Source: Eledone cirrhosa (Eukaryota). Taken from it: a DNA stretch of 64,000 bases. Made by a program: the position numbers and the translations under genes. The stretch is from positions 24,800,001 to 24,864,000 of the forward strand of contig OZ024759.1 of NCBI GenBank assembly GCA_964016885.1. The letters run 5' to 3'. This document shows, piece after piece, positions 1 through 64,000 of this stretch (the first letter of the stretch is position 1; every line of letters starts with the position of its first letter). The notes under the pieces are model-generated. The model had not been told where the DNA came from. It searched no databases and worked only from the letters and a program-made list of their open reading frames with translations.

Positions 1-328
1 AGTAAGTGACCTTCAGCTATTTATTTACTCGTTTTTTTTTTATTCTTTCATTCTTTTACTGCTCTCGGTCATTAGACTGCAGCCAAGTTGGGGCACAACC
101 TCAAATAGATTTAAACGACCGTATCGGTTACAGTATTTATATTTTCAAGACCGGTAATACTTTTTTTATCAAACAATTTTAAAACGTTTTTACTTTTTTT
201 TCTTGTCAAAGTTATGGAACATGAGCACGGACACAAGCGTAAACATAGATACTCACACATACATATTTATGCACACTCACACACATGCACGCGTCACATA
301 TATATATATGTGAATCTCCATGTTAAAA

Positions 329-418
329 CGTATCTGAGGAGTTTCCGATTCCAGAGTCAGGTTCGATCATTAATAGATTGTTCCTTGAGCTGATCGACAG
401 TGAAACATATGTAATATG
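329..418 (+). ncRNA. Type I hammerhead ribozyme motif (Penelope-like element type, degenerate helix II)
   Basis: CTGAGGA at 334-340, GAAA at 402-405, minimal helix III C-ATAT-G with a palindromic loop, GTA cleavage triplet at 411-413, helix I cgtat(329-333)/atatg(414-418). The related copy at ~43080-43150 suggests a helix II consensus of gttgccgat/atcggcaat. Confidence 0.6.
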
Positions 419-490
419 TAATTAAATATCTATATGATGCAACACTGATTCTTTGTTCCCTTACATATTAATACTATATATATATATATA

Positions 491-822
491 TATAATAATA
501 ATACAAGGACGAATAGTTACTCCTTCGTTATGTTTATTGGTTGGTGACATGTGTTTCACTACTGATCAGCTCAAGGTTCGATCTGTATCGATCTAACCCG
601 ACTCTGGAATCAAAAACTCGATAGATCGATACAGATCGAACCTTGAGCTGATCAGTAGCGAAACGCACATCACCAACCAATAAACGTAATGAAGGAGTAA
701 CCATTTGTCCTTGTATTATTATATTACACTCTGTCTAGCTCTACACCTCGATACTGACGTAAAACTAAACATCGAGTGCTCACCCGGGTGAATCTACAGT
801 AACTCCGCATTACACTCCCTGG
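491..822. mobile_element. Penelope-like pseudo-LTR remnant with inverted duplication, inserted in (TA)n
   Basis: ~100 bp inverted arms (~491-593 and ~622-723) carrying a hammerhead 3' half (ctgatcagtagcGAAAc...); related copies at ~20900-21100 and ~58730-58860. Confidence 0.55.
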
Positions 823-930
823 ATATATATATATATATATATACTCGTTCCTATTAGCCACTCTACTACACTAAGTATTGAGTACTTTAGTGCGTTATGG
901 TCCATCTGGTTCCTTACCACATTTCCTTCG

Positions 931-989
<59 letters not shown>

Positions 990-1785
990 AGGCTTCTGCA
1001 GTTTCTGCCTACCAAATGCCACTGAAAACCTGTTAAATGTACAATATAGCAAGAAGGAATCCTGACCCTCATAGTTGTGAAGCAAATTCTTTAAACTGGG
1101 GGGTTTTTTCTGTATTTTTTCAGCTATTTTACTGCATTTATTTATTTAATTTCATTGTTAGTCTTTTACTATTTTAGGACAGTAAAAAAAAAACAATACT
1201 GGCATTGTTATCATCAACTAAATCTCTTCAAAGTGGTGCCCCAGCATGGCCATAGTCTAATGACTCAAACCAGTAAAAGAGCAAAAGAATACAAAGAAAC
1301 GCTACAGAAAATGTTTCGGAACACATCTTGAATATAATTGTATTTTTGTTTTATTCAGGGAATTTAACTTTTTATTTTCATTCTGGAGAATGGCAAGAGA
1401 TCAGACATAAAAACATTTTATAAGTTCAGGGATCTTCTTGTTTAAACACCTGTGTGAGTATTAGTAGTAGTACTAGTAGTAGTAGTTGATGTTGATGTTG
1501 TTCTTAATGTTCTTGTTGTTCTTGTTGATGATGTTGTTGTGACAGAAATTATAAGAAATAATGTGTGGTTTGGTGTGGTGGGGATTGGTAGAATAATTGT
1601 TTCTGCTTTTGGCACAAGACCAGCAATTATCCCAGTGCATTACTGGTACTTTATTGTATCAATCCCGTATGGATCAAAGGCAAAGTTAGCCTCGGCAGGA
1701 TTTGAATTCAGACAGTTAAGGGCCGTAACTCTATGTTGTAGAGCGTGGCGCCCAACCCTCTACTGATACTGCTATCATCATCATT

Positions 1786-2133
1786 TCATTTTTCATCATC
1801 ATTTCATTTTTTACGTCCACTTTTTCCCTGCTTGCAAGGGTGGGACTGGAACTGATTCTGGCTTGATTTCTACAGCTGGATGCCCTTCCTAACACCAACC
1901 TCATTTACAGTGAGTGCTGGGTGCTTTTTTGTTGTGGCACCTCCACGATCACTTTACAGTGGAATGATAGGGACCCCAGTCCCTATCATCTCATTTCTAC
2001 AGCTGAGTAAACTGGAGCAATGTGAAATAAAGTGTCTTGCTCAAGGAAACAACACATCACCCGGTCTGAGAATTGAACTCACAACCTTTCGATTGCAAGG
2101 CCAATGCTCTAACCACTGAGCCATGTGCCTCCA
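1786..2133 (-). mobile_element. tRNA-derived composite SINE with RTE-type (CAT)n tail
   Basis: Reverse complement of 2655-2985: tRNA-like head, ttgagcaagacact core, ggttggtgttaggaagggcatccagc domain, tgatgatg tail. Confidence 0.8.
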
Positions 2134-2251
2134 TGCTAATTCATAATAATGTTTTCTAGTTTAGGCACTGGGCCAGCAATTTTGTGGGGGAGAGGAAAGT
2201 CGATTAAATCGTCCCTCAGTGCATTATTGGTACATTATTTTATCAACCAGG

Positions 2252-2630
2252 TCAAACGCCTTGGTGAGGTCAATAAAAGCAATATACAGGGGCATGTTCT
2301 GTTCCCTGCACTTCTCTTGGAGATGGTGGAGGGAGAATAACATGTCTACTGTTGATCAGATTGGAAGCCACTATGTGATTCTGGGTACACACACTCTGTC
2401 AGCTTCTGCAGGTAGATCAAGATGACCCATGTGTATACCTTGCCTACAGTGTTGAGAAGGGAGATGCCTTTGTAGTTGTTGCAGTCACTTCTTTCACCCT
2501 TGTTCTTGAGAGAGTGATGATCTTGGCGTCCGTCATGTCCTGTGGCACAGCACCTTCTTCTCAGCACTGACAGAGGTCCTCATGTAGTGGCCACAGTTGG
2601 GTAGTCCAGCATTGCTTGATCAGGTCTGGA
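2252..2630 (-). mobile_element. Degraded RTE-clade LINE reverse transcriptase fragment
   Basis: KGERSDCNNYKGISLLNTVGKV...YPESHSGF and a downstream AFIDLTKAFDLV-like segment; frameshifted. Confidence 0.75.
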
Positions 2631-2654
2631 GAAATATATATATATATACACATA

Positions 2655-2985
2655 TGAAGGCGCATGGCTTAGTCGTTTAAACATTGGCCTTGCAATCAAA
2701 AGGTTGTGAGTTCAATTCTCAGACCGGGTGATGTATTGTTTCCTTGAGCAAGACACTTTATTTCACATTGCTCCTGTTTACTCAGCTGTATAAATGAGAT
2801 GATAGGACTGGGGTCCCTAACATTCCACTGCAAAGTGGTCGTGGAGGTGCCACAACAAAAAAGCACCCAGCACTCACTGTAAATGAGGTTGGTGTTAGGA
2901 AGGGCATCCAGCTGTAGAAATCAAGCCAGAATCAGTTCCCGTCCCACCCTTGCAAGCAGGGAAAAGCGGACATAAAATGATGATG
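2655..2985 (+). mobile_element. tRNA-derived composite SINE (same family as 1786-2133)
   Basis: Box A-like tggcttagtcgt and box B-like gagttcaattc, with the same core and tail; flanked by (TA)n. Confidence 0.8.
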
Positions 2986-3894
2986 ATATATATATATATA
3001 TATAGTTCAAGGAAACAACAAAACAGAGATACAAAAAGTCTTATTAATTTCATGCTTTATATGGAAAAGAGGAAAGAAATTTCGTCATGTCGGGCTTTAG
3101 CCCTTCAGGAGTACAAAAATAGACAGGATCACAAAGGATACAGAAAATAAAAGGTAGTCAAAGTAAAAAAAAGACGAAAATAATGGACTTCCACACAGTT
3201 TCCCTCTACAAAATTGGGCAATCTAAGATTACAGTAGAAGACAGGGGCTGAATATAAAGTGAAATGTGGTTACGAAGTGAACTCCTTTACCACACAACCT
3301 TGCCTGTGTTTATAATATATAAAGTATCTCATTAACTTCTGTCTTACTTCTTATCTCTTCACACCTAATTATATCCTTCAATGTGATTTTCAACCTTCTC
3401 CTTCTCATGGCACATTGTATTGCTCTCATTATCTTCTTTACTTTCCATGTCCTGCTTTGCATAATTGACTCTTTCCTTACAATATTTCTAATGAAAGAAA
3501 CACGAGCCACCCCTATCCCCATCCTACCCCCCACCCACACACACCCATAAAATGCACTCCATCTGCACACGCATAACAACACCTGCGATATACCGCAACT
3601 TTCCAACTCGGGGGCCCCCACCCTCACATGCCAGCTTTCTTACCTACCCTCCCAGCTTTCTTAAAACTATTTTGTTCCCTGCCATGGACTTCCCTTGAAA
3701 ATGGATGGCAAATCCAAAGATATTTGGGATCAATAGAATTGCTAAGCTAAAATTCTACCATTTTCACTCTTTTTCTATGTTCTCTTGTCCTATTTTCTCT
3801 AATTCTTTTTACCTTGGAACTTATAATCTCATACACATTGTCAGACCTCCAAATAATTAAACTAATACCATAGTTATATATATATATATATATA

Positions 3895-4237
3895 TCATCA
3901 TCATCATTTTACGTCCGCTTTTCCCTGCTTGCAAGGGTGGGACGGGAACTGATTCTGGCTTGATTTCTACAGCTGGATGCCCTTCCTAACACCAACCTCA
4001 TTTACAGTGAGTGCTGGGTGCTTTTTTTCCGTGGCGCCTACACGTCCACTTTTCAGTGTGGGCTGAGTGCTTTTGTGCTGTGGCACCTCCACAACCACTT
4101 TGCAGTGGAATGTTAAGGACCCCAGTCCCTATCATCTCATTTCTACAGCTGAGTAAACTGGAGCAATGTGAAATAAAGTGTCTTGCTCAAGGAAACAAGA
4201 CATCACCCAATGCTCTAACCACTAAGCCATGTGCCTC
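3895..4237 (-). mobile_element. Third copy of the composite SINE
   Basis: Near-identical to 1800-2133, with an internal deletion in the head and an extra internal module. Confidence 0.8.
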
Positions 4238-4550
4238 TATATATATATATATATATAATGTGTGTGTGTGATATGGTCCCATAACTCCTGGGGGAGTTGT
4301 ATTGACATATGGGCCTTTTCTTAAAACCTGGTGTAGCCCATCTCCTCTCCAGGTCTGAATACAGCAGATTTCTTCCAGAGAAGGATAGAAAGTGAGAGAG
4401 AGGTATAGAGGAAGAATCAACCCCAGTACTAAACTGGTACTTATCATCAAAAGCATGAAATTTGGTCTCGGTGGGATATGAACTCAGAGAGCAGGAATGA
4501 ATACCATAAAGCATTCTATCCTATATTCTAACAACTCTGCCAATTCACCG

Positions 4551-4605
<55 letters not shown>

Positions 4606-4607
<2 letters not shown>

Positions 4608-5345
4608 GTTGCTCTGGCAATGCGGCTGGACTGCCGATCGCTATATTTGATTTGCAAAGCTTTCTAAACATATTGTTATTACTCTGGGGCATTATTCTCC
4701 ATTGAGTGCTAAAGCTACATTCCGAATTTGCATTCGTTAGCTTAGCCGCAGCCTAAAGCTTCGTTAATGCTATACTAAAATTTGTATTTTAACTCATAGA
4801 ATTAACGATTAACTGATTAATTTAATTAGACAATTCTATTGATTGATTAATTGTTTGTTTGATAACTTCTGGTTGAGTGCTTAATTCGGTTTGTCTAAGG
4901 GAATTTCATTCCTTTGTCTCAAATTTCGAATTCACTGCCAAAATCAAAATAGGGGTTACCTCCCTTGGAGAAAACCACGTGTCTATAGCGAAATTTACTG
5001 CTAGAACACAAGACTTATTGACGAAGTAAATCCTTTGTTCTGTCGTGAAAGGCCATTAACTTGCAGACTCCTGCAAGCAGAATTAGTCGATCTCGGATTT
5101 ACAGAAACCTAGCTTGGATGTTGTATGTTATATGTGATGTATATCGTATGCTATACGATATGCATTATGTATTGCATTCGGTCTCCATGTGATGGTCCAG
5201 GTCAGTCAAAAATCTTTTTCTGAGTCCAGTCTTTTTCGTTGCTATGGCAATACGGCTGGACTGCTGATCGCTATATTTGATTTGCAAAGCTTTCTAAACA
5301 TATTGTTATTACTCTGGGGTATTATTCTCCATCAAGTGCTAAAGC
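4606..5345. mobile_element. Small element with ~105 bp direct terminal repeats inserted in (TA)n
   Basis: ttcgttgct(c/a)tggcaat...gtgctaaagc repeated at ~4606-4715 and ~5235-5345; (TA)n on both sides; no coding capacity. Confidence 0.6.
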
Positions 5346-5468
5346 ATATATATATATATATATATATATATATGCTTGCCTTCATTCGTATGGTGTCAGT
5401 AAAATAATGCACTGGTAATATGCTGGGATAATTGCTGGCCTTGTGCCAAAAGTAGAAACAATTAATAG

Positions 5469-5504
<36 letters not shown>

Positions 5505-5947
5505 ATATGACATGATGAGAGCTTCTCTCACCTTACCAAAGATAATAGTGTATTACTCAACTATAAGCACCTATATATATAATATACACACACACACACA
5601 TAGATATAAATAAATATATGATGATGATCATATATATATAATATAGATTAACAAGGATTTTAATTAAATCATTTAATTGATTACGACTGTTTCATTTAGC
5701 TAACAAGGATATTCCAATCCTGTTAGATTAAGCTCATTAGAATTGATTAGATACAAATAACATATACCTTACATGCCGATGAATTTCAATATAAATATTG
5801 TTGACAATGAGTGTTTCAGTTGTTTGAACAACAGAACAGCCTACTTGTGAAATCAATGGACTTGTGGCACATGCACCCTTCATGTAGTTCTTGGGGAGAT
5901 TCAGTGAGTTACAGAGTATGTGACAAGGCTGGCTCTTTGAAGATATA

Positions 5948-5980
<33 letters not shown>

Positions 5981-5984
<4 letters not shown>

Positions 5985-6055
5985 CTCAGCCGGTAGAGCA
6001 TCAGACTTTTACAGATTCAAATGTGAAGGTATCTGAGGCTCGCGGGTTCATGTCC
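5981..6055 (+). pseudogene. tRNA-Lys(TTT)-derived pseudogene or SINE head with a 19-nt intron
   Basis: TAGCTCAGCCGGTAGAGCA TCAGA CT TTT A [cagattcaaatgtgaaggt] A TCTGA GGCTC GCGGG TTCATGT CC; acceptor stem missing. Confidence 0.75.
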
Positions 6056-6143
6056 AACTGGTTATATCAACGGCTAGTGTCAGACTGGAACTAGCTGTTG
6101 AAATGGCAAGAGCTCAGCTGCCGAGTCTCGACTCTTTAAAATA

Positions 6144-6179
<36 letters not shown>

Positions 6180-8289
6180 CCTGTCTAACCCATGCTAGCG
6201 TGGAAGAACGGACGTAAAACGGTGATGATAACGAGAGGAAAATATAGGATAACAAGGCAATATGATGCAATACATTGGTTTTTAATATAATATACGTTGG
6301 TTTTTGATATAATAGGAAAAAACTTACTATTTCAGATGTTTGTCCATCATTGAAAGATAGTGTAAGGAGTATGAAAACAGAAAAAAAGGTTAGGCAGAAA
6401 GAAAACATAGGTGTAGATAGTCAGTCTTTCATGATGGGCTTCTTTTTTTTTCTCTCTACCAAATGTCATTCACAAGGCATTGATCAACCTCAAGCTAGAG
6501 TAGGAGAAATCTAGCTAAAGTGTGATTTAGTGGAACTGAACCCTACACTATATGGCTGCAAAGCTAACATCTTGACCTCTTCAGTGCCGTAGACAAGATA
6601 ACTCATCCTAACATGTTTCAACTCATTTCCAACAGTTCATAACTTCAAAGTTATGAACTCAGTTCCAACAGTTCATAACTTCAAAGCTAGATGGGGTTAC
6701 CAGTTTATTGATGTGATGTTTGTCAATCAAAATAGTCATTTTACTGGGGGGAAAAAACCCAGCACAGCAACTGTAGCGGTGTAAAATATACATGGCAGTC
6801 AACGGGTTAACTACACAGCCATGCCTATACATTATATCAAATGGCATTATCACAGCTGTTATATGAAGATAAGTTCATCATTGTCACACAAACTTTAATG
6901 TCACTGCACTTTATGATAGATTTACTCTTAAGTCTTTTAAAATGCAGCAATCTTCTCAAGAAGATTAATTACAAAAGTAATTAATACAAGCTTAAAATGT
7001 CAAAAGATTTACAAGTATGAAACAATTTGGTAATTGATGCCAAGCATAGTATAAGTATGGTGGAGGCATATGGCCTAGTGGTAAGGGTGTTGGACTTATG
7101 ATTATAATGAGAACCATCAGTATCTGGGGGTTTAACCCTGTTTTGGACTGGCATTGCGTCCAGAGTGAGTCATGTACTCTGTTGTTTCACACCACAGAAA
7201 CCAGAATAAGCACTGGACTGATGTATGTATATATATATATATACATACATAGTCCAGAAATAGCCGTCGAAACGGCTTGAGCTCTGCTGTCGGGGTCATA
7301 CTTTTTCCTATATATATATATATATTTCATTTTTGAATTTGTTTTGCAAGATTTCTTTTCTCAAAACATGTCTTGAAACAGATATTGTTATACTTTGGGA
7401 GGGTCGTGCTGCCAATAAAAACACTCCCACTGTTGGTTTTCACTTCAATTTATTATAAATTTCTGGTTGGTTCGATAACCGGACGGTTGTTTATATATTG
7501 TCAAAGCTCGTTCGTCACACATCTGTGACCTCCTCAGTAACTGGGTTTTTATTTTGTTCTGTCCTACACCATCTTGTTTTTGTGTTATGTGCTATGTGCT
7601 TGGTTTGTGCAGCACAAAACCAAGCACACAAGATTGATAAAATAAATACTAGACTTGAAAAAATATGTAGAGGAGTCAAAATTATTCAAGTAGGCTATGT
7701 AGCCAGTAAACTCTGAAGGGGTGCAGCACACATCACTATAGCGTTTCACCAGCCCCTTCCTTCTGTTGTCTGTATCTGTTTATGTATTTACATGTAGATG
7801 TGTGTGTATGTAATTAATGCAAACGTACATTACAAATGTTTTTTTAACAATTGATGGTGGAAAAAATTTCAGATTTTTTTAACAATTGTCTTAACTTGGG
7901 CCGCATCTCATGGTGTCTGACACTTTTACTGGCTACATAACCTGTTCCAAAATGATTAACTAAAATCCCTTTATGGTGATGCCCCAGCTTGGTCGCAGTC
8001 TAACGACTGAAAAAACTAAATGAGTAATTGAAGAGTTCAAGAAATTTACTATTATTTTGACCTTTGACATGTACAGCTGTACTTTATGAATTATTGTCAG
8101 GTATGAGCATAATATATTCCTTGTCAGGCTGTCTATTTAGACAGAACAGACAAACAAGTATCTAGATAAACAAACGAGCCAACAGATAGATACACACCAA
8201 ACAGGCAGCCTTTTAATGTGGTGGCACAACTTGTTAGAGTCAATGGTCACCAGATCACCCTCAAATTATATCCACCCTACCACTTTAAA

Positions 8290-8629
8290 TCGGAGGTTCT
8301 CAATGTGGGCGCTACCATCCCCTGGTGGGGTGTTGAGAAGGTCAAGGGGATAGTGGAGGGTAGGGGTGTGCTAGAGATGATATAATAGTATATTAAATAT
8401 CAAATGATACATATTATATATAAATATAGTAAAAAATATATATATGATATTAATTTATACATAGTATATATTATATTATTTATTATATAGAAATTAACGA
8501 TTTTATTTATTATATATTATTTACAATTTGCATGTAGGCAAGTCTCTCTGAAAATGAGGGGGCGCGGACAATGATGGTATTATGTGGCCTTGAGGTGGTG
8601 CGGATAACCAAAAATGTTTGAGAACCTCT
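8290..8629. mobile_element. Non-autonomous TIR DNA element (hAT-like MITE)
   Basis: TIRs c(g/a)gaggttctcaa / ttgagaacctctg; imperfect 8-bp flanks ctttaaat/gcttaaat; second copy at 34323-34628. Confidence 0.6.
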
Positions 8630-8869
8630 GGCTTAAATGAATAAAGTTAGCATTTACAATGTAAAGTACCAGTAATGCACTGGGATAATTGCTGGCCTTG
8701 TGCCAAAAGTAGAAACAATTATTTGTGTTTTCTTTGATATACACGTCTAAATGTGATTAATAAGGGCACTTATTCCTTGATATGTATAGCCACAGACTGG
8801 ATTCAAACTAGAAACTATTATTACTAAACTAAAGGTAATAACATTCCAATCCACGAAGCCAATAATAAG

Positions 8870-8990
8870 TGAAGGTGTGTGGCTGAGTGGTTAGAGCACT
8901 GGATTCGCAATCGTGATGTTGTCTGTTCGATTCCTGGACCGGGCGATGCGTTATGTCCTTGAGCAAGACACTTCATTTCACATTGCTTCT
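8870..8990 (+). mobile_element. tRNA-derived SINE 5' part
   Basis: tggctgagtggttagagc (box A), gttcgattcc (box B) and the gtccttgagcaagacact core; further copies near 10120-10350(-), 11260-11510 and 23326-24050. Confidence 0.75.
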
Positions 8991-9522
8991 TCTACCTGGA
9001 GTTGCGACCAATAGATAGTATTAATAATTGGAAAGACCAACGGAAACCTTGTTTCCTCGGTCCGATTTGACGAAAGTCAATCGCCAATTTTTTTACCATG
9101 TAGTCTATGATATGCGCAGTTAAAACTCAATGGTCATGGGGCAACTTTATTGATTGGTCAGCTCAACCAGACCTGATCTAAGGATAAACAACAACCATAA
9201 CAGATAGATAGGCAATTTTTTTTTTGGTGGGGGGGGGGGGTATTATTTAAAAAAATATTTATTTACTTCTTAACCTTTTTTTTTAGGGAATATTTCATGT
9301 TTTGGATGGGGCCTTCTCAGTACAGCATCTCTCCATTTTTTGTGTTTCTTTATCATCTCTTCTGTGAGCTTTAGCATTCAGGTGTTCCTTGGTTTTCCTC
9401 TACTGCAGCTTCCTTCAACTGGGATTACTTGGCACTTCTTCACCCATTAGCCATGCTCATCACATGTCCATACCAATACAGTCTCCTCTCCTACATACTA
9501 CTTAATAATTTTAAGTTGTGTA

Positions 9523-9714
9523 TTAACCCTTTAGCATTTAAACCGGCCAGCTTCTTTCACCTCTTTCTGTTCAAAACGGCTGTAACCGGCTGCTCTTACT
9601 TATGTTAAGGTATTGTTCTGAAAGTAAATAACATCAAAATCTCATAGATCTGATATGTGAGATAATTATGAAAATACAATAGTAAATACAGTAATGTAAA
9701 TGCTAAAGGGTTAA
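9523..9714. mobile_element. piggyBac-like MITE
   Basis: TTAA-CCCTTTAGCATTTA ... TAAATGCTAAAGGG-TTAA terminal inverted repeats with a TTAA target site. Confidence 0.7.
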
Positions 9715-10962
9715 GCAGCTGAAGCAACTCAATAATTTATATAATGTGTATAGGTACTACAGATTAGAATGTGGTTAGTGTCAAAGGAAAGAATCACAGG
9801 TCAGGTTTTATAGACAAAGACAACCAGCAGAAGACCCAGACGTAGACAACAAGAAGATGATTGGATAATATCCATAACTTTGGTTGGTTTCACTTGGGAA
9901 TTCAGCCAGATCATTTGGAGACAGTTGCTTCCTTCCAACAAGACACTCTGGAAAACATATTTGATGACTCAGCCCTCACGACCCTGTTGGGTATAAGTAG
10001 GTGAAGAAAATATATACAGTTCAGAAGTAACCAACACTGCATAAATGTTTATATAAATTTGCAGTCACACTTACCTCAATACTAAAAGTCTGTCTTGAGC
10101 TTGGAGACTCATCAGGCCACTACTTATCCCGGTTTCCGACTGAGAGTACACGACTCGCCCCTGGACAGGATGCCAGTCCATTGCAGAGTTAACCCAGCAA
10201 ATATTGCTGGTACTCATTTACAGCTGAGTATACTGGAGCAACAGGAAATGCAGTGTTTTACTCAAGAACACAACACACAACCTAATCTGGGAATTAAACC
10301 CATGACATTATGATCATAAGCCTAACACCCTTACCACTAGGCCACATACCTCCACAACCTCAATGCTGTATATACAGATATAAATTTACTGTATACTTTT
10401 GCTGCTTAGCACTAATAATATGCAAATTAGTATGCCCATTTCAGGATACTACTGTAAATAATAGGGTATATAAAGCGCTCGGTTACATATTTCTTTGTGG
10501 TTGTTTAGATGATATACATTCAGATTCGAGAATCAATTTATTTTTCCAACTTACAGAGAAAAAACGTATATTTGGCATGTGTACTATATAATTTTGTTTG
10601 TTTTTCTTTTGGATCTGTAGCCCCTGAGGGAGTGGAAAGTGCACTATATTGACATATGGCATTTTAAAACTTGGCAGAGCCCATCTCCTCTCCAGGTCTG
10701 AATGTAGCAAATTTCTTAGAGAGAATAGAAGTGAGAAAGAGATATAGAGGAAGAATCGACCCCAGTACTAGACTGGTACTTTTTATTGACCTTGAATGAA
10801 TAAAAGGCAAAGGTGACCTCGGGTTTACTATATACTCGATGTGTAAATGTATATATATATATGCATTTACAAATCTTGGTTACCTCTTATACAGTATATA
10901 TATTCATTATAAATAAAGAATTTATAGGCTGTAAATGAGGAAAATTTATTTTATATTTTCAG

Positions 10963-11050
10963 GGGGTCAGCTTTCCTGCTATGCATACAGTGTGGGGCAA
11001 CTGGGCCCCTCCTTTGGAACGTACCAAATTATTATCATTTACATACGCAG
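10963..11050 (+). CDS. SLC17-family (sialin-like) anion transporter, first visible internal exon
   Basis: ttttcag|GGG...GCA G|gtaag; encodes [30 protein letters not shown], matching the SLC17 motif (sialin [24 protein letters not shown]). Confidence 0.95.
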
Positions 11051-12692
11051 GTAAGTGTTTTTTTCTTGTCCAGCTGTTTCTTCTCTATTCCAAGAATGTG
11101 AATATATTCTACTTCCTCATATGGTCGAACCCATGCTAACTCAGTGGAGTGGATGTAAAATCATTTCTATTTTAGGCACAATGTCAGCAATTTGACCACA
11201 AAGCCACATGCCTACACAATATATGATAAAGCAGGCATAAAAATGGTGGTCATGTGAAAACATGGGGTCTATTAGTTATAATGTTGGACTAAAGATCATA
11301 ATGTTGTGGGTTCAATTCCTGGATCAGGTAGTGCATTGTGTTCTTGAGCAAAACACTTCATTTCACATTGCTCCAGTATACTCACTTGAAAATGAGTACC
11401 AAGCAGTAGCTGGGAGTTAACCATGGGATTGGTTGGTGTCTAGTAGCTTAACACTGATGAAACTAAGATAAGCACTGGCCTCATAAACTTCAAGACTTGT
11501 TACAGACTTTAACTTATTTATGATGATGATGATAATTTAATTGTAGTAGTAACATATATATTTGAATATAAGCCAACCCCACTACTTTATGACTGTACTC
11601 GAATATGTCGACCCCACTATTTTATGTCTGTACTCGAATATAAGTCAACCTGACTATTTTATATCTGTACTCGAATATAAGCCAACCCACGATTTTTATG
11701 TCTTGAGAATTGGGCAAAAATCCAAAGCTTATTTATGTAGAATTTGAAGTTGGTGAAAATTATCAAAATATTGACCCCAAATATAAGCTGACCCCATTTT
11801 ACATTGATTATTCTTTTTTTGTTCACATATTCCCTGGCTTATACTCAAGTATATATGGTAATTGTTTGAGTCATCAATCTTAATGAAGAACATGCTGATA
11901 TTTTAGAGGTTGACAGATGGTAGCTAATAAACCATATGTTACATGTAGCACCATGACATGAAGGATTAAACATTGAAAGATTTGTCACTATGAAGGGCAC
12001 TGCTTTGTACAACAGGTGTTGTATTGCCCTTTAATGTATTCTAAACTTGACATTATGCTGCAAAAGTTATGACGGATGAAAGTTTCGTAATTAACACTGA
12101 ATAATTTATTTTTGCATGTCACCTCTAGTCCACCATATAAGATACTCGTGTTGGTGCCATGACAAAAGAACACCTAGTTCCTCACTGTAAGGTAACGTGA
12201 CAAAAGAGCAGCCAGCTCACACTCTAATGTGGTTGTCTTGGACCCACATCAAAAAACACCCAGTCTACACTGTAAAGTAGTTATGTTGGTGACATGACAA
12301 AAAGCATCCAGTTCTCACTCTAAAGTGGTCATGTTGGTGACAACAAAAAACACCCAGTCTACCTCTTAGCTAGGATACCAGCTGCAACTTGATAACATCT
12401 GTCTTCCCCATTTTGTGGTTATTGCTGTCCATGTTCGGCTTGCCACATTTAGGAAGGTGGGTGGCCCGCATTGGTTTGCCAAATTTGGAGGGTGGGTTGT
12501 GCATTGGTTTAGCACATAACAAAAATAATTCTTAAATAAAATTATAATGGATAGTTTTAATATATGTATGAACACTTTAAAAGTGGCAATTTGAGTATCA
12601 TTGAACCAGAGGCAGTTTCAGATGGTTTGGTATTGAAAGTGTTAATTAATTTTTTTTTTTTTAAATTCCTATTTTTTGTTTCTTTGTTTCAG

Positions 12693-12788
12693 GAACCTTT
12701 CTTGGAAATGTCATAACCTTCCCAATATCTGCATTACTTTGTGAGTATGGATTTGGTGATGGTTGGTCTTCAGTTTTTTATATATTCG
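12693..12788 (+). CDS. SLC17-family transporter exon
   Basis: tttcag|GA ACC...TTC G|gtaag; (G)TFLGNVITFPISALLCEYGFGDGWSSVFYIF(G); phase 1-1 fits the neighbouring exons. Confidence 0.95.
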
Positions 12789-12869
12789 GTAAGACTGATA
12801 TATTTACTTATTTATTTATTTAATCAATTTAACTATCTATATAGAGCTAAAATGCCATGACAGACTTGG

Positions 12870-14825
12870 GGAAGTATCTCGTACTTCTTACAGTTGAGAA
12901 ACAAAAGACGTCCGTAGAGGAAGTATCTAGTTCTTCTTACAGTTGAGAAACAAAAGATGTCCGTAGAGGAAGTATCTAGTACTTCTTACAGTTGAGAAAC
13001 AAAAGATGTCTGTAGAGGAAGTATCTCGTACTTCTTACAGTTGAGAAACAAAAGATGTCTGTAGAGGAAGTATCTAGTTCTTCTTACAGTTAAGAAACAA
13101 AAGATGTCTGTAGAGGAAGTATCTAGTTCTTCTTACAGTTGAGAAACAAAAGATGTCTGTAGAGGAAGTATCTCGTACTTCTTACAGTTGAGAAACAAAA
13201 GATGTCCGTAGAGGAAGTATCTAGTTCTTCTTACAGTTGAGAAACAAAAGACGTCTGTAGAGGAAGTATCTAGTTCTTCTTACAGTTGAGAAACAAAAGA
13301 CGTCCGTAGAGGAAGTATCTAGTTCTTCTTACAGTTGAGAAACAAAAGATGTCTGTAGAGGAAGTATCTAGTTCTTCTTACAGTTGAGAAACAAAAGATG
13401 TCCGAAGAGGAAGTATCTAGTACTTCTTACAGTTGAGAAACAAAAGATGTCCGTAGAGGAAGTATCTAGTACTTCTTACAGTTGAGAAACAAAAGATGTC
13501 TGTAGAGGAAGTATCTAGTTCTTCTTACAGTTGAGAAACAAAAGACGTCTGTAGAGGAAGTATCTAGTTCTTCTTACAGTTGAGAAACAAAAGATGTCCG
13601 TAGAGGAAGTATCTAGTTCTTCTTACAGTTGAGAAACAAAAGATGTCTGTAGAGGAAGTATCTAGTTCTTCTTACAGTTGAGAAACAAAAGACGTCTGTA
13701 GAGGAAGTATCTAGTTCTTCTTACAGTTGAGAAACAAGACGTCTGTAGAGGAAGTATCTAGTACTTCTTACAGTTGAGAAACAAAAGACGTCTGTAGAGG
13801 AAGTATCTAGTTCTTCTTACAGTTGAGAAACAAAAGACGTCTGTAGAGGAAGTATCTAGTTCTTCTTACAGTTGAGAAACAAAAGACGTCTGTAGAGGAA
13901 GTATCTAGTTCTTCTTACAGTTGAGAAACAAAAGATGTCCGTAGAGGAAGTATCTAGTACTTCTTACAGTTGAGAAACAAAAGATGTCCGTAGAGGAAGT
14001 ATCTAGTACTTCTTACAGTTGAGAAACAAAAGACGTCTGTAGAGGAAGTATCTAGTTCTTCTTACAGTTGAGAAACAAAAGACGTCTGTAGAGGAAGTAT
14101 CTAGTTCTTCTTACAGTTGAGAAACAAAAGATGTCCATAGAGGAAGTATCTAGTACTTCTTACAGTTGAGAAACAAAAGATGTCCGTAGAGGAAGTATCT
14201 AGTACTTCTTACAGTTGAGAAACAAAAGATGTCTGTAGAGGAAGTATCTCGTACTTCTTACAGTTGAGAAACAAAAGATGTCCGTAGAGGAAGTATCTAG
14301 TTCTTCTTACAGTTGAGAAACAAAAGACGTCTGTAGAGGAAGTATCTAGTTCTTCTTACAGTTGAGAAACAAAAGATGTCTGTAGAGGAAGTATCTAGTT
14401 CTTCTTACAGTTGAGAAACAAAAGACGTCTGTAGAGGAAGTATCTAGTTCTTCTTACAGTTGAGAAACAAAAGATGTCCGTAGAGGAAGTATCTAGTACT
14501 TCTTACAGTTGAGAAACAAAAGATGTCCGTAGAGGAAGTATCTAGTACTTCTTACAGTTGAGAAACAAAAGATGTCTGTAGAGGAAGTATCTCGTACTTC
14601 TTACAGTTGAGAAACAAAAGATGTCCGTAGAGGAAGTATCTAGTTCTTCTTACAGTTGAGAAACAAAAGACGTCTGTAGAGGAAGTATCTAGTTCTTCTT
14701 ACAGTTGAGAAACAAAAGATGTCTGTAGAGGAAGTATCTAGTTCTTCTTACAGTTGAGAAACAAAAGACGTCTGTAGAGGAAGTATCTAGTTCTTCTTAC
14801 AGTTGAGAAACAAAAGACGTCCGTA
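12870..14825. repeat. 49-bp minisatellite, ~40 copies, intronic
   Basis: Unit agaggaagtatctagttcttcttacagttgagaaacaaaagatgtctgt with few variant positions and no spacers. Confidence 0.95.
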
Positions 14826-14879
14826 TAGAGTTAGTAAGCCATGAAGTGAAAGGAGTTAGGTGACGGGAATAGAGTCATT

Positions 14880-15220
14880 GATAGATGTGAAAAGAAAAAG
14901 AATGAGATGGTTGGATCACATGTTGAGGAAGGATGAAAGTGACTGAGAGAAGGATATATACCCAATGATGAATGTTGTGAAGAGAAAGGAAGTGTGGTAG
15001 TTTGGTCAGATGTTGAGGAAAGTAACTGGGTGAGAGAAGTAGAGTCAGTGAATGAATGTTATGAATAAAAATGGAATGAGATGGTTGGGTCATGTGCTGA
15101 GGAAAGATGAAAGTAACTGGGTGAGAGAAATAGAGCCAGTGATCAAAGTTATGAAGGAAAATGGAATGAGACGGTTGGGTCATGTGCTGAGGAAAGATGA
15201 AAGTGATTGAGTGAGAGGAG
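14880..15220 (+). repeat. Degenerate tandem (~75 bp x4) of a LINE C-terminal remnant
   Basis: Repeated aatgagatggttgggtcatgtgctgaggaaagatgaaagt, which reads MRWLGHVLRKDES (RTE-type RLRWxGHV motif). Confidence 0.6.
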
Positions 15221-15388
15221 TAATGCAAATGCAGAAATTAGTAAGGGAGATGCAGACAATAAGACAAAATAGGGAAGCTTGTCATGGGCCCCACATGGCT
15301 AATCTCAGTTTTAGCAAGTAAAATAGCCTTAAAACATTTGTTGTTGCTATTATAACAGGTGAACAAGTCCTTAAATGTTTCATTACAG

Positions 15389-15525
15389 GTGTGATTGCAA
15401 TGATATGGGCCATAATCTGGCTATGCCTTGTAACAGACACACCAAGTCAACACAAACGAATCAGTAAAATTGAGAGAGATTATATAGTTACTAACTTGAA
15501 GACAGACGTGTCAGATGAACATAAG
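15389..15525 (+). CDS. SLC17-family transporter exon
   Basis: ttacag|GT GTG...AAG|gtaat; (G)VIAMIWAIIWLCLVTDTPSQHKRISKIERDYIVTNLKTDVSDEHK, the DTPxxHxxISxxExxYI motif. Confidence 0.95.
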
Positions 15526-15556
15526 GTAATATATATATATTGTTTTATTCTTTTAT

Positions 15557-15829
15557 TTAACCCTTTAGCATTTAAACCGGTCATATCCGGCCAGAATTCT
15601 CTCACCTCTTTCTGTTCAAACCAACCATAACTGGCCATGGTCATATCCGGCCAAATTCTCTCACCTCTTTTTGTTCAAACTGACCATAACTGGCTGCTCA
15701 TACTGGCATTAAGGTAATAGTATCAAAATCTCATAGATTCAATATTATGTGAGATAATTATGTAAGGTAAAGACTTTACCATGAAAATACAACAGTAAAT
15801 ATAGAGTAATGTAAATGCTAAAGGGTTAA
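15557..15829. mobile_element. piggyBac-like MITE (same family as 9523-9714)
   Basis: TTAA-CCCTTTAGCATTTA...TAAATGCTAAAGGG-TTAA; other copies or fragments at ~29471, ~33930-34100, ~46730-47090 and 59886-60088. Confidence 0.7.
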
Positions 15830-16544
15830 GGATTTAAAACCAACTTGTGGCTTAGGTGAGATTACAATAAATATGACAAAATAAAAAAAAGGAAAGGAAA
15901 GGGGCTGATCGTCTGATAAAGCCAAGGAAAGTAATGTTTTTTTTTTGTTTCCATTGGTCTTTCCATTGCTGAACCGTACAGAAGGATTATACTATGCAGC
16001 GATTATAAGACAAAAAAAAAATAATAAAATACAAAACAACTTGACAAAAACAGTATCCCAAACAAATTATTGTGGTGTCATAATCAAATATAATTGCGTG
16101 TTCATACACATTTATAAGGCCTGTCAATTGTCTACTACGCACAATAACATCCAAATTATTATGAAACATTCAGCAAAGCTAATTGACAACATTGAAACTA
16201 TCCAATTTCCATAAAACCTTTCCTCCAGCCTCTCCCAACTTCTTGAGATTAGTTGCAAAACTATAGCTTCTTTTTTTATCACAACTGTGTATTATTTTCA
16301 CACCCCCAAGGGTCAAATAAACAAGCCTAAATAAATAAATTATGTAAGTATTTAGGATATTTGTTATTTTTGTTGGGGGTTTTTTTGGCATTATAATTAA
16401 TTAAATCGTTATTATTTTTGGTCATTTTAAAGTAAACATCTTTTCTTGTCTGTTGTCTTGTTACACTTTTTTCGTTTTTTTTTTTTCTTAAATAAACTTT
16501 AGTAACGATTTTAGATTTTTTTCATTAGCATCATTTTATTGTGG

Positions 16545-17960
16545 CACCACTTTACAGAGTGTACTGGGTGCGTTTTACCATGACATCAACAGCATCACTT
16601 CATAGAGTGTGCTGGGAGTGATTTATTGTAGTACCAGCACTATCACTAACAGTGTACTGGGTGTGTTTTATCTTAGTACCAGTACTACCACTTAACAGAG
16701 TGTACTGTGTGTGTTTTATCATAGTACCAGTACTACCACTTAACAGAGTGTACTGGGTGTGTTTTATCATAGTACCAACACTACCACTTAACAGAGTGTA
16801 CTGTGTGTGTTTTATCATAGTACCAGTACTACCACTTAACAGAGTGTACTGTGTGTGTTTTATCATAGTACCAGTACTACCACTTAACAGAGTGTACTGT
16901 GTGTGTTTTATCATAGTACCAGTACTACCACTTAACAGAGTGTACTGTGTGTGTTTTATCATAGTACCAGTACTACCACTTAACAGAGTGTACTGTGTGT
17001 GTTTTATCATAGTACCAGTACTACCACTTAACAGAGTGTACTGGGTGTGTTTTATCATAGTACCAACACTACCACTTAACAGAGTGTACTGTGTGAGTTT
17101 TATCATAGTACCAACACTACCACTTAACAGAGTGTACTGGGTGTGTTTTATCATAGTACTAGTACTACCACTTAACAGAGTGTACTGGGTGTGTTTTATC
17201 ATAGTACCAACACTACCACTTAACAGAGTGTACTGGGTGTGTTTTATCATAGTACTAGTACTACCACTTAACAGAGTGTACTGTGTGTGTTTTATCATAG
17301 TACCAGTACTACCACTTAACAGAGTGTACTGTGTGAGTTTTATCATAGTACCAGTACTACCACTTAACAGAGTGTACTGTGTGTGTTTTATCATAGTACC
17401 AGTACTACCACTTAACAGAGTGTACTGTGTGTGTTTTATCATAGTACCAGTACTACCACTTAACAGAGTGTACTGTGTGTGTTTTATCATAGTACCAGTA
17501 CTACCACTTAACAGAGTGTACTGTGTGTGTTTTATCATAGTACCAGTACTACCACTTAACAGAGTGTACTGGGTGTGTTTTATCATAGTACCAACACTAC
17601 CACTTAACAGAGTGTACTGGGTGTGTTTTATCATAGTACCAACACTACCACTTAACAGAGTGTACTGTGTGAGTTTTATCATAGTACCAACACTACCACT
17701 TAACAGAGTGTACTGGGTGTGTTTTATCATAGTACCAGTACTACCATTTAACAGAGTGTACTGGGTGTGTTTTATCATAGTACTAGTACTACCACTTAAC
17801 AGAGTGTACTGGGTGTGTTTTATCATAGTACCAACACTACCACTTAACAGAGTGTACTGGGTGTGTTTTATCATAGTACTAGTACTACCACTTTACAGGG
17901 TGTACTGGGTGTGTTTATCATAGTTTATCATACTACCAGTACTATCACTTTACAGAGTGT
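16545..17960. repeat. 51-bp minisatellite, ~26-27 copies, intronic
   Basis: Unit actaccacttaacagagtgtactg(g/t)gtgtgttttatcatagtacca(gt/ac); produces spurious 17-aa-repeat ORFs on both strands. Confidence 0.95.
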
Positions 17961-18227
17961 AGCCCTTGCACTACCAGTTTTATACAAAAATCTTAAATGT
18001 ATGGAATCTCAGGCAGTAATTAATTTGTGGTTAATCATAAACATTCGACATATTTACTCAAGATTATCTGCAACAAATTATCTTACACAGTTTATTTTTA
18101 CTGTTTTATTACAACTTTTATTACAACTTTTATCAGAATTAAATCTGCACATATATCTGTCTGCCTGTCACTTTATCTGTCTATCTATCTGTCTGACTGT
18201 CTATCCGTCTATCTATCTGTATATCTA

Positions 18228-19113
18228 GGGGATTAGTGGAGGATAAGTGCGATGACGTTCTCGGAGAAACTCTAGGCATCGAGGAGGACGAACTGACCAG
18301 TCTGTTCGGGAGGACTTTCCATCCAGGGCCTATGGATAACTTCCAGGGGTCTCTGGCCCGGCAGTGCTACTGAGGAGCTCTACCAGTTTGAGACAAAATC
18401 TACAGGCACGGACGCCCTGGCAGAGATCCTGCCAAAAAGACCTGTCTAAGATGCGAGCAGGACATCGAAACCGTTCTGCACGCAATTGCTCAGTGCCTAG
18501 GGGTGACCGACCTGTGGAATTATGTCGAACAGCTCCTGTCACGTGTGGGACGCATCCAGTTGTCAGCCGAGTCCATCGTGAGGATGACCCCGCCGCATTC
18601 ATTTAAGAACGAAGGAGAGGTGGTTTTCCTCTGTCTGGTGGCTATGGTGAAAGAGGTAATATGGTGGACAAGGTTAAAAGGACTGAGAGCAAGCACCTTT
18701 CTCTCCGGACAACAACTTATCCCCTTCTTTAAGTATCACTTCAGAAGGAAGGTGAGAGTAGAGAGAGAGGTGCTACACCCCAGTAAATTCGCTGAAAGGT
18801 GGGTGAAAGTGGCGAAAATGGCCCGAGTGAATGGGCCTTCTCTGTATATAAACCTGTAGTTTGAGGAAGGTAAACAGAGGGAAGACAGGAACACCTACAA
18901 AACGTGTTCCTGGTGTTGAGGGTTGTTCTATCCACGGTGTGTAAAACAACCCTGCAGTAACATTCCCCCCTATTGGGGATTTCAATTGTTATTTTATTAT
19001 ATATAGTTTATTGTTATTTATTAATGTTAAAGTTATTTTTATGTAAAACTCCTGCCGTCACGTCTTGTAATGTCCCCTTTTTTGTACGCCCCTGTGGCAA
19101 ATAAAGAAAGAAA
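18228..19113 (+). mobile_element. 5'-truncated L1/Tx1-clade LINE 3' end
   Basis: In frame with ORF 18503-18859: CLRCEQDIETVLHAIAQC (CX2CX8HX4C zinc knuckle from 18443), then LW...KEVIWWTR; 3' UTR ends aataaagaaagaaa; flanked by (TCTA/TCTG)n. Confidence 0.8.
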
Positions 19114-19183
19114 TCTCTCTGTATGTCTATCTATCTGTCTATCTATATATCTATCTATCTGTCTATCTGTCTGTCTATACCAA

Positions 19184-19330
19184 TTCAGAAGGAAAGGAGA
19201 GAGGTGCTGCATCCCAGTAAGTTCACTGAAAGGTGGGTGAATGTGGCGAAGATGACCCAAGTGAATGGGCCTTCTCTGTATGTAAACCTGTTGGTTGAAG
19301 AAGACAAAAGAGGGAAGACGGGAGCACTTA
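19184..19330 (+). mobile_element. Second short copy of the same L1/Tx1-like 3' segment
   Basis: Similar to 18741-18895 (REVLHPSKF.ERWV.VAKM..VNGPSLY.NL). Confidence 0.75.
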
Positions 19331-19790
19331 CTATCTGTCTCAGGGTCTATCTATCTCTCAGACTATCTGTCTGTCTGTCTAATTGTATAGCTGTCTATCT
19401 TTCAACTGATCTCCCTGTCTATCTCTGTCAATCAGTCTGTCAGTCTATTTATCAGTTTGTCTCTGTCTATCTATATATCTATCTCTATGTCTGTCTCTCT
19501 CTCGGGCTGTCTGTCAGTGTTTATCTCTATCTATCAGTGTCTATCTGTCTATTTATTTGCTTGTCAGTGTCTGTCTGTCTCCCAGTCTCTCTGTTTGTTT
19601 ATCTATCTGTTTGTCTATCTGTCTGTTTATCTATCTATCTGTTTGTCTATCTGTCTGTTTGTCTATCTATCTGTTTGTCTATCTATCTGTTTGTCTATCT
19701 GTCCATCTATCTATCTGTTTGTCTATCTGTCCATCTATCTCCCAATCTATCTATCTGTCTGTCTCACAGTCTATCTGTATGACTGTCTCT
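19330..19790. repeat. Degenerate (TCTA/TCTG/TTTG)n microsatellite
   Basis: Visible tetranucleotide array. Confidence 0.9.
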
Positions 19791-20639
19791 CTACACCCTC
19801 TCTTCACCCTATTACTAATATTATGATGAAGCATATCACCATCCTCACCACCATCATCATCGCCACTCTTTATACAACAGCTTTCCCATGCTAGCATGGG
19901 TTAGACAGGACTTTTGATTTTAGTAACTTTTTACAAACTGCAAGCATACAGTATACCTCTTCTAAACCAAATCATTATCCTCATCATCATCATCATCGTT
20001 GTTTAACATCTGCTTTCTTTGCTAGGAAGGGTTGGACTGGTCTACATAGCCCAAGTCGGGACTGAAGCAGAGTTACTGACCTCCCAGACAGGCCAAGGGA
20101 TCTGCATCTTGCTTACGTATGGTCATACATTCTGTCTTTTGACACAAACTGAAAGGTCCTCCCTAACCCTTGTTTGGCAAGCTTTCTACGGCTAGATGCT
20201 TTCTTAGGCACACCAAGTTTCCCAAAGCAAGTTGATATATCATCATCATCATTGTTTAGTGTCCACTTATCCATGCTTGCATGAGTTAGACAGTTCATCC
20301 ACACCGGGAGGCAAGTCTGGTTAAAGTTGGCCATGTTGCACTTTGCTCCAGTGAGGACTAAATTTGGCAGAGTATTTTACAGCTGGATGCCCTTCCTAAC
20401 ACCAACCACTTTACAGCGAGTACCAAGTGCTTTTGTTGTGTAGATCACCAGCAGTAGGGAGGTTGTCATGTCCTTGACACAACTAAAGGGTCCTCTTAAC
20501 TTCTAGTTTGGCAAACTTTCTATAACTAAATGCCCTTCCTAACACCAACCACTTAGTAATTTTATGGTAATGAATATTATGACTGTGATTCTTTGAATGC
20601 TCAGTATAATTCAAATATAATTCTTTTGTTTTGCTTCAG

Positions 20640-20789
20640 AAAATCACCATTCCTTGGCTGTCAATGTTTACATCAATGCCAGTGTATGCCATTATAGTGA
20701 GTAACATATCAGCTGACTGGGGAGTCTATACTCTTCTTACTGGAATACCAACTTACATGAAGGAAGTTCTAAAGTTCGACATAGCGGCT
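20640..20789 (+). CDS. SLC17-family transporter exon
   Basis: cttcag|AAA...GCT|gtaag; KITIPWLSMFTSMPVYAIIVSNISADWGVYTLLTGIPTYMKEVLKFDIAA. Confidence 0.95.
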
Positions 20790-21562
20790 GTAAGTTCACC
20801 ACATTCTACCCACCTCTTACAGAAGTATAGTGTATATATACAGTATATAAATGTTTGTGTGTGTGTATATATATATATATACTAATAATAAAAAGGAAGA
20901 TTTGTTAGGTCTTCATTACATTTTAATAGTGACGCGCATTTCGCTATTGATCAGCTCAAGGTTCGATCTGGCCCGACTCTGGAATCAAAAGTTTGTTAGT
21001 CTTTTTATTATTAGTATTACACTCTGCTTAGTACTACACCTCTATACTTACTGGAAACTACACATTGAGTGCCCACTCTGGTGAACCTACAGTAACTGCC
21101 TACATGCAAATTGTAAATAATATATAATAAATAAAATCATTAGTTTATATACAGTGAAATTCTGTTATAACGAAATTCATGGGGTATAAAAATCAGGTGT
21201 TACGAAATTTATTTAATAAAGGAATTTAATAATGGTTGACACAATCCAAGGGGCTGAAAAGTAGAGAGAAATGTTTAAGACCTGAAAGAAATGCCCTATT
21301 TACACACACATATGTGTGTGTAAATAGGGCGTTTCTTTTCACACATCCTATGTCTATATATATATAGAGAGTGAGAGAGAGAAATACTACAAATTTATAT
21401 CTGTAAGAAAGCTGTTACAATTCTGGCAGAAAAAAAAACTGCATAAAATTTCATAAAGGTCATAAAACTTACTGTTAACAGGTACATTTTTTTTTTTTTG
21501 AAAGATACCAGTAATTCTACATTTCTTAGAAACAGCTGTAAATCTTAATTTTTGTTTTACAG

Positions 21563-21695
21563 AATGGTGCAGCGTCAGCATTACCCTATATCGGTCTATG
21601 GATTCTTATTAATGTCTTTGCCTTTCTTGCTGATTATGTACGGAAGAAGAATATAATGAACACAACCTGGACAAGAAGATCTTTTGATGCTACAG
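21563..21695 (+). CDS. SLC17-family transporter exon (not in the ORF track)
   Basis: tttacag|AAT...ACA G|gtaat; NGAASALPYIGLWILINVFAFLADYVRKKNIMNTTWTRRSFDAT(G). Confidence 0.95.
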
Positions 21696-22427
21696 GTAAT
21701 AATTGTTTCTACGTTTGGCACAAGGTCAGCAATTTGAAGGGAAGGTGGGCTGAACATTGGAAAAATGGATGCTAAACAATAATGATAATATATCAACTTG
21801 CTTTGGGAAACTTGGAGTACCTAAGAAGGTATTCACCAGTATACCAAGTATTTCATACAATATAGTATATATATATAAATACATATATATGCATAAGCAC
21901 AGAGATGACGATGAAGGACCGTGACAAATGGAGAGATGCTGAATAGGACCTATCTCACCCTTGCAAGCAGGGAAAAGTGGACATAAAATGATGATTATAA
22001 TATATATATATATATATCATAATCTTTAATCTGTTATTTTAATAAATATATATATATATATATGTACACATTCTTCTATATATATATATATACACATTCT
22101 TCTATATATAAATTTCTGTGATTCTGTCAGAACATGTCAGAACATGTAAAAAAAGAGGAGTAATTTGACTACCTCATACTACTCTCTCTTTACGTCTGTT
22201 GCCTGCGTGAATGTCTGTGTGTGTGTGTAAAAGAAAGGCAGGGGTCGTGAAAAAAACTATATGAAAATACCATTTCATTTGTTATGCTGTGTATGTGTTT
22301 GTATGAATGTATGTCTGAGTATATTTTTGTAAGTGTGTCTGCACGTTTATATTTATATACTCTTACATATGAATGTATGCATATGCTCATACACACATAT
22401 GCGTGAGCATCTTGAAAAAGAATCCTA

Positions 22428-22492
<65 letters not shown>

Positions 22493-22633
22493 GGTGCTCT
22501 AAAAAGGTAACTCCTGTGAATATCGGAGGTCAACTGATATATGCATACACACTCTTATATATATATTCGTGTGTGTGTGTGTGTGTAAAGTAATTTTTAA
22601 CTATCTTTAACTTTCTTTTTACAAACTTTGCAG

Positions 22634-22875
22634 GAAAATTTATCCCAGCAATTCTTTTAATTGGCCTTGGTTACATGGACTGTCGAAGACCGTACCTAGC
22701 AGTTGGTCTGCTTACACTGGCTGTATCACTGACTGGTCTGCAGTACAGTGGTTTCATAGTGAACCATGTGGATATAGCACCTCCAGTAGCTGGAATACTG
22801 TTTGGAATTTCAAATTCCTTAGCTGCCATCACTGGTTTCATATCACCCTTAGTTACGGCAGCGGTCACTCCAAAT
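22634..22875 (+). CDS. SLC17-family transporter exon
   Basis: ttgcag|GA AAA...AAT|gtaag; (G)KFIPAILLIGLGYMDC...GFIVNHVDIAPPVAGILFGISNSLAAITGFISPLVTAAVTPN, containing the NHxDIAP motif. Confidence 0.95.
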
Positions 22876-23429
22876 GTAAGTATTACTTATTATTTGTTAC
22901 AAGGTGGATTGGCAGTATCGGTAGAGGGTCGGACGCCATGTTTTGTTGCATAGAGTTACGGCCCTTCCCATTCCAAGTTCAAATCCCGCCGAGGTTAACG
23001 TTGCTTTCATCCTTACGGGGTCGATAAAATAAAGTACCAGTAATGTACTGGGATAATTGTTGGCCTTGTGCCAAACGTAGAAACATTTATTTGTTACAAT
23101 GGCGGCAGATTGGCAGAGGGTCGGATGCTATGCTTTGCAGCATAGAGTTACAGCCCTTTATGGTCAGAGTTCAAATCCTGCTGAAGTTAACTTTGCTTTC
23201 CATCCTTACGGGGTCGATAAAATAAAGTACCAGTAATGCACTGTGATAATTGCTGGCCTTGTGCCAAAATTAGAAACGATTATTTGTTACAAGTAACACT
23301 AACACAGCATAATTCAGAATATCGGCATGGGGCCTAACAGTTAGGGTGTTGGATTTGTGATCCTAATGGGTTTGATTCCTAAACCAGGTTGTGCATTCTG
23401 TTCTTTAGTAAAACACTTCATCCTGGATC

Positions 23430-23875
23430 ATGGATACACTAAAGCTCTGACATCTGGCAACTGACTTGGTAAACACCCATAAAATTATCAACCATCTTAC
23501 CAACAACAACCCTAAGCACCTTTTTGAACTCCATGTGTCTAACACACATGGGAATGCCTACAATGTCAGAAAACAGCACAGCTCCCATGACTTTCGGAAA
23601 CATCTTTTCATGCTCACAGTTGCTGAAGCATTTAACAAACTCCTTGCATCAGTTGTTAGCCACCAAGACACTGCAACCTTTAAAACCTCCATGCTTCCTG
23701 AAATTCGCCAACACTGCACCTGATATCCCCCCCTCCATACACATGCACACATGTATATCATGACTCATACACTGCTCACTTTCCTGACATTTATACATTA
23801 TTCTATGTACTATACATGCACCTTTGATGAGTTGTAATGCACCTGAGCACTGTACACAGTAATATCATTATTATT
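23430..23875 (+). mobile_element. CR1/L2-like LINE 3' end nested in a SINE
   Basis: HSSHDFRKHLFMLTVAEAFNKLLASVV plus a shared 3' UTR ending (ATT)n; copies at 44945-45352 and 61918-62200. Confidence 0.7.
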
Positions 23876-24236
23876 TCACATTGCTCCAGTACACTCAGAT
23901 GAAATTAGGTACCAGCTGGGAGGTTTAGTCCTGTGATGAACTAACATCCTGTCCAGTGGGTGGTGAATTTTATATTCTCAGTTGCTTAATGCTGATGCAA
24001 GTGAGATAAATACTAGCCTGGTGAGCCTCAAGGCTTGGGGCAGACTTTATCTATAACAAACAGGCACAGGTATGACTGAGTGGTTAAAGACTTCACTTAG
24101 CAACTACAGGGTTTTCGGTTCAGTCAGACAGCACAGCATTTTAGTTGTAAATGTCTTCTACTATAGTTACATGTTGACTGATACCTTGTGAATGGAATTT
24201 GGTACTGCATAGAAACTGCAGAAGCCCACACATCTG

Positions 24237-24466
24237 TTAACCCTTTTGTTACCATTCCGGCCCAAACTGGCTCTGATTCTATGAAATAAATTAAGGTTTC
24301 CAATTTAAATTAATATCTTCCAACATAATTTTATAAAAGAACCTTACATTAAGTTACTATCTTAGTAATGAAATAATCAATAATTTTAGTAAATCCCACA
24401 AAATTCTTCATTAATTAATTGCAATAGAGGATGTTTCATTAGAAATGCAGTCATGAAAAGGGTTAA
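24237..24466. mobile_element. Second piggyBac-like MITE family
   Basis: TTAA-CCCTTTT ... AAAAGGG-TTAA; related fragments at ~26484, ~29226-29474 and ~60840-61030. Confidence 0.55.
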
Positions 24467-24897
24467 ATATAATTCAACACATAATTAATTATCACACCTG
24501 GTAAAGCTGCTACTTCTCTGAATTGGGAGATCACAGCTCCGATACTTTGGGCATGTGGTTAGAATGTCTCAGAAAAGAATCACTGGACAGATTTTACAAG
24601 CAAAACCAACTGGCAGGAGACCCTGAGCAAGATAGTTGGATAATATAACATCCATGAGGTTGGCTGGTCTTGCTTGGGGATCCAGCTGGATCAGTTGGGA
24701 ACGGTTGCTTCTGAAAGGACCCGCAGGAAGGAGTGTTTGAGGACTCTGTCCCCCCCCCCCCCATTCTGGCTCTCCTCCAATTAATTGGGAGAAGACGACG
24801 AAGAAGGAGACGAAGAAAATGACAATGAAGAAGAAGACATAATTGTAATTAATGAATTAATTAACATTTAACAATTTTGTTTATTCTTGTCTTTCAG

Positions 24898-25086
24898 GGA
24901 ACTCAAGCTGAATGGCAAATAGTATTCTACATCTCAGCTGCCGTCTATATATTTGGTGGTATATTTTACTTGATCTTTGCATCAGGAGAGATTCAACCTT
25001 GGTCAAAAAAATGTACAAGTTCTTCAGAGCCTAAAGTAGTGGAAGTTTCTTTAAATCCTTTGCTATCAGATCCAGCCAAAGTTTGA
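24898..25086 (+). CDS. SLC17-family transporter terminal coding exon
   Basis: tttcag|GGA...TGA; GTQAEWQIVFYISAAVYIFGGIFYLIFASGEIQPW...AKV*. The seven exons sum to 1035 nt in one frame. Confidence 0.95.
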   Translation, partial: GTQAEWQIVFYISAAVYIFGGIFYLIFASGEIQPWSKKCTSSSEPKVVEVSLNPLLSDPAKV

Positions 25087-25479
25087 TCCGGAAACATCTT
25101 TTTTTTTTCTTTAATTTTTTTTTTTTTTTTTTTTGTGATAAAATATAAAAGAAAATAACTGGAAAAACAAACCCCTCCAAAAAAAAAAACGAATAAATCG
25201 AATGAAAAACAAAACTGAAAAAAAAACTTTCCTCAATGCCATTCACGTACGTTCCTCACCTTTAATTCCATAATTTTCCTCCTGTTTTTGTTTTTGTTTA
25301 CTCTTGTTTTTATCTGTTTGTTTTTCATTTAGTAAGCCTTATATCAGACAAGAAGTCTGGCTGTCTGTTGGGACCATGTAAGACAAGAAGTCTTTTGGGG
25401 GCCCAGGCTGGACTAAATGTCTATCTATTTGGACCCATGTCAGACCAGAAGTCTGATGAGCTTCCTATCAAATAAGAAG

Positions 25480-25790
25480 TCTTTTGTGTGGTTCACATGT
25501 AGGCCTCAAAAGATATATTTGTTGGTTCACATGTAGGCTTCAAGAGACCTATCTGTTGGTTCACATGTAGGCTTCAAGAGACCTATCTGTTGGGTCACAT
25601 GTAGGCCTAAAGAGACCTATCTGTTGGGTCACATGTAGGTCTAAAGATGTCCTATTTTTGGGGTCACATGTAGGCCTAAAGATGTCCTATCCTATTTGTT
25701 GGATCACATATAGGCCTCAATAGACCTATCTGTTGGTTCACAGGTAGGCCCTATATGTTGGCTCACATGTAGGCCTTGAAATGCCCTGTC
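25480..25790. repeat. ~34-bp degenerate minisatellite downstream of the SLC17 stop codon
   Basis: Unit ctatctgttggttcacatgtaggcttcaagagac, about 9 copies. Confidence 0.85.
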
Positions 25791-27092
25791 TATTTAGACT
25801 TAAGAGGTCTATAAGTTTAATTTAACATGAAGTACCTGGTGGCAAGATTCTCATTTTGTTGTTTAACTAACAATGTTTGTTAGAGTGAAGTAAGCCCCCC
25901 CCCTCTTCATCTCATTCTCATTTCTTTTTTTGTTTGTGTATGTGTGAGCTTGTTTGTTTGTTAGTGTATATGCTTACGTACTTTTGTGTTTGAGGGTGTG
26001 TATGTATGCATATATATATATATATATAGATATAGATATATATATGTGTATGTGTGTTTATATATATGTATATATATATATATCTACACACACACATAAA
26101 ACTAGGGAATTGTCACTTCACTACTGTATCTAAATGAGTAAGCCCTAATTTAATATTATCCCTGTTATTATTATGTTATACATATATATGCAATATGGCC
26201 TACATGTATTTTGTCAGGCTGTCAACATTAGAGAGGTTTTCATTCATGACTGATGTGTCCTCTCTGTAGCAATTTTTATTCAGACATAGTGTTTGTAAGT
26301 GGATTGCCTACCCTATGTCTCACGAAGTCCTCATCTCCTTCATGTGATTAGAGCAGAACTCTTTTCATATGAGGTTGAGTTTGTTTGGAGTGCCCAATAT
26401 CTTAGATGGGTTGCCTTCACTACAGTCAAGAGTTTACTTACATACATATATTTAAATACATTTATATACACACCCACACACCTTAACTCTTTTGATATTA
26501 ACCCAGCCAAAACCATCTCTGGTTCTATGAAATAAAACCACCTGTTTTAAAGGGTTCCTATTTAAATTTAAATTTTCAAACATAATCTCTCTATAATGTA
26601 TTGTCTGTATGCAGGCAATACATTTCCAGAGTTTTCATCCAATTTTGTTCAAATTTGATACATAGGTTATTTAGCTCCGTGAGCATGTCAACATATAGTT
26701 TCAACCTTGCTCTCCCCTAAAATAACAGAGTTCTGGGGCAATTTAAAGATGGCCGTGTTGAGGGGAGAGGGGGTCCTTATTGACAGAGGTGAAATGATGG
26801 GCTCTTTTGCTAGCTTTATACAAGAACCATATGTTAAATTACTATGGTAGTAATGAAATTAATCATTTTGGTAAATCTCTTAAAATTCTTCATTAATTAC
26901 TAGAAATACTGTGTACCTATTTAAATTTAAATTTTCCAACATAACTTTATAGAAGAACTATGTTAAGTTTCTGTCACAGTAATGAAAGGATTAATAATTT
27001 TGGTAAGTCATTCAAAATTCTTCTCTAATTACTCAACTAAGAATATATTTCATTAAAAATACAGTTAATGAAGTTGTATGTTAGTGCGTGTA

Positions 27093-27360
27093 CAGGGCCG
27101 GTGTTACCATATAGGCAGCCGCCTCGGGCACTGATTTCAGGGGGCTCAATTCTCCAAATCAACAACAATTTTGATAAATAAATAAATTTCAGTTTTATTG
27201 AGGGTCGTGTTTTATCATGGTTTATTTCATACAGGGGACAAATAAATGTTTAAAAAAATTTTTTTTTTAATTTATTGTTTATAAATTTTAAAATATTTTT
27301 CTTTAGAGGTACCAGTATCTAACCTTGCCTAGGGTGCCAGATAGTCTGGTACTGGCCCTG
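27093..27360. mobile_element. TIR element (hAT-like MITE)
   Basis: cagggccggt...actggccctg termini; flanks tgcgtgta/tgtgtgtt resemble a decayed 8-bp TSD. Confidence 0.55.
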
Positions 27361-27549
27361 TGTGTGTTTATATGTATATATTGTGGGAGGGTTATGGTAT
27401 GGTTTTAAAGTATTTGATTGATTTTTTTTTTTTACTTGTGTGGTATAGTGTCTGGGGTTTATGTATTGTTTGCTTGAATTTGGGTATGTGTGCTTGTGAG
27501 TTTGTATATGCAGCATGGTCTGTCTATATATTTAACCTGATATATCTTC

Positions 27550-27600
<51 letters not shown>

Positions 27601-28057
27601 ATCCCAATGTAAATCGGGAGGCAATCACTGTCTAAAATGTTACTCAATATGTTAATAGAGTATAGGTATATTCATTTTATTATAGAAAACTCTTCTACAG
27701 GACTAGAACTGTTTCATTTTTATAATACAATGAATATATACATATATACACCACCTCGCCTGCATGCATTTTGTTGTATTGTCAGCATTGGAAAGCTTTT
27801 CATCCAGTACTGAAGTGGCCATTGACAGTCATAGTTATATATATATATATATGTGTGAGTGTGTATGTATTCATGTATATATATATACACCCTTATAAAT
27901 ACTTATAATTTCATACAGAATCTTAAACATTTACCTTCATCACCCCTCCTCCACACAATATGTAAATTATATTGTTAACTTGTTCATTTGTTGACATTGG
28001 CATTATAGATTACTTTATTACCGTATTCTTCCATGTATTGCATGCAATCGTGTATAG

Positions 28058-28468
28058 CACATAGTACCCCTTTATGACCAGACATAACACATAGTACCCC
28101 TTTATGACCAGACATAACACATAGTACCCCTTTATGACCAGACATAACACATAGTACCCCTTTATGACCAGACATAACACATAGTACCCCTTTATGACCA
28201 GACATAACACATAGTACCCCTTTATGACCAGTCATAACAACAGTACCCCTTTATGACCAGTCATAACACATAGTACCCCTTTATGACCAGTCATAACACA
28301 TAGTACCCCATTATGACAGACATAACAACAGAACCCCTTTATGACCAGACATAACACATAGTACCCCTTTATGACCAGTCATAACAACAGTACCCCTTTA
28401 TGACCAGACATAACAACAGTACCCCTTTATGACCAGACATAACACACACCACCCCTTTATGACCAGAT
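28058..28468. repeat. 30-bp minisatellite, ~14 copies
   Basis: Unit acatagtacccctttatgaccagacataac. Confidence 0.95.
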
Positions 28469-28781
28469 AAATGTCTGTAACTAGTCTGAAAAAAGCTGGA
28501 AACATTTAGTTTTGGTGTACACCCCAAAACAAACAAGGAAAAAAGTGAAAGAAATTGCATTAAAGACCCAGAAGAATACGGTATTTCTTAAGAAAGAAGC
28601 AAGGTTTCTATGCAATTTTTATATATATAAGCTAAAATAGTAAATATATATATATTTACTATTTTAACTTCTTTTTGTTTGTTTTTGTTTTGTTCTCTCA
28701 TGAGAACTAAATTGTTAATATCCTTTTTGAGTCTCATCAGGCTACAGTTTATATATATATGTGTATGTATAGATAGATATA

Positions 28782-28842
<61 letters not shown>

Positions 28843-31659
28843 TTACACACATATATATATATATACAAGAAGACAACCTTACAATAATGAGACCAGCAAT
28901 TTGCCCACTGGGACACATGATTTCATAAAAGCATTATACAACTACTTCTAAATCTAGAAGTGAGATTACTGTTGTTGTTGATGCTGTTATATTTCTTTAT
29001 TAACTCTGAAAGGGCAGTGGATTGGCAATATCGGTAGAGATTTGGAGACGATGCTTTGCAGCATTGAGTGACATCCCTTCAAATCCTGCCGAAGTTAGCT
29101 TTGCCTTTCATCCTTATGAGGCCAATAAAATAAAGCACCAGTAATGCACTGGGGTCGATTTAATCGACTTTCCCCTCTCCTTAAATTGTTGGCCTTGTGC
29201 CTAACTCAGAAATCATTATTAACTCTTAACTCTTTTGATACCTAACTGCCTAAAACGACCCCTGGTTCTATAATACTAAACTGTTTATTTCAGATTGTTA
29301 TTATTTATTTACAATCCTATCATAATTTTATGTAAACACTTATGATATTCTATGTTCTAAATATCAGGTAAATAATGAAAGTTACTAAATCCTTGGAAAT
29401 TCTCAATTATTTCCAATATTTTTTGATAAACATTGGCAAAGCCTTTGTTACAAATAGGGTAATGAAAGTGTTAACCCTTTAGCATTTACATTACTTTATT
29501 CTTGTGGTAAAGGCTTTATCTCACATGATATCGAATCTACAATATTTTGATGATGTTATTATTTATTTTGAGAACAATATTTTAACGTTGGTATACGCGG
29601 CTGGTTATAGCTGGTTTGAACAGAAAGAGGTGAGAGAATTCTGGCTGGATATCGCCGGTTTAATGCCCCAAAGCATATGGAATCACATTAAGAAGACATA
29701 CTTGGAAAGTGCAAAACAGAACTTTGACTACTTCACATTAAACATTTTCACAATGATCTGTCCACTTGTAAAATGACTATAAACATTTGAATTAACAAAC
29801 CTGATTTTATATATTTTCTGCAAAATCATTACAAGATGTTAAGGGACAATTAACAACCATACATGTGCAACGATATTTCTTGCATCACATTAAAGTCTTT
29901 ACTCTTATACTGCAAATTTTCACAACAATTTGTTTGCTAGTAAAGGTATTGTAAACGTTTGAAATGACAAACCTTATGAAAGATATCTTTTGCAAAATCC
30001 TTATAGGATGTTAAGAGTTACTATGGAAATGTAATGTCTTCTCATTGTGTACGTTTTTATTGCTTTGCTTTCTTATTCCATTTTAATTCCCTTTAAGGTC
30101 CTTGCCGCCCCTAATGTTTGTAGCAAGGACTCAACAATGGCAGCTCTTAACAAATATGTCATACTAGTTGAAAGAATTGATAAAATTTGTCTTATTACTT
30201 AGTCCCACATGTTGCATAGTAAATAATTTTGCTAGTCGGGCATTGCTGAATAAAAGCATGTGATGTGTGTAGAAAAAGTGGTTAGCTTCTGAAAAGTTGA
30301 ATACATGGTGTTGATCCAGTTCTTAGCTGGAAATATTTTTTCTTTTGCTTTTGCAATAATGCTCTTTGGAAAGAATTGAATATCACAGCCTCACATGCCC
30401 CCTTCTTTTAAAATACCAGACCTCTGTATAAAGTAAAGCAGAAATTAACAGTCATTGGTTTATTGCAGGTTGTCACACCTATGATTCTACAAAACTGAAT
30501 TTTTTTTTTCCTTTGATATGTGGTGGATATACAGTATATAAAAAAACAATAGGAAATACGAATATCAAAAGTGAAATCGGTGTAATATTCATAACCTCCA
30601 AAGTGAAAATATTGTAGCACCTCATTTATGTAGAATTTTGAACTTCATAAAAATCGGTGAAATATTGACCTCCAATATAAGCTAATCTCCCATTTTACCA
30701 TACATTTTTCATATATTTCTCTGCTTATATACGAGTATATATGGTATTAGATGGTGTTCACTATTACTTGGACACTACATTTTACGGTTTCAAATTCATA
30801 CTTGAATCAAAACTATTAATGTCTACTAAAAGTTTAATTAATCTATAAATGAAGTTATTGAAAAAAAAAAAAATTAACGAATTACAGTGTGGTTTTACAA
30901 CCCCTCCCTTCTAATACTTCCTAGAACTCCTTGAAAATTATAAGGTTATGTACTCTTATAAATTGGTCTAATATTCACCTCTGAAGTGAAAATATTGTAG
31001 CGCCTCATTTATGTAGAATTTTGAACTTTGTGAAAATTGGCAAAAATTGACCTCAAATATAAACTAATCTCTCATTTTTACCATCAATTTTTATTGTAGT
31101 GCACCTGAGCACTGTACACGATAATTTTCATTATTATTATTATATGTGAGATAAGCCTAATATGAATGGACTGTTTTACACATCCACTATTATTTTATAC
31201 ACAAACCAGTAACAAAGTTCAGATTTAATAGCTATATGTTCTGACATAATTGATTAACTCTAGTCTGAGGCTGTACATTTCTTAGTTTGACATTGTACCT
31301 ATTTCTGACAGTTAGGTAGATTCTGGGGTGAAGTTTTACAGTTCCTGCACCCATCTGGTGATTATTTCTGATAGGAGGACTCTGTTCTGAAGATGAACAC
31401 TGTTTAGATCTGGTACACATTTCTGATAGGAAGACTCTGTTCTGAAGGTGAACAGTTCTTATTGCCAGTTTCTTTCAGTTTAATATTTTTAATGACCTTT
31501 TTTATTACTATTTTGTTTTATTTTAATAGCCTCTTTATTGTCATTCTTGTTTAATCGATTCAATTGACATCACTTTTTTTTATTGTCTCATTGATAATAT
31601 TTTTTATCAAACATTCAATCACCATTTTGCATTTACTTCATAAATATATATATACATAA

Positions 31660-31920
31660 ATACAAATGAATATATGATAGGGATAAACACTGATACAAGT
31701 ATACAAGTGTTTGCATTGTAAATGACCAAGTTAGCTAGATTGAAAAATACTAATTAAAATAATACGGTTTGTTTTTATTGATTTTATTATTTTAAATCGA
31801 GACAGGCAAACCATATTATTTTAATTAGTATTTTTCAATCTAGCTAACTTGGTCATTTTCAATGCAAACACATGTATACTTGTATCAGTGTTTATCCCTA
31901 TCATATATTCATTTGTATTA
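31660..31920. repeat. Inverted repeat, ~105 bp arms with a ~50 bp spacer
   Basis: aatacaaatgaatatatgataggg...aaaataata versus tattattttaatt...ccctatcatatattcatttgtatt. Confidence 0.85.
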
Positions 31921-32211
31921 CACGGCTCAGAAATATCCCTTTCTTTGAGCTATTTATTTGTAAAAGACTATTTAAGTTTATAACTCTATATATATACATA
32001 AATATATATTTCAGAGGAAGTAACGAAAGGCTTTACATAGAATCATATATATATATGATTCTGTAATTTTAATAATGTTGTACCCATAACATATTATCTG
32101 TATCGGTACCATCTTTTTTTGATATTCTAATGCCAAATTTTCATTGAGTTGGTACAAATTCATTTGTATGTATGTGTGTATGTGTATGTATATATATATA
32201 TATACACACAC

Positions 32212-32561
32212 AATATATTAATAAATGGAAACTATATTTATAAAACCATAATTATTTTATTATATATATTTCAAGGGCGACCAAGCCAATCTTGGTGCGC
32301 TTTCATCAGATAAAATACAAAATATGTTTTATAAATAGTAACATAACCATGGAAAACAACCTTGACGATTGAAAATTCGCTGGATAGCGCACCAAGAGTT
32401 GCTTGGCTGCCCTTGAAATATATATAATAAAATAATTATGGTTTTATAAATATAGTTTCCATTTATTAATATATTGAATATTTACTCCAGTAATCTGTTG
32501 AGTGCTCTATACCAGTTATAAACTTTTAAGTTTGTTGGAATCCCAACAAATTAAATATATC

Positions 32562-32564
<3 letters not shown>
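32212..32564. mobile_element. Penelope-like pseudo-LTR remnant with partial inverted copy
   Basis: ~32212-32301 is inverted at ~32388-32476; contains the hammerhead; bounded by (TA)n. Confidence 0.55.
32253..32317 (-). ncRNA. Type I hammerhead ribozyme motif with intact core
   Basis: Minus strand: tattttat CTGATGA aagcgcaccaag attgg cttggtcgccctt GAAA t atat ATA ataaaata. 8-bp helix I, long helix II, minimal palindromic helix III, AUA triplet. Confidence 0.7.
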
Positions 32565-32593
<29 letters not shown>

Positions 32594-32993
32594 GAGAGAG
32601 AGACCACTTTTAGCAATGGGTTAAAGTACGTGTGTATATATACATTCTTTAACCCATTGCTAAAAATAGTCTATGGGCCTTGCTTGAGGTAATTTTTAGT
32701 AAATCAACAATACCCGCTCCCCACCAAAAAATGTGTCCTTGTGTCTATAATAGAACTAATATTTCAAGCAGTGGAACAAAAACTATTATGATATATTCAA
32801 AGGAAAACTAAATATGAAGTAATTAAAAATAGAATAGCCAAGTTTTTAATTACAGATAATTAAAAGTACAGTCACTAAATTTTTCATTACCCTATTTCTA
32901 ATAACATACATGAAATTTAGATTAATTGATAAAGAATTTGGAGGGATTCACTAAATTTATTGGTTCATTATTAACCCTTTACATTACTCTGTA

Positions 32994-33905
32994 TCATCAT
33001 CATCATCATCATCACCGTTTTACGTCCGTTCTTCCACGCTAGCATGGGTTAGACGGGTTGTCCTGTTGTGTGCAGTGTCTGGTCAGCTGACCATGCCTTG
33101 CTCATACAGGAACTGATCTGGCTTGATTTCTACAGCTGGATGCCCTTCCTAACACCAACCTCATTTACAGTGAGTGCTGGGTGCTTTTTCGTGGCGCCTA
33201 CACGTCCACTTTACAGTGTGGGCTGGGTGCTTTTTTGCCGTGGCACCTCCACGACCACCTTGCGGTGGGGGGTGTGGGGGCATATTGTTTATATGCTTCA
33301 GCATGTACCCATGGGAGGTCGGGTACTCTGTATTACTGCGTGACGCCAGAAGTCACGGTCGTGTGTCATTGTCTTTGAGAGGTGTAATTGGGTAAGGTCG
33401 GCTTTTATCACCTCATCCCAGGTCATCTTGGGTCTCCCCACTCCGCGGTTTCCATCAACTTCTAGTGCTCTGCACCTTTTTATGCAGCTGTCATCCTTCA
33501 TACACATCACATGTCCATACCAGCGCAACCGCCTCTCCTGCACACAGCATTTGATTCCTCTTATGCTCAGTCTCTCTCTCAATTCATTTATGCTTTGTCG
33601 TTCACGTATATTACTGTTACACATCCATCGGAGCATGCAGGCTTCGTTTCTCTCTAATCTACGTAAGTCTTCCACCTTCAGCGCCCAGGTCTCACTACCA
33701 TGCAACATCGCTGTTCGGATACACGCATCATACAGTCTGCCTTTCATTCTGAGGGAGAAGCCTTTTGCAGCTAGCAGTGGTAGTAGTTCCCTAAACTTCT
33801 TCCATCCCGTTCTTACCCTAGTTATTGTACTTTCTGAACACCCACCTCCGTTGCTAATTCGGTCACCTAGGTAGCAGAAGCTGTCTACTGTTTCTACAGG
33901 GCCCT
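32994..33905 (-). mobile_element. 5'-truncated RTE-clade LINE (C-terminal ORF plus 3' tail)
   Basis: FCYLGD...GWKKFRELLPLL...KGRLYDACIRTAMLHGSETW...RLRWYGHV...GRPKMTW; ends in (ATG)n. Confidence 0.9.
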
Positions 33906-34322
33906 CCCAGAGATTGGTGGTACTTGTTTCCTGTGGCTGTATATACTATTGTATTTTTGCAGTAAAGGCTTTACCTCACATAATATTGAATCTATGAGAT
34001 TTTGGTAACAATACCTTATCATCAGTATGAATGGCCGGTTTGAACAGAAAGAGGTGAGAGACTTCTGGCCGGATACGGCTGGTTTAACCCTTTAGCATTT
34101 GTTTCTTTGGTCCAATGTGACAAGTTCCACATCCACTCGGTAAGTGAGTGAGGTCTATGAATTTGTCAATTCGGATAGAAAAAAGAAATTTTAATTAAAA
34201 AAAATTAAGTCAGTATTTTTAACATAACTTAAAATTTTCTTTTGATCAGTGTTATTTAAATTATGATGGAAAATTTTAATTTAGATATTTACTCATTAAG
34301 ATGGGTGGTTTTATGTCATGGA

Positions 34323-34628
34323 CAGAGGTTCTCAAAGTGGACTCTACTGCCCGCTTGTAGGGCGTTGAAAGATCCATGATACATATTATATATAAATATA
34401 GTAAAATAAAAATATATAATGTTTATTTATACATCGTGTATATTATATTATCTATTATATATAATATAATATACACGATGTATAAATAAACATTATATAT
34501 TTTAATATATAAATTAATGATTTTATTTATCATGTCTTATTTACAATTTGGGTGTAGGTAGGTCTCTCTCGAAATAGGGGTGGTGGGCGCTGAGTGGGGC
34601 AGTGACCAAAAAAGTTTGAGAACCTCTG
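34323..34628. mobile_element. hAT-like MITE (second copy) with an internal fold-back duplication
   Basis: cagaggttctcaaa / tttgagaacctctg TIRs; homologous to 8290-8629. Confidence 0.6.
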
Positions 34629-35682
34629 TCATAGAACAAGAGATGGTTTGATATCAAAAGGGATTAACAGTTTGTATATTTTTGATTGATTATACAATTT
34701 TAATTGTTACTATCTGTTGCATTCCTAACTAGCATGTGCACTAAATAACAAACAGATGCACACATAACATCCATTCATTTGTTGGTAACATTAACTGTGT
34801 TGAATCAATATTTTTCAATTGTGTGAACATGTCTGTATATATGTAATGAAGGCATGAGGATGTGTGTGTATATATATATATATATATATGCAATTGTGTA
34901 AATACATGAGCATGTGTGTATATATGCAATTGGGTGAGCGTGTGTGTGTGCAATGAAGGCATGAGGCTTAATGGGTAGAGTGTTTAACTCATGATTGAAA
35001 GGTTGTGAGTTCAATTCCCAGTGACATGTTGGGTTAAGGTGTTTATATTTCTCTAAAATCCTTTCATTATAATTATATGAAATAAACTTTGTTAAATTAT
35101 GTTCTGTAACCCATTTTGCTAATGAGAAAGTTATTTATATTACAAAATCACTCCCAATTCTTGATTATTTTCAAAATTATAGTCAGTGTCTTTCAATTGT
35201 TATATTTCAAAGTCTCTCCCAATATTTTTATTACAAAATAGTTATTTGTAAATCCCTACTAATTCTTGATTTTTTTTTTTTTTTTTCCAAAAATTATTTG
35301 AAAATCATAGGCTGTGTTTTTCATTCAAAATATCATAACAAATGGATCAAAGTATTTATATTTATCTAAAAAACACTTTTGTTATAATTATATGGAAGAG
35401 CCTCTCTTAAGTAATGCTCCCCAAAACAAGCTTAATATCGAATGTTACTTATATAACTAAATCCCTATAAATTCTTGATTATTTCCAAATTTATTTGACA
35501 ATCCTAAGCTGGGTGTTTCAATTGGTGGTGCAAGTGTGTGTATGTTGATATTTACTATTAACAAAATCTATAATTTGATCATATACATGGCTGGACTTTC
35601 CTCAGCTGTGGCCCTAAGCTGTATGAAATGTGAGGTACTTCTTCTCTAAAAAAATCTATTAATGTTAATGATAAAGAATAAA

Positions 35683-40620
<4,938 letters not shown>

Positions 40621-40629
40621 ATATAGACA

Positions 40630-41200
40630 TAGGGTGTCTATAGTGTGGTGCGATACACAGTAGCTGGAGGTGTAACATGTGGCAGCTAGAGGTATAGTGT
40701 GATTTGACATGCGGCAGTTAGAGATATTGTATGGTGTGACATGTGACTTGGAGGCATAGTGTGATGTTACATGTGGTATAGAGTGATATGACATGTGGCA
40801 CTGGTGATATAGTGTGGTTTGACATAAGGGAACTCTTAATATAGCATGATGTGACAGCTTGAGGCATAGTGTTGTGTGACATGTGGCAGCTGGTGATATA
40901 GTGTGGTTTGACATAAGGGAACTCTTAATATAGCATGATGTGACAGCTTGAGGCATAGTGTTGTGTGACATGTGGCAGCTGGTGATATAGTGTGGTGTGA
41001 CATGTGGGATCTCTAGATATAGTATAGTGTGACATGTGGCAGTTGGTGATATAGTGTGCTGCAACATGGGGTAGTTCTAAATATAGTGTGGTGTGACATG
41101 TGGAAGCTGTTGATATATTGTAGTGTGACATATAACAGCTGATATAGTGCGATGTGGTGACACGTAGAATTTTTAAATATTGTGTGGTGAGACATTATAT
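40630..41200. repeat. Degenerate tandem repeat (~34-36 bp units, with an internal ~90 bp duplication)
   Basis: Recurrent gatatagtgtggtgtgacatgtggcagctg; ~40800-40890 is repeated at ~40890-40990. Confidence 0.8.
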
Positions 41201-41884
41201 GTCTTCCAGTCGTATTTCATGTTGTAGCTGGAATACTATGCACCACATGGGATATGTTAACATGAAGTATAGTATAATCTGTCATCTGGTAGCTAGAAAT
41301 ATAACATTTTTGTTGATATCAATTGTCACATAACATATATCATAAACTTTATTTGCTGTACTATATGCTACATAGAAACATAGTATAATGTGTTAAGTAG
41401 TGTGTTCATATTCTATGTGAAATACTGCATTTGCTAGCCTATTGGACAGCCCTTCATATAAGATGTTCCCAAGTTTTACAAGGACATTTTGCGAAAAAAA
41501 GAATCTTAGTACATTTCTTTATAAATTTTTTTTTTATTATTTTGTTTTTTCAGAAACTCTTATATAAGTTCGACATCATTTTACTTATATAAATTATATT
41601 GTATTAGTAATACTAATACTAAATTATACTGTATTGGTAATACTAATAGTAATACAAACCAAATTATATTGTATTAGTAATACAAACCAAGTTTTTTAAC
41701 CATGATTGTCCTCACCCTCCATTTGGCCACCCGTCGGTTATATGGACATATTGGACGCAGGGAAGATTTTTTATGTTTTTTTTTTTTTTAACAAATCTGC
41801 GTCCAATAGGCCAGAAAATATGGTATATACTATGATATGTTATATAGTGAGATGTTCTGTGTCCCTAGACTGTGAAATATATAG

Positions 41885-42295
41885 CATGAGGGTCAGCACA
41901 AATGTTCATAGGCTGACCAAGATACTCTCATGGAATGACCAAATGTGGTTTATTTTTCAACATAATCCCTGGAAAGAAACAATGCAGTTATTAATAAGAA
42001 AACTTGAAATTAATGCATGCTAGATTTTACAGCACCACTCTTTCATATTCAGCCTATGAAGTTTTCAGTCGAGCTACATGTGTTTATATATATACATAAG
42101 GGTCATCTGAGCAGTTCGTAGGCTGACCAAGATCCTCTCATGGAATGACCATATGTGGTTTATTTTTCAACACAGTCCCTGGAAAGAAACAATGCAGTTA
42201 TTAATAATAAAAAAAGTTGAAATTAAATGCATGCTAGATTTCACAGCTCTAGTATCACTCTTTCATAGTCAACCTATGTACTTTTCAGCCTACCC
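41885..42295. repeat. Direct duplication of a ~200 bp DNA-transposon-like segment
   Basis: ggctgaccaagat(a/c)ctctcatggaatgacca...gaaagaaacaatgcagttatt...cagcct occurs twice. Confidence 0.7.
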
Positions 42296-43599
42296 TCATA
42301 TGATGTGTTACATAGTATGTTTATACTCTATGTGAAATGTATAGTATGATGTGGTTCTTGACAATATTACAAAGGATATTTAATGTTATGTATAAATATA
42401 TACGCTATGGCAGCTAAAAGAAGTATTTTGGTATCATTTATGACATAGGATTTATCAAATATCATTTTCTATATATGTATTATCTGGAAAGTATGAGATT
42501 TTGTATACTATATACACACACACATTTATATATACATACACAAAAATATATATACATACACAAACATATATACATGCTCACATATGTATTGATACATGCA
42601 TATATATATATATATATACATATATACATACACTGTCGGGTCCCAAATAATAGGGGACGGGAATCTGAAAAATTAATAAGCAGCGGGAGATGATTATTCA
42701 AGATCTGAGAGTACAGGCATATATATATATACACACACACAGATATTCACATACAATACATATACATCCAAAAGAGAGGAGAGAACTCAATCTGCGAGAA
42801 GAGTTGTAATATAAGAATTTCACTTAAACCACTGTAGTCATGACAACTGTTTCATTGCTTCAGGTCGGTTTTGAAATGAAGCAGCTGTTGTGAATATGGT
42901 AGTTTAATAAAATTAAGACATGCATTTATATATACACTTATATATATTATATACATGTACATACACTTATATATATTATATACATGTACATACACTTATG
43001 TACACATGTATTTATATATAATGTGGCCTCGTGTATTCATGTATAAGCACACACATGCACACATATATATATATATTCCAATATTCCAGAGTCAGGATAG
43101 AACATTACCCGATCATTCCTCGAGCTGATCGGCAATAAAACATATGTAATTAAATAAGTATATGATGTAATACTGATTCTTTGTTCCTTTTAATATATAT
43201 ATATGTATATATAGGAAGTAATTCCGTCGGAAAGGTCCAGGGAAAAAGTGTGTTCTATGTAGGTTACAGAGCTTATTATAATATAAGCTTATTATATATT
43301 ATATATGTGTGTGTGTGGCTTCAGCCACTTAGCTGGAACAGGTAAAAGAATATTCATATACAAAAGTATCTACATGTATATATATATATATGTGTGTGTG
43401 TGTCCTTTGGACATGTTTACCATGATAACCGATAAACTTTTCTAATATTCTAGAATGTTTGTATCATGTTTAGGAATTGTCTATTTTTTAATGTTTTTCA
43501 TTAAGTATTGTTTATATATATCCACATATATTCTTGTAGGAAATAAATGTCTATGATATGAAATGAATATTTCCTGAAAATACTTTATTATAAAGAAAC

Positions 43600-43635
<36 letters not shown>

Positions 43636-44510
43636 TTTATGTCTGCTTGCAAGAGTGGGATCTGTCCTTTTCAGTACAGCATCTCTACATTCATCAAACT
43701 TCCATTGGGATTACTTGGCATATCTTCACCCAGCACATCAAATGGCCATACCAATCAACGTGGTCTTCTCTCCTGCACACTACAGTTTCTCTCTCAACTC
43801 TTCCATGTTTGATCGTTTACAAACACATATTGCTACATTAACTAGAGGAAGGGAGCTCTCAGGAGAGCTGAACAGCATATCTTCAGAGAAGGAACCCCCT
43901 CTCAAGCAAGAGTTTCGGCTGCAACTTCTTACACTCTAAAGGGCCTGAGCCGCATCCAGGTCATAATGCTTGGGTGTCCTTCTGCTAACATTTAACTATT
44001 TGCATAGTGGAAACTTGTTGAGTATTTTAACCATATGGAGATCTAGCTGGAAATCCTATCAGTTGCAAAGTATTGAGTACTCTGGTACGTTATGGTCTAC
44101 CTGGTTCCTTACCACACTTCCTTCGTTATATATTTATATATATAGTATATTTAAAATTTCATACACTTTTCATGTATGTGCAACCTTTGGTTTCGGGGTC
44201 CAGTTATGGCCACCACTGTCTAGGATTGGCTGCCCCCTCACGTTCATTACTTTATTTTATTATTTTTTATTGAAAAAATTATATAATTAAATAAAAATAT
44301 GTTTAATAAACTTTATTCCATACGAATTATACTAAATAAAATTTTCACTGCGAAAATACGAAAACGTGACTGAGAATGTGTGGCTAACTTTGAAAGGTAA
44401 CAGGTGCTGTTTTGAAATTCACGTAATTATTACCAAATTAAACTTTATTTTCTATATTTTATTAACTATTTCAACGTCCAATATGATTTATAAATGAATA
44501 TATGTATAAG

Positions 44511-44544
<34 letters not shown>

Positions 44545-44944
44545 TTAATTATAGAAATAAGAAAAGGTAAAAATTCTCAATCAAACGTGACAAGACATAC
44601 ACACCTCCAATTACACATTGTAGCAGAAAATATTGCTGTTTCCCTCTAAATATTTTTAATGGCAAGCTAAAACATTGTCGCAGGTAATAGTGAAGCTAAG
44701 GTGCTGTAATATTCATGTACATTTATTAGTATTGTGTAATATTTCAGTAAAAGGGGCCACCAATAACTATAAAAGTTTGTTGTCAGCTACCCCAGCCACC
44801 ACGAACTTTTGAATACAAATGTTAGTTCATGTAATTTATTTTTACCCTTGTTTTCATATGGTGGTATTTGTCTAGGGTCTTTGATAACATTTATTTATAG
44901 TGTGTTTTTGTGGGGTGGTGCCGGGTGTAATATGATTTTTCTCA

Positions 44945-45352
44945 TACATTTTTTCACGCTCAGAGTTGCTGAAGCATGGAACAAACTGCCTGCGTCAATT
45001 GTTAGCTGCCGAGACACTGCATCCTTTAAGACACTCATGCTTCCCAAAATACGCCAAAACTACACCCGATGTACCCCTTCCATACACATGCACACATGTG
45101 TGTATCATGACTCGTGCACTGTTCATTTTACTGATGTTTGTGCATTGCCCTATGTAATGTACATGCACTTTTTTGATGAGTTGTGGTGCACCTGGGCACT
45201 GTGCACAATATTTCGTTATTGTTATTATATCATGACTCATACACTGTTTATTTTCCTGACATTTGTACATTATTCTATGTACTATACATGCACCTTTGAT
45301 GAGTTGTAGTGCACCTGAGCACTGTACACAATAATTTTATTATTATTATTAT
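44945..45352 (+). mobile_element. CR1/L2-like LINE 3' end
   Basis: HFFTLRVAEAWNKLPASIV; duplicated 3' UTR; (ATT)n tail. Confidence 0.75.
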
Positions 45353-45629
45353 TTCTCGGTCTGTCATGTCAGACTAACGAAGTTCATTTTTGTTCATAGA
45401 TATTCCAACTGGGGCTATCTCGTGTTGTTTAGTATTTCTGACATTGTATGTCTAGAATTACATGGTGTAATACGTCAGTATTTAACAGAATATAGAGTAG
45501 AGTGTAATTTGAGGGAGATATAGCTGCTATGTTTAGCAGTGAAAGGCTACCACTTCGCTGGCACCGCATGTAGATGTTATTCAGTTGCGTAGCTACAGTT
45601 CGGCCCATCTTCAAATAGAATGACTTAAG

Positions 45630-46550
45630 GAAGTATTCACTGAGGGGCCTTATGCTGCTTTCGCCAAGCTAGGCAAAGTGAGATTGGTGAGAGAGCAGGT
45701 GGAGGTATCTACAGCAGAAATACGGTGGTTGGTTACCCTAGCAGAGTTGACGGGGGAAAACCTTGATAGGGCTGTGGAGATGGGGTTGGTGAAGCTCCAA
45801 CAGAAAAATGACCATGAGCGAGCTAATCACACAGGTCCGTGTAGTGACATGAGGCATAGAGTGGAATGTTGCAATGCTAGCAGTCGACAGCGATTGACAA
45901 AAGTCCCTGTGAACACTCGGCAGCGGATATTCAAAGACTAGTGTTCCAGGGTCCACACATGGCAAGGAACTGAAGAGAGCCGAAGTCAGATATAATTTGG
46001 TATCAATGTAAGTGAGCAAGCCACTTAGGAATGTTCGGGTTAACCACCAGAGGTGATGGACGGAGGGACTCAAGCTGCAAAGAGAAAAGATGGACACACT
46101 GGTATTTGGGAGGTGAAATGAAGTCCTGGAACTGGGCACTGACATGGACAATGTGTGGGGAAATTGGTGGGCCACTATCCAATCACAGAGTGGTTTTGAA
46201 CAGCATGCAGCTATGTCAAGAGACTAGCGGACAGGGTGAGCTGGGTAGGAGAGGGTAAAGGCAGATGACCCAGTAAGAGGAAGCTGATAGGTCCCAAAAT
46301 CGGAGAATGGGATCGTATGATATGATATCAGCAGCATAGCACTAGAGGCTTACTCTAGTAATAGGCGGTGTTGAGGCCGCAGCCTGACTCAGGAAGAAAG
46401 GAGGACTGTAACCACATCGGCGCCCTGAGATGGAGGCTGTGACTCAGAGTTGAGGAGGTTGTATACGATGCATCATATGGGAGTGGATAGGACCCTGTTC
46501 CTAGCCAGGAAAGTTGATTCCAATGTAAGCAGACAAAGTGGTCGGAAGTT
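45630..46550 (-). mobile_element. Heavily decayed GC-richer LINE-like segment (possible endonuclease region)
   Basis: Abrupt GC rise and broken ORFs with weak resemblance to APE motifs; not firmly assignable. Confidence 0.3.
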
Positions 46551-47119
46551 GTGACATATTAGATAATATTGTCAAACACACATTACTATTCTAAAAGGAC
46601 ATTAGACAATACAGTCTTCAACATATCTTTCTTATATCACCTACCAATATTTTAGGACATTAGACAATACAGTCTTAAGTACAACTTTCTCATATTGTAC
46701 TCTATTGATCTAAGACAAAACCATCTTAACTCTTTAACATTGACATTATTTTATATTTACTATTGTATTTTTATGGTAAATACTTTATTCCACATAATTA
46801 TCTCGCATGATATTGAATGTATGAGCTTTTGATTTATTTTTAGAACAATACCTTAACATCAGTATGAGCAGCTGGTTTGATAAGGGTGAGAGAATTCTGG
46901 CAGGTTTAACCCTTTAGCATTTACATTGCTCTATATTTACTATTGTATTTTGACAGTAAACACTTTATTTCACATAATATCTAATCTTTGAGATTTTAAT
47001 AATATTTATTTTGAGAACAATACCTTAACATAAGTATGAGCAGCAGGTTCAAACGGAAAGAGGTGAGAGAATTCTGGCCAGGTTAAATACATCATTATTG
47101 TATCACATAGTTTTCCCCA

Positions 47120-48310
47120 AGTAAACTGAACAGAGGGACTGGATGTAGTAGTATAGTAAGTAAGGCAAGGCAGTTGGACCTTCGGGGATAGTTGCCAAGA
47201 TGCTGAAAGAATTTGGGATGGTGGGTCACATGATAGCCACCCTACAAAATGGTGCTATACCCAATGACTGGTGTAGCAGTATCGTCGTCAACTTCTACAA
47301 GGGCAACGGAGATACTCTAGACCAAGGAACTATAGAGGCATCAAGTTGGTTGACCAGGTGATGTAGGTCACAGAAAGAGTTATAGCACAGCTGATTAGGG
47401 ACCAAATTAAACTAGATGTGATGCAGTTTGGATTTGTGGCAGGTAAAAGTACCACAGATGCCATCTTCTGTTTGAGCCAACTGCTGGAGTACCCAGTTGA
47501 AAGGTAAACCCCTCTACTTGACATTTGTTGACCTGGAGAAAGCTTTTAACAAAGTCCCCTGTTCCATTATCTGGTGGGCTCTTAGAAAATTAGGAATAGA
47601 TGAGTGGCTTGTGAAGGCTGTTCCAGCCATGTATAGAGGAACAGTCAGCAAGGTTAGAATTAACAATGGCTATAGTGAAGGTTGGTGTCCATCAGGGCTC
47701 TGTTTTTAACCCTCTCCTGTTTATTATCGCTCTGCCGTCAATAACAGAAGAGTTTAAGACTGGCTCCTCATGGGAACTTCGTATGCAGGTGATTTAACCC
47801 TTATAGCTGAATCTATGGTAGAACTAGAGAAGAAATTCCAAATGTGGAAGCAAGGCCTAGAATCAAAAGGTCTTAAAGTCATCATGTCAAAGACAAAAGT
47901 CCTAGTACGTGGAAAGGAAAATAGGGCCCAGATTCCCACTGGGAAGTCGCCTTGCTCAGTGTGCAGGAAAGGAGTAGGTTGAAATTTCTTCCTATGTTAC
48001 AAATGAAAACTATGGGTAGTGGGATCTCTGAGAGGTTAGGTGCATTAAGTAACAAGAGCTCACAGAATACTAGCTCCTTCAAATGCCCAGAGGGCTCTGT
48101 AGAAATAATCAACAGTTTCCATTATCTGGATGACCAAACAGCAGTGGAGGAGGGTGTTTCAAAAGTAGAGTAGCCAGATTAAGAACAGGATGGAAAAAGT
48201 TCAGAGGGATCAGACGCAGTGTAAAAGAAAGGAGACTGTGATGCGTATGAAGGGTGACAGCTGTAAAAAAAGGTACAGGTGGGATGAGGTGATAAAAGCA
48301 GACCTTGCAC
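47120..48310 (+). mobile_element. Decayed RTE-clade LINE reverse transcriptase
   Basis: KAVGPSGI, NYRGIKL, QFGFVAGKSTTDAIF, FVDLEKAFNKVP, YAGDL, GLKVIMSKTKV, GWKKFR; multiple frameshifts. Confidence 0.9.
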
Positions 48311-49939
48311 AATTACACCCGGTAAAGTGGAAGTGACACAACAAAAACACCCAGCCCAACCTGTGAAGGGGTTGCAACAAAAGTGCCAGTTCACATTGCG
48401 AAGTGGTTGTTTTGGTGTCATGACAAGCAGCACACAGTCCACACTGTAAATGTGGTTGGTGTTAGGAAGGGCATCCAGCCATAGCTGGTTTCTACACCAG
48501 GGTGCCCTTACCATAGTAATTCTTTGTAATTTTAGAATTTCACTAAAATTCATAATAGAAATATATTTACTCCGAATTACTTACCTTCACCAATGTTGTT
48601 TATATAGATATACACTTGCAATTCCTCATTATTGTAGGAATTTGTGATGTATTGTTACACCTTACATTACCATAAATATACATTAATCAGTTTCCCATAG
48701 CTGCTGTTCTATATGTTTTACTGTGTCTCCATCATGACATTTCAGCGAGCGTTAGAAATGTTTAATATTTAATTTAATTTGGTTCCTATTCAGCTGTGCT
48801 ATAACTCTGTGCCCTTCATGACCTGGTCAACCAACTTGTACAGCTGGTCCCTCTCTTGGGTCAATATGTGACAAACTTTCTTCTTCTCATTCAGTAATCT
48901 TTCATAATGGCACTTCCATGCTACCTTCTTTTCAGCGTCATTGATATCATAATTTTTCAGGAACTCCTATTGCTCCTCTATTCGCCCTTCCTTGCTGTTG
49001 AAGGCGTCGATCAACATACTTCTAAATTTGTTACTATTTCATGGGTCTTTTAACTTCATACTCGTCTCCTCTAGGTTGGCTTCTATTGTCGGGTTCTTCT
49101 AGCTAACTACTGTATATGTATGTATATATATACTTATTGGTTTCCACCTGTCTATCTGGCTTGACCCATTGAAAATATGTTTAAACATTGCTCCAGTCCT
49201 GGTAGAATCAGTGCCCTTTAATCCTTCCTGTCCAGAATGTTAGCTCTATGGAACTCCCTGACAATATCATAACCTCAAATGTAGACTTTTAAAACATTTC
49301 CAGCTGTGACCATCCTGTGTTTATATGAGTATCTAAGACTATATCGTCATAAGTATTCTTATTTGGTTTAGAATGTGTGAGAGCCCAAGTATTTGGTGGC
49401 AAATTGAAAGAGTCGATAGAATGGTTTGCGGTATTTGTTTCGGCTCAATGAGTTCAACTTTGCATTTCATCCATTTGAGTTCGATAAAAAAAAAAGGTAC
49501 CAGTCTAGTACTGGGCACAATTCTTCCTCTCTATCCTATCCTACTCTGGAAGAAATCTGATGTATACTTCTTCCTGTGTAGTTAGCAGCCGAAAGTGTTC
49601 TTTTAAAAGAAAAAAACTTTATTTCATGTTTCTCCAGTAAACTCAATAGTTAGAGAGTTAATCCTATCCATGGATAGGGAGAGTCTGGTACTCAGTTTTC
49701 ATATTTTTATTTCCAGAAACAAGTATATTTACTTACATATTAATTGTATATATGTAAAAAAATACTAGTAGTTTCAAAATTAATATATATATATATAGAG
49801 AGAGAGAAACGGAATGAGAGAAAGGTAACACAGAATACATTTTGAGGCGTGTTATCTCACCTTCTTTCCGTTTCTATGATTTTTTTTTTAAATAAATAAA
49901 ATTTTATCTATAAGTATGACTAATTTACTTAGTAAAATT

Positions 49940-50081
49940 GTGGCGATGCACGTAGCGGTTCGGACTTCGTCGCCTACCTAGGTATGGCGTGACACATTCT
50001 ATGTGTCCGAAGATCGAATCGTTGCGAGGGCATGCGGCCTCGGCAGCCAGGACTATTTGAAGGCGCGAGCAATCGTTTTTT
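49940..50081 (+). pseudogene. Deleted mirror copy of the structured RNA-like segment
   Basis: Same sequence as 56739-56920(-) but missing 10 nt at the 5' end and ~30 nt in the 3' hairpin; retains TCCGA, which pairs with TCGGA. Confidence 0.4.
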
Positions 50082-52151
50082 ATTAGAATTATTTCCCCTT
50101 TATGGAACTCTTCTGTTACTTTTTTTTTTTATTGATTTCCAGGTTTTAAAAAAGATCATCTTGGATATTACGTTCTTTTAAAGAGGTATGTAATGTTTTC
50201 TTTGTATACAATATAACTCTCTACACACACCACATCATTATGGACATTTTATTCGTAGAAACTAAACCTCTTTATACATATATTTTCTTTATTGACATAA
50301 TTCGATTTAGACCTTTCCTTTTTAGAGACATACACATTCTTCACTAGACACATACCTTCTCAATATACAGCTACATTTTTATTATCTTCTCTATTTCTCT
50401 TGTTATCAATAAGAACATAGGGAGCTGGAGTTGTGAAGTGTGTGGTCGTCTACTGCTCTCTACATCTGGGTACATCAATACTAGGGGTTGCATAGGGAAA
50501 CGGCAATCATTTGCAAAGATTAAGCAATCAATATATATGTATACGCATTCATATATGGAAGTGTGCATGCATGTATATATATGTGTGTCTTTCGATATAG
50601 ATAAGTATATATGAATATACTGGCAGAGTCACACTTTACTATCCCAAGTATCAAGTACTCTTGAATAATGGTATATATATATATACACACACACACACAA
50701 AACAAAGTATAACAAAGGAAATCCTGTAGTTACCCCCTATTTGTATACATATATATATATATATATATATCATAACAAGTTATCGTTATAGGTGATCCAG
50801 TTAGAGGTTGTGAGTACTCCGTATTGTGGATAGTTTTAGTGTATGGTGTTGTTGGACACAACAAGAGGTTTCCTTAGTTAGGTAGCGAGTTCGCGAGAAT
50901 TCCCATGCAGGTTATTCTTGGAGTAATAATAGTGAAAGAGTGATGAATGACATGGTCGGCTGTACAAAAAGGATTTATTTATAGTATTAACAATTGTTTC
51001 ATTGATCAGGTGAGTCAAAAGGTCGCTAATCACTCGAAGTTGCCTCAGTCGACCTTAAATACAGTGTTTACCTCTGATCAGAGGTAAACTGTATTTAAGG
51101 TCGAGTGATTAGCAGCCTTTAGACTCACCTGGTCAATGAAACTTTTGATAATACTAGAAATAAAATCTTTTTGTACAGCCGACCATGTTATTCTTCAATC
51201 TTACACATATATATCAGGGTAAAGACCCTCACGATTGACCATGGGATTTTCATCTAGAAGTTCCCCTCCGAGACCGGGCAAGGTTGTTTGTGGAAGACCA
51301 GCTGTCTTCCCTCTCTACGCCACTGATGTTGTCCAACTCATTTCGACAGACTGATCTGGAGAAACGTGAGACAACGCTAGTAAATCTTTATTTTATATTG
51401 ATGAGTTTCATTTAAACATTTTCTGTTTATTTCCCTCCATAATGTCAGCAATAATTAACCAATAGTTTTGTTTAGCTGCTGCCCCACCTCCACGTTATGT
51501 TGTATTTCCAATGTAATGCCACCTCACATATTTCTCGGTCATATCAAATAAAATTTAGCGTATTTCTATATTATTTAAGTTGGCAAATAAGATAACATCT
51601 CTGTCTGACGACCGATCCAGACGTATATTATTATTGTCTATGATCCAGAAATCTTTGGTAATGGAGTAGTTATATTTTGTGTTGTTCACTTTCTAATATA
51701 TATATATATACGAGAAAACTCATCGCTATATACCCCCCACCCCACAGACATATATATATATACACACATACACACACACAGACACTTATATATATACACA
51801 CACACAGACATATATATATACGAGAAAACTCATCGCTATATACCCCCCACCCCACAGACATATATATATACGAGAAAACTCATTGCTATATACACACACT
51901 CACACACACATCATCATCATCATTTTACGTCCGCTTTTCCCTGCTTGCAAGGGTGGGACGTGTCTTATTCAGCACAGCATCTCTCCACTTGTCACGCTCC
52001 GTCGTCATCTCCACCGTGAGCTTCAGCGATCTGAGGTCTGATCTCACCACCTCCACACAGACACACACACACAGGCACTTATATATACACACACACACAT
52101 ATATATATATACGAGAAAACTCATCGCTATATATACACACACACACACACG

Positions 52152-52209
<58 letters not shown>

Positions 52210-52564
52210 GACGCACACTTATATATATATATACAGTTGGTAAATAATATACTTCCTTCTTATCTTCGTGTTGGAGAACTTTCTCTTTGTCAACATGTCC
52301 CAGTCAGTCGTTCGAGTGTCATACTAGATGTGCAGTCGTGCTTTACAATCATGAGTTCGATTCTCACGTGTAGCAACGTTCTGAAGGACTTGTGCTTGAT
52401 TCTGATAGTTACTTTACCATGGCAGAATCTCCTTTGGTCTTGCTATATTCTGGTTATTAATATTAACCAGAATCTTTTGAGAACTGTCGTCTCTGGCCAG
52501 AGTGAATATTTCACCCGTCTACATAACATAGAACCATTTACATTCTTAGTTTCTTTCTTTTTTT

Positions 52565-52600
<36 letters not shown>

Positions 52601-53170
52601 AATATACATGTTTAGTTTAATATTCTTTTAATTGATAATGTATGTAAATGACTTTCATTCCTTTTTACAGATGTCCAGCCATTAAGGTCATATGCTGTGT
52701 TATTTGCCGTAACAAGTGGGAATGTCGTAGTTTCTTTTAATAAATATACGAGAAAACTCATCGCTATACTCACACACACATCTTTTAATAAAGAAAGTTT
52801 ACATATTATATACGAATTGTATTCAGTTTATTTTGATAAAAATGAATAAAGAAAGTTTAGATCTTATATACGAATTGTGTTCTGTTTATTTTGACAAAAA
52901 TGAATAAAGAAATCAAGAGTCTAGAAGAAACCGAGTAAGTGTTTACGTAAGTGGTTACGAAGTTTCTAAATAAAGAAACTAAGAGTTAGATAAAGTTTCA
53001 TGTAAGAAACTGAGAATGAACAAGTTTCTAAATAAAGAAACTAAGAGGTAGATAAAGTTTCTTGAAAGAAACTGAGAATAATGAAGTTTCTAAATAAAGA
53101 AACTAAGAATGTATTTGAAATTATCGAAAAAAAAAAATCTATGTAATGAGGCTCCATTTTTTTTTTTATT

Positions 53171-53628
53171 AAAGGGAGGTAACTCTGTAATATTTTGAGC
53201 GAATTACCTCCCTTTGAAACACCTTCGTCACCGTCGTTACCACCGTCGGCACCTTCGTAACCGTCGTCACCATTACCGCCGCCACCTGGTGGCGGAGGAA
53301 AAGATTCCGACGAAGACGAAGGTGCACCGCCGTCTTCGTCGGTATCTTTACCGCCGCCACCTGGTGGCGGAGGAAAAGATTCCGACGAAGACGAAGGTGC
53401 ACCGCCGTCTTCGTCGGTATCTTTACCGCCGCCACCTGGTGGCGGAGGAAAAGATACCGACGAAGACGGCGGTGCACCTTCGTCTTCGTCGGAATCTTTT
53501 CCTCCGCCACCAGGTGGCGGCGGTAATGGTGACGACGGTTACGAAGGTGCCGACGGTGGTAACGACGGTGACGAAGGTGTTTCAAAGGGAGGTAATTCGC
53601 TCAAAATATTACAGAGTTACCTCCCTTT
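53171..53628. repeat. GC-rich nested-palindrome core
   Basis: 75-bp unit built from two inverted ~37-bp halves; axes at 53287, 53324.5, 53362, 53399.5, 53437, 53474.5 and 53512; flanking hairpins aaagggaggtaa...ttacctcccttt at 53171-53215 and 53584-53628. Confidence 0.95.
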
Positions 53629-54569
53629 AATAAAAAAAAAAAATGGAGCCTCATTACATAGATTTTTTTTTTTCGATAATTTCAAATACATTCTTAGTTT
53701 CTTTATTTAGAAACTTCATTATTCTCAGTTTCTTTCAAGAAACTTTATCTACCTCTTAGTTTCTTTATTTAGAAACTTGTTCATTCTCAGTTTCTTACAT
53801 GAAACTTTATCTAACTCTTAGTTTCTTTATTTAGAAACTTCGTAACCACTTACGTAAACACTTACTCGGTTTCTTCTAGACTCTTGATTTCTTTATTCAT
53901 TTTTGTCAAAATAAACAGAACACAATTCGTATATAAGATCTAAACTTTCTTTATTCATTTTTATCAAAATAAACTGAATACAATTCGTATATAATATGTA
54001 AACTTTCTTTATTAAAAGATGTGTGTGTGAGTATAGCGATGAGTTTTCTCGTATATTTATTAAAAGAAACTACGACATTCCCATTTGTTACGGCAAATAA
54101 CACAGCATATGACCTTAATGGCTGGACATCTGTAAAAAGGAATGAAAGTCATTTACATACATTATCAATAAAAAGAATATTAAACTAAACATGTATATTA
54201 AGTGTGTGTGTGTGTGTGTGTGTCCAAAAAAAGAAAGAAACTAAGAATGTAAATGGTTCTATGTTATGAAGACGGGTGAAATATTCACTCTGGCCAGAGA
54301 CGACAGTTCTCAAAAGATTCTGGTTAATATTAATAACCAGAATATAGCAAGACCAAAGGAGATTCTGCCATGGTAAAGTAACTTTCAGAATCAAGCACAA
54401 GTCCTTCAGAAGGTTGCTACACATGAGAATCGAACTCATGATTGCACATCTAGTATGACACTCGAACGACTGACTGGGACATGTTGACAAAGAGAAAGTT
54501 CTCCAACACGAAGATAAGAAGGGAAGTAGAAGTATATTATTTACCAACATATATATGTGTGTGTGTGTC

Positions 54570-54635
<66 letters not shown>

Positions 54636-54942
54636 CGTGTGTGTGTGTGTGTGTGTGTATATATAGCGATGAGTTTTCTCGTATATATATATATGTGTGT
54701 GTGTGTGTCTGTGTGGAGGTGGTGAGATCAGACCTCAGATCGCTGAAGCTCACGGTGGAGATGACGACGGAACGTGACAAGTGGAGAGATGCTGTGCTGA
54801 ATAAGACACGTCCCACCCTTGAAAGCAGGGAAAAACGGACGTAAAATGATGATGATGATGTGTGTGTGAGTGTGTGTATATAGCAATGTGTTTTCTCGTA
54901 TATATATATGTCTGTGTGTGTGTGTATATATATATATATGTC

Positions 54943-54981
<39 letters not shown>

Positions 54982-56738
54982 GTCTGTGGGGTGGGGGGTA
55001 TATAGCGATGAGTTTTCTCGTATATATATATAAGTGTCTGTGTGTGTGTATGTGTGTATATATATATATATATGTCTGTGGGGTGGGGGGTATATAGCGA
55101 TGAGTTTTCTCGTATATATATATATATATTAGAAAGTGAACAACACAAAATATAACTACTCCATTACCAAAGATTTCTGGATCATAGACAATAATAATAT
55201 ACGTCTGGATCGGTCGTCAGACAGAGATGTTATCTTATTTGCCAACTTAAATAATATAGAAATACGCTAAATTTTATTTGATATGACCGAGAAATATGTG
55301 AGGTGGCATTACATTGGAAATACAACATAACGTGGAGGTGGGGCAGCAGCTAAACAAAACTATTGGTTAATTATTGCTGACATTATGGAGGGAAATAAAC
55401 AGAAAATGTTTAAATGAAACTCATCAATATAAAATAAAGATTTACTAGCGTTGTCTCACGTTTCTCCAGATCAGTCTGTCGAAATGAGTTGGACAACATC
55501 AGTGGCGTAGAGAGGGAAGACAGCTGGTCTTCCACAAACAACCTTGCCCGGTCTCGGAGGGGAACTTCTAGATGAAAATCCCATGGTCAATCGTGAGGGT
55601 CTTTACGCTTATATATATGTGTAAGATTGAAGAATAACATGGTCGGCTGTACAAAAAGATTTTATTTCTAGTATTATCAAAAGTTTCATTGACCAGGTGA
55701 GTCAATGCTGCTAATCACTCGACCTTAAATACAGTTTACCTCTGATCAGAGGTAAACACTGTATTTAAGGTCGACTGAGGCAACTTCGAGTGATTAGCGA
55801 CCTTTTGACTCACCTGATCAATGAAACAATTGTTAATACTATAAATAAATCCTTTTTGTACAGCCGACCATGTCATTCATCACTCTTTCACTATTATTAC
55901 TCCAAGAATAACCTGCATGGGAATTCTCGCGAACTCGCTACCTAACTAAGGAAACCTCTTGTTGTGTCCAACAACACCATACACTAAAACTATCCACAAT
56001 ACGGAGTACTCACAACCTCTAACTGGATCACCTATAACGATAACTTGTTATGATATATATATATATATATATGTATACAAATAGGGGGTAACTACAGGAT
56101 TTCCTTTGTTATACTTTGTTTTGTGTGTGTGTGTGTATATATATATATACCATTATTCAAGAGTACTTGATACTTGGGATAGTAAAGTGTGACTCTGCCA
56201 GTATATTCATATATACTTATCTATATCGAAAGACACACATATATATACATGCATGCACACTTCCATATATGAATGCGTATACATATATAGTGATTGCTTA
56301 ATCTTTGCAAATGATTGCCGTTTCCCTATGCAACCCCTAGTATTGATGTACCCAGATGTAGAGAGCAGTAGACGACCACACACTTCACAACTCCAGCTCC
56401 CTATGTTCTTATTGATAACAAGAGAAATAGAGAAGATAATAAAAATGTAGCTGTATATTGAGAAGGTATGTGTCTAGTGAAGAATGTGTATGTCTCTAAA
56501 AAGGAAAGGTCTAAATCGAATTATGTCAATAAAGAAAATATATGTATAAAGAGGTTTAGTTTCTACGAATAAAATGTCCATATTGATATGGTGTGTGTAG
56601 AGAGTTATATTGTATACAAAGAAAACATTACATACCTCTTTAAAAGAACGTAATATCCAAGATGATCTTTTTCAAAGAACCGGAAGTAAAACGAAAAAAA
56701 GCAACAGAAGAGTTCCATAAAGGGGAAATAATTCTAAT

Positions 56739-56920
56739 AAAAAACGATTGCTCGCTCTCTCCAGGAGTCAGGCCAGCATATAACCAGCCTTCAAATAGTC
56801 CTGACCGCCGAGGCCGCGTGCCCTCGCAACGATTCGATCTTCCGACACATAGAATGTGTCACGCCATACCTAAGTAGGCGACGAAGTCCGAACCGCTACG
56901 TGCATCGCCACGCGAAGCCA
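56739..56920 (-). ncRNA. Candidate structured Pol III RNA or tRNA-Arg(TCG)-like pseudogene
   Basis: CpG-rich segment ending in T6; acceptor-like stem CTTCGCG/TGCGAGG, TCGGA-CT-TCG anticodon arm start, and several hairpins. Confidence 0.4.
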
Positions 56921-57201
56921 CAATTTTACTAAGTAAATTAGTCATACTTATAGATAAAAATTTTTTTTAATTTTTTTAATTATAGAAATGCAAAGAAAGC
57001 GAGATAACACGCCTCAAAATATATTCTGTGTTACCTTACTCTCATTCCGTTTCTCTATATATATATTAATTCTGAGACTACTAGTATTTTGTACATATAT
57101 ACAATTAATATGTAAGTAAATATCCATGGATAGGATTAGCTCTCTAACTATTGGGTGTACTGGAGCAATATGAGATAAAGTTTTTTTCTTTTAAAAGAAC
57201 A

Positions 57202-58053
57202 GTCTTCCAAGAATGTAAGTAACCATTGTGGGTTCTAAATATCAAGAATGTAAAGAAAGTGTCTAAGGTTCGAATCTAAGTAAGTCAAGAAAAAATGTTG
57301 TAAAAAGTATCTAAGGTTCTATTCCAACTATCTTCAAGGGTTCTAAGAATCTAAGTTAGAAGGTTCGAATGTAGTAAGAAGTATCTAAGCTCCTATTCCA
57401 ACTGTCTTCTTAGAAACCTTGAAGGTTACTTACCTTCTTGGAAGATAGTAAGATTAGAACCTTAGATACTTCTTACTCCATTCTAAACTTGACTCTTAGA
57501 TTCTAACCCATGATAATTCTTGACTTACTTAGATACTTTCTTTACATACTTGGAAGACAGTTAGATGCTTCTTACTACATTCTTGACTTAGATTCGAACC
57601 TTTGATACTTCAAGGTTCTTGGAAGACAGTTGGATTCGAACCTTCAATACTTTTTTTTACATACTTGAAGGTTCTTGATACTTAGATGGTTACATTCTTG
57701 GACGACTGTTGGATTCGAACCCTTAATGACACTTTTTACATTGTTGATTTTTATTGATACTTATTTTTCATTCCCTTTATGTTACTACTTTTGGACAATT
57801 GTTACATTCGAACCCTTGATGGTTCTTTCTCTAATATTTCTTTCCTTTTCACATTATTGATATTTTCTATTCTCTTTCCTTAGATTGGAACCATTGGTGA
57901 TACTGTCTATTTTTGGAGCGACTGTTGGATTTGAAACCTTGATGAGGCTGTTTAAACATTTTTAGTTTCTTTGTGTCATTCATTTTTGTCAAAATAAACT
58001 GAACACAATTTGTATATAATATGTAAACTGTATTCATTTTTGTCAAAATAAAC
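57202..58053. mobile_element. Degenerate foldback-like module with short subrepeats, related to the inner arms of the palindrome
   Basis: Shuffled motifs (ggttcgaatc, tatctaag, cttccaag, aagaatgt) flip orientation near 57420; 57976-58053 matches 53895-54003 (ttcatttttgtcaaaataaac...gtatataatatgtaaact). Confidence 0.55.
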
Positions 58054-59885
58054 CGAAACCAAAGGTTGCACATACATGATAAGTGTATGAAATTTTAAAT
58101 ATACTATATAGATAATAATGAGTTGACAGACCCAGCATATTTATCAATGCTAGGACCGGTTGTATCTCAGCGTACTCAATGGGCAATGTAAGATACATAT
58201 ATATATATATAAGATATATACAAAGATATATATATATATATACTAGATTTATATACTATATAGAGAGAGATACGAAGTCTCATCACGAAAAATAAAATTT
58301 GTCTCATTTTGAAATTCGCATTTTTATGTCTCTTTCGGGCCATGGGTTCCTTCTTTCACAATAATTCTACCTACCGTATGGGATTCCATTGTTTTCACAG
58401 AATGGAAACCTGCAGTATCAATATAACATATATGTTACGTACTGCATTGGACAATCAATTTACGAACAAATGGCGTCTTCGAACGTAACACATTCGTAAG
58501 TTGGAAACTTACTGTATATATATATCTTGTGTTGCCACACAACTGTTCCACATATTTTTTTTGTAAAATCATGGGTGAGTGGTAAATCGCGATCTTGGAC
58601 AAAATCTAATTGTCTGGCTCATTAAAAAAATATATAATTTATATATAGAACTGTTTCATTCAAAAGAAATCATATATATAGTTTAATGGATTGTAACCTT
58701 ACGTTACTGTTGGCTCACCAACTTGAGCACTTGATGCGCTATTGATTCCAGAGTCAAGCCCAATCGATACAGATTGAACCTTCAGGTGATCAAACGTGCA
58801 TCACACCTTAATAAACTTAATGATGAGATACTCACCCCTAGTTCTTACTTATTATTAACTAACTGGCCCTGTGCCGTCAAATTGTAATATGTATACATAA
58901 AATAATAAAAAGAAATGTTTGTTTGTTGGTTGGTTCCTTCACACTCACTCACACAAATGATACAAACATACAAACCTTTCTCAGTCGACGTTATCAACGC
59001 TTCCTTTCTAAGTCAATGTTATCAGCCCTTCCTTTCTCAGTTGACGTCATCAGCCCTTCCTTTCTCAGTTGACGTCATCACCCCTTCCTTCTTCAGCCAT
59101 CTCTTGTGATAGATAAAAACACAAGCATATTAGATATTAGTAATAGATTATATATACATACTCTAGGTGAACATGTGATTCTCCATGTTACGCATACTTC
59201 CTAAAAGTTAACTGAAACAATCAATGGTTCTATCTGGAACCAAACATAATCAATAAATCAAGTAAGAAACTCAAAAAGACAACAAATATATTTAAAAAAT
59301 AATTTATTCATATATGGAAATCTGTGTTAATGATTGTAGCCAACTGACTACAACTGCGGTTTTTTTTTCAAATCTCTCCCATGTAGCAAACATCTCTTAT
59401 ATACAACTGGTAGACTGTACAGTCTGATGTAGGAATATTTCACAAAACTGTAACTTAAAAATTGATAAAAATGATCAAAGAGCAATTACAGGAGAGAGAG
59501 AAAAAAAAGGGGGAAAAAAAAAAAACACATAAAAAAAATTGTACCATTGATGATACAAGAGCAATTTTGTTTTAGACATAAAAAAATATATAAAGGAAAT
59601 TTGAAGATACAATTTTACATGGTTTTGATAGAGAGAAATATTGTCAAGAGACATTTAGGCTTTACTAGATTACTAAGAAATATTTAAACAATGTCTGTTT
59701 ATTGTTGTTGTTGTTATCTGAAAGGTATAACCTTTTGTTTCGCATTGGCTAATATTTATTACTGATTGTGACAATGTGACAAAAATGAACTAGTAAGGGG
59801 CAACAAGGCAACTATCTCTCCTTCCGGTCACAAAGAAAACTGTTTATTTTGCCCTATAGTTTGATAACCATTCTTTTCCTCAGTG

Positions 59886-60088
59886 TTAACTCTTTAGCAT
59901 TTACATTACTCTATATATACTATTGTATAGTCATGGTAAAGGCTTTACCTCACATAATATTGAATCTATGATATTTATTTTGAGATATACCTTAACATCA
60001 GTATGAGTGGCTAGTTATGGTCAGTTTCAACAGAAAGAGGTGAGAGAATTCTGGCTGGATACAGCCGGTTGAAATATTAAAGGGTTAA
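59886..60088. mobile_element. piggyBac-like MITE copy
   Basis: TTAA-CTCTTTAGCATTTAC ... AAAGGG-TTAA. Confidence 0.65.
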
Positions 60089-61440
60089 AGTAACAAACAA
60101 GCAGCATAGTTTAAACTAGTCAGAATATCTACTAAGAATCCATAGAAGAACTCAATAACTTAATACTGTGTAAGAGAAATATCTAGATTTATGGTAGAAT
60201 GGACACCTGATAGTTGGAACAATTTCATTTACCACAGCAGAGTTAAGAAAATGGTTAATGATTGTTTGAATCAAATAAACCCAAAATTCAGCTTCAACAT
60301 TCTATGTATCTGATTTGTGCAAACTACTCAGAAATTTTAGTCTTCAAGGAAAAGTATCAGCTTTGTAAAAAATAGTTTTTTTTGTTGAAATATTTAATCA
60401 ACTCTAGCAAATATATGGATGGCAGAATCTAATATAATTATAAGAAGAGATAAGAAAAAAATATATAGACTAAAAGAGGAAGAAAAAATAATCATGTTTT
60501 TCAGCAGTTTAAAAAAAAAAAAAATTTACCAAAAAGACATTTTTGTTATAAATGTTTGAAAAGAGAAAAAGAAATGATGAAGAAGTTGAGCTTTCAACAA
60601 AGGGCAGCAGAAATATAGAAAGTGGGGGGTAAAATGAATATCAATGTCTGACATTTTGAAAGTAAATAGAGTCGGTCAATGGAGAGCTCAGTGGTGAATA
60701 TTATAAAGGGAATTTAAAAAAAAAGAAAAAAAACATAAGTAGCTTATTTGTTGAGTGTTGTGTGAAGGGTTTTTGAATCAAAAGTGAATAGAATTGAGGC
60801 ACCCGGGGAAAAGACAAAGATATAAAAGAATTAATGAGCCCTTCTGAAACAAAAATGTCTGAAACTGCCCCTGTTTCTACGATACAAAACTGTTTGTTTT
60901 AAAGTGTTTATATCTATCTATCAGAATTTTATGTAAAAACCTTTAAGCTATGTTAAAAAAACCCAAGTTAATAATAAGAGAGTTAGTTTTATGACTAAAT
61001 CCTTCCAAATATGGTAATGAAAGAGTTAAAATGCTCATGAATCTAAACACTTTCCAATATAATGTAATTTAAGAACCTTTGTTAAGTTATGTTCCAAGCA
61101 TCAAGTTAATAATTAGAAAGTTAATGATATTACAAAATCCTTCGAAATATAGTAATGAAAGAGTAACAATGCTTATATTAATCTAAAAACCTTCCACCAT
61201 AAGTCAATGTAAGAACCTTTGTTAAGTTATGGTCCAAACACGCGAGTTAGTTATCTTATACTAAACATCAGTCCAAATTTCTAATTATTTGAAAGTCACA
61301 GGCAATGTTTTTCATTAGAAATGTGATGATAAAAGAATTAGAAAAAGGAGAAACATTTTTTTAAAATGATTTTCTAAAACTGAATTTGTGGAAGATTGAA
61401 GAATGATTAAATACAGGATTGAATTGAATAAACAATGTTT

Positions 61441-61471
<31 letters not shown>

Positions 61472-61917
61472 TATATATATACACACATATACATATACAC
61501 ACATATATATATATATATACATACACACATATATATATATACACACATATGTGTACATATATACACATATATAAATGTGAGTGTATTTAGAACAGCTTTA
61601 AGCACACATCCTATAAAATAAGTTTCATATTAAAGAACTCTAATATACTGCTGCTATGTCAGATATAACTGAAGTTGTCCCTACTATAGAAATAGAAATA
61701 CATTCTTAGCTGAGCTTGAATGGTCTTCCAGCGCGTCTCCTTCACTATCCTCCAGGGAAACGCCTTCTCTATTCTATCCACCAGGTCCGCGGGGTGGTTA
61801 GCGCTTGGGCTCCCATTTGCTCATAATAGTGAGAGATGGGGAGAGCTGGAGAGACTGAGGCAGTGACAGTGGGAGTTTGGTTTCTTTGTGTTCGGACCTA
61901 GTGTAAAGGTATATATA

Positions 61918-62200
61918 CATTTTTTTCACACTCAGAGTTGCTGAAGCATGGAATAAACTACCTGCATCAGTTGTTAGGACACTGCATCCATCAAAACCTC
62001 CCAAGTTTCCTGAAATTCGCCAACACTACACCTAATGTTCCCCCTCCATACACATACACACATGTATATCATGACTCATACACTGTTCACTTTCCTGACA
62101 TTTGTACATTATTCTATTTACTATACATGCACCTTTGATGAGTTGTAGTGCACCTGAGCACTGTAGACCCTAATTTCATTATTATTATTATTATTATTTA
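61918..62200 (+). mobile_element. CR1/L2-like LINE 3' end
   Basis: catttttttcacactcagagttgctgaagcatggaataaactacc and the same 3' UTR/(ATT)n as 44945-45352. Confidence 0.75.
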
Positions 62201-62609
62201 TGTCTATTTACCACATTGCATGTTACATACTCCCAAGTGATCGTATACATTAGTACCACTACAACTATTACATAAATCATGTCATGCAAATCTACCTTGA
62301 CTGGATTTATTTACCATTTTGTAAGAATGATACACTAAGTCCAGAAAATACTATCACTTCCTTGTGACTAGTGTGAAGAAGAAGCACACAAAGTATTTAT
62401 TCTATGAAATCATCACCATCATCATAATTACTATTATTATTGCTTTAACAGAGATTGTCTATAGAAAGTGTCTAGCACATCATTGGTAAGATTTCTGGAA
62501 ATTTCTACAGCAACATGTGGCCAGATATTTGCTCTCTCTATCTCATTTTACACTCATCATTTCCTGCTCCAGCTGTGCCAATGACACAACCACCTGTCAA
62601 GTGTCGTAA

Positions 62610-63190
62610 TGATGTAGCACTGGTGCCACAATAAATTACAGCCAGTACACTCCGCAAAGTGGTAGTGTTGGTGACATGATATAACATAGCCAGTACTCTG
62701 TAAAGTGGTAGCATTGGTGACATGATATAACATAGCCAGTACTCTGTAAAGTGGTAGCATTGGTGACATGATATAACACACCATGAAAGGTGGTGTTACT
62801 GGTGACATGATAACACACCCAGTACACTCTGTAAAGTGGTAGCATTGGTGCCACAATACAACATAACCAGTACACTCTGTAAAGTGGTAGTGTTGATGAC
62901 ATGATATAACACACACTGTAAGGTGGTAGTACTGGTGACATGATAACACATGTAAGGTGGTAATACTGGTGTCACAATAAAACACAGTAGTACAGTGGTT
63001 GGCATTAGAAAGAACATCCATCTAGAAAACCAAGCCAAAAGTGGAGCAAGGTGCAGTCTCTTAACCAGTGTAACTTCAGTACCATGACAACTTGCCAAAC
63101 TGCAGACACCATGGCAACGTGTCTAACCTCAGTACCATGACAATCTGTCTAACCTCAGACACATGAAAAAGATGTTAAATGGTGATGATG
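62610..63190 (+). repeat. SINE remnant with tandemly amplified internal domain
   Basis: Repeated ccagtacactctgtaaagtggtag...ggtgacatgatataac (reverse complement related to the 51-bp unit), followed by tggttggcattagaaagaacatccatc and a (TGA)n tail. Confidence 0.65.
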
Positions 63191-64000
63191 ATGGCACATA
63201 AGAGAAATATTACTTTAGCAAATGACTAAGAGAGGGTGAAAATGTAATCACCCTCATATATTATTCCAGTAACACAGGGTCCTGTGCTCAGTGAGGGTAT
63301 TACAACTTAGAAAGCTCTCTATGTCTCTCTATATATAAATATAATATTCCTGTAACACATATACACTATGTTATGCAAATATATTATAACTTACAAAGCT
63401 CCCCTCCATTCTCTCTCTCATATATATATATTGCATACAGATCAGCAAAACTGTACAGTCGGGACTTCGCAGAAAAAATAGGTATATATTTGTGTCTATT
63501 ATTTCCATTTATGCTATAATTTGATGTATGTATGTATATGTCGGGTCACTCTTGAGTACTACTGGTAATATGTAACCCAGTACAACCTGTTGCATGGTCG
63601 GGTCGTCGGCGACTAAACTGGCAACCCCACCAAGTTTACTTGGTGAGGAGGGTGATTTTGGACACCCTGCAGGACAAAAAACAAAACCTGACAAAGAGCA
63701 GGAGAACTCATAAGAGTCAACGGCCATCCAAAAATGTGTAAATATGTATGTACACATGTATTGCGTGGTTAAACCACTGTGAGGGCATTCTTCTAGGAGA
63801 AGGCAACTCAGGAAACTGGAATAACTCTGATATAAAACCTGTGGCTCAGTAGTTACCGATGATGTTGATTTTTGCTTCTTTTCGGGTTATAGCTACTATC
63901 GCTCAGAGAGTGGGATTGGCTCAGTGCACAGTCTTTCCTCACTTTAAAAAATATCTTCACGCACAGGTATTGCACGATAGAATTAATTAATAAGTATTAA

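Follow-up and report, generated by a model that had tools for sequence, protein, structure and literature searches.

A 7.6-kb palindrome with an imperfect hairpin-array centre and block-wise arm divergence in octopus genome sequence

Fold-back inverted duplications are an already known kind of rearrangement. In the passages cited here, the human events have a non-duplicated spacer bounded by 2–8 bp of inverted microhomology, with sequenced spacers of 766–70,466 bp (PMC3907307), and the yeast events begin at imperfect 5–11-bp repeats; of three in wild-type cells, two relied on a repeat whose spacer is 35 bp long (PMC10622511). By definition, the arms of sex-chromosome palindromes span at least 8 kb and are at least 99% identical, and the gene families that they carry are under selection; palindrome arms are known to undergo gene conversion with each other (PMC8327919). 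In the assembly of another invertebrate, Adineta vaga, palindromes are reported to be mis-scaffolded haplotypes (PMC8494291), and foldback reads are put at about 0.6% of ONT genomic data and are nearly absent in HiFi data (PMC12870357). A literature search reaching few subscription papers found no paper on palindromes in octopus genomes.

Self-comparison placed a palindrome of 7.6 kb at exactly 49596–57201 in octopus genome sequence, within a window (the whole stretch of DNA analysed) of 64,000 nucleotides without N gap. A single BLAST match (E = 0.0) pairs position 49596 with 57201, the arms being 49596–53399 (3,804 bp) and 53400–57201 (3,802 bp), and global alignment of one arm against the other gave 3,652 aligned columns with 56 mismatches and 24 indels. 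Both comparisons bear out the initial annotation, which had placed a 7.6-kb palindrome at this position. Its description as spacer-less holds in that no unrelated spacer is present, but the central 100 bp contains 8 mismatches in 50 pairs, and perfect pairing of the arms, which forms a 193-bp stem, ends at 53349/53450. The main parts are as follows.

49596–53349, plus strand: left arm outside the asymmetric core, from the alignment; putative original (template) copy.
53450–57201, minus strand: right arm, inverted copy, from the alignment; ends in a 4-bp microhomology with the flank.
53350–53449, no strand: asymmetric centre, putative fold-back loop of 100 bp; 42/50 pairs form, −48.3 kcal/mol as ssDNA.

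The palindrome is likely a real inverted duplication. Our preferred reading, held at about even confidence, is that it arose by fold-back within a decayed transposon-like unit and that patches of it were homogenised afterwards. As far as the cited passages describe them, human germline (PMC3907307) and DSB-induced yeast fold-backs (PMC10622511) share with this locus an inverted copy adjoining its template, a non-duplicated centre, short imperfect inverted homology and microhomology at the far end. The locus differs in that the duplication is only 3.75 kb long and interstitial, with no evident terminal deletion or dicentric stage, and in its seed, which is a tandem hairpin array rather than one short repeat. 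Its 100-bp loop is also 84% self-complementary, and it is far shorter than the sequenced human spacers (PMC3907307), a difference in length that counts against a fold-back. Mirror arms, identity tracts and a structurally labile centre recall the sex-chromosome palindromes with arm-to-arm gene conversion (PMC8327919; 10.1101/800185). Unlike these, and short of the size and identity that define them, the arms here span 3.8 kb, are 95–100% identical by block, with the mismatches and indels counted above, and hold no recognisable gene.

The centre of the palindrome lies in an array of short inverted units.

53249–53550, no strand: GC-rich hairpin array of eight alternately inverted ~37.5-bp units.
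53450–53455, plus strand: alpha-to-beta switch within the hybrid unit; 6 bp, putative fold-back or crossover point.

The units are ordered gamma−, alpha+, beta−, alpha+, beta−, alpha/beta hybrid+, alpha−, gamma+, with a tandem period of 75 bp (3.3 copies). Alpha and beta differ at 5/36 bases, gamma and each of them at 9/36, and the hairpin at 53150–53450 has a z of −15.6. A single fold-back is all that separates this order from a simple tandem array, the switch being confined to 53450–53455, and the non-duplicated centre is bounded by short inverted homology: at its base, 16 of 18 pairs form, the 6-bp switch interval included. A fold-back would have started from a pre-existing array of alternately inverted units, such as the locus displays. 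A broken or stalled 3′ end in the third alpha unit would have paired with a beta unit about 100 nt upstream and been extended, leaving the hybrid unit with its 6-bp switch and the imperfect 100-bp loop that are seen at the junction. A fold-back during library preparation would leave an identical core junction, which counts against an event in vivo. A 149-aa Pro/Gly ORF without Pfam match spans the core; it is explained by the symmetry of the repeats. Parvovirus-type flip/flop junctions, which are hairpin-ended viral replicative dimers, are similar in their ~4-kb mirror arms, GC-rich imperfect hairpin and neighbouring AT-rich repeats. Unlike such dimers, the locus has arms full of host repeats, no viral protein domain (neither NS1/Rep nor capsid coding remnants were found in the arms) and no viral-contig match, a 34-nt core pattern giving 0 exact matches there. 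Matches of a core 20-mer in metagenomes (48) were discarded as chance, 48/48 loci extending to only 20–23 bp.

The distal end of the right arm lies against older repeats.

57198–57201, plus strand: microhomology at the right junction, where a flank repeat unit is cut; 4 bp, the chance of at least 4 bp being 2.4%.
57202–57640, no strand: older degenerate palindrome in the right flank, ~69% self-complementary; left side apparently truncated.
57960–58062, plus strand: further 58-bp repeat copies, 80–87% like the arm copies and inverted relative to the left arm.

The distal junction thus shows both 4 shared bp and a cut repeat unit. After 3.75 kb of copying its own strand, synthesis may have returned downstream of the core through this microhomology, a switch that would have deleted part of the older palindrome. 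The site carries older inversions, namely the divergence of alpha, beta and gamma, the 57202–57640 palindrome and the inverted 58-bp repeats; 9-mers that this flank palindrome has in common with the repeats of the arms were not above background. Past the arms, inverted homology is not resumed when the 6.8 kb of right flank are compared with the left 49.6 kb, where matches are limited to a ~53-bp inverted pair and dispersed or tandem repeats of 64–86% identity. This argues against collinear alleles, which we ruled out on this ground. A sialin gene lies 24.5 kb upstream of the palindrome; since it ends near 25087, its exons are useless for proving the contiguity of the two flanks. The mis-joined-haplotype palindrome AV13 of Adineta vaga is comparable in having an arm divergence near heterozygosity. 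Unlike AV13 as presented in the cited passages (PMC8494291), the locus has no gap, its flanks lack the behaviour of collinear alleles, and its junctions bear base-level signatures.

Outside simple repeats, divergence between the arms from edge to centre is 5.3%, 0.15%, 1.5% and 0% in four blocks.

49596–50238, plus strand: outer block; 26/492 substitutions outside simple repeats (5.3%) against 56583–57201, with 10 indels.
50239–51690, plus strand: near-identical block; 2/1,359 non-repeat columns differ.
51691–52720, plus strand: microsatellite-rich block; 10/687 substitutions outside simple repeats (1.5%).
52721–53349, plus strand: inner block; 0/585 substitutions outside simple repeats.

A centre-to-edge divergence gradient had been proposed, with homogenisation limited to the centre and declining towards the edges. 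The block-wise alignment ruled out a smooth gradient and showed discrete blocks instead: inward of 50238, divergence has no trend on distance (Spearman p = 0.25). With block limits picked after inspection of the data, the block 1.7–3.1 kb from the centre equals the central block in homogeneity (Fisher p = 1.0) and exceeds the block between it and the centre (Fisher p = 0.0006); a placement test independent of the chosen limits found the 13 inner substitutions clustered (p = 0.013). Finer details of the initial annotation fared better. The arms are essentially identical near the core, the 629 columns of 52721–53349 showing 0 substitutions and a single difference in homopolymer length, and the 13-bp indel near 52335, the gatagtt/gaaagtt change (at 52406) and the microsatellite length differences between arms are all found in the alignment. 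The outermost stretch is diverged, with sequence missing from each arm, over ~640 bp (to 50238) rather than the ~550 bp first given.

The 38 substitutions outside simple repeats comprise 23 transitions and 15 transversions, and the indels include lengths of 51, 31, 13, 10 and 7 bp, several of them at short direct repeats or a hairpin. These differences look like mutations, not read errors. A single-molecule fold-back chimera, from ONT sequencing or whole-genome amplification, that was copied into the assembly is a documented type of artefact (PMC12870357, PMC6218980) and would suit the strong hairpin at the centre. It is nevertheless highly improbable here and already largely ruled out by the arm differences, for one molecule could account neither for the 38 substitutions, in which transitions are in excess, and the 51-, 31- and 13-bp indels, nor for two unique flanks that differ from each other. 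The palindrome had been judged not to be a simple read chimera, and that judgement stands on these differences and on the fold-back and microhomology signatures at the core and right junction.

After a fold-back duplication, the arms would have diverged to about 5%, and the two inner blocks seen in the alignment may then have regained their identity through arm-to-arm conversion or hairpin-templated repair. The mismatched centre may lessen cruciform extrusion and so let the palindrome persist. Against the fold-back reading, conversion must have occurred in two or more separate episodes to give the mosaic. In population-genetic terms, a block mosaic peaking at the outer end is also expected from two arrangements of an inversion. 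All five polarisable differences are ancestral-like in the left arm and derived in the right (two-sided p about 0.06), which is why we infer the left arm to be the template copy; this bias, too, counts against a fold-back, arms of equal age predicting none. Likewise, the mean divergence outside simple repeats (38/3,123 columns, 1.2%) matches the published heterozygosity of Octopus vulgaris, 1.22% (10.1101/2023.05.16.540928).

Such a match would also fit the main rival reading, in which the arms are two alleles of an inversion that were joined at the core, either by the assembler or by real recombination. We regard the first of these, an assembly artefact, as possible though rather unlikely. 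The animal would be heterozygous for an inversion of an internal segment (arm, core and an unseen part), or would carry two related copies, and the assembler would have entered one allele, turned in the quasi-palindromic core with the aid of fold-back chimeric reads and exited through the other allele. Besides the heterozygosity-level divergence, a block mosaic highest at the would-be breakpoint speaks for it, as do the Adineta vaga precedent (PMC8494291) and the fold-back reads known in ONT data (PMC12870357) and amplified DNA (PMC6218980). The two orientations of the unfolded core, however, share short exact runs only (alpha and beta differing as above), which would not suffice for a normal overlap; the true paths would have to be outvoted by the chimeric one, no N gap interrupts the window, and neither the inversion nor the missing segment has itself been observed. 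It is unlikely that the palindrome is real and derived from two alleles, recombination in an inversion heterozygote, between an alpha unit on one arrangement and a beta unit on the other, having joined arm A to inverted arm B with deletion of the remainder. The arm differences would then be old allelic differences, so that the 1.2% mean and the mosaic would need no repeated conversion, and identical junctions are predicted. This origin requires an earlier inversion with a breakpoint at the outer end of the arm as well as a crossover confined to 6 perfectly identical bp, and neither parental arrangement is observed.

The palindrome is bracketed by a short inverted pair.

44144–44196, plus strand: left member of a 53-bp inverted pair, putative transposon TIR; starts AG, in a TA-rich context.
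58053–58105, minus strand: right member of the pair, putative TIR; one mismatch, 52/53 bases identical.

The pair (2 matches in the window, 0 in 100 shuffles) provides terminal inverted repeats for a DNA transposon with ends at 44144/58105, and the 14-kb unit so bounded, which encloses the palindrome, is probably a decayed DNA transposon. The TA-dinucleotide context would allow a target-site duplication of 2 bp (AT), 4 bp (TATA) or 6 bp (a 5/6 match), depending on where the ends are placed. Polinton/Maverick elements have protein-primed polymerase B, integrase and capsid genes and TIRs of hundreds of bp. Here the TIR measures only 53 bp, and no such Pfam family was found over 44150–58150, excluding the minus frames of 47150–48400 and the plus frames of 48300–48400. 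For a 6-bp target-site duplication as reported for Polintons (PMC10045372), 5/6 bases match in TA-rich flanks.

The palindrome itself could be the normal build of a multi-copy foldback-type transposon, with 3.8-kb TIRs and inner tandem repeats, or two head-to-head copies of a mobile unit, the mosaic reflecting exchange among the family. We consider this improbable. The arms do start with TGTT and end with AACA, they contain inner tandem repeats of 31 and 58 bp, the locus lies between the members of a TIR-like pair, and the Drosophila FB4 TIR is described as repetitive and often rearranging (PMC8277862). Against it, a target-site duplication is absent at 49596/57201, where the flanks are unrelated; the right end cuts a repeat unit, leaving no clean insertion; host repeats are nested inside the arms; and the Pfam scan found no transposase domain. 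Pack-TIR and foldback DNA transposons that have been rearranged through gap filling or template switching are also comparable: the locus shares with them a TIR-bounded unit (suggested here by one 53-bp pair only), internal breaks, local templates and microhomology junctions; its filler is an inverted copy of its own interior, of 3.75 kb versus a median of 224 bp (PMC8277862).

A bolder extension of the fold-back reading, which we hold to be doubtful, is that the hairpin array is a reusable palindrome seed of an octopus DNA-transposon family, successive fold-back rounds generating and renewing kilobase palindromes at many sites. Each round would add an inverted unit, leave a tolerated imperfect centre and re-copy flanking host DNA. 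At this locus, successive rounds would then be recorded in the alpha, beta and gamma units, in the 69% palindrome of the flank, in the inverted 58-bp repeats and in the blocks of 5%, 1.5% and 0%.

If real, the palindrome records naturally and in compact form how fold-back recurred at a single site in an animal germline; it persists at multi-kilobase size with so small and self-complementary a loop, and it allows tract-wise homogenisation of the arms to be counted in a mollusc. If it is an artefact, it draws attention to hairpin arrays as haplotype-swap sites for assemblers. The biological weight is modest, since no gene or function is implicated either way.

No function of the palindrome is indicated, and no gene or RNA family was found in its arms. 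The Pfam scan of the right arm gave 0 families in 12/12 six-frame readings, and protein-coding genes of the kind expected in a conversion-maintained palindrome were found in neither arms nor spacer. Two stretches resembling decayed genes, P0001 and P0002, gave 0 Pfam families and were dropped. For P0001, relatives numbered 0 among 151 candidates from longer proteins and 0 among 33 pattern matches in viral contigs, and its 5 phmmer matches, to bacterial surface proteins, were rejected as spurious because their scores sum weak 26–29-residue matches to repeats. No Rfam match in the palindrome exceeded the gathering score; the 55 E-value matches, all below threshold, comprised 53 miRNA models, one scaRNA and one sRNA, and, with no ribozyme among them, a Penelope-like end is unsupported. 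Among the matches listed, no RNA run contains 49200–53400. Four of the 7 sequencing-run rows listed, all from one study, contain part of this interval (shares 0.46, 0.40, 0.34 and 0.15); these runs may be the source sample and were not used as evidence. The arms themselves are full of repeats such as the following.

50932–51206, no strand: MITE-like self-palindrome in the left arm, the MITE label being tentative; mirror copy at 55619–55891.
52787–53110, plus strand: 58-bp and 31/62-bp tandem repeats adjoining the core; mirror copy at 53690–54013.
51710–52767, plus strand: 20-bp motif with microsatellite tails, five copies per arm; 10 matches, 0 in 100 shuffles.

Within the window, the 20-bp motif occurs in the arms only, and its copy at 52748 sits in a short insert between ~12-bp direct repeats.

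The palindrome is real in the assembly. Global alignment of its arms gave 3,652 aligned columns with 56 mismatches and 24 indels, and every arm difference named in the initial annotation was found in the sequence.

Arms of the palindrome and blocks of divergence (substitutions counted in columns outside simple repeats)
49596-53399: left arm
53400-57201: right arm
49596-50238: block 1, 26 substitutions in 492 columns
50239-51690: block 2, 2 substitutions in 1,359 columns
51691-52720: block 3, 10 substitutions in 687 columns
52721-53349: block 4, 0 substitutions in 585 columns

The palindrome had been described as spacer-less, which holds in that the arms adjoin at 53399/53400. However, perfect pairing, which forms a 193-bp stem, stops at 53349/53450, and 8 of the 50 pairs in the central 100 bp are mismatched. 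The proposed gradient from centre to edge was not recovered: divergence is blocky instead and, inside 50238, is uncorrelated with how far a site lies from the centre (p=0.25). With block limits set post hoc, the data being already in view, the substitution rates do not differ between blocks 2 and 4 (Fisher p=1.0), whereas block 3 differs from both (p=0.0006 and p=0.002, respectively). The 13 inner substitutions are clustered in a test independent of the block limits (p=0.013). Mean arm divergence is 1.2% (38 of 3,123 columns; 23 transitions and 15 transversions). These 38 substitutions, together with the two unlike flanks and indels of 51, 31 and 13 bp, are beyond what a single-molecule chimera can explain, and the earlier rejection of a simple read chimera therefore stands. 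The 51-bp segment absent from the right arm (window 49662-49724) has its start within CCTATCCATGGATAGG, a short perfect palindrome, and its other end at 3 bp of microhomology.

At the centre lies a GC-rich hairpin array. The region 53249-53550 is a tandem repeat with a period of 75 bp, and 53150-53450 folds much more strongly than shuffled sequences (z=-15.6). This core consists of eight units of ~37.5 bp in alternating orientation and three variants, ordered gamma-, alpha+, beta-, alpha+, beta-, alpha/beta hybrid+, alpha-, gamma+. Of 36 bases, 5 distinguish alpha from beta, and 9 distinguish gamma from either of the other two. A perfect palindrome would require alpha- at position five and pure beta+ at position six. 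The array extends into the third alpha unit; inside the interval 53450-53455 it gives way to the first beta unit in reverse complement, beyond which the sequence mirrors everything to the left of that beta unit. The loop base has 16 of 18 pairs. A 3' end located in the third alpha unit would be expected to leave such a junction on folding back by ~100 nt and priming synthesis from its own strand. The junction is observed, the event we infer from it, and other routes would yield an identical junction. Fold-back duplication, after which the arms would have been homogenised in patches, is the single best mechanism, with about an even chance of being right.

Two readings involving allelic sequence were weighed against it. 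That the arms are two collinear alleles is unlikely: over 6.8 kb of right flank, there is no further inverted homology beyond a 53-bp inverted pair and repeats that are dispersed or in tandem. Exactly the observed sequence would, however, arise if the interior were heterozygous for an inversion and a path entered via one arrangement, turned in the core and left via the other; either the assembler or real recombination could have made the turn. Two points favour this reading. The mean arm divergence matches the heterozygosity of 1.22% given for O. vulgaris in 10.1101/2023.05.16.540928. Inversions are also expected to show high divergence at the breakpoint and lower divergence inside, as seen here. 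The artefact form has a precedent in the first Adineta vaga assembly, whose palindromes are described in PMC8494291 as having proved to be artefacts of this sort. However, the exact sequence common to the two core orientations is too short for an ordinary overlap, and the true reads would have to be outvoted by fold-back reads, which PMC12870357 puts at ~0.6% of the ONT genomic total and finds almost missing from HiFi. We regard a turn made by the assembler as rather unlikely and one made by real recombination as improbable; taking all non-artefact readings together, the palindrome is probably real in the animal.

The right flank is a degenerate repeat, with units at 57552, 57616, 57695 and 57920. 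The end of the right arm interrupts an inverted copy of this unit, the last four unit bases being common to both (the chance of at least four shared bases at random joins in the right-end region is 2.4%). The left end bears no comparable cut, and no mark of a native state either; a SINE-like repeat stops ~30 bp before it. A target-site duplication (TSD) at 49596/57201 was looked for and is absent. The right arm is taken to be the copy. When arm differences were polarised against other copies in the window, the right arm carried the derived state in 5 of 5 (two lie at a MITE-like element, two in the SINE-like repeat and one in a 20-bp motif; p ~0.06), site 51997, uninformative for polarity, being left out of the count. 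This bias, no more than suggestive, is not predicted by equal-aged arms.

The arms contained no Pfam family in any of the 12 frames, no Rfam match above threshold and no credible protein relatives. Within the core, CCACCAGGTGGCG occurs in four outward-pointing copies, at 53280, 53355 and 53430 (minus) and at 53507 (plus); it appears to resemble the CTCF core motif, and a literature search turned up nothing. Translated, the G-rich strand of every unit across 53249-53590 gives a Gly/Asp-rich repeat 12-13 codons long (alpha, beta and gamma variants), and the core periods of 21 and 75 bp are multiples of three. The core may have descended from a low-complexity coding repeat, for which a homologue search found none.

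Repeats of the right flank
57202-57640: older palindrome, ~69%
57960-58062: copies of the arms' 58-bp repeat, 80-87%

The whole locus is enclosed by the 53-bp inverted pair (44144-44196 and 58053-58105, one mismatch), putative terminal inverted repeats (TIRs) that occur only twice in the window. Because the pair begins with AG in TA-rich flanks, the TSD reading is ambiguous against the lengths taken from PMC10045372, and no superfamily label is given. The interval from the left member to the left arm contains the decayed remains of a reverse-transcriptase gene (RVT_1, E=1.4e-9, 47.5-47.9 kb within 47130-48480), a DUF7047 fragment (46150-46245, E=3.5e-8) in a stop-ridden frame of an unclassified repeat at ~45.4-46.5 kb, as well as further dispersed repeats; the frames scanned yielded no domain of transposase, Polinton or viral type. 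For animal TIR elements, PMC8277862 describes internal duplications as usually arising from breaks repaired with nearby templates. The 20-bp motif has five copies per arm and none elsewhere in the window, one lying within a short insert between direct repeats, a pattern pointing again to local copying or to retroposon tails, either older than the duplication or carried by conversion. Just inside the left TIR (44308-44330) is the sole occurrence outside the arms of an 8-bp word from the 58-bp repeats, a weak hint of possible shared subterminal motifs.

The palindrome has the sequence-level features of known fold-back inversions and resembles them in manner of working. PMC3907307 describes human fold-back duplications with a non-duplicated spacer and 2-8 bp of inverted microhomology, and PMC10622511 describes yeast fold-backs beginning at imperfect 5-11-bp repeats. 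The palindrome differs from sex-chromosome palindromes in size, identity and gene content, and from a foldback transposon in lacking a TSD at its ends. A literature search of partial coverage found no description of octopus palindromes. According to PMC7999016, palindromes become less stable when the spacer is short or missing and identity is high, and at inverted Alus in eukaryotic cells a 52-bp spacer did away with the frequent stalling of forks. By extension, a centre 100 bp long and 16% mismatched may be tolerated, although 42 of its 50 positions can still pair.

Microsatellites and dispersed repeats abound in the window, which is animal DNA. A sialin gene ends 24.5 kb upstream of the palindrome; one of its exons (near 22636-22875) has 99% identity to Octopus sinensis sialin, from which the host was taken to be an Octopus.

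Other features of the window
10963 to ~25087, plus strand: sialin (SLC17) exons, seven matched stretches, residues 178-521 of the O. sinensis protein
12870-14825: minisatellite array, period 49 bp
16546-17924: minisatellite array, period 48 bp
28054-28467: minisatellite array, period 30 bp
62606-62986: minisatellite array, period ~46 bp

The 48-bp array and that at 62.6-63.0 kb are related (~73%) in inverted orientation, and a 4.9 kb (TA)n/TATG microsatellite array at 35684-40625 is assembled without gaps. Short spacer-less palindromes are common in the window (495-722, 21285-21338, 31659-31919, 32211-32476 and 32608-32665; 81-96% self-complementary) and are probably MITE-like elements. A decayed retrotransposon piece at 18392-18859 matches zf-RVT weakly at 18.4 kb (E=0.023, below the cut-off), and a similar-looking decayed ORF at 33298-33945 has no Pfam match. 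Two marginal Rfam tRNA matches, at 2066-2123 and 5975-6066 (29.3 and 31.4 bits), are probably heads of tRNA-derived SINEs.

Follow-up and report, generated by a model that had tools for sequence, protein, structure and literature searches.

The 64,000-nucleotide stretch of Eledone cirrhosa DNA analysed here (the window) contains a 7.6-kb palindrome at positions 49596–57201 without an unduplicated spacer. We give about an even chance to the reading that hairpin-primed fold-back repair within a single modular repeat element produced it and that gene conversion later re-homogenised the arms. The arms (Table 1) are ~92% identical with gaps counted, and the differences between them take in indels of 7, 13, 31 and 51 bp as well as microsatellite length changes. 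Homology between the arms stops at 57201, and in the 5.9 kb beyond 58116 inverted homology is not resumed, the matches there being dispersed repeats. The left arm (49596–53399) is probably the template copy, as judged from the 75-bp direct array that runs unbroken from the left side to 53455. An older palindrome of 275 bp in the host DNA (78–79% self-inverted) was duplicated along with the arm and is 98.9% identical to its mirror. Host DNA in the right arm extends from 54018 to 57201, in agreement with an earlier note on this sequence that put the copied host DNA at ~3.2 kb.

Table 1. Features of the palindrome, its repeat modules and its junctions (window coordinates).
Feature	Position	Strand	Remarks
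Left palindrome arm	49596–53399	+	Arm alignment
Left-arm outer stratum	49596–50148	+	~6% diverged from mirror; 51-, 31- and 10-bp indels
Older spacerless 275-bp palindrome in host DNA, duplicated along with arm	50932–51206		Mirror 55619–55891
36-bp insert (52745–52780) flanked by two 12-bp direct repeats	52733–52792	+	Mirror 54008–54067
58-bp unit, 2.2 copies	52787–52912	+	Mirror 53888–54013
31/62-bp AT-rich modules	52960–53110	+	Mirror 53690–53841
TTAA-AGGGA start after T11 run; perfect 12-bp inverted repeat, 21-nt loop	53169–53215	+	Mirror 53584–53630
21-bp GC-rich repeat, 2 copies	53220–53262	+	Mirror 53537–53579
Direct array of 75-bp GC-rich, CpG-rich unit (two imperfect hairpins), 2.4 identical copies	53273–53455	+	
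Putative priming hairpin	53344–53455	+	53450–53455 pairs with 53344–53349, enclosing ~100-nt imperfect stem
Right palindrome arm, inverted copy of 49596–53399	53400–57201	-	Arm alignment
Right-arm outer stratum	56673–57201	-	Arm alignment, change point
Outer junction	57198–57201	.	4 bases common to arm and distal-block module
Distal modular block	57202–57975	.	Internally inverted about 57420; older inversion
58-bp unit, 1.6 copies	57960–58062	+	Inverted relative to left-arm units 52787–52912
Repeat X, 63-bp end, starts in TA-rich DNA	58053–58115	-	97% identical to 44134–44196

The centre of the palindrome is formed by a GC-rich minisatellite with zero mismatches at period 75 up to 53381/53456. 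Its GC core has a CpG observed/expected ratio of 1.5 against 0.48 in the whole window, and half of the centre alone (53170–53420) folds strongly (z −11.8). The direct phase of the array reaches 53455 and the mirror phase begins at 53450, such that the two overlap by 6 bp without added bases, and these same 6 bp constitute a short inverted homology at the switch point. There are eight mismatches among the 243 central mirror pairs, all of them within 53350–53449; the centre retains an imperfect stem and the mirror outside it is perfect, with 0 of 623 sites differing across 52726–53348. This arrangement agrees with fold-back in yeast, which proceeds through resection, a single-strand hairpin and 3′ extension, with the longest available stem favoured (PMC7467729), and with the 2–8 bp of inverted microhomology that junctions of human inverted duplications carry (PMC3907307). 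Nothing else in the window matches the GC core, and comparison of the core with the distal block shows no similarity, the score being attained by 39 and 299 of 300 shuffles.

The orderly direct-to-mirror switch at the centre and the failure of inverted homology to resume past 58116 argue against an assembly artefact, in which the hairpin array served to join two haplotypes or paralogous loci head to head or polishing homogenised the inner arms, and the 7-, 13-, 31- and 51-bp indels mean that a single-molecule fold-back read cannot account for the palindrome. Strong hairpins are known to yield fold-back reads, the diverged zone has roughly the length of a short-read insert, and the differences between the inner arms (0.5% substitutions and microsatellite lengths) resemble allelic ones; even so, we regard an artefact as quite unlikely.

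Divergence between the arms is layered, amounting to 6.0, 0.2, 1.8 and 0% from the outermost to the innermost layer (25/419, 3/1488, 11/603 and 0/575 differing sites after masking of microsatellites). The outer and inner arms differ in divergence (p 3e-13), the best change point among masked sites is sharp and lies at 50148, and differences cluster within the inner arm (p about 0.005–0.007, scan test), where 14 of 2666 masked sites differ in total. The boundaries of the strata were first picked after viewing the alignment, and the change-point and scan tests were added to lessen bias. Without masking, the outer stratum differs from its mirror at 28 of 486 aligned sites; it contains an old internal inverted repeat (49742–49939) and a CpG-rich stretch. 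The outer segment was also considered as an LTR and rejected, since it has neither a 6–7 bp target match nor a CA-ended match of 5 bp. Neither this layering nor the GC-rich hairpin minisatellite at the centre was mentioned in the earlier note.

The layered divergence points to later gene conversion, or to resolution within an older repeat. The second course would give a palindrome with the same fold-back start that is young and was resolved by homologous recombination, with the outer 550 bp being two older inverted repeat copies and the true outer junction lying near 50150/56670, not at 57201. The sharp change point, the repeat-like outer segment and the few differences between the inner arms all fit such an origin, as does the report that yeast fold-backs are mostly resolved by oppositely oriented homologies and not by microhomology (PMC7467729), a preference that counts against microhomology joining at 57201. 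We nevertheless consider a young origin unlikely: it leaves the uneven inner divergence unexplained, both outer copies would need the common 49596/57201 boundary, and no third copy of the outer segment is present among the matches listed in the window. The candidate secondary junction is either the 4-bp overlap at 57198–57201 or a homology switch near 50148. Under fold-back repair followed by gene conversion, later re-copying must be added because the age indicated by 6% divergence sits uneasily with the pristine centre.

The inner arms are modular and AT-rich as the earlier note had described, being made of 58-bp and 31/62-bp units, but the period it gave as about 56 bp is 58 bp. The inversion of the inner arms is that of the palindrome itself, and the proposed element termini fall at other kinds of boundary. 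Position 52782 is the edge of the 36-bp insert between 12-bp direct repeats, the motif of which has four further copies at 51712–52113 and none outside the palindrome in this window; 57202 is interior to a 79-bp module, and the junction there has 4 bp of microhomology; and 58053 is the junction with the different 63-bp repeat X. Alignment does confirm that a second modular block starts exactly where right-arm homology stops, and that this block is internally inverted (65–72% identity about 57420; score 141, attained by 0 of 300 shuffles). The block has a 79-bp period at 57616–57763 and folds with a z of −12 (20 shuffles). The junction at 57201/57202 falls inside a 79-bp tandem module whose paralogue continues further; the 4-base overlap supposes that the module ran on as one of its three paralogues does, and would arise about 3% of the time by chance on a rough composition estimate.

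A unit common to the inner and distal blocks in the same orientation, also claimed earlier, is borne out: 57960–58062 matches 53874–53983 at 80% over 110 columns and 90% over the best 61 bp, with a score of 131 against a shuffle maximum of 51 (0/300 shuffles). The distal 58-bp unit agrees with the inner units at 47/51 and 48/51 positions, and the inner units agree with each other at 46/51. It sits ~760 bp from the junction, at the far end of the distal block. The left-arm and distal units are mutually inverted, which fits the two sides of one element. Elsewhere the inner and distal blocks are only weakly alike, with no shared 10-mers, and the sequence outside the left-arm and distal 58-bp units gives no match (68/300 shuffles attain the score); the case for one element rests on the 58-bp unit, because the GC core is unlike the distal block and the 62-bp modules show only weak similarity to it. 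Repeat X (with a start between A and TC in one of two copies) was rejected as the source of the 58-bp unit, since 1316–2453 of 3000 random pieces scored as well as an otherwise plausible alignment. Kinship of its continuation (44197–44480) with either modular block was likewise rejected, the score being attained by 177 and 175 of 300 shuffles, and no 3′ end of a canonical Helitron was identified for repeat X (3′ hairpin and CTRR sought).

Target-site duplications were sought at 10 boundary pairs with 12 bp of slack. Nine gave no more than 6 bp (37/300 random pairs reach at least 6), and the 8-bp match lies inside, as a direct repeat at both ends of the host segment (54012–54019 and 57191–57198); with 10 pairs tried, 4/300 random pairs reach at least 8 bp, and the repeat is unexplained by the fold-back reading. 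The eight pairs that enclose the element block or the palindrome, whose boundaries are themselves uncertain, have no direct repeat longer than 6 bp, and a 6-bp direct repeat at 49589/58053 is within chance as a target duplication. In sister-chromatid transposition the two target-site copies end up on different chromatids, and their absence is therefore not decisive against a Foldback- or Mutator-like transposase acting on ends of one family, by this or a similar alternative transposition, as the source of the inverted duplication. The 58-bp tandem unit flanking the duplicated host DNA at either end, the modular block starting exactly at the end of homology, and the inverted duplications as short as 1.2 kb reported for Ac/Ds sister-chromatid transposition (PMC3239180) are in keeping with a transposase, but the junction lies within a module and not at a definable end, the distal block carries the 58-bp unit on the side away from the junction, the centre has the structure of a hairpin-primed switch within a minisatellite, the enclosing pairs lack longer direct repeats, and a Pfam scan of 10 window frames recognised nothing transposase-like. 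Involvement of a transposase thus appears very unlikely. Of the earlier proposal, one repeat family bracketing the duplicated arm stands as regards the 58-bp unit but not as transposon ends used in alternative transposition, and the transposon reading, weakened by these results, is a weak one.

The region 53157–53455 has a T-rich flank, a 5′ subterminal repeat with a nearby inverse and central tandem repeats, although such short repeats are frequent in the window. The TTAA-AGGGA segment at 53169–53215 is possibly the left end of a separate non-autonomous element; the evidence is weak because TTAAAGGR occurs at six other places in the window. Its partner at 53630 is the mirror and hence uninformative, and the inner partner (53204–53217) has TTGA. 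If a non-autonomous element of the rolling-circle (HINE/Helentron-like) or Kolobok/T2-MITE-like kind had its left part at 53173–53455, a single-stranded or cut intermediate of it could have folded back and copied the flank. The T-run, the 12-bp subterminal repeat whose inverse lies at a distance of 21 nt, and the short and central tandem repeats resemble the left module of DINE-1/HINE, and HINEs that contain tandem repeats occur commonly in another mollusc (PMC4067079, PMC7492417); the TTAA-AGGGA start agrees with the rule for T2-MITEs (PMC6004289). Folded-back structure is also present at three scales (the 75-bp unit, the distal block and the whole palindrome). Such element-driven copying is nonetheless improbable, for the right end is absent (no HINE 3′ subterminal repeat or 3′ palindrome was found for the GC core, which is followed only by its mirror copy), short perfect inverted repeats are common in the window, TTAAAGGR occurs there six other times, there is a single copy, and ordinary repair gives an equal product. 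There is likewise only a slim likelihood that an uncatalogued mobile element of octopus ends in the GC core and uses the self-complementary 75-bp repeat as a built-in hairpin primer, the family repeatedly turning kilobases of flanking host DNA into stable spacerless germline palindromes in a rolling-hairpin-like manner.

No gene was recognised in the arms, which makes a direct phenotypic role unlikely; the palindrome is probably a neutral rearrangement, and we put forward no function. A 149-aa Pro/Gly/Asp frame (53261–53707) was rejected as a gene: 130 candidates of similar length and 1879 longer ones include no homologue at E≤1, and the frame has no Pfam match and no usable Atlas match; the Pro/Gly and Ser/Asp runs of the GC-core frame arise because the unit is self-complementary. 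A 106-aa frame (52246–52563) also has no usable Atlas match. Rfam gives two marginal tRNA-like matches at gathering score, both outside the region, and 53 sub-threshold matches in 49000–59000 that are nearly all microRNA-type hairpins; with no ribozyme family among the Rfam matches, a Penelope-like or retrozyme reading is unsupported. A prokaryotic origin was rejected, the GC core being unmatched in phages and the distal block in plasmids. An endogenous hairpin-ended virus was considered because of a resemblance to the flip/flop ends of parvoviruses and rejected, with no viral frame recognised by Pfam among 10 window frames.

In the proposed fold-back repair, the locus would have originally contained, in order, host DNA, the 58-bp and 62-bp modules, the GC array, a middle now lost, the distal modular block and inverted 58-bp units; this structure and the polarity of the arms are inferred by parsimony. 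A break or stalled fork in the array would expose a single strand, the 3′ end of which, at 53455, could pair with 53344–53349 and prime leftwards synthesis of about 3.75 kb, to 49596. The new end would then join the distal remainder of the element at 57201 via microhomology, with loss of the middle. Outside the outer 550 bp, most differences would afterwards be erased, either by patchy conversion between the arms or by repeated repair at a centre prone to cruciform formation. That element sequence brackets the arm would be a by-product of where the break fell, with no transposase needed. So explained, the palindrome is a clear natural record of fold-back repair in which the priming hairpin is readable to the base. 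Instability is to be expected of a 7.6-kb palindrome whose centre is no more than an imperfect 100 nt, and the persistence and layered arm identity of this one would make it a modest test case for conversion between arms outside sex-chromosome amplicons. Its importance would be far greater if palindromes across octopus genomes often turned out to have the 75-bp core at their centres; a limited search within part of the octopus-genome literature found no description of such palindromes.

Among known systems, Foldback-type transposons (FB, Galileo, Tetris and sea-urchin TU; PMC4079207) similarly have modular tandem subrepeats (here with 58-, 31/62- and 79-bp periods), no coding capacity and inverted unit copies on either side. 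However, only ~100 bp (80–90%) is common to the independent sides here, without matching tips, no 8–10 bp target duplication was found, and the long inverted repeat includes 3.2 kb of host DNA. Ac/Ds sister-chromatid transposition (PMC3239180) also yields an inverted duplication of the flank beside element sequence, but here the new junction has no precise terminus and the centre no recognisable footprint; recognition of an excision footprint depends on knowing the element ends, and the centre is fully explained by the 6-bp minisatellite overlap. HINE/DINE-1 Helentrons (PMC4067079, PMC7492417) and Kolobok T2-MITEs (PMC6004289) share the T-rich/TTAA boundary, short subterminal inverted repeat and central tandem repeats, whereas only a possible left end is present here, with no mirror-independent second subterminal repeat or 3′ palindrome. 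The human P6 sex-chromosome palindrome, which is under arm-to-arm conversion (PMC3723533), has similarly near-identical arms, and its reported tracts, with a mean of about 2 kb, are comparable to the present strata; the present palindrome is far smaller, without a real spacer or recognised gene, and its conversion is inferred from one sequence only. Fold-back inversions of yeast (PMC7467729) and human (PMC3907307) share an imperfect central hairpin, short inverted homology at the switch and a second junction rejoining the chromosome. The palindrome described here differs in being small (3.8-kb arms) and interstitial, in a germline assembly, with arm strata of different age and a central loop that is a ~100-nt imperfect stem in a minisatellite, compared with sequenced human spacers of at least 766 bp (PMC3907307). 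The outcome of fold-back repair is itself already known, and this palindrome is a new example of it.

The palindrome is centred in a GC- and CpG-rich core that contains, besides a 12-bp inverted repeat and a 21-bp repeat, a 75-bp unit built of two imperfect hairpins. Read from the left, the 75-bp unit is directly repeated with zero mismatches up to 53455, and from the right a perfect mirror starts at 53450, such that the two phases overlap by 6 bases complementary to 53344–53349. Among 243 mirror pairs there are eight mismatches, all inside 53350–53449. This is the product expected from a single-stranded 3′ end at 53455 folding onto its own array and priming synthesis. Parsimony favours the left arm as template, because use of the right arm would require an earlier inversion in the array. 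The GC array holds, at 53281–53507, the window's only matches to what we take to be a CTCF-like core pattern, four in all. It is improbable that the GC core is a mobile hairpin primer generating palindromes genome-wide.

The structures described in the earlier note are present: modular inner arms (58-bp and 31/62-bp tandem modules), a modular, internally inverted distal block from 57202, and the 58-bp unit on both sides (distal match score 131; 0/300 shuffles). The 58-bp units of the left arm are inverted relative to those of the distal block, like the two sides of one element, and the bracket therefore requires no transposase. We favour, at roughly an even chance, a reading in which a break would fall within one modular element, fold-back priming would occur inside its self-complementary array, ~3.75 kb would be copied, microhomology would join the new end to the element's distal remainder, and conversion would follow. 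However, the ancestral allele has not been seen, the 58-bp unit is the one piece of evidence for a single element, and the pristine centre requires later re-copying. Element-driven hairpin copying has the same fold-back priming at the centre, and we give it little credence.

Outside the 58-bp unit the inner and distal blocks have a purine-skewed vocabulary in common and little sequence. They share no 10-mer, and their common 7-, 8- and 9-mers are equalled by 5, 16 and 59 of 118 control windows. Block-to-block alignments beat most shuffles (reached by 1/300 and 0/300), a control that is lenient for modular DNA. The arms also contain microsatellites and fragments of dispersed repeats; all statements on repeat families are based on copies inside the 64-kb window. 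A short left-arm stretch that matches part of the last 62-bp module in reverse could be due to chance or to template switching nearby, or the modular family could reach further.

The earlier note proposed that Foldback-like element ends bracket the duplicated arm and that alternative transposition copied ~3.2 kb of host DNA in reverse. The 58-bp unit does lie on both sides, but the proposed ends are an insert edge, a module interior and the start of another repeat. At 52782 the modular block adjoins a 36-bp insert flanked by 12-bp direct repeats; the left arm carries five occurrences of its motif, against none in the window outside the palindrome at up to three mismatches, and the insert may thus have been templated locally or be a short piece of retroposon. 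The distal block is entered mid-module at 57202, the paralogous module continuing where the junction copy becomes arm sequence, and four bases are common to the arm and the distal-block module. At 58053 a 63-bp piece of repeat X begins, with no detectable relationship to the 58-bp unit. Target duplications were sought at ten boundary pairs, nine of which gave at most 6 bp (37/300 random pairs reach that length); the tenth gave an 8-bp direct repeat (4/300 random pairs), not significant after ten trials, at the ends of the duplicated host segment and not outside the element blocks. The fold-back reading leaves this repeat unexplained. Transposase-driven alternative transposition is an unlikely source of the palindrome. 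Were the host segment excised, the inner and distal blocks would abut. The repeat X copies, the sole two in the window, are inverted, inward-facing and 14 kb apart, each starting in TA-rich DNA; they may mark both tips of a single composite element around the palindrome or be two independent Helitron/retroposon ends; decayed repeats in between argue against one old element.

Coordinates of features in the window. Arm strata, with boundaries set by eye, show substitutions/sites, then microsatellite-masked differences.
Feature	Coordinates	Details
Palindrome	49596–57201	centre between 53399 and 53400
Arm stratum (outermost)	49596–50155	28/486; 25/419
Arm stratum	50156–51870	6/1689; 3/1488
Arm stratum	51871–52725	14/803; 11/603
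Arm stratum (innermost)	52726–53348	0/623; 0/575
24-bp motif, CA/TA tails	51700–52150	four copies; copy structure unlike between arms (22-, 72-, 24-bp indels)
Module-like stretch	52539–52560	21/22 bases match last 62-bp module (53092–53113), inverted (E 0.016)
12-bp direct repeats	52733, 52781	
TTAA sites bounding GC core	53169, 53627	
Distal 58-bp unit	57960–58062	orientation as 53874–53983
Identical 8 bases	54012–54019, 57191–57198	
Repeat X	44134–44196, 58053–58115	97% identical
Further palindrome	495–722	relatives at 20883, 43083, 58742
Further palindromes	31659–31919, 32211–32476	no other match in window
Sialin segments	10963–25083	seven, + strand
Sialin exon	22594–22950	99% match to Octopus sinensis sialin
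Minisatellite, 49 bp x40	12870–14825	sialin intron
Minisatellite, 48 bp x29	16546–17924	sialin intron; inverted relative at 62606–62986
Degenerate (TA)n array	35684–40625	4.9 kb; over 37001–40000 G nearly restricted to one strand
tRNA-like (Rfam)	5975–6066, 2066–2123	marginal; not called by ARAGORN
LINE-like frame	33298–33945	no Pfam match at E 0.01
LINE-like frame	47100–48500	

Divergence between the arms is not compatible with a single event and uniform decay thereafter. With microsatellites masked, a change point fits best at 50148, and inner-arm differences are clustered (scan p 0.0065 and 0.0049). If the figure of 0.0036 per million years given in PMC13282606 is assumed to be a rate per lineage, it yields rough ages of ~8 million years for the outer stratum and ~0.9 million years for the inner arm. 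The strata could reflect an old duplication patchily converted, a young one whose end lies within an inverted repeat of greater age, or the involvement of two haplotypes. Resolution by homology near 50150, which likewise begins with fold-back priming, is unlikely, and an artefact of assembly somewhat more so.

The window is octopus DNA, and a sialin (SLC17) gene in it lies ~24 kb from the palindrome, with O. sinensis residues 178–521 mapping to its exonic segments. The three further palindromes are 230–270 bp long with short centres and 81–91% self-identity, and a TA or CA run lies immediately left of each start. The two tRNA-like matches are probably SINE heads, and the LINE-like frames resemble, by eye, decayed LINE reverse-transcriptase fragments.

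Searches on octopus and cephalopod palindromes and octopus Helitrons found no paper on such a structure, judging by titles and abstract openings. The mechanism is already known; neither the locus nor its repeat family has probably been described before. PMC13282606 describes Mutator, hAT, MITE and Helitron families with recent activity in O. vulgaris, and its repeat library could supply names for these repeats. The likeness to Foldback elements is in modularity only: long terminal inverted repeats and 8–10 bp target duplications, required according to the Tetris paper (PMC4079207), were not found at this locus. Sister-chromatid transposition predicts precise ends and a footprint (PMC3239180). 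The left edge of the GC core resembles HINE/DINE-1 modules (PMC4067079, PMC7492417) and the T2-MITE rule (PMC6004289), with a single side present. Coral CMITEs, with CCYT tips (PMC2872659), do not fit the core. Conversion tracts in human P6 (PMC3723533) are on the scale of the strata here. On the favoured reading, the palindrome works like the fold-back inversions of yeast and human described in PMC7467729 and PMC3907307.

Follow-up and report, generated by a model that had tools for sequence, protein, structure and literature searches.

A nested GC-rich hairpin ladder at the centres of a palindrome family carried mainly by one chromosome of Eledone cirrhosa

The 64,000-nucleotide window analysed here (positions 24800001-24864000 of contig OZ024759.1, hereafter C20, in the 3.0-Gb genome of Eledone cirrhosa) contains a GC-rich hairpin ladder, 358 bp long, that recurs in 17 copies genome-wide (all 17 scored candidates of our search were such cores), 16 of them on C20, spread from 9.17 to 35.24 Mb, with the remaining one on C19. 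Every copy is the centre of a palindrome. We consider it reasonably probable that this core is the fragile point of a palindrome family, where repair from the opposite arm would keep the arms mirror-identical, invert the centre and occasionally copy a block elsewhere on the chromosome, much as core duplicons do. Palindromes of kilobase size and nearly without spacer are expected to vanish quickly, and here 17 persist with one common centre. A single assembly, on which the whole picture of the family rests, displays arm homogenisation, centre inversion, change of unit number and arm swapping, together with natural controls in the form of core-less pairs and one non-converting pair. If our interpretation is correct, the family would represent a compact invertebrate driver of chromosome-restricted duplication, similar to a core duplicon but with a 0.3-kb sequence instead of a gene as its constant part. 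On present evidence, it is a new combination within known palindrome and core-duplicon behaviour and not an undescribed hairpin-replicating element. We found no account of such a family in the literature on cephalopod palindromes and segmental duplications that we covered, which comprised few subscription journals.

The core (53221..53578, assigned to neither strand) consists of an outer arm A, the series P(QP)x3 and the mirrored arm A'. The series is a tandem repeat with a period of 75 bp (53273..53520, likewise unstranded; 3.3 copies, 94% matches), in which P axes at 53287, 53362, 53437 and 53512 alternate at 37.5-bp steps with Q axes at 53324/5, 53399/400 and 53474/5. These four P and three Q axes confirm the seven axes of symmetry that a previous sequence-only reading had recognised in this GC- and CpG-rich island. 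That reading also correctly distinguished two flip versions of the Q palindrome, at 53324 and 53399, from a flop version at 53474 (these are the axes; the first letter of the 26-nt motif is at 53312 and 53387 for flip and at 53462 for flop), as well as three ACCTGGT motifs, centred at 53287, 53362 and 53437, from an ACCAGGT centred at 53512. Positions 53220-53579 have 61% GC and 49 CpG, against 26% GC in the flank, and all mirror mismatches of this core lie at most 50 nt from the axis. Folded as DNA, the segment 53171-53628 reaches -304 kcal/mol (z = -44), a value equalled by none of 100 shuffles, and when the whole 64 kb was scanned for 30-bp arms with at least 25 pairs and GC above 0.3, five of the six matches fell in the core. 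Each side carries, as had also been noted, a further hairpin with a perfect 12-bp stem, at 53171..53215 on the forward strand and, as its mirror copy, at 53584..53628 on the reverse strand; this side hairpin belongs to the arm unit described below and is found in core-less copies too. The ladder is unlikely to be a consensus artefact, because 17 loci show it in 75-bp steps with variants of their own and because contigs of run X1, perhaps the assembly's own sample, cover all bins of the core's left half; the unit numbers given for each locus are those of the assembly. The letters of the core probably derive from a degenerate GNN trinucleotide tract that underwent more than one fold-back. One possible type of source is seen at C8:48961967-48964135, where a degenerate GC-rich array of 9-bp repeats, 2.2 kb long, resembles the outer arm of the core at two mismatches. 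A site at 37.19 Mb of C20, considered as a source gene, was ruled out, being itself a degenerate trinucleotide tract.

Across the genome, both the outer-arm pattern with 0-1 mismatches and the exact pattern of the 75-bp unit match at core loci only. All family members share the architecture A-P-(Q-P)n-A', with n=3 in nine loci, n=2 in seven and n=1 in one. Mirrored blocks reach 2.6-4.5 kb or more in 13 of the 17 loci and only 0.6-1.3 kb in the remaining ones, at 29.46, 32.72 and 12.79 Mb and on C19. The innermost 0.45-1.3 kb of the arm is common to all loci, and the outer arms fall into subfamilies. The expectation that the core would be multi-copy and surrounded by different arm DNA was thus borne out; variation in unit number and flip/flop state, also anticipated, holds between the loci of the assembly (one to three units, and two isomers at 35.228 and 35.238 Mb). 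Divergence between loci amounts to 2.0% in the outer GC arm versus 9.0% in the adjacent AT arm, and within loci to 1.1% and 2.7%, respectively. One core variant tracks chromosome position, being present in all five cores beyond 29 Mb, though their arms belong to two clades. Of the former proposal of a palindrome-seeding cis element, the association with palindromes stands, because the core is multi-copy, all 17 copies are centres of inverted duplications and the ladder is unlikely to be artefactual; breakage at the core, or seeding by it, would be a further step.

The palindrome of the window (49596..57201, unstranded, axis at 53399/53400) is formed by two tail-to-tail copies of an arm unit round the core, and measures about 7.6 kb, with arms of 3.8 kb that are 91.7% identical including gaps and differ by 83 substitutions. 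The arm unit has a conserved order: a CpG-rich block, a splice donor, an acceptor, 58-bp and 31/62-bp repeats, and the side hairpin. In the left arm, read on the forward strand, this corresponds to a promoter-like CpG-rich block with a probable first exon (49940..50185, donor AG|GTATGT at 50185/50186), a probable exon (52671..52740, end approximate) whose frame is not conserved behind a conserved acceptor AG at 52669-52670, and AT-rich, AATAAA-rich tandem repeats of 58 bp and 31/62 bp (52787..53110). The mirror copies on the reverse strand of the right arm lie at 56636..56890 (outer end approximate), 54060..54129 (end approximate) and 53690..54013. Both arms also carry a 290-bp self-inverted MITE-like insert (50926-51214 and 55611-55897). 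A 24-nt marker of the arm unit occurs at 96 places on 14 contigs, mostly C13, C15, C20 and C21 (control 0), and the unit is present without the core on 12 other contigs. Of 70 rows compared at the acceptor, 3 proved unrelated and were left out; the AG is retained in 62 of the other 67, all exon-like copies, and the donor AG|GTATGT in 28 of 35 hits. No reading frame is conserved among the exon copies. Among the matches listed for run X4, loose ends before 52669 are seen in four contigs, and another contig starts at 52669 with 0 differences; a contig of run X1 passes unbroken across this position. The loose letters of X4 fit best the 50185 donor (15/20, the next best being 11, among 47 AGGT sites), with a consensus agreement of 0.57. 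The X4 break, in a run whose type is not on record, together with the conserved signals suggests splicing. The arm unit is therefore described here as what it probably is, a spliced non-coding transcript that reads toward the core from both sides, and each palindrome probably comprises two such convergent non-coding transcription units. RAD runs X5 and X6 cover the arm and not the core, and have no bearing on the latter. Two coding candidates in the arm were rejected: a Cys-rich, knottin-like peptide exon, with cysteines and frame not kept, internal stops and no Pfam match, and an exon candidate beside it, with frameshifting indels and an unconserved donor.

Where arm units are paired convergently on C13 and C15, the centre is not the core but a small hairpin of another kind or an array of 30-bp repeats, and the arms are not mirror-identical. 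The C13 pairs (L103:4988-5084, L058 and L104) share a small hairpin of their own at the centre, the second such centre specific to one chromosome, and an arm-unit end on C15 (L101:4977-5120) has three copies of the side hairpin in alternating orientation, a nested fold-back of the same type made of other letters. Around the exon, arm identity is 92-100% in 15 of the 16 core loci and 77-84%, over short matches, in the core-less C13 pairs (n=3), a contrast that involves three pairs of one chromosome and that age may account for.

Several observations document how the copies change. The flank blocks common to different loci extend over 9-19 kb per side, often in opposite orientation, and since these shared blocks end at different places, the family has spread by segmental duplication and not by insertion of a bounded element. 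We compared the four arms of duplicated loci in six pairs, counting the informative sites that group by locus. The arms were re-homogenised after duplication in four pairs, with locus-private variants on both arms: 10/11 sites group by locus for 21.52 and 22.49 Mb, 17/20 for 16.94 and 21.52 Mb, 38/42 for 9.17 and 9.59 Mb, and 15/27 for 12.05 and 9.59 Mb, where 11 of the other 12 sites lie beyond 1160 nt. The two remaining pairs show no homogenisation after duplication (0/35 for 12.79 Mb and C19, 2/91 for 35.228 and 35.238 Mb). In a tree of 34 proximal arms, left pairs with right in most loci, and in all 13 cores without indels the mirror mismatches are restricted to a central tract with a radius of 6-86 nt. 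The cores at 35.228 and 35.238 Mb have 0 differences when compared in opposite orientation and 9 when compared in the same orientation; as these exact reverse complements are embedded in flanks that are direct duplicates (98.6% over 6 kb), the centre of one must have been inverted, with inversion ends 18 to 985 nt from the axis. At 32.72 Mb, the right arm agrees with its own left arm at 31/34 sites within 336 nt of the core, and beyond 336-355 nt with the 32.44 Mb type at 54/58 sites, a switch that a single ectopic crossover fits as well as a conversion tract anchored at the core. This switch and the left flank of the C19 copy, diverging at about 680 nt, are the two candidates for a rearrangement breakpoint close to the core, counted in one genome and against no null model.

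A fragile core could connect these observations. Palindromes whose arms are long and alike and whose spacers are short are known to extrude hairpins or cruciforms that get cut or stall replication forks, and short inverted repeats beside a break to give rise to palindromic duplications (PMC7999016). By analogy, the core would extrude as hairpins or a cruciform and then be cut or stall forks. Repair of the break from the other arm would restore symmetry when it proceeds without crossover and would exchange flip and flop when it proceeds with one; the proposed use of the opposite arm as template would explain why private variants are mirrored. Slippage or unequal exchange between the self-complementary 75-bp units might change their number, and ectopic repair between loci might move or swap blocks and thus generate dispersed copies. 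In mammals, according to PMC1803023, long palindromes usually lose their centres by deletion, and none of the 17 cores has lost its centre in this way. Passive instability would not predict the 2.0% versus 9.0% divergence, which would be expected if the core were under selection or had recently swept from locus to locus. The conservation of the core and the absence of any lost centre are thus left unexplained by fragility; selection on a hairpin RNA or on bound DNA, or a recent spread of the core, would fit both.

A stronger version of this idea, which we regard as unlikely, would make the ladder an element in cis that is dedicated to palindromes and selected for this role: it would initiate and police them, undergo deliberate cutting or priming, rewrite one arm from the other, pass between loci of a non-coding gene family independently of the arms and so convert the copies of that family on one chromosome into maintained long hairpin-RNA loci; this is hinted at by the 2% divergence of the core versus 9% of the arms, the variant that tracks position and the non-mirror pairs of C13 and C15. 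Slightly less doubtful, but still unlikely, is selection of the palindromes as hairpin-RNA loci, whereby convergent or read-through transcripts would form dsRNA or pri-miRNA-like stems to be diced or edited, and arm conversion would preserve pairing. Repeated imperfect stems within a non-coding transcript are typical of Drosophila hairpin-RNA loci and pri-miRNA clusters, and the core family, with its probably spliced transcript, is similar, with the difference that small RNAs and read-through of the core are hypothetical here. A single unit is predicted to fold into an imperfect stem of about 37 bp closed by a small loop (z -9.5 to -11.4), the core is far better conserved than the arms, the splice signals are kept (62/67 acceptors, 28/35 donors) and X4 shows its splice-like break at 52669, with loose letters fitting the 50185 donor at 15/20. 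Nevertheless, the type of that run is not on record and its loose ends agree at only 0.57, its depth is zero over 53132-53420 (where strong hairpins may drop out), the 25 Rfam matches are weak and all far below gathering scores, and the AATAAA-rich repeats between exon and core could end the transcript first. Five core words of 10-11 letters were absent from four supplementary files of an octopus microRNA study (PMC9699675), files that may omit the sequence tables, and the window has no tRNA genes. A role as a cis-regulatory or chromosome-structural element of C20 (a CpG island with GNN arrays as putative C2H2 zinc-finger sites, working as insulator, terminator or pairing site) appears quite improbable. 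The conserved sequence of the core, its spread over 26 Mb of one chromosome, its period-3 G-rich pattern and the C2H2 zinc-finger genes of the genome would agree with it, but the spacing of the cores is uneven, from 10 kb to 4.6 Mb with none in the first 9 Mb, and C20 is probably not the Z chromosome, because Amnionless, the one marker used, maps to C28. A dosage-compensation site on C20 as Z was discarded for the same reason; Amnionless is Z-linked in two Octopus species according to a preprint (10.1101/2024.12.09.627507). Its exons lie at C28:56.35-56.39 Mb, making C28 the candidate Z if the octopus linkage holds.

The sequence-only reading had also proposed that the core may be the resolution site of a hairpin-replicating mobile element, likening it to a rolling-hairpin or concatemer junction. 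We have weighed this idea in the form of an undescribed rolling-hairpin element, mobilised in trans, that has its terminus or is resolved at the core and whose integrated tail-to-tail dimers would be the palindromes. Imperfect flip/flop palindromes with branched folding are hallmarks of parvovirus hairpin termini and concatemer junctions, and the core family resembles them in both respects, unlike them having no Rep/NS1 or capsid gene, arms made of a host repeat and no fixed genome length. Exact flip/flop isomers, a ladder of 1-3 units, the strong conservation of the core and a genome in which 29 NS1-like places and 3704 Helitron candidates could supply Rep speak for such an element. They are outweighed by the remaining evidence, and we judge it very unlikely: tblastn with two NS1-like and four Helitron-locus frames gave 0 matches in the 594 kb around the cores, so that the larger Rep-encoding copies once envisaged did not appear there; the core has no DNA likeness to those NS1-like and Helitron loci; its ends are not fixed and flanks of 9-19 kb per side travel with it; a single chromosome carries 16 of the 17 copies; and the arms are a host repeat family also found without the core on 12 other contigs. 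Viral origin was dismissed, matches to 31 viral contigs being only 17-24 nt long, and a viral mechanism is unnecessary for flip/flop because any exchange between palindrome arms inverts the centre. None of the 29 NS1-like places is on C20, the palindrome of the window has no long non-repeat frame, and neither fixed termini nor target duplication nor a conserved reading frame were found for the core family. Foldback transposons such as FB and Galileo have long, inverted, repetitive arms, fixed termini with a target-site duplication and a variable centre. Long, internally repetitive inverted arms are present here too, but this candidate was rejected because the outer ends are unfixed, varying by subfamily with homology running past them, and the centre is the constant part. 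For a non-autonomous Helitron or Helentron, a Rep-helicase nearby or fixed termini with a subterminal hairpin would be expected; the arm unit does end in a hairpin, but the protein comparison over the 594 kb gave no match, and neither its 5' nor its 3' boundary was found to be fixed. The termini of Kolobok/T2-MITEs, AGGRR next to TTAA (PMC6004289), recall TTAA-AGGGA at 53169-53177, mirrored at 53622-53630, where the mirror makes the second TTAA uninformative. This candidate was likewise rejected, as two other repeats contain the motif in their interior, TTAA is found at 0 of 23 sampled sites and all 17 cores lie within the same arm unit and not at unrelated sites. Least credible of all, and in our view highly improbable, is the core as a coding exon, whether for a Pro/Gly/acidic/Ser repeat that can be read from either strand or for a protamine-like sequence rich in Arg and His. 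In the former frame the two strands have their third codon positions in common, indels are mostly multiples of 3 and 17 of 40 variants are synonymous with no stops, versus 28% expected (p = 0.03 one-sided, with three frames tested and most variants double-counted by the mirror; 83 of 84 units, one frameshifted unit being left out). Against this, there is no start codon, an in-frame stop lies just upstream, the 10.50 Mb core has a 1-bp deletion, no homolog was found among 75 candidates and no match in Pfam or the Atlas, and the Arg/His frame has only 7 of 40 synonymous variants.

Returning to the core as a probable fragile point, the behaviour of the family can be likened to that of sex-chromosome palindromes, with their arm-to-arm conversion and centre inversion. 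In the GOLGA core duplicons of human chromosome 15 (PMC6436712), varied duplication blocks are likewise built round a core that stays constant. The E. cirrhosa family is similar in that its copies are dispersed on one chromosome and arranged as palindromes, its blocks vary while the core does not, exchanges may take place at the core or close to it, and the unit inside is probably transcribed. By contrast, the constant part is here a hairpin ladder of 0.2-0.36 kb at the exact axis and there a 14-kb protein-coding gene, and the blocks are here 20-30 kb long. With the convergent paralog-pair inverted repeats of Caenorhabditis, as described in PMC1803023, the family shares tail-to-tail paralogs, arm homogenisation and centre inversion; in the nematodes, however, structure outlasts sequence, whereas here the centre is the most conserved sequence, there is almost no spacer, and 17 loci on what is probably an autosome have a common centre. 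Human PATRRs (PMC7999016) are also a family of short-spacer palindromes that exchange at their centres, but the present family differs by its GC-rich nested centre, kilobase arms and intrachromosomal spread.

Other sequences met during this work are worth recording. The terminal motif of the side hairpin has 3731 matches in the genome (control 6) and occurs in other families, namely one with inverted arms of up to 1.1 kb (97%) and the motif inside (L118:780-4040, L119, L132), and a tRNA-like SINE (L120-L134, L098:4965-5038, L100:4918-5114) that on C4 and C27 is folded back into palindromes of 74-197 bp. The 29 NS1-like matches, at C12:9072757-9082621 and 25 other places, include several in open frames of 440-567 codons and four within 10 kb on C12. 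At C20:3.5-5.2 Mb, fourteen same-strand Helitron matches spaced by about 100-210 kb suggest a giant tandem array, and similar runs exist on C27 (13.7-15.5 Mb), C19 and C16. Also encountered were microsatellites of TA and CA, remnants of LINEs and C2H2 zinc-finger frames in tandem. The window itself includes 4.9 kb of (TA)n in which the interrupting G letters are strand-biased (35684-40625), a 49-bp minisatellite in 40 copies (12870-14825) and a 48-bp minisatellite in 29 copies (16546-17924) with an inverted relative at 62614-62920.
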